The notes beneath the pieces were generated by a model. That model made no database searches. It saw only the letters and a program-made list of their open reading frames with translations, and was not told the origin of the DNA. This document shows positions 1 through 64,000 of a stretch of 64,000 nucleotides of DNA, one piece after another; the first letter of the stretch is position 1, and each line of letters opens with the position of its first letter. The translations under genes and the position numbers were made by a program. This DNA is from Alphaproteobacteria bacterium (GTDB lineage Bacteria; Pseudomonadota; Alphaproteobacteria; SHVV01), in assembly GCA_965261735.1 (NCBI GenBank), contig OZ253470.1, positions 288,001-352,000 on the forward strand, in the 5' to 3' direction.

Positions 1-384
1 GTCGATCAGGACTTCGAACCACAGCATGAAGGTAATCGCGAAACCCACCGGCGCCACGGCGACCGATGCCAACTCATAACCGCCAAGCTGCGTTACCCAT
101 CCGGCGAAACCCCTGAAGGAAGTTACCCCGAGCACGGGCCGGAGGATCTCCATCCAGATCGACGCGGCGCAGATCATCATTGCGGCCCCGTACAGCCCGA
201 AGCGGACCCAGGCGCCCTTCTCCTTGCGGCCGGTGGCAAAGTAGGCCAGCAGCACAAGAGCAAGAACGATGCCGAGTACGGCGATGCAGACATCGGCGCG
301 GCGGAGGTTATTTACCAGAAACGCCGACCAGCCCACGCCGCCGGCGAGCAGCAGGACAGAGATGTAAACGGGTACGAATCGCAT
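1..384 (-). CDS. Polytopic membrane protein, partial (runs off the left edge)
   Basis: Not in the ORF track. ATG at 384 with AAGGAG RBS upstream. Reads MRFVPVYISVLLLAGGVGWSAFLV...FAITFMLWFEVLID, with about 4 hydrophobic segments and no stop to position 1. Confidence 0.7.
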   Translation of the reverse strand, partial: MRFVPVYISVLLLAGGVGWSAFLVNNLRRADVCIAVLGIVLALVLLAYFATGRKEKGAWVRFGLYGAAMMICAASIWMEILRPVLGVTSFRGFAGWVTQLGGYELASVAVAPVGFAITFMLWFEVLID

Positions 385-502
385 TGGTTTCAAGCTCCTT
401 GGTTGTTTGCAGGCGTTATTCCAGACCGATCCGGACAGCGTTCGTCGAAGCCTCCGCCCCGGCATCGCCTGCCATGTGTATTGCTGGGTTTTTCGGTGTG
501 AA

Positions 503-2815
503 TCATCCCCCGCTCCCGGCAATGCCGCCGCCGCGCCGCGGCCCCGCGCCGATCCGCAAACCGCCGACCCGCGAGATGGCGCCGATGGCAGCGCCGCCGA
601 CCCGCTCGCCGCCCTCGTCGCCCGTACCGCCACGCCCGCCGATCCAATCGAGGACGGCCGAGGGCAGCAGGTCGATGAGCTTGAACGAGGCGTTCATCAG
701 GCCGTAGGCGATCATCACGTAGAGGGTGAGCATGGCGAGGAAGCCGATGGGGCCGAGCCCGCCGGAAGAGCCCGCGTCGCGCATCTGCGGCAACCAGACC
801 TCGTTGAAGAGGCCGATCCCGGCCAGGAACACGAAATACCCCACGATCAGGCCGAACAGCATCAGCGGCGGACGCAGGATCAGCCCGGGCAGGAACAGCC
901 AGCCCAGGCGGGTGGCCTGTGTCGCGAGCCGGTTGCCGTCGCCGCGCGTCACATGGGCGGCGGCAAACACGGTGACGGCCAGCACCGCGACGACGACGGT
1001 GACGATCCAGCCGAGAATGGCGAACAGGAAGCGGATGAAGGGTAGCGCCGGCAGCAGGTAGGCAAGCACCGCGCCGGCGATCAGCAGGAGCCCGAGCACG
1101 GTAGAGACGAAGCCGTCGGCGACCTGCCAGACGGATTCGAACATGTCGAGGCCCTTGCCGACGAATGGCACGGATTCGAGCAGCCCCGATCCGGCGGCCG
1201 CGCCCATCAATGCCGTCATGGCAGCGAGCGCCGCGTTCATCAGGCCGTGGCCGAGGGAAGCGAGATCGGCAATGGGATTGCCGCTGTCGGCGACGATCAC
1301 GCTGTCGAGGTCGATGAATTCCATGAGACCCGCCGCCATGGCGCCGCCACCGCCCGGCGCGGGCAACGCGGCGGCACCCCCGGCGGCAGAGGAGAACAGC
1401 ATGGGCTGGTAGCCGCGCGACTGGACCAAGGCAGTCGTCAGCCCCTTGACAGCGGCATCGGCGGCGGGCGCCCATTGCCCCAGGCTCGGCGGCGGCAGGC
1501 TGACGCCCGGAATGTTGTGGGCGGCGGCCTGGAACAGGCCGGTGCGGTGGGCGATGGTGTTGAAGAAGCTCGCGGCCGACATCCAGCTTGCCGCCTTGGC
1601 ATCCTCAGCGACCACACGGGCAAGCTCCGCGCGTTCCTCGGAAGCGGCACGCGCAAGCGCCGCATCGAGCACGCCCGCATAACGCTCGGCAAGGTCCCGG
1701 TCCTCAAGCAGCGCATCGAGATCGGGCAAGGGCCGGCCGTAGGCAGGCGATCCGGTCACATAGTGGGCGGCGAGATCGGCCGCGATGGCGCGGATTTCCG
1801 GCAGCAGTCCGGCCAGCGCGTCGCGATGGCCCTCGGCGGCGATGCCGCGTGCGCCCTCGGCCGCGAGCCCGGCGAAGCGGATCGCGCCGCACAGATTGCC
1901 CGGCATGCCGCGCCCGGCGCCGTCGTAATGCAGGATCCTCGCCCCGATGCGCCGGACCCGGGTGGTGCCAGGGCTCTTGTAGGCCTCGTCGGACTCTCGG
2001 AGTTCTATATACGGTGCATCCCCTGCGCGGGCGGCACTGCCATTGGCGGCATACCGGCAGGTCTCCAGGATCAGTGTTCGGGAGATGGCGGCGCGCCAGA
2101 CGGCCTCGCGGGGCCGGGGCGCGATGGGTTCGCCTTCGCCGAGCGCCTCCTCCGAGAACGGCTCCCACACCGCATTGGCGAAATCGCCGCCGAGGTGGGC
2201 GAGGCCGATCACGGCGTGCTGGGCGCCGTTCATGCCGCCCGGCAGCGGCGCCATCAGGGCGACGGCGGCAACGATGCGCACGATCTCCCAGGCGCCGAAG
2301 CCGAACAGGCCCTCGCGGGCGGTATCGAGGGTGCCAGCCACCGTGTGCCAGACCAGCAGGAACCCCGCCAGCGCCAGCACACCGCCGTTGAAGACGAACA
2401 GCATGTCGCCGAGCACGGAGCTACGGCCCGCGCCGATATCGCCGAGGAAGGCCAGCACGTCCCGTGTCGCACGGTCGGCGTCGGCAAACAGGCCCCGGTC
2501 GATGGTCTGTGCCGCTGCCGGTTCGGCCGCCAACAGGCCCGCGATACCTATGCCGATAAATGCGGCACCGGCGAGCAGGACCAGAAGGCCGATACAGGAA
2601 AGGGCACGCTTCTTCGTCAACCACAGCCTGTTTGCCTTTTGCGTGTTGGCTTCCGGGTCCCCTTTCCTTGTCTCATGCGCCACTTTCGGTGGAGCATTGG
2701 CCGGCACCGGGAGCCGAAACGGCCGCATCCTCTGAACCAACCCGGCCGAAGACCGCGCCGCATCCGTGAGGGAGCGGGTCAATTCCGGGGCGAACAGGAA
2801 GCGGAGCGCGCCCAT
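503..2815 (-). CDS. dotA: DotA/TraY family type IVB secretion inner-membrane protein
   Basis: 770 aa with N- and C-terminal TM clusters. The C-terminal pattern 'LAYLLPALPFIRF..AILGW', 'LRPPLMLFGL', 'FKLIDLLPSAVLDWIG' is typical of DotA/TraY. Fits operon context. Confidence 0.88.
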   Translation of the reverse strand: MGALRFLFAPELTRSLTDAARSSAGLVQRMRPFRLPVPANAPPKVAHETRKGDPEANTQKANRLWLTKKRALSCIGLLVLLAGAAFIGIGIAGLLAAEPAAAQTIDRGLFADADRATRDVLAFLGDIGAGRSSVLGDMLFVFNGGVLALAGFLLVWHTVAGTLDTAREGLFGFGAWEIVRIVAAVALMAPLPGGMNGAQHAVIGLAHLGGDFANAVWEPFSEEALGEGEPIAPRPREAVWRAAISRTLILETCRYAANGSAARAGDAPYIELRESDEAYKSPGTTRVRRIGARILHYDGAGRGMPGNLCGAIRFAGLAAEGARGIAAEGHRDALAGLLPEIRAIAADLAAHYVTGSPAYGRPLPDLDALLEDRDLAERYAGVLDAALARAASEERAELARVVAEDAKAASWMSAASFFNTIAHRTGLFQAAAHNIPGVSLPPPSLGQWAPAADAAVKGLTTALVQSRGYQPMLFSSAAGGAAALPAPGGGGAMAAGLMEFIDLDSVIVADSGNPIADLASLGHGLMNAALAAMTALMGAAAGSGLLESVPFVGKGLDMFESVWQVADGFVSTVLGLLLIAGAVLAYLLPALPFIRFLFAILGWIVTVVVAVLAVTVFAAAHVTRGDGNRLATQATRLGWLFLPGLILRPPLMLFGLIVGYFVFLAGIGLFNEVWLPQMRDAGSSGGLGPIGFLAMLTLYVMIAYGLMNASFKLIDLLPSAVLDWIGGRGGTGDEGGERVGGAAIGAISRVGGLRIGAGPRRGGGIAGSGG

Positions 2816-2820
2816 GGCGG

Positions 2821-3972
2821 TCAGTTCGCTCCAGCGGCCGGGTTGGCGAGGCCGGGCAGAAGCCGCATGCGCTCAGTGGCCAACGCTAGCCCAGTGGCGT
2901 CGATAGCGCCGCGCCGTTCGTCGAGGCGGTAACGGCGCCAGTCGAGCATCAGCGATACCGCTTGCAGGATGACCATCTCGCGCAGCAGGTTCTCCTGGCT
3001 CATCGCTTGCAGATCGACGAACCAGCCGGGGTTCTCGAACCGGCGGCTGGCGAGCAGTTCCAGAAGCTCATAGCGGCTGACCGGGGTTGCCGCATCGCGT
3101 CCCGGCGCGGCCTGGGCGGCCCAGGCCCCAAGCGCGGCGCCCGGTGCGCGCAATGCGCGGGCATGGGCGAAGTAGTCTCCGGCCAACGCGGCGCGGGCGT
3201 CGGCCGAGCGTGCAAGCAGGACGCGGCGGCGCTCCTGATCGGTCTCGGCGGAGGCCAGCGCCGGCGGATCGTGGACCACGGGGACGGCGAGATTGCGCGA
3301 CAGCTCGACCGCCGTACGCAGTTCCGCTTCGTTCGCGAAGGTGCGCCGGTCGAGCAGATTACCGGCCTTCAGGTCGGCGGCGTGGAGCGCATCAGCGCCC
3401 CGGCAGAGCGCGGCATCCTCCCCGGCGCGCGGACCGTTGCAATAGGTGCTCGTAAGGCTCTCGAAGCGGGCCGCGTTGCCGGCCGCAGCGCCTGCATCGG
3501 GCACGGCGGCACGGTCGCCCGCGATACGCCCCGTCTCCGCCCCTGCCGCACGCGTATAGGCGCTTTCGGCCGCTTGCCGGGCCGCGGCAAGCCCGGCCAG
3601 GCCGGTGATCGCGGCGCAGCCGCTGTCCGTGGGCCGACGCGCGCGCATCGCCCTGGTTTCCTCAACCTCGCGGGCGATCTGCGCCTGAAGCTTGGTCTGG
3701 GTGTCGAGTGCGCCGGTCACTGCCTTGGCGCTTTGCGCCGCATAACCCGAGAGCTGGCCCGTTTGCAGGCGCAGAGCCTCGACGATTGTGGCTTCCATGA
3801 CGTCGATTTCCCGGGTGAGACCAGCGAGCACGCGGCTCGCCTCGGCCCGGTCGTTGTCGGTCGGATCGCACGGCGAATGGGCGTGCGCGGGCGGAGCCGC
3901 CAACGTCGCGGTCAACGCCGTGGCAAGGATCACGGCATGGAAGACCGTCAGGCAACGAACGGGGGCACTCAT
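2821..3972 (-). CDS. IcmX/TraW-like periplasmic conjugal transfer protein
   Basis: Signal peptide (…APPAHA). C-terminal 'RRFENPGWFVDLQAMSQENLLREMVILQA' resembles IcmX/TraW. Lies upstream of dotA. Confidence 0.65.
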   Translation of the reverse strand: MSAPVRCLTVFHAVILATALTATLAAPPAHAHSPCDPTDNDRAEASRVLAGLTREIDVMEATIVEALRLQTGQLSGYAAQSAKAVTGALDTQTKLQAQIAREVEETRAMRARRPTDSGCAAITGLAGLAAARQAAESAYTRAAGAETGRIAGDRAAVPDAGAAAGNAARFESLTSTYCNGPRAGEDAALCRGADALHAADLKAGNLLDRRTFANEAELRTAVELSRNLAVPVVHDPPALASAETDQERRRVLLARSADARAALAGDYFAHARALRAPGAALGAWAAQAAPGRDAATPVSRYELLELLASRRFENPGWFVDLQAMSQENLLREMVILQAVSLMLDWRRYRLDERRGAIDATGLALATERMRLLPGLANPAAGAN

Positions 3973-4511
3973 TGCCCACCTCCCAGGATGCCGCGGAAGC
4001 GTTCGGCGTTGACCCTGCTATCCTGCAGGATGTTGCCGTTCCCGGCGTCGGTATCGAGCCCTGGAAGGCGGTGCAGCCCCGGCAACCGGGGCAGCCGGGA
4101 CGTATAGACCGAGGCGTCCAGCGTGCGCCCGACATAGTCGCGGTAGGTGTTCCGCGCGATCTCACAGACCCGGCGCTGTGCCAGGCCGAGGATTTCCTCA
4201 AGCGCGCGGCCGGGATCGAACAGCACGTTGAAGGCCCGGTAGTTGAACAGGTCCTCCAGGCAGGAGAAGTCGAGGATCGAGTCCGGATCGCGGATACCCT
4301 GATCGGGATTGCGGATAACGGCCAGATCCTGCTCGACGCCCCGCGCGGCGCTCCCCGCCAGCGCCTCGCGAATCCCGGGATCGCAGCCCGCTTCAAGTGC
4401 GGCAGGCGGCGGCGCCTGGGCCAGGGCCGGCAAGGCTCCGGGGACGGGGGCGAGCACCGGCGCCAGAAGCGCCAGTGCCGCGAGCACGCGGCCTACGCGC
4501 CCGCTCATCAC
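3969..4511 (-). CDS. Exported hypothetical conjugation protein (3 Cys)
   Basis: Signal peptide; overlapping start/stop with both neighbours. Confidence 0.6.
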   Translation of the reverse strand: MMSGRVGRVLAALALLAPVLAPVPGALPALAQAPPPAALEAGCDPGIREALAGSAARGVEQDLAVIRNPDQGIRDPDSILDFSCLEDLFNYRAFNVLFDPGRALEEILGLAQRRVCEIARNTYRDYVGRTLDASVYTSRLPRLPGLHRLPGLDTDAGNGNILQDSRVNAERFRGILGGGQ

Positions 4512-4996
4512 TGCCTCTCGGCACCGGAAGGGCCGTCCGGCGCGGCGCCATCCAGCTCTCCGGTTGGCGCGGGCGCATCGGTGATCCCGCCAGGACCCCT
4601 GTTTCCCGCTACCTCGCCCATGTCTTCCACGTTTGCCACGCGGCCGTCGTCCTGGCGCGGGGACAGCACGTTGACGAGACCTTGCGGTCCCCCGACAACG
4701 ATTTCCGTAACCCGGCGGTTGTCGCCCTTCTTGTCCTGGTATTCACGCGTGGTAATACGCCCTTCGATCAGAAGCGCGGCGCCCTTGCGGACCAGCTTTT
4801 CGACTGCCGCGACGGCAGCGCCGAACACAACGATCCGGTGCCACTCGGTGGCCTCACCCGTCCCGCCGTCCTTGCGCCGCCATTTGTCGGTGGTGGCCAA
4901 ACTGAATGTGGCGGTTTTCTCACCGCTTTTTATCGTGCGGACCTCGGCGTCGCGCCCTGCGTGGCCCAACAACGTCACCCGGTTCATGTTCAACAT
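4508..4996 (-). CDS. ssb: Single-stranded DNA-binding protein
   Basis: 'MNRVTLLGHAGRDAEVR…ATFSLATT…TEWHRIVVFG…IEGRITTREY' is the SSB OB-fold signature. Lacks the acidic DDIPF tail. Confidence 0.93.
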   Translation of the reverse strand: MLNMNRVTLLGHAGRDAEVRTIKSGEKTATFSLATTDKWRRKDGGTGEATEWHRIVVFGAAVAAVEKLVRKGAALLIEGRITTREYQDKKGDNRRVTEIVVGGPQGLVNVLSPRQDDGRVANVEDMGEVAGNRGPGGITDAPAPTGELDGAAPDGPSGAERQ

Positions 4997-4999
4997 CGT

Positions 5000-7900
5000 T
5001 TATTCCTCCGTTTCGGTTGGTTGGTTGGCCGGTACGGACCGGCCGGTGGAAACCGCCGCGGCCGGATCATCGCCGGCCGGCCCGAAGGCGGATTGGGTGG
5101 TTTCAGCTGTCTGGACGAGTTCGTCCGTGAGGCGATCGAGCACGTCTTCCTCGGTGGCGCCGGCACGGATACCCGCCGCCGCAAGGCGGCCAAGCTCGGC
5201 ATCGATGCGGGAACGCGCGGTACCCGTGGGGAAGGCCCGGGCCAGCACGGCCCGCGCGACGGCCGGCGCCAGTCGCGCCTGAAGACGCGACCGCAGCGCC
5301 ACATCTGCGGGACTGGTGGTCAGCGCCCACAGTTCGGCCGGTCCCGGCGTATTGACGACCAGTTGCTCGAAGCGCCCGCGCGCATCGCTGGCGATCAGCA
5401 GCGCCGGCGCGCCGTCCTTGCCGGGTCCCGGCAGGCGGTAGCGGATGGCGTCCTGGAGGGTTTCGCTTAAGGCGAATATCCCGGACAGCGCCTCGATCTC
5501 GCGGGCCTTGCCGCCTGCACCGAGGATCCAGTAGCGGTTGGCAAGCTCGGTCAGCGCGCCGCCAAAATCCTCCAGCCGCTGCGAGGCCAGGGAAAGACGC
5601 ACCCTGAGCTTGCGGGCCTCGCGCACGTCGCGCTCGACCTGGGCGCGCACGGCGGGCGCTCCAGCGGTGCGATGGAACTCATCAAACGCGAGACGCTTGG
5701 GCGCCTCGCGAATATCGCGCAGGCGGTGCGCGTGCCAAGCCCGGTAGGGCTCGGGGATATCTCGGAGTGAGTCCTCGCCGATCCACCAGTGGCGGGTCAG
5801 CGCATGGCGGGCCAGCAGGTAGAAGGCGGCGGTCTGGCGGGCCGCCTCGGGCGAGCCCTGGGGCGCCACGCCGGCGAGATCGATAGCGGCGATACGCACA
5901 TGCCCGATATCGAAGGCGGTGGGCGCGAACATGATCGGCCAGTCGCCCGAAAGCGCGGTCAAGATGCGGATGAAGGCCTGGGTCACCGTCTCACCACCGG
6001 CGCCATAGGCGGTATCGCCCACGAGCCCCTGTACGGCGGGCTCGCGCACCGCTCCCAGCAGATCGCCCAGCACCGGCACGGCGTAGAGCTGCGCCCGCGC
6101 GGCCGCTGCGTGGGCGCCGGCCTCGAACAACAGGTCGACGATCTCCCACCACAGCGGAGCCTCTGGCGGATCGATCCCGGCGGCGGCCAGCGCCGCATCG
6201 ACCACGGCATCGCGTCCCGCCGTATAGGCGTGCGGCTCGGCGCCGGCGATCTTGTCCGAACGCAGCGCATAGACCGCCGTGATCGCCGGGCCGATCAGCT
6301 CGCGCATGCCGTCGGGGACGCCGTCGGCGCCCGCCGGGGTCATCATCAGACCCAGCAGGTTGACCAGAAAGGCGCGTTCGGCGGGCAGCGGTGCGCGACA
6401 GCCGAGTTGGGTGTCGCACGGGTTGATCGCGTGTTCGGCCGTCATCCGCAGCGCGAACCAGCCAGCCTCGTGCTGGCGCTCCTGCGGTAATGCCTCGCGG
6501 ATCAACGAGATCAATCCGGCGGATGACGGCCCGATATCGATGGTCGCACTGAGTGGCAGCCGGGCCTGACCGCCCTGCAGGCAGAAGGCGAGGCCGAGAC
6601 TGTTCATCAAAACCGACTTGCCCCGCCCGGGGACGCCGTAAATCAACTCGAAACCGTAATCCTCGCCGTCCTCCCAGGCGAACGGCAGGGGCTTGCCGTC
6701 GATTGAGCGGAACAGATGCCCCGCGCCGCTGTTCGACAATGGCGCGGGCCTGCCCGCCGGCAGCAAACGCAGCGCTTCCGTAAGCGGGGCGAGCGCGGGC
6801 TCGGCGGTAGCGCCGCAACAGAACCCCGGCACCGACGCGGCGAGGCTTTCCAGGGGATCGCCGACCAACGGCGTGAACACCGTCTCGCCCCAGCCCTCGG
6901 CAAGCTGCTGCAGGCGGCTCAAGCGCCGGCGCAGCGCGTCTTCCCCGTCTTCCGGCGCAACCCAGGTCAGCAGGCCGAGGCGCAGCCGGACGATTGCATG
7001 GGCGTCGGCGCCGAGCGCGGTGAGGTCGCGCATGGCGTTGCGCACCAGCAGGCTGTCGTCGGACGAGAACGCCAGGAAGGCCGCCGCGACGTTTGTCATG
7101 GCGGAATCCAGGCCGGCAAGGCCGCCGCCCTCGATCAGCACCGAAAAGCGGCAGGGCAATCCTGCATCGGCCAGGCGCTCCATCAGTTCGGAGAACGGAC
7201 GTGCCCGGCGCGGACCGAGCGCCATGTCGAGCGCGCCGTAGAGCCGTTCGCCGATGCGGATTCCGCCCGCTGTCCGCTCGGGATCGCGGATCAGTAGTTG
7301 CGGCCCCAGCGGCGGCGGGAACGCTCCATCCTCGGGTGGCGCGGTCAGGCGCGCGGGCGCGTCGTTGGCGACTGTCACCGGACGCCAATCCGGTGCGGTC
7401 GAGTCCGAGCCGTTCAGCGACCGGCGCAGGGTGGCGCATGCGGCGTCGCTGCCAAGCACCTCGGCCATGATCCCAGCCTCGGCGAACAGCGCCGCGAGGG
7501 TATCGAGGAAGGCCTCGTGCCGGGGCGGGAGGCCATCGGGGGCCAGATACGGGCATTGCGATTCGCTCCCTTCGGGCAGCCATTCGCGGAGCCGCTTTCC
7601 CAGCCGTTTGCGGTCGCGTTTCACCTGGTCAGGGGCCAGCACCGAGGGGCGGGTCCATGCAGCGACAACGAAACTCTCGGCTGCCATCAGCGGCGCCAGG
7701 CGGCGGCCGCGTTCGGCGATCACGTCGCCCAGCGCGAGCCCGAGCCGCTCGCATTGCCGCAGCGTCTGCTCGCCCGCCGACGCGACCAGCCGGGCCGCCT
7801 CGTCCGGCGCGCGCTCGAACACCGCGTGCAGCGCGTGGCCGGGAGCGGTGAAGACGCTGTTGAGGCGGCGCGCGGCGAGTTCGACGAAGCCGTCGAGTTC

Positions 7901-8122
7901 CCGGGCGCCCATCATCGAACGCGTACCGTCAAGGCGGAACAGCGAGACCAGCGAGCCGTCGCGGCAGGCCAGCACACCGGCCCCGCCGGGCAGGGCAAAC
8001 GCCGCGGCGGGCAGCAGGAAACTTTCAAGCGGCTTCTTGCGGACCGCCCAGCTCAGCCGCAGCGCATCCTCGATCGCGCCATACATTGAAAATGGCAGCG
8101 GGAAAGGCATCGAAACGGGCAT
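5000..8122 (-). CDS. icmB: IcmB/DotO/TraU VirB4-like ATPase
   Basis: 1040 aa. Walker A GVPGRGKS, 'IDIGPSS', 'INPCDTQLGCR', Walker B 'FDEFHR', 'DVREARK', 'LWALTTSPAD'. Confidence 0.92.
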   Translation of the reverse strand: MPVSMPFPLPFSMYGAIEDALRLSWAVRKKPLESFLLPAAAFALPGGAGVLACRDGSLVSLFRLDGTRSMMGARELDGFVELAARRLNSVFTAPGHALHAVFERAPDEAARLVASAGEQTLRQCERLGLALGDVIAERGRRLAPLMAAESFVVAAWTRPSVLAPDQVKRDRKRLGKRLREWLPEGSESQCPYLAPDGLPPRHEAFLDTLAALFAEAGIMAEVLGSDAACATLRRSLNGSDSTAPDWRPVTVANDAPARLTAPPEDGAFPPPLGPQLLIRDPERTAGGIRIGERLYGALDMALGPRRARPFSELMERLADAGLPCRFSVLIEGGGLAGLDSAMTNVAAAFLAFSSDDSLLVRNAMRDLTALGADAHAIVRLRLGLLTWVAPEDGEDALRRRLSRLQQLAEGWGETVFTPLVGDPLESLAASVPGFCCGATAEPALAPLTEALRLLPAGRPAPLSNSGAGHLFRSIDGKPLPFAWEDGEDYGFELIYGVPGRGKSVLMNSLGLAFCLQGGQARLPLSATIDIGPSSAGLISLIREALPQERQHEAGWFALRMTAEHAINPCDTQLGCRAPLPAERAFLVNLLGLMMTPAGADGVPDGMRELIGPAITAVYALRSDKIAGAEPHAYTAGRDAVVDAALAAAGIDPPEAPLWWEIVDLLFEAGAHAAAARAQLYAVPVLGDLLGAVREPAVQGLVGDTAYGAGGETVTQAFIRILTALSGDWPIMFAPTAFDIGHVRIAAIDLAGVAPQGSPEAARQTAAFYLLARHALTRHWWIGEDSLRDIPEPYRAWHAHRLRDIREAPKRLAFDEFHRTAGAPAVRAQVERDVREARKLRVRLSLASQRLEDFGGALTELANRYWILGAGGKAREIEALSGIFALSETLQDAIRYRLPGPGKDGAPALLIASDARGRFEQLVVNTPGPAELWALTTSPADVALRSRLQARLAPAVARAVLARAFPTGTARSRIDAELGRLAAAGIRAGATEEDVLDRLTDELVQTAETTQSAFGPAGDDPAAAVSTGRSVPANQPTETEE

Positions 8123-8135
8123 TGCCTGCGCCTTC

Positions 8136-8543
8136 CTAAAGCCGGGGCTTGATCACGGTGTGGCTGCCGCCGCTCAGCCCTAAGGTGTCGCCCAGCGCGT
8201 TGATCACCGCCGGGGCCGCGATCAGCGAGACCCCGATCAGGATGGCGATCAGGCCGCTGCCGATGGTGGTCTGCTGCGGGTGATCGACATGGCGTTTCAG
8301 TTTGAGCAGGCCGAAGCCGACGATGGCGGCACCGATGATGTAGAAGGCCACCGCCAGCAGGGCCGGCACCGACTCCAGGTCGTCCGCCGCCTCCTTCGCC
8401 ATGTCGCCTAGCGAAACCGCCAGCGCCGGTCCCGCTGCTCCCGCCCACGAGACGGCGGAGAAAACCGCGGCAAACAGGCCCGCGGCCCATTCGAGGGAAT
8501 GCCGTTTCAAGGGGTTTGCAATAGTCATCGGTTTTCCTTTCAT
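8136..8543 (-). CDS. icmD: IcmD/DotP (TraR-like) pilin-like protein
   Basis: 'GLLKLKRHVDHPQQTTIGSGLIAILIG' matches the IcmD 'KFKQHKDNPTQ' pattern. Position between icmC and icmB. Confidence 0.75.
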   Translation of the reverse strand: MKGKPMTIANPLKRHSLEWAAGLFAAVFSAVSWAGAAGPALAVSLGDMAKEAADDLESVPALLAVAFYIIGAAIVGFGLLKLKRHVDHPQQTTIGSGLIAILIGVSLIAAPAVINALGDTLGLSGGSHTVIKPRL

Positions 8544-9079
8544 CGGATGTTCAAGACAGCGATGCCGAGACTGGTTTGAACCGCCTCGATCACCGCGACG
8601 ATGTGCCAGGCGGCAATGCCGCCGGCCATGTGCGCGAAGGCCTTGGGACCGCTCGCGCCGGGCTTGCCGTCAGCGGCGGCGCGCAACGTGAAGGCGCCCC
8701 GGATGAAGGCAAACAGCCCAACCAGGCTGACAAGGGTGAAAATGGCAGCCAGCAACGCGTCGTCATCGGCGCCGCGCGCGCCATAACCGAGGCTCGCCGC
8801 CGCCGGGCGTGTTCCGGACCCGAACAGGCTTTCGCCCGCTGCCGAGAGCCACGACGGCAAGGCCGCCATGACGATGCAGATCAGGAAGCTCAATGCCGTG
8901 CCGCCGCCGGAGGGCGCATGAAACTTGTCCTCCGATGTCTTCAGCAACCGCAGCAGGCCTTGCGCGAAGGCGAACAGCGCCAGCACATAGCAAAGCGCCG
9001 AGACCAACAGCAGCAGGCCCGGTTCGAGATCCCGGACCAGCGAGATCATTGCCTGGCCGAGATCGTTGCGTTCAGCCAT
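8540..9079 (-). CDS. icmC: IcmC/DotE (TraQ-like) membrane protein
   Basis: Likely start MAERNDLGQ at 9079. Four TM segments, 'LVGLFAFIRG…KAFAHMAGG' motif. Confidence 0.72.
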   Translation of the reverse strand: MAERNDLGQAMISLVRDLEPGLLLLVSALCYVLALFAFAQGLLRLLKTSEDKFHAPSGGGTALSFLICIVMAALPSWLSAAGESLFGSGTRPAAASLGYGARGADDDALLAAIFTLVSLVGLFAFIRGAFTLRAAADGKPGASGPKAFAHMAGGIAAWHIVAVIEAVQTSLGIAVLNIR

Positions 9080-10208
9080 CGCCGGGGTCTCCGGCCGGGA
9101 GGTTCTCCGGCGTTGTCTCCGCCGGGCGTGGGAACATGACGATGAGTTCGGTGCCGCGGGGAATGCGCACCGTCGGGCGCGCCGGTGCGTTCTCCAGCAG
9201 AATGTCGCCGGCCGAGCGCGCTGCCGTCCCGAGGCCGCTATGGACCGCCTCTCGCGTCGAGCCATGGCGCCGCTCATAGCGCACATCGCCGCTCCCCAGC
9301 GTGACGCTCTCCGCGGGCCGGCCCATCGCCGTCAGGAAGCCCTCCGCGAAACGCACCGCGGCGGGCAGCAGGACGCGCTGGAAGAAATGGCTGTCGACCT
9401 CGCCGGCGATGCCGTAACAGGCGCAATCGAGACCGACCGCCCAGCCGTCGGTTGCCATACGCCGGCCGCGGTATTCCAGGCTGGTGAGCCGCAGCACCAT
9501 GCGCTCGCCGACCTGGGTGAAGGCGCCCGCCGCCACGGCGCCGGCGAGCGGCGGTCCCAGCAGTTCGATCAGCACCGGTCCCGGATAGTCCGAGTTGACC
9601 GCATAAATCGTACGCGCATAGATCCCGCCGCCCGTCGGCGGTAGGGGGATGGACGGTTCGGGAGGTATGGGGGAAGTGGCGGGCGCGGCCGTTTCGGGCT
9701 TGGCGGCCGGATAGCGGATACGGACGATCTGCGGCGGCTTGCTCCAGGTTTGCAGCAGCACGCCGATCAGATCCGATATCCGGTCTTCGGGCCGGCCGGG
9801 CGGGCGGGCCTCCTGCCGCAGCGGGCTGTAGGCTTCGTAGGTGGGCCGCGGCGCCACGCGGCCTCCGGGCCGGTGCTGTGGCGATGGCGGCGTTTCGGTT
9901 AGGGACCGTGTGGATCCCACGCCACCGGCCGGCTGTGTGTAACCGGGCGCCTGGCCACGGCCAGAAAAAATCGGCACGAAGGATTCGCCTTGCCGCCGCG
10001 CCGCGTCGAGCCGAACCCGGTCGCGCTCGTCCAGCGTGTCGAGATAAGCCGGTGGAACGCTGTCTTCAGGGTTGAGTTTGACGCCCCGGTTATCCGGCAT
10101 CTGAGCCCAGGCCGAACTCGGCGAGCCCGAAGACGCGGCGAGCAGAACGCATATAAGAAGAGGACCGCCCAGGATTGCCGCCACTCTCATTATTCTTCTA
10201 GTTTTCAT
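9072..10208 (-). CDS. dotG: DotG/IcmE/TraO VirB10-like protein
   Basis: Pro-rich linker followed by 'YARTIYAVNSDYPGPVLIELLGPPLAGA…GEVDSHF…RPTVRIPRG' VirB10-like domain. Confidence 0.85.
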   Translation of the reverse strand: MKTRRIMRVAAILGGPLLICVLLAASSGSPSSAWAQMPDNRGVKLNPEDSVPPAYLDTLDERDRVRLDAARRQGESFVPIFSGRGQAPGYTQPAGGVGSTRSLTETPPSPQHRPGGRVAPRPTYEAYSPLRQEARPPGRPEDRISDLIGVLLQTWSKPPQIVRIRYPAAKPETAAPATSPIPPEPSIPLPPTGGGIYARTIYAVNSDYPGPVLIELLGPPLAGAVAAGAFTQVGERMVLRLTSLEYRGRRMATDGWAVGLDCACYGIAGEVDSHFFQRVLLPAAVRFAEGFLTAMGRPAESVTLGSGDVRYERRHGSTREAVHSGLGTAARSAGDILLENAPARPTVRIPRGTELIVMFPRPAETTPENLPAGDPGDG

Positions 10209-11169
10209 TGACGATCTCCTTCTGTACGTCCGTGGTTTCCAATGAGCGGAACGACAGCCGCGCCTCCCGGCCGTTCGCGCTCACGACCGCCTGGGGGGTG
10301 TCCGGCAAGCGGTAGGCCCAGCGGCCATCGGAGCCGCGCTCGGCTGCCCAGGGGCCGGGCGAAAGCAGATATGCGCGGGTGACCAGCAGCAGATCGCCGC
10401 CCTGCCTCCAGGCGCGGCCGCCCTGTCCGCCGCCGTCGACGGCGAGCCGTTCGGCGTCCGGCGGGATGGCGCCCCCGAGCAGGCCGAGCAGCACCGGATC
10501 CCCGGCGTGGAACCCTTCGGGCTGTGCCAGCAAGATCGGATCGGCGTTCGGGCCGGGCATGGCGAGGCGGATCTCGACCCGGAAGTCGGCCGCGCCGCCG
10601 GTTCCGCGCAAGGCGAGCACCAAGGGCTCGGCGAGGCCGGCCAGCGTCACCACCGCATTGCCGTCGAGATAGGCCTGGCGGGGTGCGAGATAGAGCAGAT
10701 GGCCTGCGCCGGGATTGGCCGCTTCCGGCACGGCCTCCCGGCCCAGCGGCAGGAAGCGGCTGTCGAGCACGGTCTCGGCGATCGGCCAGGGCGCGCCGGT
10801 CATGCCGGTGAAGGAGAGCACCGTGGTGTAGCCGCGCCTTAGCGAAATCACCGGGATTTGCCCGTCGCCGGGCCCGTCGAGACGGATCCGCCGGATACGG
10901 CCTTGCGGCGGCGCGCCCGTGCCCCGCGCGCTCGCCCGCTGGGTCTGGCGCAACAGCCGGCCCAGGGTCTCGATCTGCTCTTGCGTGAACGGCAAGGCGG
11001 ACCGGCCCTGCCGGGCAGCGTCGGTATCCGGCAAGGCGTGTTCGGGCCAGACGTCGGTCTCGGCGAGAACGCCTGGGCTTGCGTTCGGATTGGCGGGTTC
11101 GGCCGCGGCGGCAAGCGACGGCGCCAGCGCGAGAATCAGCAATAGAAGTGCAAGCGTCCTTATGGTCAT
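10198..11169 (-). CDS. icmK: DotH/IcmK/TraN
   Basis: Signal peptide; 'PVISLRRGYTTVLSFTGMTGAPWPI', 'GNAVVTLAGLAEP', 'PGPNA', 'LLSPG' motifs. Confidence 0.88.
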   Translation of the reverse strand: MTIRTLALLLLILALAPSLAAAAEPANPNASPGVLAETDVWPEHALPDTDAARQGRSALPFTQEQIETLGRLLRQTQRASARGTGAPPQGRIRRIRLDGPGDGQIPVISLRRGYTTVLSFTGMTGAPWPIAETVLDSRFLPLGREAVPEAANPGAGHLLYLAPRQAYLDGNAVVTLAGLAEPLVLALRGTGGAADFRVEIRLAMPGPNADPILLAQPEGFHAGDPVLLGLLGGAIPPDAERLAVDGGGQGGRAWRQGGDLLLVTRAYLLSPGPWAAERGSDGRWAYRLPDTPQAVVSANGREARLSFRSLETTDVQKEIVNEN

Positions 11170-11807
11170 GAGCCGCCTCCCTTGCTGGCGATCAATTGCT
11201 CGATGCCGATGCCGGCGGGGCGTTCCTCCAGCGGCACGCGCATGACCAGCACCTGGGCCAACAGGTCCTGGCTGACGCGCCGCGATCCGGCTTCGAAGGT
11301 GACCAGAAGGGGAAACTCGATGGCCCAGCCGATCCGCCCGGCAAAATGCCGCGTATCGGTAATCACCGGCGCGCCCCGGGCCACCGCCGAGGCGACCTGG
11401 AGGTTGTCGCGCAGACGGTCGAGGAACAGGCTGTCGTCCAGCCCGGCCAGAAACGACTCGTAGCCGCTATCGGTGAACTTGCCGCGGATGCCCGCGAGCC
11501 GCAGGCGCCAGTCGTGATGGCCCAGCGTGAAGGCTTCGGTCACCGCCGCAACGGTCCAGTTGCGCAGCGCCGCGTCGGACATGATTGGCTCGTCGAGCGG
11601 CGTCAGCGGCACCAGCCGTCCATCGGGGGTCGCGGCCACGGTGATGTAGACCGTGGAGTGAAAAAACACGTACCCCGCGAAGGCTGCAGCCGTGAGCAAG
11701 TTCGTCACCAACAACCACGATGCGGCGCGGCGCCAACCATGATGCTGGTCGCGCTGGAAGGCGAATTGCCGCGCGGCCTCCGCGATGGCCTGAACCCGGC
11801 TACTCAT
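11166..11807 (-). CDS. icmL: DotI/IcmL/TraM VirB8-like protein
   Basis: Single TM followed by 'ATPDGRLVPLTPLDEPIMSDAALRNW…FTDSGY…GIGIEQ'. Likely start at 11807. Confidence 0.9.
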   Translation of the reverse strand: MSSRVQAIAEAARQFAFQRDQHHGWRRAASWLLVTNLLTAAAFAGYVFFHSTVYITVAATPDGRLVPLTPLDEPIMSDAALRNWTVAAVTEAFTLGHHDWRLRLAGIRGKFTDSGYESFLAGLDDSLFLDRLRDNLQVASAVARGAPVITDTRHFAGRIGWAIEFPLLVTFEAGSRRVSQDLLAQVLVMRVPLEERPAGIGIEQLIASKGGGS

Positions 11808-12681
11808 CGCCGAGCTCCCGCAGCCAGGCATTGAGATCGGGGATATCGCCGACCCGATGCGCGATGCCGCCTTGCATAGTGCGGTGTGCGATCAGCGGCA
11901 CGGAGCGCTCGCCCCATGCGTCGAATAGGGCGTTATTACGCGCGATGCGGTCCCGGGCGTGCCTGTCGGCCGGACCATCGTCGCGGGCGAACCAGGCTTG
12001 CGCCGGATCGGGACTGGCGGCGATTCCCGCCGCGCGGTGCGCCGAAGCCGCGCCTAACAGCGCCACCGGCACGACATACAGTCGCAGCTTGCCAGCCATC
12101 GCCTCGCGGCCGATCCGCGCCACGGCCGAGCGCGACCATGGACAACTTGGATCGCCGAACAGGACGACCAGCGGCCCCTGCTCCCCGAGGGTGAAACCGA
12201 AAGCGGACGCCGAACGCTCGAACAGGGCCGCGCGGGATACGCCGGTGGACGTATCGGGCGTTGCCGTCTCAGTGGGGACGGCGGAATCCCGTACCCCGGC
12301 GCCCTCTACATTCGCCGCGGGATTTTGCGCACCCGATGCCGAGCTCGGCGCGGCGCCTGCCGGACGGTTTTCGCCACGCACGGCGGCGAGTTGCCCGCCG
12401 GTCAGCAGCACGCCGTCCGGGCCATAAAGCAGCCCGGCGACCCCATGGCCATCGTCGGTCACATAGAGGCTGTAACCGGCGTCCCCCACCGGGGTCACGA
12501 GATAGCCCGTAAGCCCGCCGCGCGCACCGAGCGGCATGATTTGCGCGCCCTTGTCCCGGAGCGCGCTCACAAGGTCCGGCTCGGCGGCACGGGAAGCCGG
12601 GATCGCAACGGCAGCAACCGATACGGCCGCCATTATCGTTGCAATATTTTGTAAGAGCTTCGCGATGGGTCCCGAGTTCAT
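11800..12681 (-). CDS. DsbG/DsbC-like periplasmic thioredoxin-fold protein (TrbB-like) with a CXXS site
   Basis: Signal peptide, DsbG-type N-domain ('LYVTDDGHGVAGLLYGPDG'), 'FGDPSCPWS', 'VPVALLG'. Confidence 0.75.
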   Translation of the reverse strand: MNSGPIAKLLQNIATIMAAVSVAAVAIPASRAAEPDLVSALRDKGAQIMPLGARGGLTGYLVTPVGDAGYSLYVTDDGHGVAGLLYGPDGVLLTGGQLAAVRGENRPAGAAPSSASGAQNPAANVEGAGVRDSAVPTETATPDTSTGVSRAALFERSASAFGFTLGEQGPLVVLFGDPSCPWSRSAVARIGREAMAGKLRLYVVPVALLGAASAHRAAGIAASPDPAQAWFARDDGPADRHARDRIARNNALFDAWGERSVPLIAHRTMQGGIAHRVGDIPDLNAWLRELGDE

Positions 12682-13301
12682 GGTTTGTCTCCGGAAGAGG
12701 TCAGTCGCGGCGCGCGATGGGTCACGGCGAGCGACTTGCCGCCGGTGGTGAATTCCGCGACGGGCGGGTGCGGCAGATGGGAAAGCGCGAAGAACAGCGC
12801 CCGCACGGCGTCAATGAAGGCGCCTTCGAACGCCTGGCCGCGGTGCAGGCGGTAGCGCCGGTCGGTGAGAAAAAGCACTTCGGTTCCGGCCCGCGTGCCC
12901 CAGCGCTCCAGCACGGCCCGCAGGGTGTCGCCGGCTTCGACGCGCCACACACCATGGCCGCGATCGGCGGTAGCAAGCTCGACCGCGACCGGCGGCAAAC
13001 CGGCCGGGCGGATATGGAGTTCGCCGCCATGACGAACCGCTGCGAGCCCTTCACCGAACAGCAGGCTTTGCCAGTCGGGATACTCGTCCACGACCGCCTT
13101 GGCGGCATCGACCCGGCGGTCGTAGCGCAGGCGGAGCGAGGGCGGCGCCAGGCGTTTCAAAGTTTGCGCAAGCGTTGCGCCATTGCGCTCGCCGCGTTCG
13201 CCGGCCTCGTCCAGCACGGTGACCCCGGCGCGCACGGCGGACGGCGCCACGTAGCGAAACTCGGCCGAAGCGGCGGACGGCAAGAGGGCCGATCCCGCCA
13301 T
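12678..13301 (-). CDS. PilL/TcpQ-domain type IVb pilus protein
   Basis: C-terminal 'WRVEAGDTLRAVLERWGTRAG…FEGAFIDAVRALF' is a TcpQ-like domain. Probable ATG at 13301 overlaps the icmT stop (TGATG). Confidence 0.7.
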   Translation of the reverse strand: MAGSALLPSAASAEFRYVAPSAVRAGVTVLDEAGERGERNGATLAQTLKRLAPPSLRLRYDRRVDAAKAVVDEYPDWQSLLFGEGLAAVRHGGELHIRPAGLPPVAVELATADRGHGVWRVEAGDTLRAVLERWGTRAGTEVLFLTDRRYRLHRGQAFEGAFIDAVRALFFALSHLPHPPVAEFTTGGKSLAVTHRAPRLTSSGDKP

Positions 13302-13573
13302 CAGCCAAAATCCACAAAGCGCCGCAACCGCGCCGCGTGAAGGGCGCGGCGCCGGCCAGCGCTTGCGGCGCGGAGCGCCCGGAGCCCGGCCCGAAAACGG
13401 TAACCCCGCGCCTCGGCGATGCGGAACGCCGCGATCGACAGCAGGACGGCCGCCGTCGTCCACCAGGCCGGCAGGAACAGCCACACCGTCAGCAGGACCA
13501 GCAGACGCGCGTCGATCGTGTAGAACCGCACCGGGCGCATGGTGTCGCGCCAGGCCACTTCGGAAGGGTCCAT
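13301..13573 (-). CDS. icmT: IcmT/TraK family protein
   Basis: 'WRDTMRPVRFYTIDAR' signature, TM segment, basic C-terminus. Confidence 0.88.
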   Translation of the reverse strand: MDPSEVAWRDTMRPVRFYTIDARLLVLLTVWLFLPAWWTTAAVLLSIAAFRIAEARGYRFRAGLRALRAASAGRRRALHAARLRRFVDFG

Positions 13574-13585
13574 GGAATCGTCTCC

Positions 13586-14686
13586 TCAACATGTGCCGGC
13601 CCCCCCTGATCGGACTTCGAGCTCGCAGCCCCCAGCCCTGCCGGCGTTGCCGCCGCCAGCCGCGCCCGTGGCACATGCGCGGTAGCGCCGGTGCACGTCC
13701 GGTCCGATCCGGCCCTCGGCGAAGGCGCGCCCGGCCGCAGCGGCAAGATTGTTGCCGGTCGCCGCGAGCGCGGTTTCGATCCGCGCCGGCCAGCCGGTTT
13801 GCGGCAGCTCCAACAGTTCGGCCTTGAGGCGGTCGTCGAAGACCAGCCATTCGCGCAGCGCCGTGCGACCGCCCCGTTCCGAAGTGCTGCGGTCCGATCC
13901 GGCCGGGTACGGCGCCAGCACCTGGGTGACCGCGAGGTTCATGGCGTCGATCAGCGCGGCGCCGCGCTCGGCACGCTCGCCGGCAGGGAACTCCGCCAGC
14001 AGGCGGCGGATGGTGGCTGCGACGCCGATGGTGTGGGCGGTGGAATAGACCGCGATGCCGTAATCGGCGGCGCGGACCACGGCCTCGACGGTCTCGCGGT
14101 CGCGCGCCTCGCCGACGATCACCGCAGCGGGACGGCGGCGCAGGGAAGAACGCAGGCCGTCGGCGAAACTCTGGAAGTGACGGGGGATCTCCGAGGACGA
14201 CATCAGCGCGCCGTCCCCTTCGATATGGTCGAACACGAACTCGATGGGCGCCTCATAGGACTGGATGCGCCCGGCGCCGTGCTCCAGCAGCCGCCGCGTA
14301 CCGGCGGCTAGCAGGGTCGACTTGCCGGAACCCGGCACCCCGGTCACCAGGGTCAGGCCGCGCCGCAGATCCCAGGCATCGACGATCTCGTCCTCGATGC
14401 CGAGTTCCTCGAAGCTCGGCGGCGCGCCGGGCAGAACCCGCAGCGTGATGTTGACCGCAAAACCGCCCGCGGCCTGCACCGCAGCGAGGTTGCAACGGAA
14501 ACGCCGGATGACGCCGCGCGCCTCGGCCACGGCATGGGAACAGTCGATGGCCCGCCCGCCGCGCAGGATGCCTTCGCCGGTGGCATCGAAGATGCGTGCG
14601 CACAAGCCGCCGAGCGCAACACCGTCGAGCGCCGCGCCGGTCGCCCGCAACAATCTGCCGTCGACCTCAATGAATGCAGGTCGCGC
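13586..14686 (-). pseudogene. dotB: DotB/TraJ (PilT-like) ATPase lacking its N-terminus
   Basis: Walker A GVPGSGKST, 'YEAPIEF', 'LRRRP..VIVGEARD', 'YSTAH', 'GRTALREWL'. Homology begins abruptly at 'RPAFIEVDG' with no start codon or RBS. Confidence 0.8.
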
Positions 14687-16173
14687 ACGAAGGCGAGATA
14701 ACCGGCGTCGGGACGGATGGTCTCGGCGATCGCCGTCTGTTCGATGTAGCCGTTCCAGGCCCGGGCGGCGACCGCGCCGCCGTCCTCGCGTCGGCACCGG
14801 GGACAGCCCTTCGGGTTGCGGTAGCGAACTGCCGCGTTGCCGAGCAGACGTGCGGCCAGATTTTCCGGGGCAACGCGTCCCTCGGCGTGCCGCTCGAGCG
14901 TGCAGTCCGGGCACAACAGCGGCAGCAGGGTCTGCTTCATCAGCAGCGCGACATTGCCGGGCTTGGTCACCTCGGCCACGCCGACTCCCATGTCGATCAG
15001 CCGGAACAGGATGGCGTTGGCCGAGTGGACGTGGATCGTGGTCCACACCTGGTGGCCGGTATCGATGAACTGCATCACCTGGCGGGCGGCGTCGGCGTCA
15101 CGGATCTCGGAGACCATGCCGCTGGCCGGGTGGATCCGGCAGAAATGCATCAGCGCTTCCTTGAAATGCCCGGCCCGCTCGTCGCCCAGGCCCGAGGTCG
15201 GCACCGCGATCTGGACGGCGCCCGGAATGCGGTATTCGACCGGGTCCTCGATGGTCACCAGATTGAGCTGGCCGTCGAACTCGGCCATCTGCAGGGCGAG
15301 ATTGACGGCCAGTGTGGTCGACTTGCCGTCGCCCGCGGTGCCGCCGATGAAGACACCGCCATGCGGCGCCATGCGGATGCCGGCGAACAACGCGGCTTCG
15401 GTTGCCGAGAAACCGAGGCGCTCCAGGGTCATGCCGGCGTCGAGCCGGTCGGCATAGAACATGCGCGCGAACAGGTGATCGCCGTCGGGCTCGTGCGGCC
15501 CGCGCTGGCAGCGGAGCGCCGAGACGCCCGCCGGCAGCGGCACCTGGCCGCCGGCGCGGATCGAGAAGCCCTGGAAGGAGCCCCGCCGGTAGCTCGTCTG
15601 GGACGACCCCTCGTCCTTGCAATGGAACAGGAAACCGGCGGCCTCGCGGCCTTCCTCGGCCGTCAGCGGTTGGGCCAGGGGCAGCTTGCGGTCGTTGACG
15701 ATGGCGAAGACATGGCAGGCGCCGCCGCCGGTCTCGAACACCACGTCGCTCGCCCGGGCCGCCGCCGCATCCTCGAACAGACGCTTGACCCGCCGGGCCG
15801 CCGCTTCGCCCGCCGCTGGCGACGATGCGGCGCCTGCGGCCCGCCAGCATTCGGCGATCTCTTCGAGGGTTGCGGTTTCTTCGGCCACCGCCACCGGGAT
15901 GGCGCCGCTCTGGCGCAGCGCCAGCAGCGCCGAGCGCAGCCGGGCGTCGGCCTCGTAGCCGCGCGCGATCAGGCAACGCCCGCCGGCGAACACCGCGCAG
16001 ATGCGCCGGAACCGGGCGTCCATCGCGGCGGCGCGAATCAATCGGTTGGCATCCGCGGTCTTTGGTGCGTCGGCGCCGGTACGTCTACCGCGCCATGAAA
16101 ATAAACGCGTGAGCGGCCGGACCATGGTTTTTGCGATGGCGCCGGGACGGGTGTTCGCCGGTTGCCGCGTCAT
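14680..16173 (-). pseudogene. pilQ: PilQ/GspE-type pilus assembly ATPase, C-terminus truncated by fusion to dotB DNA
   Basis: 'ASDV', Walker A GTAGDGKST, 'TIEDPVEY', 'EIRD', 'TGHQVWTTIH', CPDC/CPRC Zn motifs. After 'GYLAFVR' the ORF reads out of frame into dotB to a stop at 14353. Confidence 0.8.
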
Positions 16174-17027
16174 GAGCCGTCTCCGGGCCTGGCCCTGTAA
16201 GGCAATGCACTGTCGTCCGTACCCTCGATTTGCACGCCGGGCGGGCGCGCGGCGATTCGGCCGACCCGGACATCGCCGGGAAGCGGATCGCCCTTGCGCA
16301 CGAACCAGACCCGCCGCCCATCGGTGACACCGGCGTGCAGATCGCCCGCCATCCCGACGATCGAGAACCAGCCATAGCGCGGCGCTGCCGGCGCGGCTTT
16401 CGCCGGCTTGCGCGCAGTCGTGGAGGGCGCCGGCAGCTTTGCAGGGACCGTGTTAAATTGCGGCATGACTGAAGGAACGGTGGCAGCCACCGCCGAGGAT
16501 CGATTTGCGGCGGCCGGTTCCGCCTGCGCCCGGAGCGCCCGCAACTGGGCCTCCGTCTCGAATATCCCGGTCACGATCAGCTGGCGCTCATGGCATAGCT
16601 TCAAGGTCTCCTGCTCGATCGCCAGGGCGGACAGCGCATCTTCCTTGTTCGCCACACCCGCAAGCAGCCGGGTCAGCAGATCGCGCGGACAGCCTGCGAT
16701 GATAGATGCAGCCATCGGCGGCATCGGGATGCCGGAATCCGGAGCGGACACGTTTGGCGGCCGCGCTTCTTCGCCTCGGCCTGCCGGTTGCGCATTCTCG
16801 GCCGCCCCACCTTCCAGCACACGAAGCAGACGGCTGCGGCCTGGGGCATTCGCAGCGCCCGTGGATGACGCCATGGGCGGGACGGAAAGAGCCGGCTTTG
16901 AATTCACGTCGGTGGATTGCGTTCCCGGCGCGGGCGGTGAAACCGCGTCCAGCGCGGATGCGCCCGATGCCGCCACCATCGCCACGAGGCAGGCGCCAAG
17001 AGTGCGAAGATGTGCCGCGGCGGTCAT
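16170..17027 (-). CDS. PilP-like type IVb pilus biogenesis protein
   Basis: Signal peptide, coiled coil, and C-terminal 'SIVGMAGDLHAGV…VRKGDPLPGDVRVGRI' PilP-type beta domain. Confidence 0.65.
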   Translation of the reverse strand: MTAAAHLRTLGACLVAMVAASGASALDAVSPPAPGTQSTDVNSKPALSVPPMASSTGAANAPGRSRLLRVLEGGAAENAQPAGRGEEARPPNVSAPDSGIPMPPMAASIIAGCPRDLLTRLLAGVANKEDALSALAIEQETLKLCHERQLIVTGIFETEAQLRALRAQAEPAAANRSSAVAATVPSVMPQFNTVPAKLPAPSTTARKPAKAAPAAPRYGWFSIVGMAGDLHAGVTDGRRVWFVRKGDPLPGDVRVGRIAARPPGVQIEGTDDSALPYRARPGDGS

Positions 17028-18259
17028 TCGGGCGTCCACCCGACATGGTCGGCGAGTGCGCGCCAGGGATAGCTGTTGGCCGCCGCCGCGCCGTCGAGGG
17101 TCACGATCAGCTCGCCGCGCGACCAGCGCCACGCACCGGCCGTCCCGCGACTGCCGTTGCCGTCTCCCAATACCGCGGTAAGAGTTCCATCCGCCCTGAA
17201 GCGGAACCCGGAATCCTCGCGATCCATGAAGGGCAGCGTGACCGGGCCGCTTAGCGCCGCCAGCCAATCGGTCAGCCGCATCGCGGCGTACCGTTCTCCG
17301 GTGGGCAGCAGCGGCAGCGCGTCGCCGACCCGGAAACGCGGGCGCAACGGCAGTCGCTCGTATTGCAGCGCGATCTCCGTGCCGCCCGCCGCCGGGACGA
17401 GATGGCCGGTATCGGCGATTGCGCCAGTATCGCCGCTGCCGTCGAGTAGCCACAACTCGTCGCGATCCGGACCGAGCACCAGAACATGGCGCGCACCGCC
17501 ATTGTCGACCAGCACCCGGCCGTTGTTATCTTCGAGGAAGCGCTTGAGCGCCGCAGCCGGCAGGGTTGCATGGTCCCCCGACGCCGCGATTCCGGTCGCT
17601 CCCGGTCCGCGCAGCTCGGAGCCCGGAAATCCGCGCACGGGCGCATCCAGGTCCTGTGCCGCCATCTCGTCGAATACCGCCGAGGTCTGCCTCTCGTTGA
17701 TCGGCAGGTCCGCCGGCAACGCCAAGTCCGGGCAGGCGTCCTTCATCGCCCGCGGCCAGCTTTCCTGAACCCAGCCGCGCGAAGCCACTGCCCAGACGCC
17801 GGACGCGGCTCCCAACGCCTCGTTGTGCAGCACGCCGGTGGCGGGATCGTAGAAGATCGGGGTGTGGCCGCGCCGCTGCCCGGGATCCGGCTCCACGCCC
17901 GTCTCGTTGAAATTGTAGAGCGCGCGGAACTCGCGGGACGGCACCACCCGCCAGCGCGCGGTTCCGGGCGCATAGGCGCCGCCGAGTTGGGCGCAGGCGC
18001 GAAGCGTGCCGTCCGGGCCGTGGTAATGCGCCCAGACGGTATTGCGATCACCAGCACGCCGCGAGTTCGGCCGCTCCAGGATCCAGACGCGGCCTTCGAG
18101 CAGGCCGGTGAAGAAGCCGGCGGCGTGGGAGCTGTAATTGGGAGATCCGGGAGCGGCTTGCGCCAAAGCGCCGCTCGTTCCGGGATTGCTTGCCATGAGA
18201 GCGGCCAACGCTATCGATGCAATGGCGAGCGACGGAGTTGGAAGCCGTGTCATCGTCAT
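17024..18259 (-). CDS. Secreted hypothetical protein in the pilus operon
   Basis: Signal peptide (…GALAQA). ATGA overlaps with both neighbours. Trp-rich; no family recognised. Confidence 0.7.
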   Translation of the reverse strand: MTMTRLPTPSLAIASIALAALMASNPGTSGALAQAAPGSPNYSSHAAGFFTGLLEGRVWILERPNSRRAGDRNTVWAHYHGPDGTLRACAQLGGAYAPGTARWRVVPSREFRALYNFNETGVEPDPGQRRGHTPIFYDPATGVLHNEALGAASGVWAVASRGWVQESWPRAMKDACPDLALPADLPINERQTSAVFDEMAAQDLDAPVRGFPGSELRGPGATGIAASGDHATLPAAALKRFLEDNNGRVLVDNGGARHVLVLGPDRDELWLLDGSGDTGAIADTGHLVPAAGGTEIALQYERLPLRPRFRVGDALPLLPTGERYAAMRLTDWLAALSGPVTLPFMDREDSGFRFRADGTLTAVLGDGNGSRGTAGAWRWSRGELIVTLDGAAAANSYPWRALADHVGWTPE

Positions 18260-19938
18260 GTTCCTTTGGTGGTGTTTGCTCCGGCAACCATGCGGCCGTC
18301 CGGTTCCGTCCAACACGCCGCGAGGCGGCGCACCATGGCGGCATAGATCCCAAACGCCCCGTCTTCGTCGCCCGCGGCGATAGCCGCGATGGCCGCGTCG
18401 ATACGGCCGCCGATCCAGTCCCAGTCCGAATGTCCTTGGGGAATCGCGGCGGCGATGCGGGGCGCGATTTCGTAATATTCGGCGACCAGCGCCCGGCGTT
18501 TGGGCGTTTTCATCATGTAGCCGTCGCGGAAGCGCCGTAGCGCGGTCAGGGTCGGCCCGTCATCCGCTTCGATGCCGCGCCGCTCGACAATCGCCGTGGT
18601 CAGGAAGCAACCGCCTCCACCGCCGCCGCCTCCACCGCCGCCACCGAACCCGCTGGTGTCGAACCCGATACTGCTGTCGACGCTGCAGACGTCCGTGCCG
18701 GCGTCGGGGTCAAGGGACGGGCTGCAGGAATCGCCACCCGGACCGCCCGCACCGCCGAAGCCTCCCGCGTCCGGCTCGCCTCCGCCGACATCACCAACGC
18801 CGCCCCAATCCGGCGGGGTCACGGCCTCACAGCTGTCCGTCTCCAGAATCCAGGGGCCGTAATTGATCTGCACGATCGGCTCCGCGTCCCACGGGAACTG
18901 GGTCGCCCGCCGGGTCGCGGTGCGCCGGTAGTCCTGGCTTCCCGTGTAGCCGGGCGGGCAGCCATCGGTCATCGCTTCGGTTTGCGCGGTCTCCGTCATC
19001 ACCGCCGTGGGCGGCACGGGAACCTTGCCGGTCCAGCAGCTCGTCGAGACGAATTCGGGCGGACCCAACGTCTCGCCCTCCGCCGTCACGCTCTTCAGGC
19101 GGCGCCAGATCTCGCGGCCTTCCATGCGCCGGTTGTGCGGCGGCCCGGCGTCCCAGTGGCAGACCAGCGTGTAGTTCTCCCAGGCCGTGTAATTGGCCCG
19201 GCATTCGTCGATCAGAAGCTGCCAGGGGCCATGGACCGGGTCGCCCACCGGGTTGCCGCGTTCGTCATGGGTTTGAGTGACCTCGCGCACTCTTGTGCGG
19301 CCCTGGCCGTGCTCACCGGCGGCACAATCCTCGATCTGCCGTTCGCGGCTCACACGTTCGTTGGTGTGGGCGTAAGGATCGCGCACGGTGCCGGCGAGCG
19401 CGGTGCGGCCCGAGGGCAGCGGCCCGCCGAAAGCGGTATCGGACAGGCAGGCGGGGAGTGTCACTGAAGGGCGGCCCGCAGCACCCGTGGCCCGGCCTGC
19501 TTCCAGCCAGTGCAGCACCGGCGCCTGGCCATTCGCTCCGCCGCCGGCGTAGGCATGGGGCGCTGCCTGGACCGCGCGGTGATCGCGGCCGACGCCCTTG
19601 AGACGCTCAGGCGCGAGATAGACCAGCAACGTGTCTTCGCAATAACGCGCCCGCACGCCGCGCAACGTCCAATCGGCAAGCCAGCCGCTGCCGGCCGGCG
19701 GAACCGCGCCGCTCCAGCCCGAGACGCCTGCGCCATCCGGATCGGGAGTGCCGGCGGAGCCCGCGAGAATATAGCTCTCCAGGCGGCGCCAGGCCGTGGT
19801 CACCGCGCGCGCATGGGCCAGCGCTTCCTGGCGGTAGACACGTTCGTTCGCGGATTGTTGCGCGACCGCCGGTGCAGCTGTGAGAAGCGCGCACAGGCTG
19901 ACTCCGGCCAGCATGGTTGCTCGGAATGTTCTACTCAT
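18256..19938 (-). CDS. Secreted Cys-rich putative adhesin with a C-terminal CFI-box-CTERM domain
   Basis: AGGAGG RBS, signal peptide, many Cys, poly-Gly linker, then 'GCFLTTA…LRRFRD…LVAEYYEIAPRIA'. Confidence 0.75.
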   Translation of the reverse strand: MSRTFRATMLAGVSLCALLTAAPAVAQQSANERVYRQEALAHARAVTTAWRRLESYILAGSAGTPDPDGAGVSGWSGAVPPAGSGWLADWTLRGVRARYCEDTLLVYLAPERLKGVGRDHRAVQAAPHAYAGGGANGQAPVLHWLEAGRATGAAGRPSVTLPACLSDTAFGGPLPSGRTALAGTVRDPYAHTNERVSRERQIEDCAAGEHGQGRTRVREVTQTHDERGNPVGDPVHGPWQLLIDECRANYTAWENYTLVCHWDAGPPHNRRMEGREIWRRLKSVTAEGETLGPPEFVSTSCWTGKVPVPPTAVMTETAQTEAMTDGCPPGYTGSQDYRRTATRRATQFPWDAEPIVQINYGPWILETDSCEAVTPPDWGGVGDVGGGEPDAGGFGGAGGPGGDSCSPSLDPDAGTDVCSVDSSIGFDTSGFGGGGGGGGGGGGCFLTTAIVERRGIEADDGPTLTALRRFRDGYMMKTPKRRALVAEYYEIAPRIAAAIPQGHSDWDWIGGRIDAAIAAIAAGDEDGAFGIYAAMVRRLAACWTEPDGRMVAGANTTKGT

Positions 19939-21269
19939 GGGGTACCTCCTTGTCCGGAAACCTGTTCGGAATTGCGCTCCGCGCCTGGTGCCGGAACGCC
20001 TGTCAGCTCGCGGAATCCCGCATGCGTCATCGCCTCCGGCGCCACGGGACGGCCATGCAGGCGCCATCCCCCGCCGGCAATGCGGCCCAGCGCTGTGATC
20101 TCGAGTCTTGCGAGGCCGCCGGAAACGCGGAATAGATCGGCGAGGTGTGACAACGGGCCGGAATGGCCGATCCGAACGGTCCAGCCACCTTGTGGGCCGC
20201 GTGCGTAGTCGATCCTCGCCCCACGAAGGCCAAGTTCACGGTCGACAGCACGGCGAAACACAAGAAAGGAAAGTGGCGCGCCGTCAGAGATGCGGAGCAC
20301 GAGGCCCAATGGCAGGACTGCCCAGGCGCGGGCATCGATCACGGACGCGGCGTACCAGCGCGACAGATGTTGCTCGGCGAGTTGCCGGTGCAGAGGCTCG
20401 GCGTGGCCGGGGCCAAGCCGCCAGCGCACCAGCATGACCGCGCGGCCCGCCAGTTCGGGGCGGAGCGCGGCAAGTTCGGGATCGGTGAAGCGTGCGGCGC
20501 AGGTAAGGCTCTCGATCCTCCAGGCCGGCAGCCAGGGCGGATAATCGATCAACGCCCGCCGGCAGGCTTCTATCAGCGCGGCGCTATCGACCGCTACCGC
20601 CAGATCCGGGTCGGTTGGCGGAGCGGCGGCGACCACGGGTTCCGATCCGGCGATCCAGTCCACGAGCGCATCGCGCTGGAGCCAGGCGATCCACACACCA
20701 GCAATGGCGGCTGGCAACAGCAGGACCAGCGCCAGGTGAGCGCGCCCAATTCTCGTAAACGGCGCGCGGCGGAGCACATTCTCCGGCGCGGCGGCGAGCA
20801 GGGAAGCATCGAGTTCCGTGACATCGCGGTCCGCGCCGGCGGCGAGCAGCCCTGGCGTCGCATAGAGATCCCAGCCCAGTGCTCGCGCACGGTTGAAGGC
20901 TTCGACGGCAGCATCCCGAGTGGTAAAGACTTCATCGCCATCGGCGAGGACGGCGCCATCGCGCACCTTGATCAGCGCGTAATGCCCGGTATCGCCGGTA
21001 TCGGTTGAATTTTCCGTGGCCGCATCGCCCGCGACCAGAGCCATCCAGAATTCGCTCTCGATCGAATCGGCCAACGCCGGCGCCAGCGCCGGGAGCCCGT
21101 CGGGGAGATCGCCTTCGGCACCGCCGGCATAGCCGGTCTGACCCACCCGGTGTACGCACCAGGGCCGCGCGAAGCGGCGCGCGGCGCGCGCCGTGGTGGC
21201 CGCACCGGCCCGCTCCAACCAGTAGAGCCCTGCCGCGAAGGGCTGTCCGTAGATGACGAGCCTGCTCAA
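19935..21269 (-). CDS. pilO: PilO(2)-like type IVb pilus accessory protein
   Basis: N-terminal 'GQPFAAGLYW' PilO signature and a central TM. TTG start overlaps the pilN stop. Confidence 0.7.
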   Translation of the reverse strand: MSRLVIYGQPFAAGLYWLERAGAATTARAARRFARPWCVHRVGQTGYAGGAEGDLPDGLPALAPALADSIESEFWMALVAGDAATENSTDTGDTGHYALIKVRDGAVLADGDEVFTTRDAAVEAFNRARALGWDLYATPGLLAAGADRDVTELDASLLAAAPENVLRRAPFTRIGRAHLALVLLLPAAIAGVWIAWLQRDALVDWIAGSEPVVAAAPPTDPDLAVAVDSAALIEACRRALIDYPPWLPAWRIESLTCAARFTDPELAALRPELAGRAVMLVRWRLGPGHAEPLHRQLAEQHLSRWYAASVIDARAWAVLPLGLVLRISDGAPLSFLVFRRAVDRELGLRGARIDYARGPQGGWTVRIGHSGPLSHLADLFRVSGGLARLEITALGRIAGGGWRLHGRPVAPEAMTHAGFRELTGVPAPGAERNSEQVSGQGGTP

Positions 21270-22882
21270 AACGCCATCCCCCGGACTTCCGCGATGCCGA
21301 GCGGCGGGCCGATGTCGGCGGTTATTAGAAGCACCTGTTCGATGCGGGCCGTGGACGCCTTGCGCCCGCCGCCGGGCAACGGCAAATCGGCATCGAAGGT
21401 GCCCGAACGCCCGGCGGCAGTACTGCGGTCGGAAAACCCGGTCACCATCAGCGTCTCGCCGCGCCCGATCTTCTGCGTCACCTGAATGGCCCGGCTGGCG
21501 TAGGCCGGGAGCTGGATCGTCTGGCTGTTCGAGGTAAAAGCGGTGAAAGACGGGCGGTCGCGCAGGCTCGCGAACAGCCGCACCAGCACCTCGCCGGGAC
21601 CGGTGATGCGGGGCAGGTAGCTCACCGCGAAGCCCGAGGAGACCGTGCCTGGCACGAGCTCGGTCTGGGCGATGCCATCGCCTGCCGTGGTGCGCAGCTC
21701 GCGCAGATAGGCTTCCTGGAAGAGTTCGAAGAACTGCGCCGGCTTGCCGTTCAGCGATGGGATGTCGGCCGACAGCACCCGCGAGACCGCGCCCGCGCTG
21801 TTCAAGGCCTTCACCGTCGCCGACAGCGTATCGCCGCTCCCGCCGCCGGGGGAGGGCTTGATCAACGCCACCGCGTTTGCGCCCACCGAGACGCGCACCG
21901 CCTCGCCGAGCAGCCGGGCGATGGAGAAGCTCAGGCCGAGATCGTAATCCGCCTCGCGCTCGACGCGCACCGAATAGACATGCACCGACAATGTGACGGG
22001 GCGCAGCACCTCGCGGTTGAGATAGCCGAGGTACGCCCGCGCCCGGGCGATATCGCGGGGCGTGCCGCTCACCGTCACCGAGGCGCTCGATGGCGCCACC
22101 GACAGCCGCGTTCCCGGATCGAGCAGCTCTTTCAACTGGTCCTCGATCTCGGGCCACGGGTCGTAGTCCGTTTCGGTCGAGATCGACTGGCTGGTGAGGT
22201 TGCCGCCGCCGTCTCCGGCTGCGCTGTCCTGGGTCGAGGCCGACACCGTGTAGCGCTGCGTGCCGGCCAGCGCATGAATATGAAAGACCGCGTAACGGCG
22301 GCGCACGATCTCGATCGCTTGCCGGTCCGCATCGTAACGCCACTCGTAACCGTAAGGTTCGGTCCAGGCATCGAGCAGAGCGTCGAGCGGACCGGTCCAG
22401 ATTCCGCCGTCCGGCGACAACCCGTCGCGTCCGGCCGCGCCAAGGAGATGCACGGGCGGTTCGCCGCCCGTCGTCTCATCTGCCCGGCGCGGGGGACCGG
22501 CAAACCGCACCGCGAGGCCGGTCGCCGCCTCGATGCGTGCCATCAGTACCGCCGCAGCGCCGATCCCGGCCAGCGGCAGCGTTACCGCGTCCACGCGGCG
22601 AAAGCGCGCCGGCAGACCGGCGCGAGGATCGGGCTCGATCCGCGTCAATCCGACATAGGGCCGCCGCTCGATCAGGCGCACGCTGGATAGGCGCGGGCCG
22701 GCTTGCGGCGGCCGCAGGGCCGAGACCTGCTGCGCGACATCCCCGGTCTCCATCCTCGCGTGTTCGACCTCGGCCAGGCCGCAGCCCGCAAGCATGGCGA
22801 CCGCGAATGCGAAACAACCGGATCGCGCGAAACGGAAACGCAAACCCGGATGCTGGAAAGTAAACAGGCGTTCACCGGTCAT
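21266..22882 (-). CDS. pilN: PilN/BfpB-type secretin lipoprotein
   Basis: Lipobox LAGC; secretin domain 'SLNGKPA…ELVPGTVSSGFAVSYLPRI…IQLP…GETLMVTG'. Confidence 0.88.
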   Translation of the reverse strand: MTGERLFTFQHPGLRFRFARSGCFAFAVAMLAGCGLAEVEHARMETGDVAQQVSALRPPQAGPRLSSVRLIERRPYVGLTRIEPDPRAGLPARFRRVDAVTLPLAGIGAAAVLMARIEAATGLAVRFAGPPRRADETTGGEPPVHLLGAAGRDGLSPDGGIWTGPLDALLDAWTEPYGYEWRYDADRQAIEIVRRRYAVFHIHALAGTQRYTVSASTQDSAAGDGGGNLTSQSISTETDYDPWPEIEDQLKELLDPGTRLSVAPSSASVTVSGTPRDIARARAYLGYLNREVLRPVTLSVHVYSVRVEREADYDLGLSFSIARLLGEAVRVSVGANAVALIKPSPGGGSGDTLSATVKALNSAGAVSRVLSADIPSLNGKPAQFFELFQEAYLRELRTTAGDGIAQTELVPGTVSSGFAVSYLPRITGPGEVLVRLFASLRDRPSFTAFTSNSQTIQLPAYASRAIQVTQKIGRGETLMVTGFSDRSTAAGRSGTFDADLPLPGGGRKASTARIEQVLLITADIGPPLGIAEVRGMAF

Positions 22883-22985
22883 ACGCGTGGTGTCCCGTGC
22901 AGGTGGTTCGTGATCGCCGCGTCCGGCGAACCGGTGACCATGGCTTGCCGATGTCTCTTAAGCCGCGGGACGGCGAGGCCGCCCA

Positions 22986-23657
22986 TCACGCCGACTTCCG
23001 GACGGGACTGCCCTCGTCGGAAGTCGAGCTGTACCGGCGTTCCGCCGCCCACGCCTCGACATCGGCGCGGGCGTAGCGCACCCGGTTGCCGAACTTGTGA
23101 AACCTCGGACCCGCGCCGCTGACCCGGTAGCGGTCCAGCGTGCGCGGGCTCAGGCCCAGAAAGGACGCCAGCTCGCGCGTGCCCATGTACTGCCAGGCGT
23201 CGTCGCCCATGTCGTAATCTCCCTTGAAGATGTCTTGCGGGATCTCCTCGTCCCCGGACGCCATGGCCCGGATCGCCCGGACTTCCTCCGCGCTCGCGGC
23301 GCGCTCCATCGAGGCGCGCGCCTTGTCCACGGTGGCGAGCCGGGGCGATCCGCCCCGGCGCAGCCAGCTCACGAAGGACGGATTGCCGCTCGCTGCCCGG
23401 CCAAGTTCCGAGGACTTGGCCCCGGTGACCGCCAGGAACGCGTCGACCTCGCGCCGGAAGCCGAGCCCGATGGGTTCGAGTCCCATGAAGGCCAGTAGCC
23501 GGTCGGCGGTATCCAGGCGCGGCGAGCGGCCGCGGCCGAAGTCGGTGACGAAGGACGGATCGCCCAGCGCCGCCTCTCCGAACCGGGTGCGGCTCATGCC
23601 GCGCTTTTGGATGAAGGCCTCGATGGCCAGCCGCAGCGATGTTTGGAAACCTGTCAT
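22986..23657 (-). CDS. DNA-binding protein: two Cro-like HTH repeats fused to a C-terminal excisionase/AlpA-like HTH
   Basis: Repeats 'FGEAALGDPSFV…GRSPRLDTADR' and 'LGRAASGNPSFV…GGSPRLATVDK'. C-terminal 'MGTRELASFLGLSPRTLDRYRVSGAGPRFHKFGNRVRY'. Confidence 0.8.
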   Translation of the reverse strand: MTGFQTSLRLAIEAFIQKRGMSRTRFGEAALGDPSFVTDFGRGRSPRLDTADRLLAFMGLEPIGLGFRREVDAFLAVTGAKSSELGRAASGNPSFVSWLRRGGSPRLATVDKARASMERAASAEEVRAIRAMASGDEEIPQDIFKGDYDMGDDAWQYMGTRELASFLGLSPRTLDRYRVSGAGPRFHKFGNRVRYARADVEAWAAERRYSSTSDEGSPVRKSA

Positions 23658-23666
23658 GACCGAGAA

Positions 23667-23725
23667 CGTATGGGGAACATACGGCCTTGACAATATATTT
23701 TGATATTGAATACACTATGTATCAA
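23667..23725. promoter_or_regulatory. Overlapping divergent sigma70-like promoters and operator palindromes
   Basis: AT-rich island. + strand: TTGACA(23687)-18-TACACT(23711). - strand: TTGATA-17-CAAAAT. Inverted repeats CGTATG-n5-CATACG and TTGA(A)TACA-CTA-TGTATCAA. Confidence 0.6.
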
Positions 23726-23748
23726 CGTCAAACACGCGAAGGGCTACG

Positions 23749-24441
23749 ATGGAACGCGACCCGCTACGACAAAAAATCAAGGACCTGCTCTGGAAGCGCG
23801 GCCTCACCATGAAGGAGGCCTCCGCTGCCATCGGCCGCAGTCCGAGCTACATGCACCAGTTCCTGGAGCGCGGCACCCCGGCAACGCTCAACTACGGCGA
23901 CAGCGAAAAGCTTGCCGGGCTGCTAGGCTGCGGTGCGGGCGAGCTGCGCCCTGCCGAGGCGCCGAGGCGAAAGCCGCAGAAGCGCAGGCGGCGCACCCCG
24001 CCGGCCGCTCTTCCCGGCGCGCCGCTTGCCGCCATCCCCGAGATGGCGGTCGAGGCCGCCGCCGGAGCGGGGGCGGCAGGCGAGGAATTCGCCACCGAGA
24101 AAGCGCGTTGGTACCTGCCCGAGAGCATGATCCGTCACGAGGGCGATGCCGAACCCGGCAATCTCCGTGTCCTGCGCGCGCGCGGCGACTCCATGGAGCC
24201 CCTCGTCTCCGACGGCGACCGGCTGCTGGTCGACGTTACCCGCCGCGCGCCCGGCACCGGCGAGACGGCGGTGCTGTGGGACGGCACCGGCCTCGTGGTC
24301 AAGCGGGTCGAGGTCCTGCCCAACGCCGAGCCGCCCCGGCTCAGGCTGATCTCCGCCAATCCCGCGTACGAACCCTACACATGCCTGGCCCAGGACGCGC
24401 ACATCGTCGGCAAGGTCCTCTGGACCTTGAGGCGCATGTGA
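23749..24441 (+). CDS. CI/LexA-like repressor (HTH + S24 peptidase)
   Basis: N-terminal HTH, 'AAAGAGA' cleavage-site region, catalytic Ser 'GDSMEP', catalytic Lys 'VKRV'. Confidence 0.9.
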   Translation: MERDPLRQKIKDLLWKRGLTMKEASAAIGRSPSYMHQFLERGTPATLNYGDSEKLAGLLGCGAGELRPAEAPRRKPQKRRRRTPPAALPGAPLAAIPEMAVEAAAGAGAAGEEFATEKARWYLPESMIRHEGDAEPGNLRVLRARGDSMEPLVSDGDRLLVDVTRRAPGTGETAVLWDGTGLVVKRVEVLPNAEPPRLRLISANPAYEPYTCLAQDAHIVGKVLWTLRRM

Positions 24442-24566
24442 AGGCGGCGGGCCGGGCAATTTACACGCAAACACAAAGCCGATGATCGCATCCGCCCGAT
24501 AGCGGAGATACGACTGCAAACCACCGCGGAGCCCCACGAGACCAGACAGGCGCCGTAGAGGTCGAT

Positions 24567-24594
24567 GGCGATGAGGCGATGAGGCGATGAGGCG
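24567..24594. repeat. 8-bp tandem repeat (GGCGATGA) x3.5
   Basis: Read directly from the sequence. Confidence 0.85.
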
Positions 24595-24610
24595 TGGTGC
24601 GTCTTGCCGG

Positions 24611-24945
24611 CTAACTTGCCGTCGAAGGCGAGAAGGAGATCGCCCTCTCTGACCCGGGAGACGCGCCGCCGCCCTTCCTCCTACCCCTGTCCACGATCGC
24701 CCACAGATCGCGCACGCGGGCCACCGCTAATGGCAGTTCGAGGCCGAACGCCAGCCACAGAACCAGACCGCTGTCCGGATTGAAGGGCCCGGCGTGTGCG
24801 ATCCGCACCTGCGCCGCGGCGCTGACCCGTTCGATCTTCAGGACCAGGGCGCCGTCCGCCCGCCTCGCCGAACACCTTCGCCAGCGACGGCGCGCCACGC
24901 CTCTACATATTCGGGGTAGCGTCTCAAGAACCGCCAGGCGCTGGC
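24611..24945 (-). pseudogene. Relic of a DUF6499/DUF2285 (FseA-like) ICE activator
   Basis: 'SAWRFLRRYPEYVEAWRAVAG' resembles the AWEFLRRN motif. Frame is broken afterwards. Confidence 0.45.
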
Positions 24946-25621
24946 CGCGCCCGCGGTCGTCCTCTCACGGCTGATCGCCGGCTCCCTTCCCCGACGGTCA
25001 ACGCGGCGGCTGTGATCGTCTCCCATGCCCAAAGGCATGGCGTTGCCCGCCCCAATGCCGGATCGATTGGATTGAAGTTCCAGTCTCGACCCGCGCGTGC
25101 CGACGCGGACACGGCGGCATCCCTCCCGGATCCGTCCGTCATGCCGACGCTGCCATACGCGCCGGCGCCCCGCTACCGAGCGCCTACCACCGCGCCTCCA
25201 GCCTGAATGATCAAGTATGGGGGGCCAACTGCCCAGGTTGCCGGCCTTTAGAAAGGACATTGCGGCCGAGCGAAGCGAGTGTCGCGGTCCTGTTGGCGGC
25301 GAGGGAACCGCATTGCCTCACCAAAATGTTCCCGTCGACAGACTTGTTGCCTCTTCAGAAATGCTCTCGAATCCGAGGGGTTTTGGGACAAGGAAATGAG
25401 GAAGGTGTGCATGTCGACACGCAACGAGCCAATTAAGGCCTTGCGTCCGACATCAGGGCTGGGAGGTGTCCATTCCATTTCACCTGTGTCGTGGCTTCAG
25501 CCGGCCTGAAATACTTGCGCAAGCACGGGTTGAGAGACCCGGCAGCTCGTTGACCAGCCACCCGACGATCAGCTCGAGTAATTTCTTGCTCAGAGCCCGA
25601 TGGTTGCCGCACGTCGCGTTA

Positions 25622-28600
25622 CTACGCATTCAGCATTGTCCCGACGTAACTGTCCTTGTCCTCTTCCTGAAAGAGGACGTGCCGCCTCTGCATCTCGCTC
25701 TTCTCCATACCCCACTGGCCGCGCATCGTCGCGGAGGGTGTGTTCGACACGATGAAGGACTGCAGACTCACGGTCGGATCACCGAGCCGTTGCTCGATCT
25801 CCTTGATAGTCTCGAAGAACAGGATCTTCGGGTCGCTCGGCCCGAGATTCCGGATTCCCTTTGGGTCTACAAAGATGACCCGCTGCCGACCGCCCGCGAG
25901 CAACCACAAGATGAAATCAGGGTGGAAGTTGCCGGCTTCGAAAAAGCCAACGCCGCTGCCCGTGCTCAAGTTCCGTAGCAGATAGAGTTCGCGGGTCTCG
26001 AAGAAGTCTGGATGCCCGTCGTGGAAAGCCCGCAAATCCTCGACGAACTGTCGTTCGCCCTTGTTCAACGGCGCTGGGCTGACCTTGACGACATTCGTAT
26101 CCAGAAAGAGCAACGGCTGGTACAGGTGCTTGCTGAACCAGATAGCCTTCATGCCTCGGAATTCCCAAGGCTTCAGCTCGCCCTTACGGATGGCGGCTTT
26201 GAGTTCTCCGAGCTTAGCCACGATCTCCTCCTGAGACTTGTCGATTCGGATGCGATAGTAGCCCTCGTCCGGCGCCTCCTTCACACCGGGGAAGTTCGGG
26301 TCGTCGCCTTCCAGATCACGGTACTCGAGGTGAGGAAGCTCCCACTCGCGCTTGCGGAAGGTGTAGTAGCGCTCGGTATATTTCTTGAGCAGCGCAACGA
26401 CGATGTCCTCCCAGAGGCGCACCTTCTCGTAAGAATCCCCGACCAGTTCCTCCGCGGGAATCTGCAAGCGATACCAGCTTTGGTCGACAAGCAGGGCCTC
26501 GATTCCCTGTCGTGAGAGATTCAGGTTGTACCAGCCGCGCTCGGCCTTGAATCGTTCCAGATCGAAGTAAATGCGGTCGAGATCCAGGAAGGCCACATGG
26601 CGGGATGTCATGTGGGTCTCGTTCGGCGCGGCATGGGCATCGCCGCCAACCACCCCGCCCGATTTCATCGCCTGGATCTTCGGGTACCAGTTGAGCAGCA
26701 CTTGGTTTTTCTGGAGGTAAACGGTGTTCGGATCGCTGGCCGGGTCGGGCGGCGCGACGGTGGAGACGGGCGCGAGCTGGCGGAACGCATCGCCCGACTC
26801 GGTGCTTACGCCGTTGATCGTCTTCTTGAGCCGGATCGTCTTGAGCGTCTGGGTCCCGAAGTTCTTGATCACCGGCAACAGAAACTCTATGCGGTCGTCG
26901 TTGTCTGACAGGCCTTCCTCGTCGAGAAAATCCCGGAACTGCGCCATGTAGTCGGCTTGGATGCCGAAGATGCCGAGCGTCTCAAGCACGGCGATGTGTT
27001 TCGGCCGCTCGATCCCTTCGGGGAGCGGCGCCTTGTCGCTGCGCTTGAGGCTAAGGTCACAGCCCTTGAGCCGCACGCCGCGCCCGAAGAGCTGGATGAT
27101 TTGCGCGCCTTCCCCCTTGCCCACGTTCATTAGGCCCAAGGTCGAGACGCGCCAACTGCTCCAGCCCTCGGTGAACTTCTTCGAGCCGATCAGCAGGTGC
27201 ACCGTCGAATGCGGCCGGTTGATCTCGTGAAAGAGGGACCCCGAGAATTCGCGCTCGCCGGTGGTCAGGCCCTTCTCCTCGCACAGCTTCACCAGCCTGG
27301 CGTCGTCGCCCACGTTGATGACGCCGAAGGTTTCGTTCTCGGCGCCCAGCCGCAGGGCCACTTCGCCGGTCGCGCCCTTCAGGTTCTCGACACGGAGCTG
27401 GCCGCCGCCGGGAGCGTTGAAGAGCATCGCAAGCGTCTCATCGAAGACCTGCGCCGGCGAAAGTCCGCAGGCATTGAGATACGCGAAACGCCCAGCGAAC
27501 AGGTCCCTGCCTGTCGCGGTGACTAGGCCCTGATTGAGAACCCGGCCGATGCGCTGGATGCTGATCGCGCGGTCGGCCACATAACGAGCCAGGAACCACA
27601 ATATCTCAACGATGTCCGACGCGTCCTTCGTCGCGAGCGTCGCCGTTACCCGCCCGCCGACGAAGATCCAGAGAGGCTTCTCGATGTTGAACGGCCGGAA
27701 GGCGTCGCTTTGCTCGTGGTAGAGCCGCTGCTGCTGGAAGAACGACAGCAGGCAGGCCACAAGGTACAGCTCCAGGTGGTTCTGTTGCGTCCCTTGGTCG
27801 AGATTGAGGATCTGGTAGTCCTTGCCGAAGCCGTCTCCGTAGAAATAGCGGTACGAGTAGTCGCACAGCGTGCTCTTGGCATATAATTCGGTGAGTTTGG
27901 GGCTGCCCTTTACCGCTTGCCCGAAGGTCGCCGAGTACTCAAAGGAGAACCCTTTCTCGCACAACGCATTACGAAAGCGCATCCACGCGCCTTCTTCTCC
28001 GCCGCTGGCGCCGCGGTGCCCTTCATCGACAAGAACCAGATTGTTCCCCTCGAAGGCGTCGATGGCGATGGTCCTGTCACCCATCTCGTCGCGCAGCCGG
28101 GTCACTTCGAGGATCTCGACCGACTGCCCGCTGAACAGCCCGCGGCTGTCCTTGTCGAACAACTCGGCGGGGATGCCCGCCGCCTCAAACTCGCGCAAAT
28201 GCTGCCGCGAGAGCCCTTCGTTGGGCGTGAGCAGGAGAATGTGGTTCAGCTCGCGCCGCCGGCCGTGCCGGGTCAAGGCGTGCTGGTACTGAAGGATGTT
28301 GGCGTGCATAAGCAGGGTCTTGCCGCTGCCGGTGGCCATCCAGAAAGCGAGCTTGTTGAGCTGCGACCAGGCATCGGCGGTTTCGTCGAACGCGGCGATC
28401 CGGTCAGCCTCGGGCTTGTCCGAGTCATAGGTGGCTACCTGCACGTTCAGCTCTGCGAGTAGCGCTGTGGGATCGCGAAAGTAGCGGTCCAGGTAGATTT
28501 CGCTGAAGAGCAGGGCCAGGTACTGGAAATACTTCCAGACGATCGGCTCCTCGCCGCGGGTGATCCGCCGTTCGTTCAGCCGCTGCGTGTGCATGACGAT

Positions 28601-28839
28601 GTTCTGGTCGTATTCCAGCAGCAGCTCTGCGGGAAGGTGCGTCAGGTTGAGTTGGTGCGCCGTCAGCGCGTGGTGGAAGAGGTGGATATTGTTCTCATCC
28701 AGTCCTTCCAGCGCCTCGTCGCGCAGGTGCTCGGCCAAGTCCTCAAAGCGCTTTACGTTGAACAGCGACAGAAGCCACTGATTGAGCACCAGCTTGTGGG
28801 CGAACGGCGCCTGCGGCCGGTTGTTGGCGCGACGCGCCA

Positions 28840-28840
<1 letters not shown>
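25622..28840 (-). CDS. res: Type III restriction enzyme Res subunit (SF2 helicase + PD-(D/E)xK nuclease)
   Basis: [25 protein letters not shown]; 'FHPDFILW…VDPKG'. Start MARRANN overlaps the mod stop (TGATG). Confidence 0.9.
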
Positions 28841-32299
<3,459 letters not shown>

Positions 32300-32325
32300 G
32301 TGGCGTCTTCGTCCACTGATGGAAT

Positions 32326-34557
32326 TCATCTGCGAGCGAGAATTTGTTCGAACCACAGAATGGCCGCCTCGCCCTCTTTTCGCGTGACCTCGCCGACCGT
32401 TCGACTGTGGCGTATGCCGTTTCGAAGCTCCGCCAACTGGCCAAACTTCGCCGACAGCGTCTGCTTGTTAGCGAATCTCTTCTCAAAACTCTGCCAGAGA
32501 CTCTTGCTGAGTACCGTGTCGTGTAACTCGCGCAGATCACAGTACTCAAGGCGCCGGTTTAGTTGTTTGTATTGATCAAGTTCGATGTTTGCATTTTTCT
32601 TCGCGGCAGCCTGGATGCGTTCATCAGCTTTCTGAAGCACGTGCGGTGGCAGCCGCCCGGCATCGTCTTGGAGTGTTGCGACCACTTGTTCGCGGAGGGA
32701 GAGCTCAATGCCCTCGACCCGTTCGTCCAGCTCACGTAGCTGGGGCGACAAATCGATCCTTGCCTTGACCAACAGGTTCTCTATCGCCTCCAGCAAGGTA
32801 CGCTGCCGCTCGGCAATAAATGCCTCGTAGTCGTCGGAATTGAACGGCTTGCGCAACAGCACGGCCAAAGCCGCCGATGAGATGAAATGCGACTCGAGCA
32901 CGCTGCGCACGGCGCCCTCTCCGCTTTGCTCGATCAACTCCGGCAGATACTCGTTCGGAAGCCGGTCACCAATGACGCGCCGATTCGTGTCGGCAGTGAG
33001 CGGCGTGCGGTTCAGGATTGAGTGGATCAACCCACCGGTTCCAAGTTCTGTGGCCTTCGATGCCGGGATGATGTGATGATCGTCCAGATCGCCGTGTTGA
33101 GGCACATTGCCGCTCATCCAGTCCCGCGCGCCCTGGATGACGAGCAAATTGAAGATACCGTTGTATACCGACGTGCCGCGCTTCACTTCGCGGCGAAGGT
33201 CCAGGCTTCGGAAGCGCATTCCAAATTCCTGGATCAGCCCAGGCTCGCTCGCGTCCTCTTCCATCCAGGCTTTCAGGTCCAGGAAATCCCGGGCAGCGGT
33301 GGACTCCACGGAACCGGAGTAGCGGTTCAGGAATACCGAGGCCCAATACCAATGCCGGACCTTGCGTTGCGCCTCAAGTCTCTGGTTCGCGGGCAGTTCC
33401 CTGACGTGCGCTTGTATGGCAGAAAATGCCGGGATGATGGAGACGTAGGGGAGATAGTTCGAAGAAATCGCGCCGAATTCCTGAGGATGCCGCAATAGCT
33501 CGATGGCACGCTCTAGTGCATCGACGGCGTCGTTCCATCGATCCGTGAATGCCGTCGTGTTAGCAACCAGCACTTCCTTGCGGCGTGTTCCATCGGGATC
33601 CCGGACCGGTTTCTCCTGTTCGGGCAGAAGGAAGTAGAGATATTTCGGCGAGCAGTATCCCTGCCTGAGAATTGACATCACCTGCAAGATGTAAACGTTC
33701 ATCTTATTCGAATCGACGAACTCAAGACGAGGAGCGGCATTGCGCCACATCTGCTTGAGCTGCAAACCTTTGGGTTTGAGCAGTGCGTTGATGAGGTCGA
33801 AAGTGTCTAGCTGAATACCTTTGCTGTTGATCTGCGTGAAGATGTCGCAAACCTTATCGATTTCGAGTTGCTGGTCGAGTTCTATGTAGGAAATCTGATA
33901 CTGATCTATAAGAGTTCTGAGGTGCTCGCCAAACGCCAAGGCATTTTCGGCATGTAAAGTCGCTTGCTGGTGCTGGCTTTCCTTGCCTGCTTGCTTGGCC
34001 TGGGCTGCGGCTTCGCGCCAATGCTTTTCGTATCCTTGCACCCAGTTTGCCAGCGCCCAACCCTCTTTCCCGACAACGGCTAAAGGAAAGATATGCTCGG
34101 CATATTGTTGCTCGAGATTGGTGATGAGTTGTATCCAGCGCCTCGACCAATCGTACTCGAAGGAGTTGTCGTACTCCTCGGCCATAAAACGGTCGATTCT
34201 AACGAAGTAGTAATACCGATTTGCACGAGTGGGCAGCGCGATATCCGGTGCCAGAAATGCGTAGTGCATAGCCGTGAGTCGCTGCTGTCCGTCCAGAACT
34301 ATATATTCCGGCCTCTCGGAACCGTTGTAGCCGTAAAGTGGTTCGCAGGACAGGGCCGCGAAGTTCTCCTTCTTGCCAGTCCAGAGCAACAAGCTGCCAA
34401 TGTAATAGTCCAGAAAGATCGAGCGCATGAGATCGCGAACGTCCCATGGTTTCCACTCGAACTCGCGCTGAAAATCGGGAATGACGAAACGCCCTTCCCG
34501 CAAGCGCCCAATTAGCGTGTTCAGGCTGACGTGGTCGGGTTTCTGTGCATCTTTCAT
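32326..34557 (-). CDS. GmrSD-like DUF262 + HNH(DUF1524) protein with a C-terminal Swt1-like HEPN domain
   Basis: 'IPDFQREFEW', 'LDGQQRLT', 'FTQINSKG', 'DDHHIIP…LNRTPL'; C-terminal 'LRNGIRHS' Rx4H motif. Confidence 0.85.
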   Translation of the reverse strand: MKDAQKPDHVSLNTLIGRLREGRFVIPDFQREFEWKPWDVRDLMRSIFLDYYIGSLLLWTGKKENFAALSCEPLYGYNGSERPEYIVLDGQQRLTAMHYAFLAPDIALPTRANRYYYFVRIDRFMAEEYDNSFEYDWSRRWIQLITNLEQQYAEHIFPLAVVGKEGWALANWVQGYEKHWREAAAQAKQAGKESQHQQATLHAENALAFGEHLRTLIDQYQISYIELDQQLEIDKVCDIFTQINSKGIQLDTFDLINALLKPKGLQLKQMWRNAAPRLEFVDSNKMNVYILQVMSILRQGYCSPKYLYFLLPEQEKPVRDPDGTRRKEVLVANTTAFTDRWNDAVDALERAIELLRHPQEFGAISSNYLPYVSIIPAFSAIQAHVRELPANQRLEAQRKVRHWYWASVFLNRYSGSVESTAARDFLDLKAWMEEDASEPGLIQEFGMRFRSLDLRREVKRGTSVYNGIFNLLVIQGARDWMSGNVPQHGDLDDHHIIPASKATELGTGGLIHSILNRTPLTADTNRRVIGDRLPNEYLPELIEQSGEGAVRSVLESHFISSAALAVLLRKPFNSDDYEAFIAERQRTLLEAIENLLVKARIDLSPQLRELDERVEGIELSLREQVVATLQDDAGRLPPHVLQKADERIQAAAKKNANIELDQYKQLNRRLEYCDLRELHDTVLSKSLWQSFEKRFANKQTLSAKFGQLAELRNGIRHSRTVGEVTRKEGEAAILWFEQILARR

Positions 34558-34573
34558 AAAATCGTTCTCCAGC

Positions 34574-34790
34574 TCACGTTACCGCCCAACGGATGGTAAA
34601 GAGTGTCTCCGTCTCAGTCGGCTGCCCCAGCCGGCGCTCCAGCGAGCCGATGAGTTGATCGCGCTTCTCTATGATCTCGTCCTCTGCCTTGAAGGTCTTC
34701 TGGCGCGGGCAGCGCTTGCGGCGCTCGAGGGTCTGGACCTTCTCTTGAATCTCGTTTTGGTCGACGGGCGTTACTGGGTGCTGCGCGTGA
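34574..34790 (-). pseudogene. C-terminal remnant of the SNF2-type helicase usually found upstream of such type III R-M loci
   Basis: Frame not in the ORF track: 'EIQEKVQTLERRKR…EDEIIEKRDQLIGSLERRL…ETLFTIRWAVT*'. Confidence 0.6.
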
Positions 34791-34897
34791 CGGGCGAACT
34801 ACTAAAGTAACTGAAGGGGTTCTGCATTCGTAAAGGTTAGGGGACTTCGCAACGTGGCCATAACCGATTTGTTCTGACAAGGTCGATCATTCCACTC

Positions 34898-35914
34898 TCA
34901 AGGCAGGGTATAGAGATTTCGACCAGCCAATCGCAAACAATAGCCGGTGACGTCGGGAGCGTCGCCACGCATCCGGATCCCATCTGTGTAATCGAGAGCA
35001 TAGCGAAGGGGTTGCGCATAATAAACTGGTACACGGGGTCGCTGAGCCGCTGCCGCGGCGAGAGAAAAAAGACACATCGCGAGCGACACTGTTTTCGGGC
35101 CGTAAGGTGCGATGGCCGCCGTTTCAAGACCATCATTGGTCATTTTGCAGAGAGCATCGAAAACCTGTGGGCAGTCATACATGTTAATGTGAACGTGATC
35201 AGGAGGGCCTATCCGTTCATTTTGCGTGAGATCGTCGATCTGTTTCACGAACATCCAATTCCTCCTATGGCCTGGAGGGCCCGGCGGAAACGGGAAGATG
35301 AGTTTAATCTTGTTTGAGTCCTGGTTCCTGAGCAGTGGAATTAGACCCAAAGGCTCGAACCCGATGCCGATAATAATGGACTCATGCTTACTGCGCCCGT
35401 TCTCCGCGAAGAATCCGGGGACCACGCGTAGCGGCGCCAAATTCTCTGAAAGCTTGTCGGAATAACCGGTAGCAGACGTATAAGTCACTATCACATCATC
35501 AAATCGAACGTCTTTAAGAACAGCTTGAATGATGGGAAAGAACCACATTTTTGGAAACGAGGTAATGTCGATGATAATCCTGCTCGAACCATTCTCTACC
35601 AGCCGACTAACAGGATCGACTTTATCATCAAGTCCTGCCAGAAGTTCCGCATCGCAAATTTCGTCTGGGCGATATCCGCACGCCTCAAGTGAATCGCGGC
35701 GCAATTGTAGCCGTTTTTTTTGTGCTGCGGGATCTAGTGGATCCGAATCGTGTATGGCGATGATTTTGACATCGCGAAGACGATCCCGACCGAGATAGTT
35801 CGCCAAAGCGACGCTACGAGCCTCGGTGCCACAACATGCTAGAAGTGACCACGGGTGGGCATTCAAGCGCTCAAGCAGCCAATCTATATGACCCCATGGG
35901 CGTAATACACTCAC
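34898..35914 (-). CDS. Hypothetical Rossmannoid (CARF/DUF6293-like) protein of the ORC/CDC6 module
   Basis: 'IIIDITSFPK', 'IGIGFEP', 'APYGPK', 'YYAQP..Y' motifs. GTG start overlaps the ATPase stop. Confidence 0.65.
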   Translation of the reverse strand: MSVLRPWGHIDWLLERLNAHPWSLLACCGTEARSVALANYLGRDRLRDVKIIAIHDSDPLDPAAQKKRLQLRRDSLEACGYRPDEICDAELLAGLDDKVDPVSRLVENGSSRIIIDITSFPKMWFFPIIQAVLKDVRFDDVIVTYTSATGYSDKLSENLAPLRVVPGFFAENGRSKHESIIIGIGFEPLGLIPLLRNQDSNKIKLIFPFPPGPPGHRRNWMFVKQIDDLTQNERIGPPDHVHINMYDCPQVFDALCKMTNDGLETAAIAPYGPKTVSLAMCLFSLAAAAAQRPRVPVYYAQPLRYALDYTDGIRMRGDAPDVTGYCLRLAGRNLYTLP

Positions 35915-37935
35915 AAGTCCTCCCCATCATCAAAGAGTGGCAAATTCATCTCCTCCGCGGGCTTAACCTGGGGGGTAAAGGAGTCTGGGAGCTGTAGTCC
36001 AGCTTCGTACATCCATGTTTCAACCTGCGTTGGGCGAATATATAACGGTTCCTTCAGCCTCTGGTAGTGCATCTTGAATTGCGGGCAGAGAACTGGATTC
36101 AGATAGATTTTCTGTCTTCTCCGGCGGTCCTTCTCTTTAGTGGTGTGCGGCCATACAACGAACGTACCGTAGTCACTCATCTCCTCGAGAAGATCCTTCA
36201 CATGGGGGAATCTCTCGAGTTCGTCTTCGGCAAGTGAAAAGCCGTTGTGTCCGGGATAACTCATTTTCCGGTCAGCATAGAGACCGCGCATAAGGACATT
36301 TCCTATATGCCTGACTAGTCGAAACCGATCTCCGCTCCTGCCAGTTTCCTGCGTGATTTTCTTGAGCCAATAGTCGCTTGCCTTAAAGATACCAATCGCC
36401 TGGACATCGGAGTCAATCTCAACCAGATCCATTTGTGACGTACTTTTTTTTCCAATTTGATTCTCCGTGTCCCAGATGAATTGGCAAATACTTAAGAAGG
36501 TCAGGATATTGCCGCCGCTGAGATCGATCAGTTCAGAGAATCCTGCCCATATTGGACGCTGCTGGCATCTACCGGCAATATGGACCAAGGCAAGCTCGAT
36601 CCGTTCCTTTATCCACCAAGGCTTCGCCTGCATTTCTGGGAGCATTGCCATGTTGAGATCGCGTGGAAAAGTCTTTTTCCCAATCTTGCGGGATCGGTTG
36701 AGTTGCTGCAGCACCCATGCCTCCAACAACCGTGCAGACAGCGGATCCACTTCACCATGTGCAAATATGCCCTCTCGAAACTCCTCTGGCCAATCCCGAT
36801 CCACTTTAACAGTTCTACGCCGATTGGTTCCCCCATATCTTATTGCTTTATCCTGAGGTAGCATTCCTTTACCGAACACGCGCTCTAGTAATTTTCTACC
36901 CGTCGCTTCCTTGGGTGCGAAGCCGGCATGTTTGAGTCGTCGTGCGAAAACGTCCTCCGCGAATCGCGGAAATACCCAAGTTTTTGGATTTTCATGGCGC
37001 CTCAGCAACGCATCAAGATCGACAAACTTGTAATCTCGTTCTTCTTCTAGCTTTGCATGGGCGCCAAAGATAAAACCATGATTACGCCACGCATGCCCGC
37101 GCGTCCCGATGCGATAAGAAATTGCCGGGTCCCGCCGAGCGAGTGCGCGATTTATTACCCGACGGTAGTCAGGACTATTGGTCTCATGTGGTGAAATGTT
37201 CGACAACTCTTCATACTGATCAATATGTATGAAGATGGCGACATCCCGTTCGATAATGTTTGATTCTTTGAGTAATCCTACTACTGTCGAGATAGGATCG
37301 CCGATATCAGTCTTCGACTCATGGATCTGCGCATCGAGTTGGCTGTCATTAATGTGCAGAAAACGGCGATAGGCGTTGAGTCGTTCGCGCATAAAGAGCT
37401 CGACATCGTTTAGCCTTTCACATCCTTTGAGAGTACCTTGAAAGATATCGGCGGTGGTCAGTGTGGAAATAAAGGCATTTTCACGCTCCTCCGACAGATC
37501 GATATGAATATCGGCTATGCGTGTGCCAAATTGATTGGATGACATCCGTATCGACTTAAACAGGTCGAGAAGGACGGTGTGGTTAACGAAATCGGCAAAA
37601 AATAAAGCCCTTTCATTTTCATCACTTGAGATGGAGCGATATCCAAAGTCAATCGCGTTACTATGAGCTAAATTGATGCCAGCACCAATAAACTTCCTGA
37701 TTTCCTTTCGTACCGGGAATTCAGTCATGGCCCGAGCATATTCGATCCGAACTTCGGGCCTTAGCAAGCTTAGCAGCATGCTTTTTCCACTACCCTGGAC
37801 CCCTTTGACGACAACGTTTCCAGGTAAGAATAGGGCTTCGGCATGATCAACGAGAAACGGACTGAATATATTTACAAACTCTCTGCTTGAGAGCTTGTCC
37901 CCGACATAGAGTTCGAAGAATGGATTGATACTCAT
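35911..37935 (-). CDS. ORC/CDC6-like (STAND-related) P-loop ATPase
   Basis: 'MSINPF', Walker A GVQGSGKS, Walker B 'IHIDQYEEL', 'LSGGNI', and a wHTH-like C-terminus ('IYLNPVLCP'). Confidence 0.8.
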   Translation of the reverse strand: MSINPFFELYVGDKLSSREFVNIFSPFLVDHAEALFLPGNVVVKGVQGSGKSMLLSLLRPEVRIEYARAMTEFPVRKEIRKFIGAGINLAHSNAIDFGYRSISSDENERALFFADFVNHTVLLDLFKSIRMSSNQFGTRIADIHIDLSEERENAFISTLTTADIFQGTLKGCERLNDVELFMRERLNAYRRFLHINDSQLDAQIHESKTDIGDPISTVVGLLKESNIIERDVAIFIHIDQYEELSNISPHETNSPDYRRVINRALARRDPAISYRIGTRGHAWRNHGFIFGAHAKLEEERDYKFVDLDALLRRHENPKTWVFPRFAEDVFARRLKHAGFAPKEATGRKLLERVFGKGMLPQDKAIRYGGTNRRRTVKVDRDWPEEFREGIFAHGEVDPLSARLLEAWVLQQLNRSRKIGKKTFPRDLNMAMLPEMQAKPWWIKERIELALVHIAGRCQQRPIWAGFSELIDLSGGNILTFLSICQFIWDTENQIGKKSTSQMDLVEIDSDVQAIGIFKASDYWLKKITQETGRSGDRFRLVRHIGNVLMRGLYADRKMSYPGHNGFSLAEDELERFPHVKDLLEEMSDYGTFVVWPHTTKEKDRRRRQKIYLNPVLCPQFKMHYQRLKEPLYIRPTQVETWMYEAGLQLPDSFTPQVKPAEEMNLPLFDDGEDL

Positions 37936-37936
37936 A

Positions 37937-38911
37937 TCAGGCCCTAGTAATTCGAGGAAAGAGAGGTTGCCACTCTTCGGTTTCGTCATAGATGATCGGA
38001 AGGCTGTTGTCGGGGCAGTTCGAATACAGTGCGACTACCGCTCCCGTTCCCTTATAGCCATGATAGCGTCGGCTTTCGACGTCCGATGCTGGTTCACCCA
38101 ATTTACCACTCACTCGGATTATGAAATCGCGTACGGTCTGGAACAGTGGCGGTTCATTGGGTTGGGGATCAGCCTTAATAAGCGTGCTGGGTGAAATTAA
38201 CATAACAGGTTCGTAGGATACATTCGCATGGCGCTCGGCTAAATTGCATCCAACCTGATGACCAGCCGGGCATACAACCAGCGGAAGAGTTAAAATCTCA
38301 ATATCAGCTGATATGTTGGCTGCATATTTGATTGCGCTTCTCATCTGAGTACCGCTGCCGACAAAATCTTCAAGAAGGACGATCCGCCGTATTTTATTAT
38401 CGACAACATATTGCGTGATTTTCTTGGGATCACCGAACTTTGTCAAAGACCGCCAGTCTGGTCGATGGCTTTTTCCCATCAACTTGTTCACCTTAAGAAA
38501 CGAGTTTATCCGCATCGAATCAGTGATTGGACAAAACCATGTTTCCGCAACTCCGTTATCCAAGGCGTGCATCGCTGCCGGATCCGCTATGTCGACCGCG
38601 ATCTGGTCAACTAACCAGCGAAGCACATGTCCATTGTACGCAGCGCGGCATAGGGATTCGAACTCCGACCGGCCAATAAAGAAAAAGTAGTTGAGAAGGA
38701 GGAACAGGGTCTGCTGATCTTGCTCTTCGTCGACATTGTGAATCCACCGATCAAGCCTGTCTTCGAACTGGTCAAATTGGGCTGGCTCATAGTCGTCGAA
38801 GACCTTGCGAGCTAGATATTGGATGGCGCTATGATCAAGGAATACTTCATCCTCGACATCCCAATCGCGTAATGCCCAGTCGCGCAACAACTTGCTCAGC
38901 CGATCGTTCAT
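37937..38911 (-). CDS. Phosphoribosyltransferase-like protein (PRTase-CE type)
   Basis: PRPP-binding loop 'IVLLEDFVGSGTQ' and C-terminal 'NCPDNSLPII…WQPLFPR'. Confidence 0.8.
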   Translation of the reverse strand: MNDRLSKLLRDWALRDWDVEDEVFLDHSAIQYLARKVFDDYEPAQFDQFEDRLDRWIHNVDEEQDQQTLFLLLNYFFFIGRSEFESLCRAAYNGHVLRWLVDQIAVDIADPAAMHALDNGVAETWFCPITDSMRINSFLKVNKLMGKSHRPDWRSLTKFGDPKKITQYVVDNKIRRIVLLEDFVGSGTQMRSAIKYAANISADIEILTLPLVVCPAGHQVGCNLAERHANVSYEPVMLISPSTLIKADPQPNEPPLFQTVRDFIIRVSGKLGEPASDVESRRYHGYKGTGAVVALYSNCPDNSLPIIYDETEEWQPLFPRITRA

Positions 38912-40113
38912 TCTTCCCCCACCAAAATAGCATCGCGGATGAAACCCGCTAGGCGGGCAGCCATTGGCGGAGGTACAGCATTTCCTATCATTCGAAACGC
39001 CTTCGAGCGATTGGCCCTAATGACGAAGTCATCTTGGAAACCCTGAATTCGGGCCGCTTCCCGCGGCGTAAGTCCCCGATCAAGGTGTGGGTGGATGAAT
39101 AGGCAGGGATCGCCGAAATGCGTATCAACTGTTGGCGAGATACCATCGATGGGTAATCGCCGAAACTTGCCATTATAGGTATGTTTCAGGTCGATATAAT
39201 TCTCAACGCGGCGAAGATACTGACACTCAATCAAGCGATTAATATCAGCATCGCAGCATCGTTCAAGATGATCGTTAACCACCGACGGTAAGACGGGATC
39301 TGCGTCGCCGAAATCCCGTCTGCGGTCCCGCCTCCTCAACCTAACGAGCGCTACTAGAACCTCGCGCTCCGAGCCCGTTACCGTTCCGAATACTTCTGGG
39401 ATATCCCAAGTGGGAACAGCAGCCGGACTGATACGAACATTGCATAGCTTCTGACCGGGAGAGATTCGACGAGCTATCAATTGCTCGCGAGAGCCGGCAG
39501 GCAACGGTATAGGATCGTGGCCTGACAAGCCGTCGACATTCGCGAGCGTGGCCGATAATGTTGGAGCGGAGCCTGTATCAAGTTCACAGCGGATCGCATC
39601 GCTTCCAAGCCAAGCAATAAGGAACAGACGCCTTCGGAGTTGCGGTACGCCACTAGAAGGACCGTCGGCAAAAATGCGAGAAACGGAATAACCTCCATTC
39701 TTTAGCATTGCCTCCACCTGTTCCCATCGCGTCCCGTGTCTTCCGGAAATCGCGGCGGGTACATTCTCCAGGACGAACACTCGCGGTCTGAGATCCAGAG
39801 CGATTATGCCAGCCCGTACGAGAAGATCGTTGCGGGGATCTTTCAGATCGCGTTTGCCCGCCGTAGAAAATCCTTGGCAGGGCGATCCAGCCAACAAGAC
39901 ATCCGGCCTGACCTGAGGCGTTTCGGTGGAAAGGTCACAGACAGATGCAACAGGAGCTACATTGTCGTTATAAGCCGTAACTACATATGAATCATTGTCA
40001 AAGGCACCGATCAGCCGAAAGCCCTCCTGTTCGAACCCGATGTCGAAGCCGCCGCATCCTGAGAACAGACTGGCTACGGTGCAGTCAGCCGAATTCAACT
40101 GGTCGTTTCCCAC
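38908..40113 (-). CDS. dcm: DNA (cytosine-5) methyltransferase
   Basis: Motifs I 'LFSGCGG', IV 'GSPCQGFS', VI 'ENV', VIII 'QLRRR', IX 'REAARIQGF', X 'IGNAVPP'. Confidence 0.92.
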   Translation of the reverse strand: MGNDQLNSADCTVASLFSGCGGFDIGFEQEGFRLIGAFDNDSYVVTAYNDNVAPVASVCDLSTETPQVRPDVLLAGSPCQGFSTAGKRDLKDPRNDLLVRAGIIALDLRPRVFVLENVPAAISGRHGTRWEQVEAMLKNGGYSVSRIFADGPSSGVPQLRRRLFLIAWLGSDAIRCELDTGSAPTLSATLANVDGLSGHDPIPLPAGSREQLIARRISPGQKLCNVRISPAAVPTWDIPEVFGTVTGSEREVLVALVRLRRRDRRRDFGDADPVLPSVVNDHLERCCDADINRLIECQYLRRVENYIDLKHTYNGKFRRLPIDGISPTVDTHFGDPCLFIHPHLDRGLTPREAARIQGFQDDFVIRANRSKAFRMIGNAVPPPMAARLAGFIRDAILVGEE

Positions 40114-40394
40114 GCGCCGATCATCCCCTTACCAGGGCAATCGAGTGAATTAGCGGGAAGAGATATTTTCAACTGTCTGTCCATAATACGGAACGAATAA
40201 GGGGCAATTATGCGATAGACCAAGCCTATCTTTCATTGCTTGTTGCTGATGGACGCACCCTAAGCCTATGACCGCACAATCGATGGCCCTATTGATTCAC
40301 CTCTGATCCCTGAACCGCAATGTACTTATGGATGATCGTGAGTTTGGTCGGGTAAGGACGGCTTGTCCTGTGTGATTCGCGACGCGTGCGACGT

Positions 40395-40455
40395 GCACAA
40401 GAGGATGATCGTGGCCCTGGCGCGCAAGTTGTTGATCGTGCCCGTGGAAGCTGTC
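40395..40455 (+). mobile_element. Tiny IS110-family transposase C-terminal relic
   Basis: 'KRMIVALARKLLIV' matches the IS110 C-terminal 'VALARKLL' motif. Confidence 0.4.
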
Positions 40456-40589
40456 GCGGAGTGCTAAAATAACGGAAGGGACTGAGTATCTGGCAAAACT
40501 ATGGATGCCCCATCTGCGAATCAATCCATTATTGTTGACAGCGCCTTGTAGACGCATTGGGCCAACTGCTTCGATTATCGGGTCGATTG

Positions 40590-40904
40590 TCATGTAGCTC
40601 CTTGCTCCTCGTACGGAACAAGATTGATGTCGCCTTCCCGCTTACGGGTCTGAGAGATGTCGTAGCTGTTCTGCATTCTCATCAGCGTATCCATGGATAT
40701 GCCGAACGCCTTCTCGATCCTGAGTGCCATTTCAGGCGAAAGACTTACGCGTTCGTTAAGCAGCGCGGACAGCGCGGGGCGCGTGATTCCCAATGCCCGC
40801 GCCCCATCGGTTACTGACAAGCCAAGGGCTTCTATGATCTCGCTCTTTACGAATCCACCGGGGTGGGCAGGACTTTTCATCCGGACGCCCTGTATCGCAC
40901 TCAT
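40590..40904 (-). CDS. higA: HigA antitoxin (XRE HTH)
   Basis: 'PAHPG…LGLSVTDGARALGITRPALSALLN…LSPEMALRIEKAFG…MQNSYD'. Confidence 0.93.
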   Translation of the reverse strand: MSAIQGVRMKSPAHPGGFVKSEIIEALGLSVTDGARALGITRPALSALLNERVSLSPEMALRIEKAFGISMDTLMRMQNSYDISQTRKREGDINLVPYEEQGAT

Positions 40905-40913
40905 GGCCGCCTC

Positions 40914-41198
40914 CTAGTGGTAGTCTTCGAAATCAAGATCGACAATTGACACCTGGTCAATCCGGAACGTGATCCGCCAGTTTCTTGTGACTGACAGACT
41001 CCAGCCGCCCTTACGATCGCCGGCAAGCTGATGCGCCGTCCAACTCGGAACCGTTCGCAATTCTTCTTGCCACTCCATGTCCTGAACAAAAGACAGGATG
41101 CGCCGCAGTTTCGGTACGACCGATGGCTGCAGAGCGGCGGTGTTATCGTTCTCTATGAAACGACGGAGCCCCTTGTGAACCACGTTTCGGATTTTCAC
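40914..41198 (-). CDS. higB: HigB/RelE toxin
   Basis: 'HKGLRRF…AHQLAGDRKGGWSLSVTRNWRITF…DFEDYH'; toxin lies upstream of antitoxin. Confidence 0.92.
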   Translation of the reverse strand: MKIRNVVHKGLRRFIENDNTAALQPSVVPKLRRILSFVQDMEWQEELRTVPSWTAHQLAGDRKGGWSLSVTRNWRITFRIDQVSIVDLDFEDYH

Positions 41199-41295
41199 GA
41201 TACAAGTTACCGATTCGAACCGTTAGGTGTCAAGAGACGCATTACGAGTCTTGTTGGAATCGTTTGATCCCGCTCATGTTAACGCTGCGCGAGAT

Positions 41296-42528
41296 TCATT
41301 GGGTGCGGGGCGGTACAGTGGATTGTACGGGACCGCTTGGATCCACAGCCTGGCCATCTGCCAGGATATCGTCACCGATGCTGTCGGCGATCCTGGAACC
41401 CGAGGTCTTGACGGATTCATTTGCCAGATGAGCGTAGCGGGCGGTTGTCTGCACCTGTGTGTGACCCAATAGCCTGCCAATCATGGGCAGGCTTTCGCCG
41501 AGCGCCAGGGCACGAGACGCAAAAGAATGGCGCAAGTCATGAATTCGGACGTCGTCAAGCCCAGCGCGCTCGCGGATGCGCCGCCAGGGATGTTGCAGGT
41601 CGGTAAGATGAGCACCCGGCTTCCTGCCAACGATGACCCAAGGGTTGTTGGAATCGCGGGGCAGGGCGGAGAGCACGCTTGCCGACGCCCTTGATAGTGG
41701 CACCATCCGTGCGCCAGTTTTGCTGTCGGGCAACCGCAACTCTCCCGCTTCCAGATCGACATCCTCCCAGCGCAGCGTCTGGATCTCGTTGAGACGGCAG
41801 CCTGTGAGCATGAGCAGACGGATGGCGGTCACCGCAGAGAGCGATTCCGAACCCTCGGCCTCTACCTCGTTCAGCACCTGGCCCAGGCAGCGGAACTCTT
41901 CCTCGGTGAGAAACCGCTCGCGTTTCTGTTCCTTGTATTTCTGGACGAACCGGCAGGGATTGCCGCCGTCACGCCGCAGACCCCACGCTTCGGCGAGATT
42001 GAACATCTTTCTGACCACCTCGAGGATGCGGTTCGCCTGATAGGGTGTCTCCCTGTGCTGGTAATGCAGCGCCGCGATATGCTCACGCTCGACCTCGTTG
42101 ATGGCCAGTTTACCTAGTTCCGGCAGCACGAATTTCACCACCAACCAGCGATAGGCCTCCTTCGTCCGAGGCTTGCAATGAACCTCGGCATGCTCCTTCA
42201 GATAGCGCTCCGCCAGATCCGCGACAGTAAGCTCGGCCACCGAAACGGATGGAGTGGGCGAGGGGTCTTCTCCTGCCTTGATGCGTGCAATGATCATGGC
42301 CGCCTTGCGGCGTGCCTGATCGGCAGAGATCACTCCGTGCCGCCCGAGGGTGACGCGTTTTGACTTTCCCAGCGCGCGGGTCTGCACGACATAGACCTTG
42401 GCGCCGGAGGGATAGACCCGGACCCCGAAGCCCTTGAGTTCGCGATCCCAGAACACGGTATCCTTGTCCCCAACGGAGAGCCCATCCACCGTGCGCTTGG
42501 AGATTGACCGATATTCCAATCGGGCCAT
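41296..42528 (-). CDS. Tyrosine integrase with an N-terminal arm-binding domain
   Basis: 'FWDRELKGFGVRV' arm domain. Catalytic R (TGCR), K (DSKTG), HDLRH, LLGH and Y (TARY) are intact. Confidence 0.93.
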   Translation of the reverse strand: MARLEYRSISKRTVDGLSVGDKDTVFWDRELKGFGVRVYPSGAKVYVVQTRALGKSKRVTLGRHGVISADQARRKAAMIIARIKAGEDPSPTPSVSVAELTVADLAERYLKEHAEVHCKPRTKEAYRWLVVKFVLPELGKLAINEVEREHIAALHYQHRETPYQANRILEVVRKMFNLAEAWGLRRDGGNPCRFVQKYKEQKRERFLTEEEFRCLGQVLNEVEAEGSESLSAVTAIRLLMLTGCRLNEIQTLRWEDVDLEAGELRLPDSKTGARMVPLSRASASVLSALPRDSNNPWVIVGRKPGAHLTDLQHPWRRIRERAGLDDVRIHDLRHSFASRALALGESLPMIGRLLGHTQVQTTARYAHLANESVKTSGSRIADSIGDDILADGQAVDPSGPVQSTVPPRTQ

Positions 42529-42574
42529 GAATAGCTCTTTTCTCGCACTGTTTGACAAGAACCCTACATCGCTT

Positions 42575-42596
42575 TACCGTAAGCGTACCGCAAGCG
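42575..42596. repeat. Tandem 11-bp direct repeat TACCG(T/C)AAGCG, candidate integrase arm-type sites
   Basis: taccgtaagcg-taccgcaagcg lies between the integrase start and the att core. Confidence 0.55.
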
Positions 42597-42758
42597 AGTG
42601 AAGGTAAACTGCTGCGCATTAGAGCGTATCTCTGGCGATGACTCAAGTGTGATGTTAGATCTTGAAGTCACAGAAAAACGGGAGTTTATGGTAGCCTAGA
42701 GCATGTGAGCGCATCCCAGCGCAGTAGAGGCGGGTTCCGGCCCAGAAGGTATCATTCC

Positions 42759-42805
42759 GGCTCATAACCTGAAGGTCGTTGGTTCAAATCCAACCCCCGC
42801 AACCA
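42759..42805 (+). mobile_element. ICE attachment site: duplicated 3' half of tRNA-fMet (CAT)
   Basis: GGCTCATAACCTGAAGGTCGTTGGTTCAAATCCAACCCCCGCAACCA is the anticodon arm through CCA. The 5' half of the tRNA (CGCGGGGTGGAGCAG…) is absent. Confidence 0.88.
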
Positions 42806-42809
42806 AATA

Positions 42810-42842
42810 AAACGCCGCTAAGACAGCATCTTAGCGGCGTTT
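42810..42842 (+). terminator. Intrinsic terminator hairpin after the tRNA 3' fragment
   Basis: 14-bp stem AAACGCCGCTAAGA / TCTTAGCGGCGTTT with a 5-nt loop. Confidence 0.8.
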
Positions 42843-42982
42843 CCGTTTCCAGAAAACCTCTTCCAAAACACGATTCGGAATGTCCTCGGAATGGTTTTTA
42901 AGAGAGCTCCAGGCATCTCCTGACCTCCCGTGACCCATAATCGTTCGTTCAGGCCGTGGAAATTTCGTAAATGTTCCGTCAG

Positions 42983-43203
42983 CAGTTCCCGATAGGCGAG
43001 CAGACCGGCGTCCGACGTGACCCGTGAACCGTGGAACTCCAGCTTCAGGCGACGGTCGAAACAAGGCCGCAGAGGCCGCCCATCCGATTCACCCTCCGGG
43101 TTCCGCATGCGATCCACCCTCTATCTAGCCTAAACCTATGATTCTTATAACAGAATCAAGCGGAAACGGCATCAGATAGATGAGCTACCTGGGAAATGCG
43201 GGG
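42983..43203 (-). mobile_element. IS1380-family relic (left end + first ~40 codons)
   Basis: 'GES…FDRRLKLEFHGSRVTSDAGLLAYREL' is the IS1380 transposase N-terminus; end sequence CCCCGCATTTCCCAG. Confidence 0.75.
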
Positions 43204-43412
43204 TTGGATACCTGTTTGCAGCTGCACAGCGCATTGGCGCGACAGGATGGGCGCGCCAGGAGCTGGCCAGACTGGGGCAAGAGCCTTGCAGTCCTGGGCG
43301 CGAATTGTTCCAGGATACGGTGCGGGCGGCACTGTTCCGCCACGATGGAATTAGCTCCTCCGGCTGACCAGCGCCAGCCGTTCCGCACAGGCACTGAGCT
43401 GCCAGCCTTGCT

Positions 43413-44918
43413 TCAAGACTTCGCAAACGTGCCGTGTAGTCCAAGAGGCAGGGGATAGGGCAGAATGCCTTGCCATACCGGACCCTCGGAGATGTGCTTG
43501 GCATCGAACACGTTGAGTCCCGTGGCTTCGCGCCCGACATCGAGGTACGGACCAATCAGCCAACCGTCTCCCTCGGCCTCGCCGCGGGGCACGAACACGT
43601 GCTCCTCGGGAATTTGATCTCGCGGGTACGTCCAACCATCGCTCGCGCCCTGTTCGGGATCGATGCTGGCAATCCGCCGGAACGGCCAGCCGTCTTCCGA
43701 ACCGCTGCCACTGAGAGCGAAGGTCTTCCGGTGGCGCTGTCCCGTACGGCGTGGATCTATGCGGGGGAACTCGGCGGCGCCTGGCATCGATAGCTCCATC
43801 GCTGCGTCTCCTCTCGGCGAGAGGACAACGCTGCCGTAGCGTGGATGTGTCGAGGCGAATCTTATTTCTCCGCGCATGACTGCCCGCAGGTCCTCGGTAA
43901 CGAAATCCGGATTCGGCGCCTGGCACAGATCGAGCCGGATCGTCCCGTCCGGCTCCTCCCACCCATTTCCATGATGAAAATGAAATCCAGGGGGCAATTC
44001 GTGGCGGCGCACCGGTTCAAGCGTGTCCTTGTCGATCGTCAGTACACGAGTGCCAAGACCGGGTCGCCAGACATGAGCGTCGAGGAAACTGATATGGCCC
44101 GACGACCAGCGCTCGGGTTCGACCACGAATGGCGTCAACAGAACAACGAGATGGCGCCCGGTCACCACGAAGTCGTGCACCATTCCCAATGGCCCCGCAT
44201 CGACCAGGTTCGCTTTGATCAGCTGCCCGCTCCGGTCGATGCGATAGAACAGCAACGCCGGCCGAGGCTGCGTCACGAAGCCGATATTCCACAGAGTCCC
44301 ATCCTTCTCGACCTTCGGATGGGCCGAGAACGGCAGGCCGGCCAGGTCAGGATGCCAGACCACGAACCGTCCGGCATCGAGAGTTTCCGGATCGACCGCC
44401 AGGGCGGAGCCGCCCTCCCACAAGGCCATCAGCCGCCCCGCATGGACGAGCATGGCGGTATTCGCAACGTTCATGTCGTCAGGTCCCATCAACGGTCCGG
44501 ACCCTGGGGTTGCGAAGGCGGGCATGATGCGCTTGCCCGCCCGGGTCTCCCGCCGGCGCTTCGGCGTGTCGAGGACCCGCGCACGGTGAGTTACCTTGTC
44601 TCCCGACAAGGCGAACGCCTGCACCATCCCGTCGCCATCGAACCAATGTCCGTAGCGATGGCCGAAGCGCTCGTGCTCCGCTGGACCGTTCCGCCACAGC
44701 ACGCCTGTGAGGCCGGAAGGGAGGTAGCCTCTCAACGTCGTCATCGGGGCGTTGAACACTTCCGCCCGGGCGGTCGCAAAGCCCATCAGTTGCGGCTTCC
44801 GGGCCAAACCTGCGGAAAATTCCTCTCTGGTTCCGGCCACGGCCCCTGCCACGACCACGGCCGGCAGGCTGGCGAGTGCACCCAGCATTGCCCGGCGTGA
44901 CAGCTCGTTCTTCGTCAT
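43413..44918 (-). CDS. Carotenoid cleavage oxygenase (RPE65 family) with a Tat signal
   Basis: 'SRRAML' twin-Arg; 'RNGP', 'HWFDGDGM'; four Fe-ligand His (SAHPK, MVHDF, FHHGN, GLHG). Confidence 0.9.
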   Translation of the reverse strand: MTKNELSRRAMLGALASLPAVVVAGAVAGTREEFSAGLARKPQLMGFATARAEVFNAPMTTLRGYLPSGLTGVLWRNGPAEHERFGHRYGHWFDGDGMVQAFALSGDKVTHRARVLDTPKRRRETRAGKRIMPAFATPGSGPLMGPDDMNVANTAMLVHAGRLMALWEGGSALAVDPETLDAGRFVVWHPDLAGLPFSAHPKVEKDGTLWNIGFVTQPRPALLFYRIDRSGQLIKANLVDAGPLGMVHDFVVTGRHLVVLLTPFVVEPERWSSGHISFLDAHVWRPGLGTRVLTIDKDTLEPVRRHELPPGFHFHHGNGWEEPDGTIRLDLCQAPNPDFVTEDLRAVMRGEIRFASTHPRYGSVVLSPRGDAAMELSMPGAAEFPRIDPRRTGQRHRKTFALSGSGSEDGWPFRRIASIDPEQGASDGWTYPRDQIPEEHVFVPRGEAEGDGWLIGPYLDVGREATGLNVFDAKHISEGPVWQGILPYPLPLGLHGTFAKS

Positions 44919-44919
44919 G

Positions 44920-45399
44920 TCAGGACCCCGGATAGGCAATCGGCACGACAACGGAAATCCGCTCTTCGCCCGAACCAATGGTCAGAGCGGCGTCATCGAA
45001 TGACGGCGGTCCCATGAAGCCGCGGGCACCGTTGGAGAAACCGTAGCCTTCGGTGGGAATGCGCAGGATGTTCCGCCCCAACTCTCCGTCGCCATCGGCG
45101 TCGTGGAACGCCGCCACGGCGTAATCTCCCGGAGACAGGCCGGTGAAGACGACGCGGACACCGTTTGGGTCGGCCGCCTGGGATATCTTGGCAACGGCAC
45201 TGTCCTCGTCTGGAAACGAGCCATTCGGGACGCGCCGGTGGAGGCCAACACGCGCTTGGCCCTCTGCCGAGCGCAGGCCCTCTATGGATACCTCGAGGTC
45301 AGCGGAGTTCGCATTCGCCGCAAGGAACACAGCCGCGCCCGCGAGGACAATGGTTGCAAAAATATTCACGGTAGTAGTCATCTGAAACTTGATCCTCAT
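44920..45399 (-). CDS. DUF2141 family exported protein
   Basis: 'PGDYAVAAFHDADGDGEL…IPTEGYGFSN…GPPSF'. Confidence 0.88.
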   Translation of the reverse strand: MRIKFQMTTTVNIFATIVLAGAAVFLAANANSADLEVSIEGLRSAEGQARVGLHRRVPNGSFPDEDSAVAKISQAADPNGVRVVFTGLSPGDYAVAAFHDADGDGELGRNILRIPTEGYGFSNGARGFMGPPSFDDAALTIGSGEERISVVVPIAYPGS

Positions 45400-45491
45400 G
45401 GCTGGTTGTTACGTGACATGCAGGCGAGGTTGATCGCACGGACGTTGCAAGTCATCGTCGATTACGCAAATGCCAGGGATTTATTCGTCAG

Positions 45492-46292
45492 ATGCAGGAA
45501 TTACCGTTCACGTATCGTGAACTGCTGGGAACGCGGTCGCTTGCGGTTCAGGGGGCGGTGCTGGCGTGCCTCATCGCGCTGTTCGCGTTCATCGGCCCCT
45601 TCGGCACCTACGATTCGATCGGACCGCTCGGCCGCATCGGCTACTGGGTGCTCACGATGGGCGCCAATTGGCTTGTATGCGCCAGCGTCATGATGCTGAC
45701 GCTTCGTGTCACATCCAGCGCACCGATGCGGACACGCCTGCTGGCGATGGCGGGGGCGGCACTCGCGGCGGCTGTCCCCGGTACCGGCGTCGTTCATACC
45801 GCCGAGGTCTTGTTCAGGCCGGACTATGAGGGGCACAACGCCCTGCCGACGATCTATCTTGGCGTGGCAGTGCTGATGCTGGCGATCAGTGCTCTGGTCG
45901 TCTCCGTTCTAGCCGGACGTCAGCGCGATCTACAGGGCAAGGAAGCGGCGTCCGGCGGAGATGAAGCCGCGAGCCGGACGGCAGACTATTTCCTGGACCG
46001 TCTGCCGCCGGAACTTGGCCGCGACCTCGTCTATCTCAGGATGGCGGACCACTATGTGGAGGCGTTCACGACATCCGGTTCGACACTGGTCCTGATGCGT
46101 TTTGCCGATGCCGTTGCCGCATTGGAGGGCGCCGGCGGATTGCGTGTACACCGCTCCTACTGGGTGGCCAAGAAGCATGTGACCGGTACGGCTCGCCGCA
46201 ACGCCCGGACCACGCTACGCCTTACCGGCGGTTACGAAGCGCCGGTCAGTCGCGGCTATCTTCCAGCCGTCCGTCGGGCCGGACTGATGTGA
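45492..46292 (+). CDS. Membrane-anchored LytTR-family regulator
   Basis: Four TM segments followed by 'MADHYVE…GLRVHRSYWVA…PVSR'. Confidence 0.88.
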   Translation: MQELPFTYRELLGTRSLAVQGAVLACLIALFAFIGPFGTYDSIGPLGRIGYWVLTMGANWLVCASVMMLTLRVTSSAPMRTRLLAMAGAALAAAVPGTGVVHTAEVLFRPDYEGHNALPTIYLGVAVLMLAISALVVSVLAGRQRDLQGKEAASGGDEAASRTADYFLDRLPPELGRDLVYLRMADHYVEAFTTSGSTLVLMRFADAVAALEGAGGLRVHRSYWVAKKHVTGTARRNARTTLRLTGGYEAPVSRGYLPAVRRAGLM

Positions 46293-46533
46293 ACGGCCTC
46301 TGTGACTTGGTGGGAGGGTCCGACAGGCGCTCTATATTACAAGAGAACCTTCGGGCGGGCAGAACATGACAGTGCGGCGTCTCTTTTCCGTTGATGTCTC
46401 GGCGCCTCGATTGGCGCGTCTTTACAACGCGTATGAACCAAGACTGACCGGCTTCACGCCTTGCGCGGCAGGAACAACATCGGCGCGAAATAGGCGGTAA
46501 ACAGCGTGAAGGCGACAAACCAACTGCCGGCGG

Positions 46534-46770
46534 TTGCCTGAGCCGGTAGCTCTCGCCGTTCATCTCCAGGATATGGACATGGTGGGTGATGCGGTCGAGC
46601 AGCGCGCCGGTGAGGCGCTCGCTGGCGAAGACCGTTGTCCATTCCTGGAAGGGCAGATTTGAGGTCACGATTGTGGCGCCGTTTTCGTAGCGCCGGCTGA
46701 AGACGTCGAACAGCAGTTCGCTTCCAGTCTGCGAGAGGGGCGCGTAGCCGAGCTCGTCGACGATCAGGAG
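46534..46770 (-). pseudogene. istB: IS21 IstB ATPase C-terminal fragment
   Basis: 'LLIVDELGY…TSNLPFQEW…ALLDRITHH…GESYR'. Confidence 0.85.
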
Positions 46771-46809
46771 AAACAACGGCGGATGCGAAGCGATGCCCGA
46801 GCAGGCTAG

Positions 46810-47655
46810 TCAGTCCTCGAAATCGTATTCCTGAAATGTGTGCAGCAGCTTAAAGCCGACGCGTTGATAAAGCCGATTGGCCGGCGCACTGTCGACGTCG
46901 GCGAATAGTAAGCAGTAGGGCCAGCCCTTTTCATCCCTGAGCACGCGGCAGACGTAACACACGCACGCGCTCGCGTAGCCGTGCCCACGAGAACCCGGCG
47001 GTGCGTACACCGCACGAATCCGCCCGGGCGCCAATTCCGCGGGTGTGTGGGACACCATGGCGCGGCAGTCGCCACGGTCCTCCCAGACATAGACGGTCCC
47101 GGCTTCCAGAAACGCCGCCGCCTCGTCGCGGATTGCTTCGCGCTGATGCGCGGGCAAGCCGACTGTCTCAGCGAAGTCCCGAAACCAATCCAGCACGAGT
47201 TCACGATCGCTTTCGTCGGCGAGCCGTCCCCGTCCAGCCGCCCGTGACCGCGAAGGTGTGACTGCGTCAAGCGAATACAAGCGAAGCGTCTTGGCCTTGC
47301 GCACGACAACGTTTACGCGCCTGGACCAGCCATCCGCAAACCGCGATGACAGCGTTTCAAGCCCGACGACGCCAGGAAGCGATTCGCCGTGAGCGCTTAG
47401 CCAATCAAGCAGCGCGGCGACAGCCGCTTCCTCACTCGCCGCGAGAAACAGCCGAAACGGCGGCGTTTGCATGGCCGCTCCGATCACGGCGCCGCCCTCA
47501 TCCATGACGTAAAACCGCGCCCTATGACCGAACGTGCCGCGCAACCGGTCGACGACGGAGAGAATGATGGTGTTTCGCCGCGGCGCCTGCAGCAGGAAGG
47601 TGCGCGCAAGCTCTAGAAACCGATCGGCGTCGTCGAAAGAGGTGACCTGGGTCAT
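46810..47655 (-). CDS. GNAT family acetyltransferase
   Basis: 'RIRAVYAPPGSRGHGYAS…LFADVDSAPANRLYQRVGF'. Confidence 0.88.
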   Translation of the reverse strand: MTQVTSFDDADRFLELARTFLLQAPRRNTIILSVVDRLRGTFGHRARFYVMDEGGAVIGAAMQTPPFRLFLAASEEAAVAALLDWLSAHGESLPGVVGLETLSSRFADGWSRRVNVVVRKAKTLRLYSLDAVTPSRSRAAGRGRLADESDRELVLDWFRDFAETVGLPAHQREAIRDEAAAFLEAGTVYVWEDRGDCRAMVSHTPAELAPGRIRAVYAPPGSRGHGYASACVCYVCRVLRDEKGWPYCLLFADVDSAPANRLYQRVGFKLLHTFQEYDFED

Positions 47656-47745
47656 GGCCGAGCCAGCCAATCGGCCATCAAACCGGTGACCGCCTCGGGT
47701 TCCTCCATGGTCGAGAGATGGCCGCAGCGGGGCAGCAAATTGAAG

Positions 47746-47877
47746 GGCTTTGTCAAGTTAACCGTATTCACTTCGAAATCTCGGTAAATTTTCGGTGGCT
47801 CTATTATGCAATTGCAATGGCTTCGCCTCATGGAAAAATGGCGAAAACAGTCTACGATCAGTTAACTTGACAATGCT
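47746..47877 (+). mobile_element. 132-bp MITE, copy 1 (TIR GGCTTTGTCAAGTTAAC)
   Basis: Terminal inverted repeats; homologous to 50842-50973 in the opposite orientation. Confidence 0.8.
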
Positions 47878-48192
47878 CGGATCGGGCCTGCCGCTGATCT
47901 CGTTCGACGTTCTCGACACTGCCATCTCAGCCGAGACGGCTCTATATGCCTGAGCTAGACTATCTCGACCACGGGCGCGTCATCTTGCCGACGAACGCGG
48001 ACCCGGCGATCGTGCAAGTGGAGGGCTATGAGCGGTTGTATCTCGGCCTCGATCTTGGCCGGCGCGACCCGACGGTGCCGAACGCCCTGACCAAGCGGCT
48101 GGTCAACCACGCCCCACCCAACGATTTCACGGAAGGCTACGCCGCCGACTGGACCATCGGGCAATTACGCGACCCCGCGCAGAGAATCGCCG

Positions 48193-48230
48193 ACCGTATC
48201 GAGGCATTGATACCGTATCGAGGCATTGAT
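48193..48230. repeat. 19-bp perfect tandem duplication ACCGTATCGAGGCATTGAT
   Basis: Read directly; lies inside a decayed ORF. Confidence 0.9.
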
Positions 48231-48319
48231 GATGAACGACCACGCACCCGCGACGGAGACGTCATAGCACTCCTGCCGACGAGTCGACCAGACCAAGTGC
48301 GGACCCCGGCCGTGAATAC

Positions 48320-48410
48320 AGGCTTGCGCATGGTTGGCCTCGCGCCCTCGGCTTCGACGGTGAAGCCGCTTGTGGCGGAAGCGGGGATCGAATCGGAAAT
48401 CCTATACAGC
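48320..48410 (+). pseudogene. Fragment of a TraA/TrwC-type relaxase-helicase
   Basis: 'GLAPSASTVKPLVAEAGIESEIL' resembles helicase motif Ia of MobF relaxases. Confidence 0.45.
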
Positions 48411-48676
48411 GGTTCCTGGCGCGTAGCGCCGGTATCGCCGCATGGCCGCTCACGAACCGGGGTGCCCGCAGATATGACGGGGCCGATGAGGGCTTGACGC
48501 TCATACATCGCGACCCGGACACCCACAGGCGGCTCGTCAGGCCCGTCCTGCTCGCGGGCCCGACCCATGATGCGGATAGATATGTCGAAGAAGCGTTCAA
48601 TCTCTCTAACGATTCGCAAGTGGCTGATCGCTAGACGCTGAATGTTGGACGAACCGAAGTGCGAAGACGGCGTGGA

Positions 48677-49110
48677 CTAGGCGTCATGGCGGGCTGCCCA
48701 TTCATCTTCCTCAGTACGGATCCCCTCGCTCGCGGCAGCAAGCGCGCGCAGGGTCGCCTTGGCCCAACGTCGTACCCTCGCGGATGGATGCTCGTCACGC
48801 AGCATTGACAGAGGTGCCTCGTAGAGCGCGAAGTATCCCGTTGGTGAGCCCCAGCCGCAGTACGAGTGGATGTTGCTTCCAACAGCTTGAAGCACGTCTT
48901 CACGGTCCCCGAACTCTTCGAGCAATCGAGCCACGCACGGGTGCAGGGAGTGCTCTTGAGCATCCCGGTTGTAGGTCGTGAGTACGGGCACCACCGTTGC
49001 CGTGAACGCCGGGGCACCGTCGGGATGAGCTCGGCACCACTCGAACAGGACGTCCTCCGGAAGACTGAGAATGGCAGCGTCGTGACGTTCATCGGACGAC
49101 AGGCGGCTCC
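48677..49110 (-). pseudogene. C-terminal fragment of a large hypothetical protein, cut by IS630
   Basis: Codon-like frame 'LHPCVARLLEEFGDREDVL…VRRWAK' runs up to the IS630 boundary (CTAG at 49111). Confidence 0.45.
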
Positions 49111-49722
49111 CTAGCAGATAGCCGAGACGCCAACCCCGAACGCGGTCCGAAAGGATTGTCTGGCCGACGATGGGCCATGATCCAGGCGCTCGACCGCACC
49201 CAACCCGGCTTGCCGATGAAGAAGGGCCGCGCCGGTACGATGACCTATGATTACAAACGGCATGGCACGACGACGCTGTTCGCCGCGCTCAACGTGCTGG
49301 ACGGTACGGTCATCGCACAGAACATGCAGCGCCACCGCCATCAGGAGTTCATCCGCTTCCTCAACCGCATCGAGCGCGAGGTGCCGACGGACAAGGCCGT
49401 CCACGTCATCCTCGACAACTACGCCGCGCACAAGAAGGACAAGGTCCGCGCCTGGCTCGCCCGCCATCCACGCTGGACCTTCCACTTCACGCCAACCTCG
49501 TGCTCGTGGCTCAATGCCGTCGAGGGCTTCTTCGCCAAACTAACGCGGCGCAGGCTCAAATACGGCGTCTTCCAATCCGTCGTCGACCTTCAGGCCGCCA
49601 TCAACCGATTTGTCCGCGAATACAATGACGCAAACCCAAAACCCTTCATCTGGAAAGCCGACCCCGATCATATCATCGCCGCACGAAACAGAGGGTTCCA
49701 AACGTTGGAATCAATCCACTAG
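49111..49722 (+). mobile_element. IS630-family element with an internal deletion
   Basis: '[12 protein letters not shown]…YKRHGT…ILDNYAAHK…[10 protein letters not shown]…PKPFIW'. The N-terminal HTH and first catalytic Asp (DEK) are missing. Bounded by CTAG. Confidence 0.85.
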
Positions 49723-49843
49723 CACCGCTTAGCTGACGAACGCCGCTATGCGGCGCAATCGGGCTTGACCGGTGATCGTACTACTATCTGACTTCCGATT
49801 TGACTATGGTACACGGCCTAGGATTCAGACATGAGATACCTCC

Positions 49844-50794
49844 TTGACCAATACGGACTATCTGGACTTCGGCAGCCTGTTTTCCGACGCCGACTCCAAA
49901 TTCACGCGATCCGCGGGACTCGACGATTTAAGGGCTAGCTTCTCCGATGTCCTGATCACGAGCGCCATCGCCAAATGTCTGGACTTCAACAAATTTGCCC
50001 AGGAAACCGACTCGCAAACCGACTCGCACACGCCTGCATTCTTCCTGGTGGCCAACGTGCGCGCGATGTGTGAAGAGCTCATCTACTGCTCGCTGTTCAG
50101 GCTTGTTGGCCAACAGAGTTCGGATGAACTGGTGAAGAGGCTAAATCACCATGCCCTGCTAAGAAACGTCCACACGCAGTCGAGGTTCTTCGCGCTGAAC
50201 AACCAGCAGCAACCGACATTCGGCAGTTTAGCGGAATCGACCGAACAGGAGGCCGCCATTGAGCAGGCGTCCGCAGCCGTTAACGACGTTTGGAAGCGAC
50301 TTGGCGTGATTGAAGCAAGTGATCGCCGCCCACCCTCCATCTGGCGACTCTCGCGTAAGGTGGGGCTTGAAACGACGTACGACTACGCTTACCACCTCAC
50401 ATCCAACTTCGTCCACTTCAATCCAGGTCAGCTCTTGCGGACCGGATGGGGTCCGATGGAAGGCCCCTTCTCGTTCTGTGTTGACAATTTCGAAGGCTAC
50501 TTCTCGAACCTTGCCCGATTTCTAGGTGCGCTCGTTTTCCTGGGATACTGCCGCCTGGCCTCCGACAAATTCGAGCCTGACGCGGCCAATCGGTACGTCG
50601 ACGCCATAACCATTCAGCTGCAAGGCAAGTTCAGGTGGCCGGAGATCACCACCTACGAAGAAATGAACCAGACCTGGCCCAACAGTATCATCTTGCGTTC
50701 CCTCATGACGGTAATGAGGCAGGAGGACCCGAACGCGATGTCGAACGTTCTCTGCGAACTGCGGGGACTAGCCAGCCTCAGCGCGGTGTCCTGA
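49844..50794 (+). CDS. Hypothetical protein, DUF5677/HEPN-like
   Basis: Long intact ORF; 'RAMCE' and 'YHLTSNFVH' motifs. Confidence 0.6.
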   Translation: MTNTDYLDFGSLFSDADSKFTRSAGLDDLRASFSDVLITSAIAKCLDFNKFAQETDSQTDSHTPAFFLVANVRAMCEELIYCSLFRLVGQQSSDELVKRLNHHALLRNVHTQSRFFALNNQQQPTFGSLAESTEQEAAIEQASAAVNDVWKRLGVIEASDRRPPSIWRLSRKVGLETTYDYAYHLTSNFVHFNPGQLLRTGWGPMEGPFSFCVDNFEGYFSNLARFLGALVFLGYCRLASDKFEPDAANRYVDAITIQLQGKFRWPEITTYEEMNQTWPNSIILRSLMTVMRQEDPNAMSNVLCELRGLASLSAVS

Positions 50795-50841
50795 GACTCG
50801 GTCGAGTACCGAAGCCGTCAGGCCGTCGAACGAGCCGCGCA

Positions 50842-50973
50842 GGCATTGTCAAGTTAACTGATTGTAGCCTGATTTCGGCATTTCTCCATGAGGCTAAGCC
50901 ATTGAAATTGCGTAAAGCAGCCATCGACGATTTCCCGAGATTTGGGAGTGAATCTGGTTAACTTGACAAAGCC
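50842..50973 (-). mobile_element. 132-bp MITE, copy 2
   Basis: GGCATTGTCAAGTTAAC…GTTAACTTGACAAAGCC; its reverse complement aligns with copy 1 over the full length. Confidence 0.82.
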
Positions 50974-51346
50974 GTCGAGCCAGTTCGATCAGCCGCCCAA
51001 GAAATTGCCGGGCAAAGACGTCGAGCATCGGGTACCGGGACAGTGCGCGAATATCGCTCGGCGGCAACGGCGTACCCAAGCGGCGCCGGCGTTGCAGCAT
51101 CTCAAGGAAGACCTGCCGCGTTCGTTCCTGCTGGGGATCGTCGTCGAGATCGATCTTCGGCAGAATCTCCAGGACGGTACCGCTGCTCGTGCTGACGATT
51201 CCCACATAGTCGCTGGCGGCGAGATCGCCATCGCGACGTTTGAGCACTTTCCGGGCGAACCCTTGGAGTTCCGCGATGTCCTTGGCCGAGATGGTCGGTC
51301 CTGGCTTCAGCGTGTCGTGATCCCAGACCGTATGGACCGACGCCAT
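50974..51346 (-). pseudogene. mcrC: McrC-family protein N-terminal fragment truncated by the MITE
   Basis: 'DYVGIV…GTVLEILPKID…FLEML…PMLDVFARQF'; the frame runs into the MITE TIR. Confidence 0.7.
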
Positions 51347-51464
51347 CAGCTATCTTCCAGCGTCGGTCGACGTAATCGTCGTAGTCCTCGATGAACCGCC
51401 CACCCCCACGTTGACGAATCTCCAGGCAACCGCCGACGCTAAATTGCGTCTCCATGTCGCCGCC

Positions 51465-52649
51465 CTAAGCGTGCTGCGTCTGCTGTTTGAAAAAGCCACC
51501 GGCGCGGAGCAGCTTGACGGCGTGCAACATGACAGCCGTGACGACGATCTGCCCGTTCGCCGCCTTGGTGATCTCGTCCGGAATGAGGGTAATTCCTTCC
51601 CAAATCGGACTGACCATATCCCGACGCGAACCAAGCCGGATCACGGCATTCTGCTTGTTGCTCGCAGCGGCAGGGACGTGAGCAGAGACTTTCACGCCAG
51701 CCGTGACGGACATAAGGTCCTCTAGCGCCGCACGGTCGCCCGCATTGTCGGAACGGAACACGCCAGCGGCATGGCCATAGGTCGAAGCGCCCATGACAAT
51801 GCGGAGATCGCCAACGCCCCCGGCGTAGGTTCCGTCCACGCGGCCATAACCCAATTCGCTGCGATAGTTGGCATAACTCGTGACGGCGGCGACGTTGTGA
51901 TTCGCCAAATTTGTGCCGGTGAAAAGCCCGTTGGTCCCGGCCAGGATTTGCTTGTCGAGTCCATCGGCCAGCGCGTCGGACAGGTTCATGCGCAGCGCTT
52001 CGTCCATGCTAGAGAATCGGGCACGATCCTCGCGAGAATAGAAAAAGCTCGCCTGCAAGCGCGAAGGCGAAAGCACGTCCGCAGCGAATGAGCCGGTCGT
52101 CTCCGCAGCCGGTCCATTCTCTGCGGGCGTATGAACATCGGCGTTCGTGCTGAGAACGGGATAGACCGCTTCGCCAACGGCAACGGTCGGCATATCCACA
52201 GACATGAAAGCCGCGCACGATTGCGGAAACACGCCAGGGATTATAGCGCTCTGATTCTGCGCCACCTGCCCCGGCGCCGGAGTGACGGCGCGAGTCTCAA
52301 GCAAGGTCAACGGGACCTGATTTGCACCAAGGCCAAAGTGCTGCTGAAGCTCGGCGGTATGGCCATCAGTCTGACGGTGTTCCAACGTCGCGGAAAAGAT
52401 CGCCCCGACATCCGAACCATCGATCAGACTGCGAAGCTCGCGACCCTCAGTGTCTTCGAAACGCGTCTCAGCCGGCGAATCTTCCGATGTGACGGAAGCC
52501 TGATACTTGGCTTCAACGTCCACATATTCGGTTCGCAGCGTCCCGATTTCGGAGCGCAGCTCGTCCGTCATTTCCTCAATCGCGGCCAGCTCAGCAAGCC
52601 GCTTGCGAATTTCAGAAGCACGCAAAGCATGGGTTTGACTGGCGAGCAT
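51465..52649 (-). CDS. Phage major capsid protein (HK97-like, coiled-coil scaffold N-terminus)
   Basis: 394 aa; N-terminal coiled coil, HK97-type pattern ('LADGLDKQILAG', 'LIPDEITKAANGQIVVTA'). Adjacent to HNH and terminase. Confidence 0.8.
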   Translation of the reverse strand: MLASQTHALRASEIRKRLAELAAIEEMTDELRSEIGTLRTEYVDVEAKYQASVTSEDSPAETRFEDTEGRELRSLIDGSDVGAIFSATLEHRQTDGHTAELQQHFGLGANQVPLTLLETRAVTPAPGQVAQNQSAIIPGVFPQSCAAFMSVDMPTVAVGEAVYPVLSTNADVHTPAENGPAAETTGSFAADVLSPSRLQASFFYSREDRARFSSMDEALRMNLSDALADGLDKQILAGTNGLFTGTNLANHNVAAVTSYANYRSELGYGRVDGTYAGGVGDLRIVMGASTYGHAAGVFRSDNAGDRAALEDLMSVTAGVKVSAHVPAAASNKQNAVIRLGSRRDMVSPIWEGITLIPDEITKAANGQIVVTAVMLHAVKLLRAGGFFKQQTQHA

Positions 52650-52771
52650 TTCTCTGGACCTCTGGCAAATTGATAGAAGATGCCAATACTCGGTCTAGAC
52701 TTGGCTCAGGGATATAGCGACTTTCCTCAATAGTAATTGACTTTCTCCAGAAGAGATAAAGGGTATAATTG

Positions 52772-52969
52772 GCAACCCCGGCAAAGCGTCTGGAGGCTGT
52801 TCGGATCGTAGGGGTCCTGTCCAGGATCGCGCTCTAATGGTGTGACGTGATCGCATTCTAGCCGTCCCGCCTTGCCGCACTGGACACAACGCCAGCCGTC
52901 ACGCTCGAAGACAGCGCGGCGTACGGCGTCCCAGCGGCGAGCATTCAGGTGGGTGTGGTGGCGGCTCAT
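52772..52969 (-). pseudogene. Phage HNH endonuclease, truncated
   Basis: 'RRWDAVRRAVFERDGWRCVQCG…LECDHV…NSLQTLCRGC', then unrelated AT-rich sequence replaces the final His. AAGGAGG RBS. Confidence 0.75.
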
Positions 52970-53033
52970 GTCCTCCTTTGCGAGAATAGTTTTAGAGGGG
53001 ACACAGGGCGTCACTCTGTGGCACCACTCACCA

Positions 53034-53543
53034 TCAGCGGCATGTCGTGATGCCGTCGGTAACTTTCTTTTGCCAGTTAAGCCCCAAGACGCGTTTAGCG
53101 TCCAACGCATTTTGATAGCCAGAATCTCCCGTATTCATCATGAAAACCTGCATCTGTGCGCTATTGCGTCCGGTCACCACCGTGATGGGCGGTGTGTAGG
53201 TTCGAAAATTGCCGTGCGCGGTTCGTCCGACAGTGTTCACAGTTCCGGTGGTGTACGAATTCGAACCCGGGACTTGGTGGACTTGCACGTTGCTATCCGT
53301 TCCAACTCCACTTAGCGAAAAGCGTTCATAACCCTGCCGCAGCGTAGCGACAGCTGCCATTTGATTTGCAACTCGCAGGGCTCCAGCAGTTCCGCAAGCT
53401 GGAGCTGCACTAGTCGAAACAACTGCCTGATTTCTTGAGGTTTGTAATATTTCCGTGCGCGCACAGGCAGTTAACCCAAACATCACAGCCAAAGCAGCGA
53501 CGGCGACGGCGTGCTGTCCCCAGCAGCGTTTACATAAGTCCAT
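53034..53543 (-). CDS. Lipoprotein of unknown function (cargo/moron)
   Basis: Lipobox LTAC, 'SAAPACG' motif, GGAGG RBS. Confidence 0.7.
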   Translation of the reverse strand: MDLCKRCWGQHAVAVAALAVMFGLTACARTEILQTSRNQAVVSTSAAPACGTAGALRVANQMAAVATLRQGYERFSLSGVGTDSNVQVHQVPGSNSYTTGTVNTVGRTAHGNFRTYTPPITVVTGRNSAQMQVFMMNTGDSGYQNALDAKRVLGLNWQKKVTDGITTCR

Positions 53544-53662
53544 CAGTTTTCCCCCTCCTGATACAAATTCACAAACGGCCGCCCTGAAGGCAATGGCCAG
53601 TCCGCCCTTCAGGCACCGTCCGTGTCCGTCTGTCTCATTAGGGGTTCCCCGCCCGTGCTCGA

Positions 53663-54373
53663 TCAACAGTCGAAATCAGCTGCCAGAACATCTCTCAGAC
53701 GTTGTTTTTCATTGTCAATAAACTGTTCCTTTTTACTTTCTCCATTTATTGCATGTATGTGACTTACACACTCTGATCCAATTTCTAACAATGTTACCAA
53801 GTCATTTCTTACCTGTTTGTCGTTGTGAATTATTTCTCCATATTCGTTGGACCACCCCATCAACACGCTTCTTGCTGATATATGAGTCGAATCATTCCAC
53901 CAATTATTTCTTTTTCTCATCCAAATCACAGTATCTGGGAGTACACCTTTCTCGTGAAGAGCATCCCACATCGCACGTAGACTCGGACGTTTTTTTTCAC
54001 TGGTCAAAGTAGTCCATTCCCTACGCTGGTCTTCGAAACTTCTAGTTAGAAAACTTTTGGCCTCCTTGTCGCCTGCGACGAATTCGAACCACATTCCACT
54101 AGTGAAACTCTCCAACATTGGTCTCTGCGTTATTCCGAACACCAGGCCTTCTCGCCGGTTTTCTAAACACCTCTTCAGTAGGTCCGCCCCCAATCGTGCT
54201 ATCCTCACCGTGGCGTTGTACTGCAAAATGGCTGCCGTACCTTTCAACCCAATTGTTGCAATGTAGTGCTCGCGAGGTTTCTTCGAACGTTCAACCTCTA
54301 GCTCCCAGTCCGAAAGACTTCGGTGAATTTCGTCTAGTATTTCGCTCAAATCAGCTGTCGACTGTATTGGCAT
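53663..54373 (-). CDS. Low-GC hypothetical protein (possible DUF5677/HEPN-like)
   Basis: Intact ORF with RBS; 'RPMLES' and 'NDSTH' motifs. Confidence 0.6.
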   Translation of the reverse strand: MPIQSTADLSEILDEIHRSLSDWELEVERSKKPREHYIATIGLKGTAAILQYNATVRIARLGADLLKRCLENRREGLVFGITQRPMLESFTSGMWFEFVAGDKEAKSFLTRSFEDQRREWTTLTSEKKRPSLRAMWDALHEKGVLPDTVIWMRKRNNWWNDSTHISARSVLMGWSNEYGEIIHNDKQVRNDLVTLLEIGSECVSHIHAINGESKKEQFIDNEKQRLRDVLAADFDC

Positions 54374-54633
54374 AGGTGCCGTCTCCTTCTACAGAGCCCC
54401 GCCCACCGAACTGGCTGCGCTTGCGCTGCGTCTGCTGGCGCAGTCGTCGCGTTCGAAGATGGCCTGAGGGCGGGCGTTTAAGTTTAGAAGGTGATGACTC
54501 ATCCCGCCAGCACCGCGCACCGCGCCTCGGACATGGCCGCCGCCAGCAACGGGCGAGACGACTCGGCGACCATTAACGGCCCATCCGCCGGTAGTGCCAG
54601 CGCGCCCGGTACAACGTGTCTTGTGGGATCGAG

Positions 54634-55045
54634 TTATACCATCCCCAGATAGACTCCGGCCCGCGGCCCAGCCTGAAGGCCCGACCTGATCCCGGCGGAC
54701 ACGGCCAAGATCGCCGCCGCGCTCGCGTCATCCTTGGCTCTCATTCGGCGCCCGCCTTCCGAGCCCTTGGCGAGTTTTTGATTTCCGGATGGGTCGCTGA
54801 TCGTCCTGGCTTCGGCCATCGCGCTCCGGAGCAGGAGTGATGGTGACGGCGACACCCGCCCCTCAGCGCATGCGCGGCGGAATTGTCGGACATCTTCGGC
54901 GCCGTCGCGGTAGCCCATGCCACGCACTTCCAGCGCGGCCGGGGGTACGCCGGCGGCCTCCAACGCGTCGCGCAATTCGGCTTCTCTCCAGCGGTCGGCG
55001 ACCACAAGATCAGGCCGGCCGAAGCGTTCCATGCCGGCTCTCAGG
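54634..55045 (-). pseudogene. Phage terminase large subunit, C-terminal fragment
   Basis: 'VVADRWR…RGMG…DPSGNQKLAK…KDDASAAAILAV' resembles the nuclease-domain end of HK97-type TerL. Confidence 0.7.
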
Positions 55046-55053
55046 AGGGGTCG

Positions 55054-55104
55054 GGCCGGGTAGGAGGGGCTCGGTAACGAGGTAACGACCCCTCCTACCC
55101 GGCC
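55054..55104. repeat. 16-bp perfect inverted repeat with a GGTAACGA x2 loop
   Basis: GGCCGGGTAGGAGGGG / CCCCTCCTACCCGGCC, located at the terminase breakpoint. Confidence 0.85.
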
Positions 55105-55201
55105 GCGTTCGGTTGTGGGGTGATGGGGGGGGGCAGCGGTACGAGAATTCAGGGTGATCGCCTCAACTTGTTTATTGAGCGCGCCGCATCTGTTGGTGTC
55201 A

Positions 55202-57706
55202 TCAAGGCTCTACGAGGACAAAGTCCGAGCCACGGGAGTAGCCGACGGGGACTTGGCTGATCGGCTCCTGCACTAGCCTGTAGGCGAGAGTGGGCATCTC
55301 CAACGTCACATAGTCGATGATCTCCCGCACGGAGACCCGTCCGTCGCTTTCTCGGTCGCCCATGCCGTCGGCAGCCCCGTGGATACCTTCGATGACGAGG
55401 TACGTCAGTGCACCGTGAGGTACAACCTGAAGCTCTGTGGCGTTCTCATGAGCCCGGGATGCAGCGAGAATGTGGATGCCGCCGACGCGGGCAAGACGCC
55501 GCAACGATTTCTGCGCGACCGTGTCGTCGAGACCGCCGCCACGCGAATTCGATAAGGCGTCGAACGCCCCCACAACCGCACCGGAGCGACACGAATCGAG
55601 GATGAGGAACACGCGTTGAGCACGTGCGCGCGTCAGCAGCTGCATAAGTCGTTTGCTGGACAGCCCGAAGCGGCGAATCTGCGCATCATGGTCGGCCTGC
55701 GAGGTCGCCTCGCGCTTCCACTCGCTCGTGAACGGGAGAAGGTACCACTCCCATCCGCCTCTCTCGCGAAACGCATATCCGTGGCCCGAGAAGTAGATCA
55801 CAAGCACATCGTTGGGCGACATGGAGGCTTCGAGAATACGTTCCTCGATTGCGGGCTTATTGGCCGACGCGTCGAGCAGTGTCACGGTCTGGACATCGGC
55901 AAAGACGCTGCCTCCTCGTTCGCGCAACGCGGAGACCAAGGCCTGCGCGTCGTTGCGCGCGTAGAACAATTCCCACGCTCGACGGACATAGTCGTTGATT
56001 CCGATGGCGACCATGCGCAGGGCGGGACGGGAAGGAGCCGCAGAGACGACCACGCTGCGTACCGGCGACGGCGGTCCCTCAATGCCACCGTATCCGACAC
56101 CGAGAGCCCGGAATTCATTGCGCCCGGGCGCCAGGGGCAAGCGAAACCGGGCAATTCCATCGGCCTTATCCAGCCGACCGTCGGGGACGAGCTTGGCGTT
56201 GTGATAAAGACGGATCTCAGATAGCAGCTTCACCGGGTAGTCGGATTCCGCCCGCCGCACTGTCACCGATATCGTTTCGCCCGGAACCCGACTATCGGAG
56301 GGCATCGGATCAATCACGACCCGGGGCGGACGGAGATAGCCTTCGTCGGAAAGGTCGTCGACCTCTGCGGTGAGGTAGTCGGCCCCATCGGGCGCCCCAA
56401 GCTTCGCCAAAAGCCCCGGCTCGAAATAGGGCTCCGAGAACGCATCGACCGGCAGATCATAACGGATTCTGGTTGCGGTCTCGCCTGACCAAGAGAGCGC
56501 ATCGACTCCCGCCTGCGAGCCGTCGAAGCGCCCGGCACGGTCGAGCACCGTCCAGCCCTGGGCGGTGGAGACGAGCCAGCCGACCGCTGTTGGCTCCCGG
56601 CTCTCAAGCGAATGGATGGCTATGGTCCCATCGTCCTCACCGCCGAAGACCCATTGTCTCGAGGTATCGAGCAGGAGCGGCTGTGAATAGCCCGGGGAGA
56701 ACTCTACTGACGCCAAGCGTCGGATCTTCCCGGACACCGTCCAGACCTCAACCAAACCGCCAGAGCCACGTGCCGCAATGCGAGTCCCGTCTCCGTTCAT
56801 CGCAAGTGCCTCAACCGTGCCGCCAAGCCGCTTGGTCGGCACGGTGAAAAGCCTCCTCGGCGCATTCTCGTCTGCCAGCGTCCACGCGCACAGATGCCCG
56901 CGTGCATCACCGAGCACGACGCGCGTTCCGATTGGTGTGAACACCCCCGTAGTGATCGGAACACCGCGGGCACAGCCCTTGAGGCGACCCAGGATCCGCA
57001 CCCCCGAGCCGGTGATCCGCCCATGGATCAGAGTGCCAGCCGCCGCAGGATAGACCACAGTGGACCCGTCGGGCGAGAGGATGGGCTGCCCCTCGCCGGC
57101 AGCATCGGAGAGTGCGACCGGGCGAGCGCCTATCGCGGCGACATGCCAGCGGCCATCACGGGTGCGAAATGCCATTGCGCTACCATCGGCCGAGAGCGAG
57201 GGGGTGGAACTGGCATCGAAGCCCCGGATGGCGGCCCCGAGGGCGCGGTGTTCGCCGTCGAGGTACAGCGCGCTCGTCGACCCATCGCGGTGGACGACCA
57301 CAATCTCGGCTGAACGCCCGGCCCCTCGAACAACTCCGGCGACAATGTCGCCAAAGCGCCCGCTGACCCGCATGCCGCGTTCGAGATCCCACAGATGCGC
57401 GGCTCCATCGGCATGCACAGCAAGAATCAGGCGCCGGGTCTTATCGGCGGAAAAAGCGATTGTGGCACCTGCCCGGCGCTGGGGGTCGATAACGAGCGTG
57501 GGTCGAATCCGGAATCGTTGGGGCTCGCTTACGATCCGTTTCCATGAGTCCAAAGTAGGCCGCGCCATCCCTTGCACGACGCTCCGCATGGTCGCTTCAG
57601 CGGGGTCCGCGCAGACGAAGGTGAGCACGGCGCCGGTGAGCAGCAGGGCAAGCACGCGCCTCCAAGGAAACGGTCCGATGACAAGATTCACCGAGACTGA
57701 GCCCAT
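55202..57706 (-). CDS. Exported WD40/beta-propeller + caspase (peptidase C14) protein
   Basis: Signal-like N-terminus, propeller repeats, 'IGINDY', His 'YFSGHG', Cys 'ILDSCRSG', 'HGALT'. Confidence 0.88.
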   Translation of the reverse strand: MGSVSVNLVIGPFPWRRVLALLLTGAVLTFVCADPAEATMRSVVQGMARPTLDSWKRIVSEPQRFRIRPTLVIDPQRRAGATIAFSADKTRRLILAVHADGAAHLWDLERGMRVSGRFGDIVAGVVRGAGRSAEIVVVHRDGSTSALYLDGEHRALGAAIRGFDASSTPSLSADGSAMAFRTRDGRWHVAAIGARPVALSDAAGEGQPILSPDGSTVVYPAAAGTLIHGRITGSGVRILGRLKGCARGVPITTGVFTPIGTRVVLGDARGHLCAWTLADENAPRRLFTVPTKRLGGTVEALAMNGDGTRIAARGSGGLVEVWTVSGKIRRLASVEFSPGYSQPLLLDTSRQWVFGGEDDGTIAIHSLESREPTAVGWLVSTAQGWTVLDRAGRFDGSQAGVDALSWSGETATRIRYDLPVDAFSEPYFEPGLLAKLGAPDGADYLTAEVDDLSDEGYLRPPRVVIDPMPSDSRVPGETISVTVRRAESDYPVKLLSEIRLYHNAKLVPDGRLDKADGIARFRLPLAPGRNEFRALGVGYGGIEGPPSPVRSVVVSAAPSRPALRMVAIGINDYVRRAWELFYARNDAQALVSALRERGGSVFADVQTVTLLDASANKPAIEERILEASMSPNDVLVIYFSGHGYAFRERGGWEWYLLPFTSEWKREATSQADHDAQIRRFGLSSKRLMQLLTRARAQRVFLILDSCRSGAVVGAFDALSNSRGGGLDDTVAQKSLRRLARVGGIHILAASRAHENATELQVVPHGALTYLVIEGIHGAADGMGDRESDGRVSVREIIDYVTLEMPTLAYRLVQEPISQVPVGYSRGSDFVLVEP

Positions 57707-57716
57707 CGCCCCAGAC

Positions 57717-59753
57717 CTACTGCGCCGGCATCACGGTCTCGTAGACCAGAATCGCGACAGAGCGATGAGAGTATTCTTCACCAGCGCGAAGCGCCTCGGC
57801 AAGCTCGACGAGATAGGCCTTGGGGCGCTCGACGACAGAGAGATCCTTGTGCCGCGAAGTCAGCGCGTCGACCTGAGAGGTCTCATCAGACACGACGGCG
57901 ACCAGCATCCCGAGGCCGACCGGCGGGCTCACCCGCAAGCGGAAGGATTGGTCGGGACCACTCTGAGGCACATGTTTCGCCTCACCTGCGCGCACATGCA
58001 CCGGAATACCGCTCGCTAAACTGAACTCATTGGGAAATATCTGCACCATGTCGCCCGTCGCATCGATATCGAGCAGCACGAGCTGGCCATCGCGGGGACT
58101 TGTGACGACGACCTCAAGCTCGGAGCCGACCTGAAGGCGCGTGCCCTGCCTGATGCGAAGGTTCACGCCGTTTCCGGGCTCCGCAGCGGTGCCCGGTGCC
58201 GGTCCGACAAGGATGTCTTTGACCGCTTTCGCCTGCAGAGGGAGCGATACGGCGACGGGTAGAAACGCGGGAGCGTCCATCGCATTCGAGGCACCATGGA
58301 GCTGCGGGGTGAGCCCACGCGGGCAGCGATTCGTGTGCCGCGCGCAGTAAGCTTCAGACTCGCGGAGCACGTACTCGTGGAGTTCTGAACGGGTTACGAC
58401 CCCATCGTCGTCGGCATCGGCCTCAGCGTCCCTCATTCCGGAAAGGATCCTGCGGGTGAACACGCTCAACGGACGGCCGCGCAGCTCCTCGTCCACGAGC
58501 GCCTTCTGATGAGCCGCGACTGCAGTCCACACTGTTACATCGGCCGTGCGAAGCTGCGGGTCCTTCGCCGAGAGGAACGCCTCGGGGACCGAAGTCGAGA
58601 CGGCTTGGCTCGCACCTACGGCTCCGAGGCGTAGCGGCCCGCCGTCAGGGCGGCGCGGGCTCTTGACATAGCGCCACCCCTCGCCGACTACCGAGATCCG
58701 GTCACTGGTGCCGGAGTGACAGGCATCGATGACCACGTTGACGCGGCGTCCGGAGAGCCGATTGAGCAATGTCGCCATCTCGTCATCCGTGATCATGCCC
58801 GCAATGGTCTCATCATCGCGCACGACCACGTCAACGGGCACGAGAGTCTCGTCGAAACGATCGGGCTCGTCGCCGTTCGTATCGGGCTGCTGGAAACCAT
58901 GGCCGCTGAAGAATAGAAAGATCTCATCGCCCGGCCTCGTCCCTTCAACAAGCCATTCCTCGACTTCACGAAGAATATTGGCCCTGGTCGCCTCGGCATC
59001 GAGCAGGAGTCGGACGTCGCCGGTGTCAAACCCGAGATCGTCGGTGATAAACGCGTGCATCGCCTTCACGTCGTTGACCGGGCCCACCAAAGGCGAGACA
59101 TGTTGATAGGCATCGATGCCTATCAACAATGCCTTGCGCGCTGAGTGCAGGGGTAAGGACGGCACACCGCCTCCGGCGGTCGGCCCCAGTAGCACGACCT
59201 CGACGCGGCGATTGCGCGCATCCTCACCCGGCACGCCGGGCAGCGAAAATTCCTCTCCCAAGCCAACCTCGACGAGCCTGTGCGCGGCGATGTGGTCCGC
59301 GACCAGACGGCGTTTGACGGCGCTAGCGCGCCTCAGCGAGAGTGCCCGGTTGTAGGCTCGATCACCTACACTGTCGGTGTGGCCCTGCACCGCGAAGACG
59401 AGGGAGCCCAGCGCGTCAAGCTTGAGCGCCTTCGCAAGCTCCGTGACCTGTTCCTGTGCACGAGGGGTCAGCCGATCGGAGTCGAACTCGAACTGAATGG
59501 CAGGCAGCGCGATTCGCCGCGAGACCGGATGCTCGGCAGGCGATGGCTGAGAAGCGCCAGGATCTTCACTGGCGGGCTCGTACTCGACCTTTCTCTTCCT
59601 CCCGGATGGGAGCGGAGTCGCTGGCGAGAGCTGGCTGGCGATCGCCTCAGCGGGAACGATGGGAGAAAATTCGGATGCGGTACTGATGCTCGATGAGCAC
59701 ACTCCAAACATGGCGAACACCAGTAGAAATCGCAGGAACGAGGTGCCGGTCAT
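57717..59753 (-). CDS. Exported OmpA-like + metacaspase + DUF4384 fusion protein
   Basis: OmpA 'GHTDSVG…YNRALSLRRA…NRRVEV'; 'KALLIGID', 'FSGHG', 'DETLVPVD', 'DACHSG'; C-terminal 'MVQIFPN'. Alternative start at 59852. Confidence 0.88.
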   Translation of the reverse strand: MTGTSFLRFLLVFAMFGVCSSSISTASEFSPIVPAEAIASQLSPATPLPSGRKRKVEYEPASEDPGASQPSPAEHPVSRRIALPAIQFEFDSDRLTPRAQEQVTELAKALKLDALGSLVFAVQGHTDSVGDRAYNRALSLRRASAVKRRLVADHIAAHRLVEVGLGEEFSLPGVPGEDARNRRVEVVLLGPTAGGGVPSLPLHSARKALLIGIDAYQHVSPLVGPVNDVKAMHAFITDDLGFDTGDVRLLLDAEATRANILREVEEWLVEGTRPGDEIFLFFSGHGFQQPDTNGDEPDRFDETLVPVDVVVRDDETIAGMITDDEMATLLNRLSGRRVNVVIDACHSGTSDRISVVGEGWRYVKSPRRPDGGPLRLGAVGASQAVSTSVPEAFLSAKDPQLRTADVTVWTAVAAHQKALVDEELRGRPLSVFTRRILSGMRDAEADADDDGVVTRSELHEYVLRESEAYCARHTNRCPRGLTPQLHGASNAMDAPAFLPVAVSLPLQAKAVKDILVGPAPGTAAEPGNGVNLRIRQGTRLQVGSELEVVVTSPRDGQLVLLDIDATGDMVQIFPNEFSLASGIPVHVRAGEAKHVPQSGPDQSFRLRVSPPVGLGMLVAVVSDETSQVDALTSRHKDLSVVERPKAYLVELAEALRAGEEYSHRSVAILVYETVMPAQ

Positions 59754-59848
59754 GACGATGGACTCATTGGCGAGAGGTGGCGAAGGGAGGCACTGCCTGC
59801 TACGGGAGCCGCGCGACAAGGGGAGGAAGATGCTCGGCCGAACACGCA

Positions 59849-60445
59849 TCAATGCGCCACCACCGAGGTCTGGAGTGTCGCCACACTCCAGTCGTCGGGA
59901 TTTATCCGTCCGAGTGCATCGTTCAGGCGACGGTTATACTGCGCGGGACTCAAATCGAGCGTGGCGATACCGCCAGCCTCTTTCAATAAATCTGCCCCCG
60001 AGAGGAACTCCAGGGGGCTGCGGGTCGCGACCAAATAGAAGGCTTCGTCTCCTGCGGGTGGCTTGACGACGATCTGAACGCCGCTCTCGGACAGGGGAAA
60101 GTCGATGATCTCCGCAGGGCGCATTGCGAGGTTGTGGATGAACCTCGTCACCTTGCATGACGTGCTCACGTGGAAGAGGCTGAGGAAAGAGGGGGAGCTG
60201 ACCCGCATCTGAAGACGAAGCGGCTCGCCCACGTTGAATCGGCCATCGGGCACTGCCCATGCTTCGACCACGAACTTGCGACCCTCGTATATGGTCGGCA
60301 ATTCGCACTGTGATGCGTATGCAGGCTTGGCGAGAAGCACTGCAACCGACAAAGACGCGACAACTAGAAGCAAGAGGCTACGAGGATGGATGGCGCTCGA
60401 CATGACGTCAGTCTCCGTTGCAGGTGCTTCACTGCGCAAAGCCAT
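59849..60445 (-). CDS. Exported DUF4384-like protein
   Basis: Signal peptide; 'VGEPLRL…VKPPAGDEAFYLVATRSP'. Confidence 0.75.
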   Translation of the reverse strand: MALRSEAPATETDVMSSAIHPRSLLLLVVASLSVAVLLAKPAYASQCELPTIYEGRKFVVEAWAVPDGRFNVGEPLRLQMRVSSPSFLSLFHVSTSCKVTRFIHNLAMRPAEIIDFPLSESGVQIVVKPPAGDEAFYLVATRSPLEFLSGADLLKEAGGIATLDLSPAQYNRRLNDALGRINPDDWSVATLQTSVVAH

Positions 60446-60461
60446 AACGGCAAAAAGGGAC

Positions 60462-61112
60462 CTACTCGATGTAAATGACTTGATGCTGTCCCACCCAGTG
60501 CGAATGAGCCTTCTTCAGCGAGATGCTTAGATCCTTAGCAACCGAGGCCGCATCGCCCCGAAGCGCCAGGAACGGCCCTGCCTGAGTCTCCTGATCGATC
60601 AAATCCTGTGCCAAGGGAGCACTGTCCTTCGATGCGATCACGGTGAGCAGTTCAGCCCCCTTCGGGTGGGAGACGACGAACTGGTAGTCGGCCTCCTGGC
60701 GCGGGATGGCGACCGGATTGTCCGCGAGCACAAAGTTGTCGCTCTCGTAACGGTTGGGGTAGACTTGATGCACCTTTCCGCTCGTACCGGTGTCGAATAC
60801 CCATACGTACGCGTCCTCGCTCACCTCGACGGTGATCACGAGGCTATCACCGTGGCTGTAGCGACCATCGGAGCGGTCGACCGCGGTCCTGACCGAAAGC
60901 CCCGGAGCCTCAGACTCCGGCTGGCTCGCGGGTATCGGCGCGAGATCCGCCATAGGGACCTGCCGGATATCGAGGTCCTTGAGATACACTGGTTCGGCGT
61001 TGGGTTGGGCGTCATCACCGCTCGCAAGTGGCGCTCCGAACTGGGTGAGCGCGAGAAACGCGGCCAAGGCAAGGGCTGCGCCCAAGGCGGGAAGCCGGGG
61101 TGAAGTGGCCAT
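60462..61112 (-). CDS. Exported DUF4384 protein
   Basis: AGGAGG RBS, signal peptide, 'YSHGDSL…DAYVWVF…GKVHQVYPN…PKGAELLTVIAS'. Confidence 0.8.
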   Translation of the reverse strand: MATSPRLPALGAALALAAFLALTQFGAPLASGDDAQPNAEPVYLKDLDIRQVPMADLAPIPASQPESEAPGLSVRTAVDRSDGRYSHGDSLVITVEVSEDAYVWVFDTGTSGKVHQVYPNRYESDNFVLADNPVAIPRQEADYQFVVSHPKGAELLTVIASKDSAPLAQDLIDQETQAGPFLALRGDAASVAKDLSISLKKAHSHWVGQHQVIYIE

Positions 61113-61163
61113 CGTTTTGTCCTCCTTTTAGCTAGTGTTGAACAAGTCAGGTACAGACTGCGA

Positions 61164-61856
61164 TCATCGACCGACAACTGAGGTTCGAAGGGTCAGAATG
61201 CTCCAGTCATCGGGATTGATCCTTCCGCGCGTATCATCCAAGCGCTCGTAGAACTGAGCTGGGCTCAGGTCGAGACTGGCGATGCCCGCGGTCTCACTCA
61301 AGATGTCGGCGCCGGAGAGAAAATCCATCGGCGACCGGGTTGTCACGAAGTAAAACGCTTCCTCGCCCGCCGGCGGCTTCACCGTCATCTGAAGCCCGCT
61401 CTCACGGAAGGGAAAATCAACGATCTCGGCAGCGGCCACCGAGCGATTCTCCAATAGCCTGGTCACTTTGCACGATGTGCTCACGTAGAAGATATTCATG
61501 TATGCTGTCGTGCTTACCCGCATCTGAAGACGAAGTGGCTCACCAACATCGAAGTTCGCATCGGGAATGGCCCACGCCTCGACGACAAACTTACGCCCTT
61601 CGTTGAGGTCAGGAAGTTCGCACCTATCCGTTTCGACAGGAACTTCTGTTTCGACAGGAACTTCTACTGGGAGCTCGACGGGGACTTCAATAGGAACTTC
61701 TACCGGCACTTCGACGACTTGGGGCTGCTGACAGGCCGCGAGTACTATCAGTATTCCGAGTAGCGTGAGTGAAACGCCGATACTACGCACAAAACATGCT
61801 GTCGGCAGATGACGAATGACGTCGCCGTCGCCGCTCCTCCTAATTGAGCCTTTCAT
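61164..61856 (-). CDS. DUF4384-like lipoprotein with a (VEVP)n linker
   Basis: Lipobox LAAC, VEVP repeats; domain is paralogous to 59849-60445. Confidence 0.75.
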   Translation of the reverse strand: MKGSIRRSGDGDVIRHLPTACFVRSIGVSLTLLGILIVLAACQQPQVVEVPVEVPIEVPVELPVEVPVETEVPVETDRCELPDLNEGRKFVVEAWAIPDANFDVGEPLRLQMRVSTTAYMNIFYVSTSCKVTRLLENRSVAAAEIVDFPFRESGLQMTVKPPAGEEAFYFVTTRSPMDFLSGADILSETAGIASLDLSPAQFYERLDDTRGRINPDDWSILTLRTSVVGR

Positions 61857-61934
61857 TGATTCGTCTCCTCTCAGTACTCGACGCAAGCCTGGTATCGGCC
61901 GTATCACCCTTCCGTGCGGTGCCGGCAACTACGT

Positions 61935-64000
61935 TCAGAATCGCAGCAGACCGATCACGCCCACACGATGTTCAGGATCGCCGGCATGGCTTTCGCGCCG
62001 CTCTCCCGAGAGCTCGAGAGTGAGAGCTGTCGATTCCGAATGAACTTGATTGTAGCGAGCTCCTAGGCGTGTACGCTGGCTATCCTCATCCCACCAGCCG
62101 AACTCGCCGAACGGTGTCAGAAGACCGTTCATCCCTCTGATCCCATAGCCCACACGGGCGTCCAACGACATCGCACTTGGATCACGCGAGCGGGATGCCA
62201 GCCGACCGAAACCATCATTGCGCCACAACGCGTCCGCTCCTCCCGTGTATTCACCCCAGCGCGGCGACAGCGACAGCGAGAGGCCAAGACCATCGGAGCG
62301 CGGCGACAGGCTCGCCGTCGCGCTCAGGCCGTACTCCTCGTAGTTCTCAGCCGAATGCAGGACCAGCGTCCGACCTCGCACTTCAAGACTGAAGCCACTG
62401 TAAGGATCGGAAAAGTACAACCCGGGGGAAAGCTCAAGTCCTGCTTCCACGTCGCCGTCACCACCGTCAAAGCGGTTGGCAACCTCCATGAACCACGTGA
62501 GGGTGCTGCCACCCTCCAGCTCTGCCGTGTACGAGCCCTCAACACCCATGTGTGCCCGCCAGACATCCACTGTGACCCCTGCGATCGCCTGCACGCCGTC
62601 TTCGGTCGACACTCGTCCGAAGCCCATGTCACCGAGCAATGCCCAGTCCAGCGGCTCGGCAATCTCCACCGCCCGACGCCCGCCTGTGGAGGCCATCCAC
62701 ATTGTGATGTCGCTTGTTTCTTTGGCGGACGTCGCACCGGGGCGCTTGTTCTCGAGCGTACCCCAGCCCGCGCCAAGAATGGCCCAGAGTTCGCTTTTCG
62801 GATTTGGTGCGAAGCGTATGTATGGAAGCAGGCTGGTCAGCGTGACGTCCATTTGCCCGTCATTACCGGCGCCGCTTATCCCGAGAGTGTAATCGGCCTC
62901 GGCCATGGTTCGCGACACCGCGACGCCCGCCAGCCATTGTTCGTCCACCTGCATGTCGACACCGAGATAGCCGGCCCTCAAGTCGCCGTCATAGCCCGAT
63001 CCTTGATCCGGGTCGCTGCTGAAATACTGCAGATCGCCTCGCCCCCATAAAACCCACTGCGCCGCCGCTTGCGCTTGTGCGCTTTCGCTGGCCCCAAGGA
63101 CGACCTGAAAATCGGTCGAGCGCAATAGATCATCAGAGCTGAGCGCCCAAGAGTGACTTTCGCTTGTTCCCTTTCGCTTGTTATAAAGAGAGTTCCAGGG
63201 CTCATCTTCAAACGCGCCGTGTTGTGTGGCAGACAGTCCGGCTAACGAGAGGCTCGTGCCGCCGCGCGCAGAGGAGAAACGCGCTCCGATGTTTGTGGTC
63301 ACGTTGGACACCGTGGATGCGGTTACAGTGGCCAGGGTGTTGGTCGCTGCTGCTTTCTCTATCTCATCTACAGGAGGCCCTTCGATTACCGTGACCGAGA
63401 CGGGGCCAGCGGCGGTCACGTTACCGTAGCCGGTTACAGAGTGATTAATGGTTACTCTGTTATTGATGGTATCGTCGTCTTGGGCCGTGCTCACCGTGAA
63501 GGTCTGGGGCTCATTGCGGGTAGTAAACGTTAGGCTCTCGGGCAGGATTGTGACATCAAGATTGTCGCTTTGCGGTGTGACTATGACGGCACCATCGGGG
63601 TTTGTTGTCAATTCGACCATGTAGAAACCACTCTCTCCTTCTACAATCGTCAGCCGGCTCACGGACAAGTGCACTCCACCAATAACGTCGTTATCCTGCA
63701 CCGTGACCAAGACAGTTCCGCGAGCGATCACGTCTCCATCGACGGAGTGGGAGAGAATTGCGGTATCATCAATGGCGTCGTCGTCCTCGGCGGCACTCAC
63801 CGTGACGGTCTGAGGCGCACTGCCGGCAGTAAACTTCAGGTGATCGGGAGAGAGGGTCACCTCTTGATTGCTGCTGCTTAGCAAGACGGTGACTTCGCCA
63901 CTGGGGTCGCTTGTCAATTCGACCGTGTAATTCCTGCTCCCGCCTTCTACTATCTCTAGCTGGCTCACGGACAGGCGCACGTCATCGTCATCTACAATCC
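61935..64000 (-). CDS. Autotransporter with Calx-beta/Ig-like passenger repeats, partial (5' end outside the window)
   Basis: About 95-aa repeats 'V.LSVS.L.IVEG.S..Y.VELT..P', a beta-barrel region ('WGRGD', 'YLGVD'), terminal Phe. Frame is open to the window end. Confidence 0.85.
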   Translation of the reverse strand, partial: IVDDDDVRLSVSQLEIVEGGSRNYTVELTSDPSGEVTVLLSSSNQEVTLSPDHLKFTAGSAPQTVTVSAAEDDDAIDDTAILSHSVDGDVIARGTVLVTVQDNDVIGGVHLSVSRLTIVEGESGFYMVELTTNPDGAVIVTPQSDNLDVTILPESLTFTTRNEPQTFTVSTAQDDDTINNRVTINHSVTGYGNVTAAGPVSVTVIEGPPVDEIEKAAATNTLATVTASTVSNVTTNIGARFSSARGGTSLSLAGLSATQHGAFEDEPWNSLYNKRKGTSESHSWALSSDDLLRSTDFQVVLGASESAQAQAAAQWVLWGRGDLQYFSSDPDQGSGYDGDLRAGYLGVDMQVDEQWLAGVAVSRTMAEADYTLGISGAGNDGQMDVTLTSLLPYIRFAPNPKSELWAILGAGWGTLENKRPGATSAKETSDITMWMASTGGRRAVEIAEPLDWALLGDMGFGRVSTEDGVQAIAGVTVDVWRAHMGVEGSYTAELEGGSTLTWFMEVANRFDGGDGDVEAGLELSPGLYFSDPYSGFSLEVRGRTLVLHSAENYEEYGLSATASLSPRSDGLGLSLSLSPRWGEYTGGADALWRNDGFGRLASRSRDPSAMSLDARVGYGIRGMNGLLTPFGEFGWWDEDSQRTRLGARYNQVHSESTALTLELSGERRESHAGDPEHRVGVIGLLRF

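What the first reader, a model, noticed from the sequence alone, without database searches (positions are those of the whole stretch)
34898..40113. Candidate undescribed defence system: C5-methyltransferase + PRTase + ORC/CDC6-like ATPase + CARF-like Rossmann protein
Seen: four intact, tightly coupled genes (4-bp overlaps or a 1-bp gap). They are clearly lower in GC than the ICE backbone and sit in a defence island between type III R-M/GmrSD and HigBA/integrase. No restriction endonuclease or vsr accompanies the MTase. Established: PRTase-type effectors and ORC/CDC6/STAND-like NTPases occur in predicted nucleotide-targeting conflict systems, and CARF folds bind nucleotide signals. Inference: the MTase marks self or is a guarded decoy, the ATPase senses infection, and the PRTase depletes nucleotides or makes a signal read by the Rossmann protein. 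I know of no experimentally characterised system with this four-part composition.
Basis: partly seen in the sequence, partly recalled or inferred. Interest (0 to 1): 0.82.

Follow-up and report, generated by a model that had tools for sequence, protein, structure and literature searches.

The report
Methylase-linked PRTase, ATPase, CARF cassette
This is an intact copy of a widespread but experimentally untested four-gene bacterial cassette, probably an immune system, that couples a DNA cytosine methylase to an ORC-like ATPase, a nucleotide-sensing double-CARF protein and a nucleotide-metabolising enzyme, with no DNA-cutting enzyme.

Summary
Four intact, co-directional genes lie at 34898-40113 on the minus strand (4-bp overlap, 1-bp gap, 4-bp overlap): a C5 DNA methylase, PRTase-CE (PF24390), an ORC-CDC6-like ATPase (PF24389) and a tandem-CARF protein (PADLOC CARF6, 1.6e-84). 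They sit in a low-GC island between a type III R-M/GmrSD block and HigBA/integrase.

The methylase is not incidental. Of 61 species genomes found with the ATPase, 43 have all four genes intact in the same order. Searching in the other direction, from the methylase target-recognition domain, I examined 80 metagenome loci. PRTase followed in 62 of 63 assessable loci, the ATPase in 53 of 54, and CARF in 43 of 44.

Sister cassettes swap the effector (HD-CE, Metallophos) and the methylase class. A complex model supports ATPase-CARF binding (0.69; best control 0.00). This genome has no Cas10 or CD-NTase.

It is not undescribed. The component families are catalogued, and this scan met the cassette class in at least eight other genomes. 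I found no experimental test of it.

Best reading: a methylation-linked, nuclease-free defence that depletes PRPP or nucleotides. I rate it a new member of a known, uncharacterised kind.

The parts
38908..40113 (-). C5 cytosine DNA methyltransferase (401 aa), first gene of the cassette. Its target-recognition domain (TRD, about residues 176-310) is unusually conserved.
   Evidence: PF00145 3.5e-52 and TIGR00675 2.2e-41. The best solved relative is M.HaeIII, over the catalytic core only. Motifs I, IV (PCQ), VI (ENV), VIII, IX and X are conserved in 53 sequences. TRD length is 131-137 aa, and its central block is as conserved as the catalytic core. This TRD clade is followed by the other three genes in 62 of 63, 53 of 54 and 43 of 44 assessable metagenome loci.
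37937..38911 (-). PRTase-CE phosphoribosyltransferase-like protein (324 aa); predicted effector.
   Evidence: PF24390 1e-31 and PADLOC retron type III-A PRTase models 1.8e-24. E181, D182, G187 and Q189 are invariant in 51 sequences. HD-CE or Metallophos occupies the same slot in sister cassettes. PRTase-CE is fused to AAA+ NTPases in 9 long proteins.
35911..37935 (-). ORC/Cdc6-like AAA+ ATPase (674 aa) with a C-terminal winged-helix-like region; predicted switch or hub.
   Evidence: PF24389 9e-43. The AlphaFold model has pLDDT 89.9. VIA-align hits: Cdc6 7jgr_G Z 12.3 (rmsd 3.6, 242 aa), PAB2304 2qen_A Z 12.0 (rmsd 4.7, 328 aa), MuB Z 11.6, BrxC 9zdx_A Z 10.2 (rmsd 6.5, 326 aa). The Walker A/B residues G45, G48, G50, K51, D239, Q240 and E242 are invariant in 55 sequences.
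34898..35914 (-). Stand-alone tandem-CARF protein (338 aa); predicted nucleotide sensor bound to the ATPase.
   Evidence: PADLOC CARF6 PDLC01923 1.6e-84; no Pfam hit. The model has pLDDT 92.3 and pTM 0.93. Can1 6sce_A gives Z 14.5 (rmsd 3.0, 225 aa, both halves). Csm6, Can2, Csa3 and Card1 give Z 10.6-13.7 on residues about 172-303. The complex model with the ATPase scores ipSAE 0.69 against a best control of 0.00.
40114..40296 (-). 183-bp intergenic region upstream of the methylase; possible operon promoter.
   Evidence: There is one sigma-70-like match (40236..40207, 9 of 12). The scan as a whole is not above shuffles (10 found against 6.1 +/- 2.9), so this is weak.

Best explanation
What it is. 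The locus is an intact, horizontally acquired copy of a conserved four-gene conflict cassette: a dedicated C5 DNA methylase, a PRTase-CE effector, an ORC/Cdc6-like AAA+ ATPase and a stand-alone tandem-CARF sensor.

Shown. The four genes form one evolutionary unit in which the methylase is an obligate, co-diverging member. The effector slot and the methylase class are modular in sister cassettes. The CARF protein is a Can1-like pseudo-dimer.

Supported by modelling only. The CARF protein docks on the ATPase next to the Walker B region and the insert that follows strand 2.

Inferred mechanism. The methylase marks the host chromosome as self, as in R-M or BREX. The ATPase-CARF complex is the sensor and switch. 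When it meets invading (unmodified) DNA and/or a nucleotide ligand bound by the CARF, the ATPase changes its assembly state and turns on the PRTase. The PRTase then consumes PRPP or disturbs nucleotide pools and stops replication of the invader, possibly at the cost of host growth. No DNA is cut.
For: Conservation. 61 species loci were found with the ATPase. All four genes are intact and in the same order and strand in 43. Most of the remaining loci are cut by contig ends or carry broken genes.

Reverse test. From the methylase TRD, the best 80 of 185 metagenome hits were examined. PRTase follows in 62 of 63 assessable loci, the ATPase in 53 of 54, and CARF in 43 of 44.

Co-divergence. The methylase co-diverges with the ATPase (r = 0.78 over 42 loci plus the window; Mantel 0 of 999 permutations reach it).

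A real DNA 5mC methylase. Vsr lies directly after the cassette in 3 loci.

The effector role of the PRTase:
- HD-CE or Metallophos sits in the same slot in 4 of 7 sister loci.
- PRTase-CE is fused to AAA+ NTPases in 9 proteins.
- The retron-Eco11 PRTase lowers PRPP on activation (PMC12746101, abstract and section 30).
- ShosT PRTase disrupts purine metabolism (PMC11961720, abstract in the listing).

The methylation-as-self-mark reading:
- Methylases of four classes occur in the cassette family.
- The ATPase model resembles BrxC (Z 10.2) and Cdc6 (Z 12.3).
- In decayed copies the PRTase is the gene most often broken, while the methylase stays intact. One search flagged PRTase in 8 loci (1 at a contig end), the ATPase in 3 and CARF in 3. 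The methylase was flagged only in L013, at a contig start; L058's methylase is in two pieces at an edge.

ATPase-CARF binding. ipSAE is 0.69 against a best of 3 controls of 0.00. The mark was reached by 58 of 80 solved complexes and 2 of 110 mismatched pairs. The runs agree in at least 81% of contacts, and partner pLDDT is at least 82. My own alignments were used, so these counts hold only roughly.

Horizontal acquisition. The region is low in GC, and the ATPase was found in 0 of 40 relatives.
Against: - No experiment on this cassette was found, so a defence role rests on context and homology only.
- The methylase TRD is strongly conserved in length and sequence across about a dozen phyla. That is atypical for R-M-type self/non-self marks, which usually diversify in specificity.
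- No module that reads methylation state was identified in the ATPase or CARF models.
- No methylase was seen among the neighbours examined in 3 of 7 sister loci (L077, which is cut just after CARF; L078; L079). The ATPase-CARF-effector core may therefore work without its own methylase.
- The CARF ligand is unknown. This genome has no SMODS, Csm1 or Cmr2 match.
- The gene breaks counted in MAGs may partly be assembly errors, and I ran no statistical test on them.
Confidence: 0.5

Rival explanations
1. Methylome-derived danger signal. The methylase exists to label host DNA. When a phage degrades the chromosome, 5-methyl-dC-containing (oligo)nucleotides are released and bind the tandem CARF. The CARF then switches the ATPase and the PRTase on. 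This would be the cytosine analogue of the PUA-Cal-HAD system.
For: - PUA-Calcineurin-CE-HAD is reported to be triggered by m6-dAMP released from Dam-methylated host DNA (PMC12871103, abstract and passages).
- This cassette has a nucleotide sensor but no signal synthase, and the genome has no Cas10 or CD-NTase.
- A fixed, non-diversifying TRD fits a label whose sequence context does not matter.
- Sister cassettes in which no methylase was seen could use host methylation in trans.
Against: - The CARF signature residues (R33, D/E116, S/T118, K/R/H122, G185, K274) are kept in 7 of 7 sister CARFs, whether the linked methylase is C5, N6_N4, N6, D12 or not seen. That argues for a common ligand rather than differently methylated bases. 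It is weak evidence from only 7 sequences.
- Under this model, loss of the methylase would be harmless. The methylase should then decay as often as the other genes, but it is the gene least often broken.
Confidence: 0.2
2. Selfish addiction module. The cassette works like a post-segregationally killing R-M system that stabilises the island. Loss of methylation after loss of the cassette unleashes the long-lived ATPase-PRTase pair. Defence would be secondary or absent.
For: - The cassette sits on a low-GC integrase-bearing island beside a HigBA toxin-antitoxin pair.
- The methylase is retained when the PRTase is broken.
- Distribution is patchy, as expected of horizontal transfer: 0 of 40 relatives, 1 of 401 in the phylum sample for this clade.
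Against: - The ATPase was not found on any of 72,556 plasmid or 50,697 phage records by tblastn, nor in IMG/VR contigs.
- The flanks are not conserved between loci; the best flanking family occurs in 8 of 61. The cassette therefore moves as a stand-alone unit into varied contexts, as defence genes do.
- The need for a nucleotide sensor is not explained.
Confidence: 0.1
3. PRTase as signal synthase. On activation by the ATPase, the PRTase makes a phosphoribosylated nucleotide from PRPP. The tandem CARF reads it, and the output is executed by the ATPase or an unlinked effector.
For: - The cassette holds a CARF with no other candidate synthase, and the genome has no cyclase.
- PRTases do make N-ribosyl nucleotides (general knowledge of the superfamily; PMC5512222 passages).
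Against: - HD-CE and Metallophos phosphoesterases occupy the same slot in sister cassettes with the same ATPase and CARF. Hydrolases cannot synthesise such a signal.
- Characterised relatives act as toxic effectors.
- No other effector is conserved in the flanks.
Confidence: 0.08
4. Chance juxtaposition. An orphan dcm happens to lie next to an unrelated three-gene system.
For: None beyond the general frequency of orphan methylases in islands.
Against: The association is reciprocal and near-exclusive, the genes co-diverge, and the junction is a 4-bp overlap.
Confidence: 0.02

Closest known systems
Catalogued but untested cassette class: [DNA methylase] + PRTase-CE / HD-CE / calcineurin-like effector + ORC-CDC6-like ATPase (PF24389) + CARF6. 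The families are in Pfam and PADLOC. 'CE' (conflict effector) is attributed to Nicastro, Burroughs, Iyer and Aravind 2023, NAR 51:11479. CARF6 is, from my recall, from Makarova et al. 2020, NAR 48:8828. I could read neither paper.
   Same: All three family models hit above threshold. The operon order and tight coupling match. The effector slot is modular and a methylase is linked in sister loci. The class was also recorded by this scan in other genomes.
   Different: This clade has a dedicated C5 methylase as first gene, with a conserved TRD. It scores low against the Pfam ATPase model (147 bits, against 214-425 bits for seven of the eight sister hits and 99.5 bits for the eighth, L072), so it is a divergent branch. 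Whether the literature describes the four-gene unit including the methylase could not be checked.
BREX type 1 (PglX methylase, BrxC ORC/Cdc6-like ATPase, PglZ phosphatase-superfamily enzyme)
   Same: It pairs a methylase with an ORC/Cdc6-clade ATPase carrying a winged helix and a non-nuclease enzyme, with no restriction endonuclease. The ATPase model aligns to BrxC at Z 10.2 (rmsd 6.5, 326 aa). [quoted passage not shown]
   Different: There is no PglZ, BrxA, BrxB or BrxL. The methylase is C5 rather than N6. The ATPase has 674 aa, not about 1200. A CARF sensor and a PRTase are present.
Retron type III-A (e.g. Retron-Eco11) PRTase effector; ShosT
   Same: The PRTase hits the PADLOC retron III-A PRTase models (1.8e-24) and shares Pfam PRTase-CE. 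The Retron-Eco11 effector lowers PRPP and causes abortive infection.
   Different: There is no reverse transcriptase or ncRNA. The effector is controlled by an ATPase-CARF pair rather than msDNA. A methylase is present.
Type III CRISPR ancillary CARF effectors (Can1, Can2/Card1, Csm6) and CBASS SAVED receptors
   Same: The tandem-CARF fold matches: Can1 Z 14.5 over both halves, other CARFs Z 9-13.7, SAVED Z 7-8.6. The [DN]x[ST]xxx[RK]-type motif is present (motif definition recalled; residues).
   Different: The CARF is stand-alone, with no fused effector. No fused forms were found among longer proteins, which is weak evidence. No Cas10 or CD-NTase is present in the cassette or the genome.
PUA-Calcineurin-CE-HAD system
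   Same: It is a nucleotide-pool-targeting 'CE' effector system whose trigger depends on DNA methylation.
   Different: It has a different sensor (PUA, not CARF) and no ATPase, and it uses host Dam rather than its own methylase.

Membership tests
PRTase-CE / ORC-CDC6-like / CARF6 cassette class | ORC-CDC6-like ATPase (Pfam PF24389) above the gathering score | tested here: met
   147.3 bits against a cut-off of 27, covering 4-567 of 571 profile positions. The fold is ORC/Cdc6-like.
PRTase-CE / ORC-CDC6-like / CARF6 cassette class | A 'conflict effector' gene (PRTase-CE, HD-CE or calcineurin-like) immediately upstream of the ATPase | tested here: met
   PF24390 scores 111.1 bits against a cut-off of 27, with a 1-bp gap to the ATPase. 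The PRPP loop is intact.
PRTase-CE / ORC-CDC6-like / CARF6 cassette class | Stand-alone CARF6-type tandem-CARF gene immediately downstream of the ATPase | tested here: met
   PDLC01923 1.6e-84. Can1-like tandem-CARF model. 4-bp overlap with the ATPase gene.
PRTase-CE / ORC-CDC6-like / CARF6 cassette class | Linked DNA methylase | tested here: met
   A C5 methylase is the first gene and is conserved in both directions.
BREX | PglZ alkaline-phosphatase-superfamily protein and PglX-type N6 methylase | tested here: not met
   None of the four proteins has a PglZ hit, and the methylase is PF00145 C5.
BREX | BrxC-type ORC/Cdc6 ATPase | tested here: inconclusive
   There is structural similarity only (Z 10.2, rmsd 6.5, 326 aa). 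No PADLOC BrxC model hit.
Classical type II restriction-modification | A restriction endonuclease paired with the methylase | tested here: not met
   No nuclease family was found in the cassette by Pfam, PADLOC or NCBIfam. No further conserved flanking gene exists.
Type III CRISPR / CBASS signalling | A cyclic-oligonucleotide synthase (Cas10 or CD-NTase) supplying the CARF/SAVED ligand | tested here: not met
   SMODS PF18144, Csm1 TIGR02578 and Cmr2 TIGR02577 give 0 matches in the 98%-complete single-contig genome. None is in the cassette.
Retron type III-A | Reverse transcriptase and ncRNA next to the PRTase | tested here: not met
   The neighbours of the PRTase are the methylase and the ATPase. 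No RT family was seen in the ORFs scanned at 25-45 kb. RNA families were not searched.
CARF superfamily | Rossmann-like CARF fold with a conserved motif after the core strand; binding of a cyclic or linear oligonucleotide | tested here: inconclusive
   Fold and motif are met. Ligand binding cannot be tested with these tools.

The most novel reading that the evidence does not exclude
This would be a nuclease-free analogue of restriction-modification. A dedicated, sequence-invariant C5 methylase supplies the self mark or the danger signal itself, namely 5mC nucleotides freed from degraded host DNA. An ORC-like ATPase locked by a stand-alone tandem CARF reads it and unleashes a PRPP-consuming enzyme. 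The CARF would then sense an endogenous, non-cyclase-made nucleotide, a signalling logic not yet shown for any CARF.
Probability: 0.3. Interest if true: 0.8.

Novelty: new member of a known kind. Interest (0 to 1): 0.55.

Why it matters
If it works as inferred, this cassette is a third way of using DNA methylation in immunity. R-M cuts DNA and BREX blocks replication by an unknown route. Here the output would be collapse of PRPP or nucleotide pools, gated by an ORC-like ATPase and a CARF sensor with no dedicated signal synthase.

It occurs in roughly a dozen phylum-level groups, going by the record titles and my own assignment of those names to phyla. It is compact (5.2 kb) and has clear catalytic residues to mutate, so the open questions can be tested directly. 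Those questions are what the CARF binds, whether methylation protects or signals, and what the PRTase consumes.

- a reciprocal test showing that the methylase clade is dedicated to the cassette;
- the conserved TRD;
- the decay pattern, in which the effector breaks first and the methylase last;
- a controlled complex model that places the CARF on the ATPase.

Tried and rejected
Literature.
- Nine answered full-text searches found no paper that describes or tests a methylase + PRTase + ORC/Cdc6-like ATPase + CARF system.
- The three most relevant papers are not held: Makarova 2020 (PMC7498327), Burroughs 2015 (PMC4678834, id recalled) and Nicastro 2023 (PMC10681802). A computational description may exist there. 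Supplements were not consulted.
- These papers do not describe the cassette in the passages I searched: PMC4012209, PMC5512222, PMC7824862, PMC10853773, PMC10542128, PMC12669027, PMC12839542, bioRxiv 270033 and bioRxiv 2025.09.30.679545.

Sequence and fold searches.
- Foldseek against the PDB with the CARF model gave poor global alignments: tandem USP and KCC C-terminal domains at rmsd 17-20. Only Can1 reached TMq 0.51. VIA-align resolved this.
- The PRTase against PDB sequences gave nothing as a single sequence. As a profile it gave only TT1426 at E 0.86.
- NCBIfam gave nothing for the ATPase or CARF, and only a sub-threshold DS32_1 tail match for the PRTase.
- The search for fused forms of the CARF found none, which is weak evidence.
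- The AAA+ part of the PRTase-CE fusion protein P0127 is not detectably related to this ATPase by hhalign (probability 0.2%).

Distribution.
- The ATPase is not found in plasmid, phage or IMG/VR collections.
- There are no tRNA genes in the window, so no tRNA attachment site was identified.
- The methylase search in 400 genomes of the phylum found only the window's own copy. This shows that the clade is rare there; it was not a test of linkage.

Not attempted or not significant.
- The promoter and terminator scans are not above shuffles.
- PRTase-ATPase and PRTase-CARF binding were not modelled, because only one complex job was allowed.

Full report
THE OBSERVATION

The window carries four co-directional minus-strand ORFs at the stated coordinates:
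- a 401-aa protein at 38908-40113;
- a 324-aa protein at 37937-38911;
- a 674-aa protein at 35911-37935, counted from the ATG that orthologues support (the longest ORF begins at 37989);
- a 338-aa protein at 34898-35914.

The junctions are a 4-bp overlap, a 1-bp gap (TGA-t-ATG) and a 4-bp overlap. GC falls to 0.46-0.54 across the cassette, against 0.66-0.72 in the first 25 kb.

The upstream 70%-GC part holds a T2SSE/VirB11-type ATPase, TcpQ and a sub-threshold TrbI match. A conjugative or pilus backbone is therefore plausible but not established.

WHAT THE FOUR PROTEINS ARE

Gene 1 is a C5 cytosine DNA methylase (PF00145 3.5e-52; M.HaeIII is the best solved relative over the catalytic core). 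Its motifs FSGCGG, PCQ, ENV, QxRxR and GNAVP are intact.

Gene 2 is PRTase-CE (PF24390, 1e-31). It also hits the PADLOC models for retron type III-A PRTase effectors (1.8e-24). Its PRPP loop VLLEDFVGSG is conserved, with E181 and D182 invariant in 51 sequences.

Gene 3 is the ORC-CDC6-like family PF24389 (9e-43).
- An AlphaFold model (pLDDT 89.9) aligns best to Cdc6 (Z 12.3, rmsd 3.6, 242 aa), the archaeal ATPases PAB2304 and SSO1545 (Z 12.0 and 11.4 over about 325 aa), MuB, TnsC and BrxC (Z 10.2, rmsd 6.5, 326 aa).
- Strand-helix-strand elements at about 560-645 look like a winged helix. That reading is my own interpretation of the secondary structure.
- The Walker A and B residues are invariant in 55 sequences.

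Gene 4 has no Pfam hit but matches PADLOC CARF6 at 1.6e-84.
- Its model (pLDDT 92.3, pTM 0.93) is a tandem CARF.
- Can1 aligns over both halves (Z 14.5, rmsd 3.0, 225 aa). Csm6, Can2, Csa3, Cam1 and Card1 align to the C-terminal half (Z 10.6-13.7). SAVED domains align at Z 7-8.6.
- The N-terminal half carries D116-I-T-S-F-P-K122 and the C-terminal half G272-P-K274. D116, K122, G272 and K274 are invariant in 52 sequences.

No nuclease family is present in any of the four proteins.

IS THE METHYLASE PART OF THE SYSTEM?

Forward test. An alignment of ATPase homologues retrieved 61 loci from one-genome-per-species contigs. Scoring six-frame ORFs with the four window proteins showed the same order and strand throughout: MT, PRT, ATPase, CARF.
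- All four genes are intact in 43 of 61 loci.
- The methylase is intact in 52 loci, off or at a contig end in 5, and flagged broken in one (L013, at a contig start).
- The methylase was not detected in three loci:
  - L016 is a truncated remnant that also lacks the PRTase and has a histidine kinase upstream.
  - L063 is a distant relative.
  - L054 has an N6_N4-type methylase in exactly the same position, with a 4-bp overlap.

Breadth. The record titles name Alpha-, Beta- and Gammaproteobacteria, Bryobacterales, Terracidiphilus, Vicinamibacteria, Planctomycetes, Verrucomicrobia, Thermoleophilaceae, Solirubrobacteraceae, Nitrospirae, Nitrospinaceae, Desulfobacterales-like MAGs, Limnocylindrales, Fimbriimonadales, Saccharibacteria, Paceibacterota and Binatia. 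Grouping these into about a dozen phyla is my own knowledge.

Reverse test. I aligned only the methylase target-recognition region and scanned metagenome contigs. 185 stretches were confirmed and the best 80 were kept. Downstream of the methylase, PRTase was present in 62 of 63 loci with enough sequence, the ATPase in 53 of 54, and CARF in 43 of 44. The exceptions are L158 and L113. This methylase clade is therefore essentially found only as the first gene of the cassette.

Co-divergence. Pairwise identities of the methylase track those of the ATPase (r = 0.78; 0 of 999 permutations reach it). Those of PRTase, ATPase and CARF track each other at r = 0.85-0.92.

No fifth gene. The commonest flanking families are Vsr (8 of 61 loci; directly after CARF in L042, L044 and L046) and ThyX (7 of 61). 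The three cassette-adjacent Vsr genes support real 5mC formation in DNA.

THE WIDER FAMILY IS MODULAR

PF24389 was found in 8 other genomes of a 400-genome sample of the phylum. I examined seven of these neighbourhoods:

| Locus | Gene order |
|---|---|
| L073 | N6_N4 methylase, PRTase-CE, ATPase, CARF |
| L074 | PRTase, ATPase, CARF, N6 methylase |
| L075 | Dcm-type methylase, HD-CE (PF24391), ATPase, CARF |
| L076 | D12/Dam-type methylase, Metallophos + wHTH, ATPase, 313-aa protein |
| L077 | Metallophos, ATPase, CARF; no methylase among the neighbours scanned (contig ends just after CARF) |
| L078 | Metallophos, ATPase, CARF; no methylase among the neighbours scanned |
| L079 | PfkB-like kinase, PRTase, ATPase, unknown 429-aa protein |

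The ATPase is therefore constant and CARF nearly so (my CARF model hit 5 of the 7 loci). The effector slot is interchangeable between chemically different nucleotide-directed enzymes, and the methylase class varies.

PRTase-CE also occurs fused to the C-terminus of AAA_16/ATPase_2/AAA_22-type NTPases. Nine proteins of 722-1476 aa were found and five were scanned. This supports its role as an NTPase-controlled effector, although hhalign does not relate that ATPase to this one.

These results agree with notes from earlier runs of this scan on other genomes. I used those notes as leads and re-tested them here.

HOW THE PARTS FIT

A complex model of the ATPase (residues 1-650) with the CARF protein supports binding.
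- The median ipSAE of three runs is 0.69, and the best of 3 controls is 0.00.
- In calibration the mark was reached by 58 of 80 solved complexes and 2 of 110 mismatched pairs.
- The runs agree in at least 81% of contacts, and partner pLDDT is at least 82.
- My own alignments were used, so the calibration counts hold only roughly.

The predicted interface uses ATPase residues 88-101, 183-196, 240-250 and 528-538. That is beside the Walker B motif and the insert that follows strand 2. In ORC/Cdc6-type ATPases this insert is involved in DNA contact and assembly; that point is my knowledge, and the insert is mentioned for BrxD in PMC12839542. This is a model, not a measurement.

The genome (98% complete, one contig) has no SMODS, Csm1 or Cmr2 match. 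The CARF therefore has no canonical cyclic-oligonucleotide supplier.

MECHANISM

My best reading (confidence 0.5) is a methylation-linked, nuclease-free defence.
- The methylase marks self DNA.
- The ATPase-CARF complex is the sensor and switch.
- The PRTase is the effector and consumes PRPP or disturbs nucleotide pools. This is what is reported for the Retron-Eco11 PRTase (PRPP down about 50% on activation; PMC12746101, abstract and section 30) and for ShosT (abstract in the listing).

The steps that are shown are the gene unit, the domain identities, the modularity and the intact catalytic residues. The ATPase-CARF contact is supported by modelling. Self-marking, the trigger, the ligand and the PRTase substrate are all inferred.

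The decay pattern is consistent with a toxic effector held in check by methylation. One search flagged the PRTase as broken in 8 loci (one at a contig end), the ATPase in 3 and CARF in 3. The methylase was flagged only at contig edges (L013; L058 in two pieces). In four loci the PRTase is the only broken gene. MAG errors may contribute, and I ran no statistical test.

Three results count against this reading:
- The TRD is almost invariant in length (131-137 aa), and its central block is as conserved as the catalytic core. That is unlike diversifying R-M specificities.
- No methylation-reading module was seen.
- Some sister cassettes may lack a methylase.

MAIN RIVAL

The main rival (0.2) is a methylome-derived danger signal, by analogy with PUA-Calcineurin-CE-HAD, which senses m6-dAMP released from degraded Dam-methylated host DNA (PMC12871103). 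It would explain the fixed TRD and the synthase-less CARF.

Against it, the CARF signature residues are the same in 7 of 7 sister CARFs whatever the methylase class (small sample). The methylase is also the gene least often lost.

The other rivals are an addiction-module reading (0.1), a PRTase-as-signal-synthase reading (0.08) and chance juxtaposition (0.02, refuted). They are set out in the Rival explanations section.

NOVELTY

No PADLOC system matches as a whole, and the ATPase has no PADLOC model. Nine answered literature searches found no experimental or descriptive paper in the held library.

The component families are nevertheless curated. 'CE' means conflict effector and is attributed to Nicastro et al. 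2023. That paper, Makarova et al. 2020 and Burroughs et al. 2015 are not held. This scan had also recorded the class before on other DNA.

I therefore file it as a new member of a known, catalogued but experimentally uncharacterised kind. It is not an undescribed system.

This clade was not found on plasmid, phage or IMG/VR records, nor in 40 relatives.

Noticed in passing
L005 8551-9483, L006 11088-12062, L007 4766-5938, L010 4811-5692, L012 4806-5693, L026 4705-5637: A ThyX (Thy1, flavin-dependent thymidylate synthase) gene lies directly beside the cassette in 7 of 61 loci. All named examples are alphaproteobacterial, and the gene lies on either side and on either strand. It could be an insertion hotspot or a functional link to pyrimidine metabolism. 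Two of the seven were confirmed by Pfam.
   Followed up: partly
L042 11018-11467, L044 11019-11528, L046 11122-11568: A Vsr mismatch endonuclease gene lies immediately after the CARF gene in three loci. Other Vsr genes in the 8-locus family accompany a second, unrelated Dcm. The window's genome has its only Vsr match about 1.6 Mb away from the window (L161).
   Followed up: partly
L018 10014-13425: The CARF gene of this Bryobacterales copy is split by an IS66-family transposase (11433-12623).
   Followed up: partly
P0125-P0133 (no window coordinates): These are long proteins (722-1476 aa). Each has an unknown N-terminal region of about 400 aa, an AAA_16/ATPase_2/AAA_22 NTPase and a C-terminal PRTase-CE domain. 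They look like single-chain sensor-effector versions that use the same effector.
   Followed up: partly
window 55202-57706 and 57717-59852 (minus strand): Two adjacent large proteins carry caspase (Peptidase_C14) domains. One also has OmpA and DUF4384 domains. They may form another conflict or cell-death module in the same window.
   Followed up: no
window 40297-40593 (minus strand): A 98-aa ORF with no Pfam hit overlaps the end of the HigA-like HTH gene by 4 bp (HigB 40914-41198, HTH 40590-40904). It may be a third gene of that toxin-antitoxin operon.
   Followed up: no
window 31202-32356 (minus strand): A 384-aa ORF lies between the type III-like methylase and GmrSD. Its only hit is a sub-threshold Sipho_Gp157 match (E 1.5e-4). 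It overlaps the methylase ORF, so the gene call is uncertain.
   Followed up: no
L079 (G320) 2860-13059: This variant cassette reads PfkB-like kinase, PRTase, ORC-CDC6-like ATPase and an unknown 429-aa protein in the CARF position. It lies beside a TraG/VirD4-type coupling protein, so it probably sits on a conjugative element.
   Followed up: partly
L074 (G107) 4095-5471: An HD + HD_assoc (dGTPase-like) gene lies upstream of a PRTase-ATPase-CARF-N6 methylase cassette, giving two nucleotide-directed enzymes in one neighbourhood.
   Followed up: no
window 1-24000: The 70%-GC part upstream of the island holds a T2SSE/VirB11-type ATPase (14353-16173), a TcpQ-domain protein (12678-13850) and a weak TrbI-like protein (9072-10208). 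Five of the eight large ORFs scanned there had no Pfam hit. There is no tRNA gene in the whole window.
   Followed up: partly

Follow-up and report, generated by a model that had tools for sequence, protein, structure and literature searches.

Introduction

To our knowledge, the roles of bacterial caspase homologues are largely unknown and the few studied examples are cytoplasmic. The orthocaspase MaOC1 cleaves a cytoplasmic antitoxin, as described in the available text of the report (PMC7935541). An in silico study from 2012, in its accessible part, predicted exported metacaspases, fusions with peptidoglycan-binding domains and the presence of OmpA in 14 metacaspase operons (PMC3501461). For type IX secretion, the available part of a further report describes PorE as a lipoprotein with the domain order TPR-WD40-CRD-OmpA_C (PMC12773672), and autotransporters of Rickettsia are matured by a dedicated peptidase according to excerpts of another (PMC10414592).

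Here we describe an operon that was found in a window of 64 kb, which is the whole stretch of DNA analyzed. The operon is real, tightly conserved and apparently undescribed. A literature search returned no paper on this cassette, and a search for periplasmic caspases or metacaspases yielded only unrelated papers. The original prediction of an undescribed system appears to hold for the cassette as such, but it has to be narrowed for the components, as exported metacaspases and OmpA neighbors were already part of the 2012 prediction (PMC3501461, accessible part).

Results

Organization of the operon

The region from 55202 to 64000 is filled by six genes. All of them are located on the minus strand and, if the likely starts are assumed, they are separated by intergenic gaps of 10 to 95 nt. 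The six co-oriented and closely spaced genes of the original prediction were all recovered as open reading frames at this place:

61935..64000 (last ORF nucleotide 63998), minus strand: AT, type Va autotransporter; the 5' end is cut by the end of the window, with the N-terminus and any leader beyond it
61164..61856 (ORF to 61928), minus strand: D254, DUF4384 lipoprotein; likely start M25 at 61856
60462..61112, minus strand: D216, soluble DUF4384 protein; Pfam DUF4384 2e-22
59849..60403 (ORF to 60445), minus strand: D198, soluble paralogue of D254; likely start M15 at 60403
57717..59753 (ORF to 59852), minus strand: OCD711, OmpA-caspase-DUF4384 fusion; likely start M34 at 59753
55202..57706, minus strand: PC834, WD40-Ig-caspase fusion; assigned by Pfam C14, Foldseek and a structure model

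Pfam calls are matches above the curated cut-offs. DUF4384 (PF14326) was matched four times, with 79.5, 49.8, 42.9 and 38.4 bits at a cut-off of 27, in agreement with the four domains predicted before (two in soluble proteins, one in the lipoprotein and one in a caspase fusion). The numbers of promoter and terminator sites obtained by scanning did not exceed those in shuffled sequence, and no tRNA genes were found in the 64-kb window.

Conservation and spread of the gene set

The survey comprised 21 related loci, which belong to Alpha- and Gammaproteobacteria, Binatia and Syntrophobacterales according to the genome titles. Genes of the D254 and D216 type adjoin the OCD711 gene in 18 of the 21 loci, and a WD40-caspase of the PC834 type is likewise present in 18/21, with one copy truncated. 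Each of the 18 loci that contain the two small genes has a barrel gene as well; 12 of these encode an autotransporter of the window type and six another barrel-like protein. The loci L016 and L017 contain the gene for the OmpA-caspase-DUF4384 protein without any partner, which indicates that this type of gene is able to stand alone. The pairwise identity matrices of the components correlate with r = 0.57-0.85, a range that kinship alone could yield. Missing synteny elsewhere had been named as the finding that would speak against the original prediction, and with a set that is syntenic in 18 of the 21 related loci this objection falls.

Because the gene set is repeated in 18/21 loci, the arrangement is far beyond chance. 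It is extremely improbable that the genes are unrelated neighbors without a common function, as the set recurs across the labelled classes and phyla with differing flanks and the domains are fused or adjacent elsewhere in other combinations. Taken together, the survey gives good support to a five-gene core consisting of an outer-membrane barrel of the autotransporter type with a variable, adhesin-like passenger, a lipoprotein and a soluble, presumably periplasmic protein that are both built on DUF4384, and two C14 proteases that appear to be exported by Sec. It is also well supported that the operon is a self-contained and horizontally spread envelope unit.

Class and phylum labels are intermixed in the tree of OCD711, as is expected of a mobile cassette. 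Mobility would also suit a system for envelope defense or suicide, in which a surface passenger or a wall sensor would detect an attack by phage or predator and the periplasmic caspases would destroy envelope proteins in an abortive infection. In the window the operon adjoins mobile and defense DNA, namely an integrase, a capsid gene, HNH and a McrBC fragment as well as a type III restriction-modification system, GmrSD and a PRTase that matches PRTase_III-A in PADLOC; transposase, integrase, HipA or SLOG protein genes are located in the flanks of some related loci. The PADLOC caspase model is matched by both OCD711 and PC834. However, the matches in PADLOC-DB 2.0 are confined to the generic caspase and ZorB (MotB) domain models, and the three DUF4384 proteins and the autotransporter match none. 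Furthermore, the operon contains no NTPase and no nucleic-acid sensor, and at several of the 10 loci examined the flanks are housekeeping genes (dnaX/recR, mutS, secD, acyl-CoA carboxylase). Overall, we regard a function in defense as unlikely.

Signs of export

Leaders were assessed by eye and with a simple script, so that the export call is motif-based and not that of a trained predictor. The leaders of D216, D198, OCD711 and PC834 combine a charged n-region with a hydrophobic core and a site of the A-x-A type, and hydrophobic leaders were also found in orthologues of D216, OCD711 and PC834. D254 shows a canonical lipobox L-A-A-C with Cys66 of the 254-aa ORF (criterion [LVI][ASTVI][GAS]C closing the signal peptide), and a lipobox-bearing copy occurs in 19/19 cassettes, namely the window and the 18 loci. 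The signal or lipoprotein leaders that had been proposed for the five complete genes are thus seen by motif and retained across orthologues. Furthermore, C470 and C477 of OCD711 are invariant, C245 and C273 of PC834 are at least 90% conserved and two cysteines are conserved in D254. Leaders, lipobox and conserved cysteine pairs together fit an export of the components, and by every sequence sign both caspase-type proteases appear to be located in the periplasm.

The two caspase-like proteases

Both fusion proteins match Peptidase_C14 (PF00656; cut-off 21.4 bits), OCD711 with 82.6 bits (4.6e-23) and PC834 with 33.3 bits (5.2e-08). The translations contain the motifs SGHG/DACHSG and SGHG/DSCRSG, respectively, and the His/Cys dyad, which the original prediction had reported as kept in both proteases, is invariant in 41/41 aligned homologues of OCD711 and in 37/37 of PC834. 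The same holds in both alignments for an Asp two residues ahead of the Cys, a residue that marks the acidic S1 pocket for Arg or Lys in metacaspases and orthocaspases and may do so here. An EF-hand-like loop DxDxDGxV..xE is also common to both proteins. On these grounds it is well supported that OCD711 and PC834 are C14 proteases with a predicted intact catalytic center. The domains are arranged as follows:

59250-59492, minus strand: OCD711, OmpA-like peptidoglycan-binding domain (Pfam PF00691, 2.9e-16, 60 bits at a cut-off of 27.2)
58425-59138, minus strand: OCD711, metacaspase-like C14 domain with His318 and Cys378 (ORF numbering)
57882-58136, minus strand: OCD711, DUF4384 (Pfam 3.6e-13)
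56447-57499, minus strand: PC834, 7-bladed WD40 propeller, aa ~70-420 (Foldseek and model)
56045-56320, minus strand: PC834, Ig-like sandwich, aa 463-554 (model)
55205-56020, minus strand: PC834, C14 caspase domain, aa 563-834, with His642 and Cys706

All three domains of OCD711 are present in 115 of its best 120 database relatives. The p20 domain could be aligned with the yeast metacaspase 4f6o (6.8e-23) including the acidic loop, and the residues H285, C345, D343, K364, P366, R367, C470 and C477 are invariant in 41/41 sequences. The OmpA-like domain matches OmpA/Pal domains in the PDB. Its consensus residues T126, D127, N135, L138, S139, R142 and A143 are invariant as well, and the OmpA-C domain proposed for the caspase fusion is thereby supported. 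The residues T-D...N..LS..RA of such domains presumably have a role in binding.

The structure model of PC834 reached a pLDDT of 84 and a pTM of 0.83. WD40 propellers were the top Foldseek matches (E about 1e-13), and the propeller linked to a caspase, as predicted, is a 7-bladed WD40 in this model. H642, D704 and C706 are invariant in 37/37 homologues, and basic residues are frequent, but not invariant, in the loop after the Cys. PC834 is devoid of the acidic loop, and no relative was found in the PDB by sequence.

The idea that the Ig-like domain of PC834 might be a hidden DUF4384 was rejected (hhalign probability 0.8%), and the scores for the EACC1-associated caspase (NCBIfam NF047832), 70 and 59.7 bits, are below the cut-off of 140. 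The idea that propeller and OmpA domain might pair in the manner of TolB and Pal was dropped, since TolB differs from the 7-bladed WD40 propeller found here.

The DUF4384 proteins

D254 consists of the lipobox, a spacer rich in Val, Glu and Pro, and an extended DUF4384 beta-sandwich domain (Pfam 5.1e-11). The family is small, with 15 representative clusters at E<=1e-30 among 1.84 billion. The search for homologues of D216 yielded 237 sequences at E<=1e-3. In this protein the signal peptide is followed by a short motif, a disordered linker, the DUF4384 beta-sandwich, a helix and a final strand. The core of the AlphaFold model has a pLDDT >90, and the modelled domain, comprising sandwich, helix and final strand, exceeds the Pfam model. 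Within the otherwise disordered N-terminus the motif K45-D46-L..Q51 (nt 60960-60986) is invariant in 37/37 aligned sequences. The K-D-L motif is repeated in the helix of D216 and in the C-terminal region of OCD711.

D198 (Pfam DUF4384 1.4e-09) shares 65% identity with D254 over 158 aa and has a signal peptide, no lipobox and no spacer. Among the loci surveyed, a second copy of the D198 type beside the lipoprotein copy is restricted to the window and L002. Of the three DUF4384 proteins in the original prediction, the two small types D254 and D216 belong to the core, whereas D198 is an occasional lipobox-less duplicate of the D254 gene and stands outside it.

Searches for structural relatives of DUF4384 by sequence gave 0 matches in the PDB. 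With the D216 model, no Foldseek match reached E<=1e-3, and the weaker hits were generic sandwiches similar to Ig, MG and FnIII domains. Neither kind of search pointed to a function of DUF4384. In the ESM Atlas the best score was 0.87, below the line of 0.9, and belonged to unnamed clusters. A complex prediction with OCD711 206-675, the PC834 propeller 69-422 and D216 41-216 resulted in an ipSAE of 0.00 in two runs in which the controls were not folded, so that it speaks neither for nor against binding. Fusions of caspases with DUF4384 and with WD40 are already catalogued. The parts of OCD711 also occur elsewhere as separate neighboring genes, an observation that indirectly supports the idea of docking by DUF4384. 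The same applies to Csx30, the substrate of the caspase-like Csx29, in which DUF4384 makes up one group of the C-terminal domains (10.1101/2022.08.17.504292, in part).

The composition of these proteins could also point to a switchable tether or fiber, in which DUF4384 sandwiches would join the outer membrane to the peptidoglycan or polymerize after trimming, and the caspases would cut this link and thereby alter vesiculation or surface display. The trimming variant would resemble type V pili, in which an Arg-specific protease of clan CD cuts the lipoprotein pilins. In favor of this reading, the parts comprise a lipoprotein whose Pro/Glu/Val spacer is extended, together with an OmpA-like anchor, the DUF4384 domains are beta-sandwiches, and the K-D-L motif shared by D216 and OCD711 could hint at an exchange of segments. 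Nevertheless, the PDB matches that Foldseek listed for the D216 model (ranks up to 50) include no type V pilin fold (FimA/Mfa1-like), and around the lipoprotein Cys and the spacer of D254 basic residues are common but not invariant. We consider a tether or fiber distinctly unlikely.

Autotransporter and alternative barrel protein

The AT protein consists of a passenger with Calx/LapA/fn3-like repeats, a helix linker with a conserved motif and a beta-domain of ~400 aa that ends with ...LLRF. The beta-domain (PF03797) was identified with 4.3e-11 and 43.5 bits at a cut-off of 26, and the passenger gave weak LapA and fn3_6 matches. Ten of 11 tested orthologues are above the Pfam cut-off, with differing passenger domains. 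The orthologue in L021 begins with a leader-like sequence; the N-terminus of the copy in the window is located past the window end.

In six loci the autotransporter is replaced by an unrelated-looking barrel protein. No homology of this protein to the window-type AT was found by BLASTP or by hhalign (probability 0.1). A weak Pfam Autotransporter match was obtained for 2/5 members, the best with 5.3e-4, and a profile search of the PDB yielded nothing useful. Since the passenger varies and the barrel is conserved, the partner of the system is probably the barrel or the envelope and not a particular adhesin.

Discussion

We tentatively favor a wall-anchored module for regulated proteolysis in the periplasm that is docked via DUF4384 and WD40, which we judge to be a reasonable possibility somewhat short of probable. 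We infer its export, docking, specificity, substrates and output as follows. OCD711 would be located on the cell wall, and the lipoprotein D254 would be tethered to a membrane by its Pro/Glu/Val-rich spacer, namely to the outer membrane if the +2 rule for lipoprotein sorting in E. coli is applied. DUF4384 sandwiches and the WD40 propeller may serve as docking modules that gather the partners. The proteases would cleave exposed linkers after Lys or Arg, with candidate sites at the invariant K-D in the N-terminal motif of D216 and at an invariant K-(S/T)-P-R just past the catalytic Cys of OCD711. The outer-membrane protein encoded in the operon, or the connection of the outer membrane to the wall, would be the target of the output, possibly by maturation or turnover of the autotransporter in passage or assembly, or by release of a tether. 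Maturation by a dedicated peptidase has a precedent in the autotransporters of Rickettsia (PMC10414592). Shedding of an already exposed passenger is unlikely as output, because the passenger is outside the cell and the proteases would be anchored to peptidoglycan in the periplasm, which makes this topologically awkward. The variable passenger, the exchange of the autotransporter for another barrel in six loci, the partnerless genes of L016 and L017 and the non-invariant basic residues after the Cys of PC834 speak against the model.

A periplasmic caspase could also act in signal transduction, by cutting a DUF4384 protein or an anti-sigma-like partner, so that a signal from the envelope or a host would reach gene expression in a way similar to the regulated proteolysis of anti-sigma factors. 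In type III-E CRISPR systems Csx29 cuts Csx30, which holds an RpoE-type sigma factor and whose C-terminal domains include a DUF4384 group (10.1101/2022.08.17.504292, in part). In a distant split version of the locus in Limnobacter (L044), the gene for a WD40 protein is separated from those for a caspase with signal peptide and an OmpA protein by an ECF sigma factor gene and a gene of 219 aa. However, the Limnobacter arrangement is a single case, and inside the unit neither the 18 full cassettes nor the window contain a sigma factor, an anti-sigma factor or an inner-membrane transducer. In our view such a relay is quite improbable.

In its most specific form, the proteolysis module would be a two-tier periplasmic switch on a horizontally exchanged cassette, with a wall-anchored metacaspase and a WD40-caspase, DUF4384 domains for docking or as substrates, and control of an outer-membrane protein or of the link between outer membrane and wall. 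It is possible, though doubtful, that this is correct and that it is perhaps the first extracytoplasmic caspase system of bacteria. If the model is true, DUF4384, a domain repeatedly fused to proteases and kinases, would obtain a function, bacterial caspases would gain a role apart from cytoplasmic cell death, and an additional protease layer would enter the biology of the outer membrane and cell wall. As candidate partners and substrates are encoded alongside and distant lineages share the set, the role of putative extracytoplasmic caspases can be tested with few constructs, and a route to genetics is open through cultured Azospirillum, Vogesella and Limnobacter, which have the split versions.

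Comparison with known systems

The C14 fold, the His of SGHG, the Cys of D-x-C-H-S-G and the Asp two residues ahead of this Cys are common to the proteases, to type I metacaspases such as yeast Yca1 (PDB 4f6o) and to orthocaspases of bacteria such as MaOC1 of Microcystis, and OCD711 also has the acidic loop D..GDE.D..DE..P.D. In contrast to these enzymes, both proteins described here carry predicted signal peptides, are fused to an OmpA-like anchor and DUF4384 or to WD40 and Ig-like domains, and are encoded in an operon of envelope proteins.

Neighborhoods in Azospirillum, Vogesella, Limnobacter and an uncultured betaproteobacterium contain the same three domains, all with leaders, as adjacent separate genes. 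The order is OmpA, DUF4384, caspase on plasmid p2 of Azospirillum sp. TSA2s and OmpA, caspase-DUF4384, TPR-CHAT in Vogesella urethralis YM-1. Such neighborhoods often contain a WD40 protein or a further protease of clan CD (TPR-CHAT or X-caspase) in addition, whereas no D254-type lipoprotein and no autotransporter were detected in the four, and the identity to OCD711 amounts to 28-43% over part of the length. Studies of these split OmpA/DUF4384/caspase neighborhoods were not found in the literature.

NalP and SphB1 are dedicated peptidases that mature autotransporters, and we know of no caspase-type example. RapL of Rickettsia is a further separate protease needed for autotransporter processing (excerpts of PMC10414592). 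The known autotransporter-maturing peptidases belong to other protease classes and are surface-exposed or membrane-bound.

Craspase combines the caspase-like clan CD protease Csx29 (TPR-CHAT) with the partner Csx30, of which one subgroup ends in DUF4384, as stated in the available part of the source (10.1101/2022.08.17.504292). Craspase works in the cytoplasm under the guidance of RNA and has a link to a sigma factor, whereas the locus described here has no Cas genes.

Type IX secretion is likewise an envelope machine in which a WD40 or other propeller, an OmpA_C-like wall anchor and a lipoprotein are combined with barrels of the outer membrane, and in which surface cargo is processed by a cysteine protease of clan CD; PorU is a sortase-like clan CD protein and PorZ a propeller protein. 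The homology is confined to the class of domains, and the match to NCBIfam T9SS_PorE is limited to the OmpA part, with 39 bits at a cut-off of 600. The proteases of this locus are of family C14 and the autotransporter uses the type Va route, whereas type IX systems use C25 and the type IX route and are found in other host taxa.

Gene content of the operon

Six co-oriented genes had been proposed between positions 55202 and 64000 from the sequence alone, and this set was confirmed by the open reading frames and Pfam domains. The following genes were assigned:

61935-63998, minus strand, autotransporter (AT), ORF continuing past the window end
61164-61928, minus strand, DUF4384 lipoprotein (D254), ORF with likely start M25
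60462-61112, minus strand, soluble DUF4384 protein (D216), ORF
59849-60445, minus strand, soluble paralogue of D254 (D198), ORF with likely start M15
57717-59852, minus strand, OmpA-caspase-DUF4384 fusion (OCD711), ORF with likely start M34
55202-57706, minus strand, WD40-Ig-caspase fusion (PC834), ORF

Above its curated cut-offs, Pfam found one autotransporter beta-domain, four DUF4384, one OmpA and two Peptidase_C14 domains in the operon. NCBIfam gave no match above its own cut-offs for the operon proteins; its model "caspase, EACC1-associated type" has a cut-off of 140 bits and scored 70 and 59.7. Leaders were called by visual inspection and a simple script. With the starts M25, M15 and M34 the leaders of D254, D198 and OCD711 lie at the N-terminus. 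In D254 a Val/Glu/Pro-rich spacer comes after a canonical lipobox, and the four other complete proteins (D216, D198, OCD711 and PC834) carry predicted signal-peptidase-I-type leaders.

The two caspases

The His-Cys dyad motifs reported in the original prediction are present in the translations of both proteases. OCD711 consists of a leader, an OmpA-like domain, the C14 domain, an EF-hand-like loop (DxDxDGxV..xE) and DUF4384, and its OmpA-like consensus residues are invariant among homologues. The p20 part matches yeast metacaspase-1 (4f6o) with E = 6.8e-23, in an alignment that includes the acidic loop following the catalytic His. All 41 aligned homologues share His285 and Cys345 (numbering from M34), the Asp at position -2 relative to the catalytic Cys, K364-x-P366-R367 directly past it and the pair C470 and C477.

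The model of PC834 (pLDDT 84, pTM 0.83) comprises a leader helix, a propeller (about residues 70-420), an Ig-like sandwich (463-554) and the caspase domain (563-834). The top Foldseek matches were WD40 propellers, among them a designed 7-bladed one. His642, Asp704 and Cys706 are invariant in 37/37 homologues. Judged from sequence, OCD711 and PC834 are members of different C14 subgroups, because the caspase domain of PC834 lacks the metacaspase acidic loop and a PDB sequence search with it gave no relative.

The DUF4384 proteins

No function is assigned to DUF4384 in the accessible text of papers found by a literature search on this domain. According to the parts available of the respective sources, fusions of DUF4384 with protease domains are frequent, and it makes up one group among the C-terminal domains of Csx30, which is a substrate for the caspase-like Csx29 (10.1101/2022.08.17.504292); several papers list it among orthocaspase accessory domains and one among kinase accessory domains.

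In the D216 model, the core of which has pLDDT > 90, a beta-sandwich precedes a helix and a final strand, which makes the modelled domain larger than the 81-position Pfam model. Foldseek found nothing at E<=1e-3 with this model, only generic Ig/FnIII/macroglobulin-like sandwiches. In the model the N-terminal 40 residues of mature D216 are disordered, and a K-D-L..Q motif within them is invariant in 37/37 sequences. K-D-L occurs three times:

60960-60986, minus strand, motif in the N-terminal peptide of D216
60462-60560, minus strand, motif K193-D194-L195 in the C-terminal helix of D216
57717-57960, minus strand, invariant motif H-K-D-L in the C-terminal region of OCD711

D254 and D198 share 65% identity across 158 residues, D198 being devoid of lipobox and spacer. 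The mutual identity of the DUF4384 modules of D216, D254 and OCD711 is only 23-26%. Each of the 19 cassettes has a copy of the lipoprotein gene that encodes a lipobox. An Asp after the lipobox Cys is an inner-membrane retention signal in E. coli; this residue (+2) is Asp in only 2 of the 19, L006 and L007. The lipoprotein-type genes of these two loci (L006, 7659-9107; L007, 7732-9108) contain two tandem DUF4384 modules.

Conservation of the cassette

The OmpA-caspase-DUF4384 architecture is common: of 8000 scored candidates, 465 matched at E<=1e-3; all three Pfam domains are present in 115 of the best 120 relatives of OCD711, and the remaining five are shorter. In the protein collection D216 has 237 and PC834 128 relatives. 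D254 belongs to a small family: out of 1.84 billion, 15 representative clusters matched at E<=1e-30 and 33 at E<=1e-10.

A single scan of species-representative genomes yielded 63 loci, 21 of which (L001-L021) match beyond the OmpA part. Genes of the D254 and D216 types lie beside the OCD711 gene in 18/21. L010 starts at a contig edge, where upstream genes cannot be judged, and the 10 kb upstream in L016 and L017 contain neither type. The PC834 type was found in 18/21 loci, including a copy in L001 (8043-9011) shortened to about 313 residues; L017 lacks it downstream, and the contigs of L015 and L016 break off before this can be judged. In L002 the AT and lipoprotein genes have been relocated as a pair to the 3' end of the unit, and caspase-FGE-sulfatase, TPR-FGE-sulfatase and vWA/YfbK proteins are encoded upstream of the cassette (316-8446).

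The flanks of 10 loci have nothing in common and include some housekeeping and some mobile genes. In the OCD711 tree the window groups with one Alphaproteobacteria-titled and one Gammaproteobacteria-titled locus (support 100/100), and Binatia and Syntrophobacterales labels are nested among proteobacterial ones. This topology is consistent with horizontal spread, with the reservation that metagenome-assembled genomes carry labels given by their depositors. The components are correlated in their pairwise identities (r = 0.57-0.85), which suggests that the parts travel together, a correlation that kinship alone could also produce.

Two types of barrel gene

The window-type AT is located inside the unit in 12 loci; the copy in L009 (7373-9156) is frameshifted and split into two frames. 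Its passenger domains vary by locus (Calx-beta, PPC, fn3, He_PIG, LapA), and the last 400 residues show 40-69% identity to the copy of the window. The other 6 loci with the small genes (L006, L007, L008, L012, L015 and L018) encode a different protein, in which a leader and an Ala-rich coiled coil are combined with C-terminal ~250 residues that have an aromatic end. Its gene occupies the slot ahead of the lipoprotein gene in all but L018, in which the OCD711 and PC834 genes flank it. In the following five loci the protein ends in KIFF, KFSW, KFFW or KVFF:

L006, 5741-7669
L007, 5985-7742
L008, 6803-8323
L012, 6993-8360
L018, 12689-14509

A weak Pfam Autotransporter match was obtained for 2/5 of these proteins (best 5.3e-4), and hhalign against the window-type barrel was negative. 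All 18 full cassettes thus contain a barrel-type gene, the second type of which cannot confidently be called an autotransporter. In five of the loci with the alternative barrel an alpha/beta-hydrolase-like gene directly follows the PC834 gene.

Distant relatives with separate genes

In more distant loci the parts of the cassette are present as separate genes, all with predicted leaders.

Gene order in distant relatives
Vogesella urethralis: OmpA, caspase-DUF4384, 152-aa gene, TPR-CHAT
Uncultured betaproteobacterium: X-caspase, two small genes, caspase-DUF4384, OmpA
Limnobacter (L044, 5648-11371): WD40 protein, ECF sigma factor, 219-aa gene, caspase, OmpA
Steroidobacteraceae genome: OmpA, caspase
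Azospirillum sp. TSA2s p2, module: OmpA, DUF4384, caspase
Azospirillum sp. TSA2s p2, module: OmpA, caspase, caspase
Azospirillum sp. TSA2s p2, module: OmpA, DUF4384, PEGA

The three Azospirillum modules are annotated within 21 kb of plasmid p2 (L064, 171784-192837) and adjoin VirB type IV secretion genes and genes for a tubulin-like and a PEGA-domain protein. Because the same parts occur as separate neighboring genes, OCD711 represents the fusion into one protein of a gene trio that recurs elsewhere, which indirectly argues that the OmpA, DUF4384 and caspase parts work together. In Limnobacter both the WD40 protein and the caspase have a predicted signal peptide. The ECF sigma factor of this locus hints at a possible link to sigma-factor control; signaling to transcription as the function of the operon seems to us very unlikely.

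A tblastn search with OCD711 also retrieved Rhizobium plasmid genes (H2-H15) annotated as "trypsin-like serine protease", which are about 33% identical to it in the caspase-DUF4384 part. These fit the trypsin-caspase(QC)-DUF4384 proteins described in the available part of PMC6426788.

Surroundings of the operon

The region 9072-17453 contains Dot/Icm-like type IVB secretion genes, 25622-40113 resembles a defense island, and a tyrosine integrase followed by scattered phage remnants occupies 41296-55032.

Other features of the window
9072-10208, TrbI-like
10198-11169, DotH/IcmK (1.1e-43)
12678-13850, TcpQ-like
14353-16173, T2SSE ATPase
25622-40113, type III restriction helicase, N6/N4 methylase, GmrSD, C5 methylase, and ORC-CDC6-like protein with PRTase-CE (PADLOC PRTase_III-A, 1.8e-24)
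41296-42558, tyrosine integrase
50894-51346, McrBC fragment
51465-52649, capsid
52727-53110, HNH

Large ORFs near the type IVB genes (503-2815, 5000-8122 and 18256-22343) gave no Pfam match. The GC content falls to 0.50 at 53-54 kb, and three ORFs directly downstream of the operon (53034-55032) belong to no family and are not conserved in the related loci.

Possible function and relation to known systems

The operon may constitute a periplasmic regulated-proteolysis module, a mechanism which, taken as a whole, we propose only tentatively; it is far more certain that the exported proteins form a functional unit. A role in defense or suicide we consider unlikely, and a switchable tether or fiber would be a still less probable function. 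The original prediction of a periplasmic caspase cascade that might shed the autotransporter adhesin is supported only in part, namely in the conserved unit, the predicted leaders and the intact dyads. Passenger shedding is its weakest link, because the proteases are predicted at the wall and it is the passenger that varies.

Exported bacterial caspases are not new as a general idea, since in the sections available Asplund-Samuelsson et al. (2012) already suggested that the N-terminal helices of many prokaryotic metacaspases may be signal peptides, and reported peptidoglycan-binding domains on some of them and OmpA in 14 metacaspase operons (PMC3501461). In the literature library searched we found no publication on this operon, and to judge from that library neither the conserved five-gene cassette nor the fusion nor the association with a barrel protein seems to have been described. 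The operon provides two caspases, both predicted to be exported, with defined, co-encoded candidate partners, and it belongs with the known, uncharacterized multi-domain C14 protease operons of bacteria.
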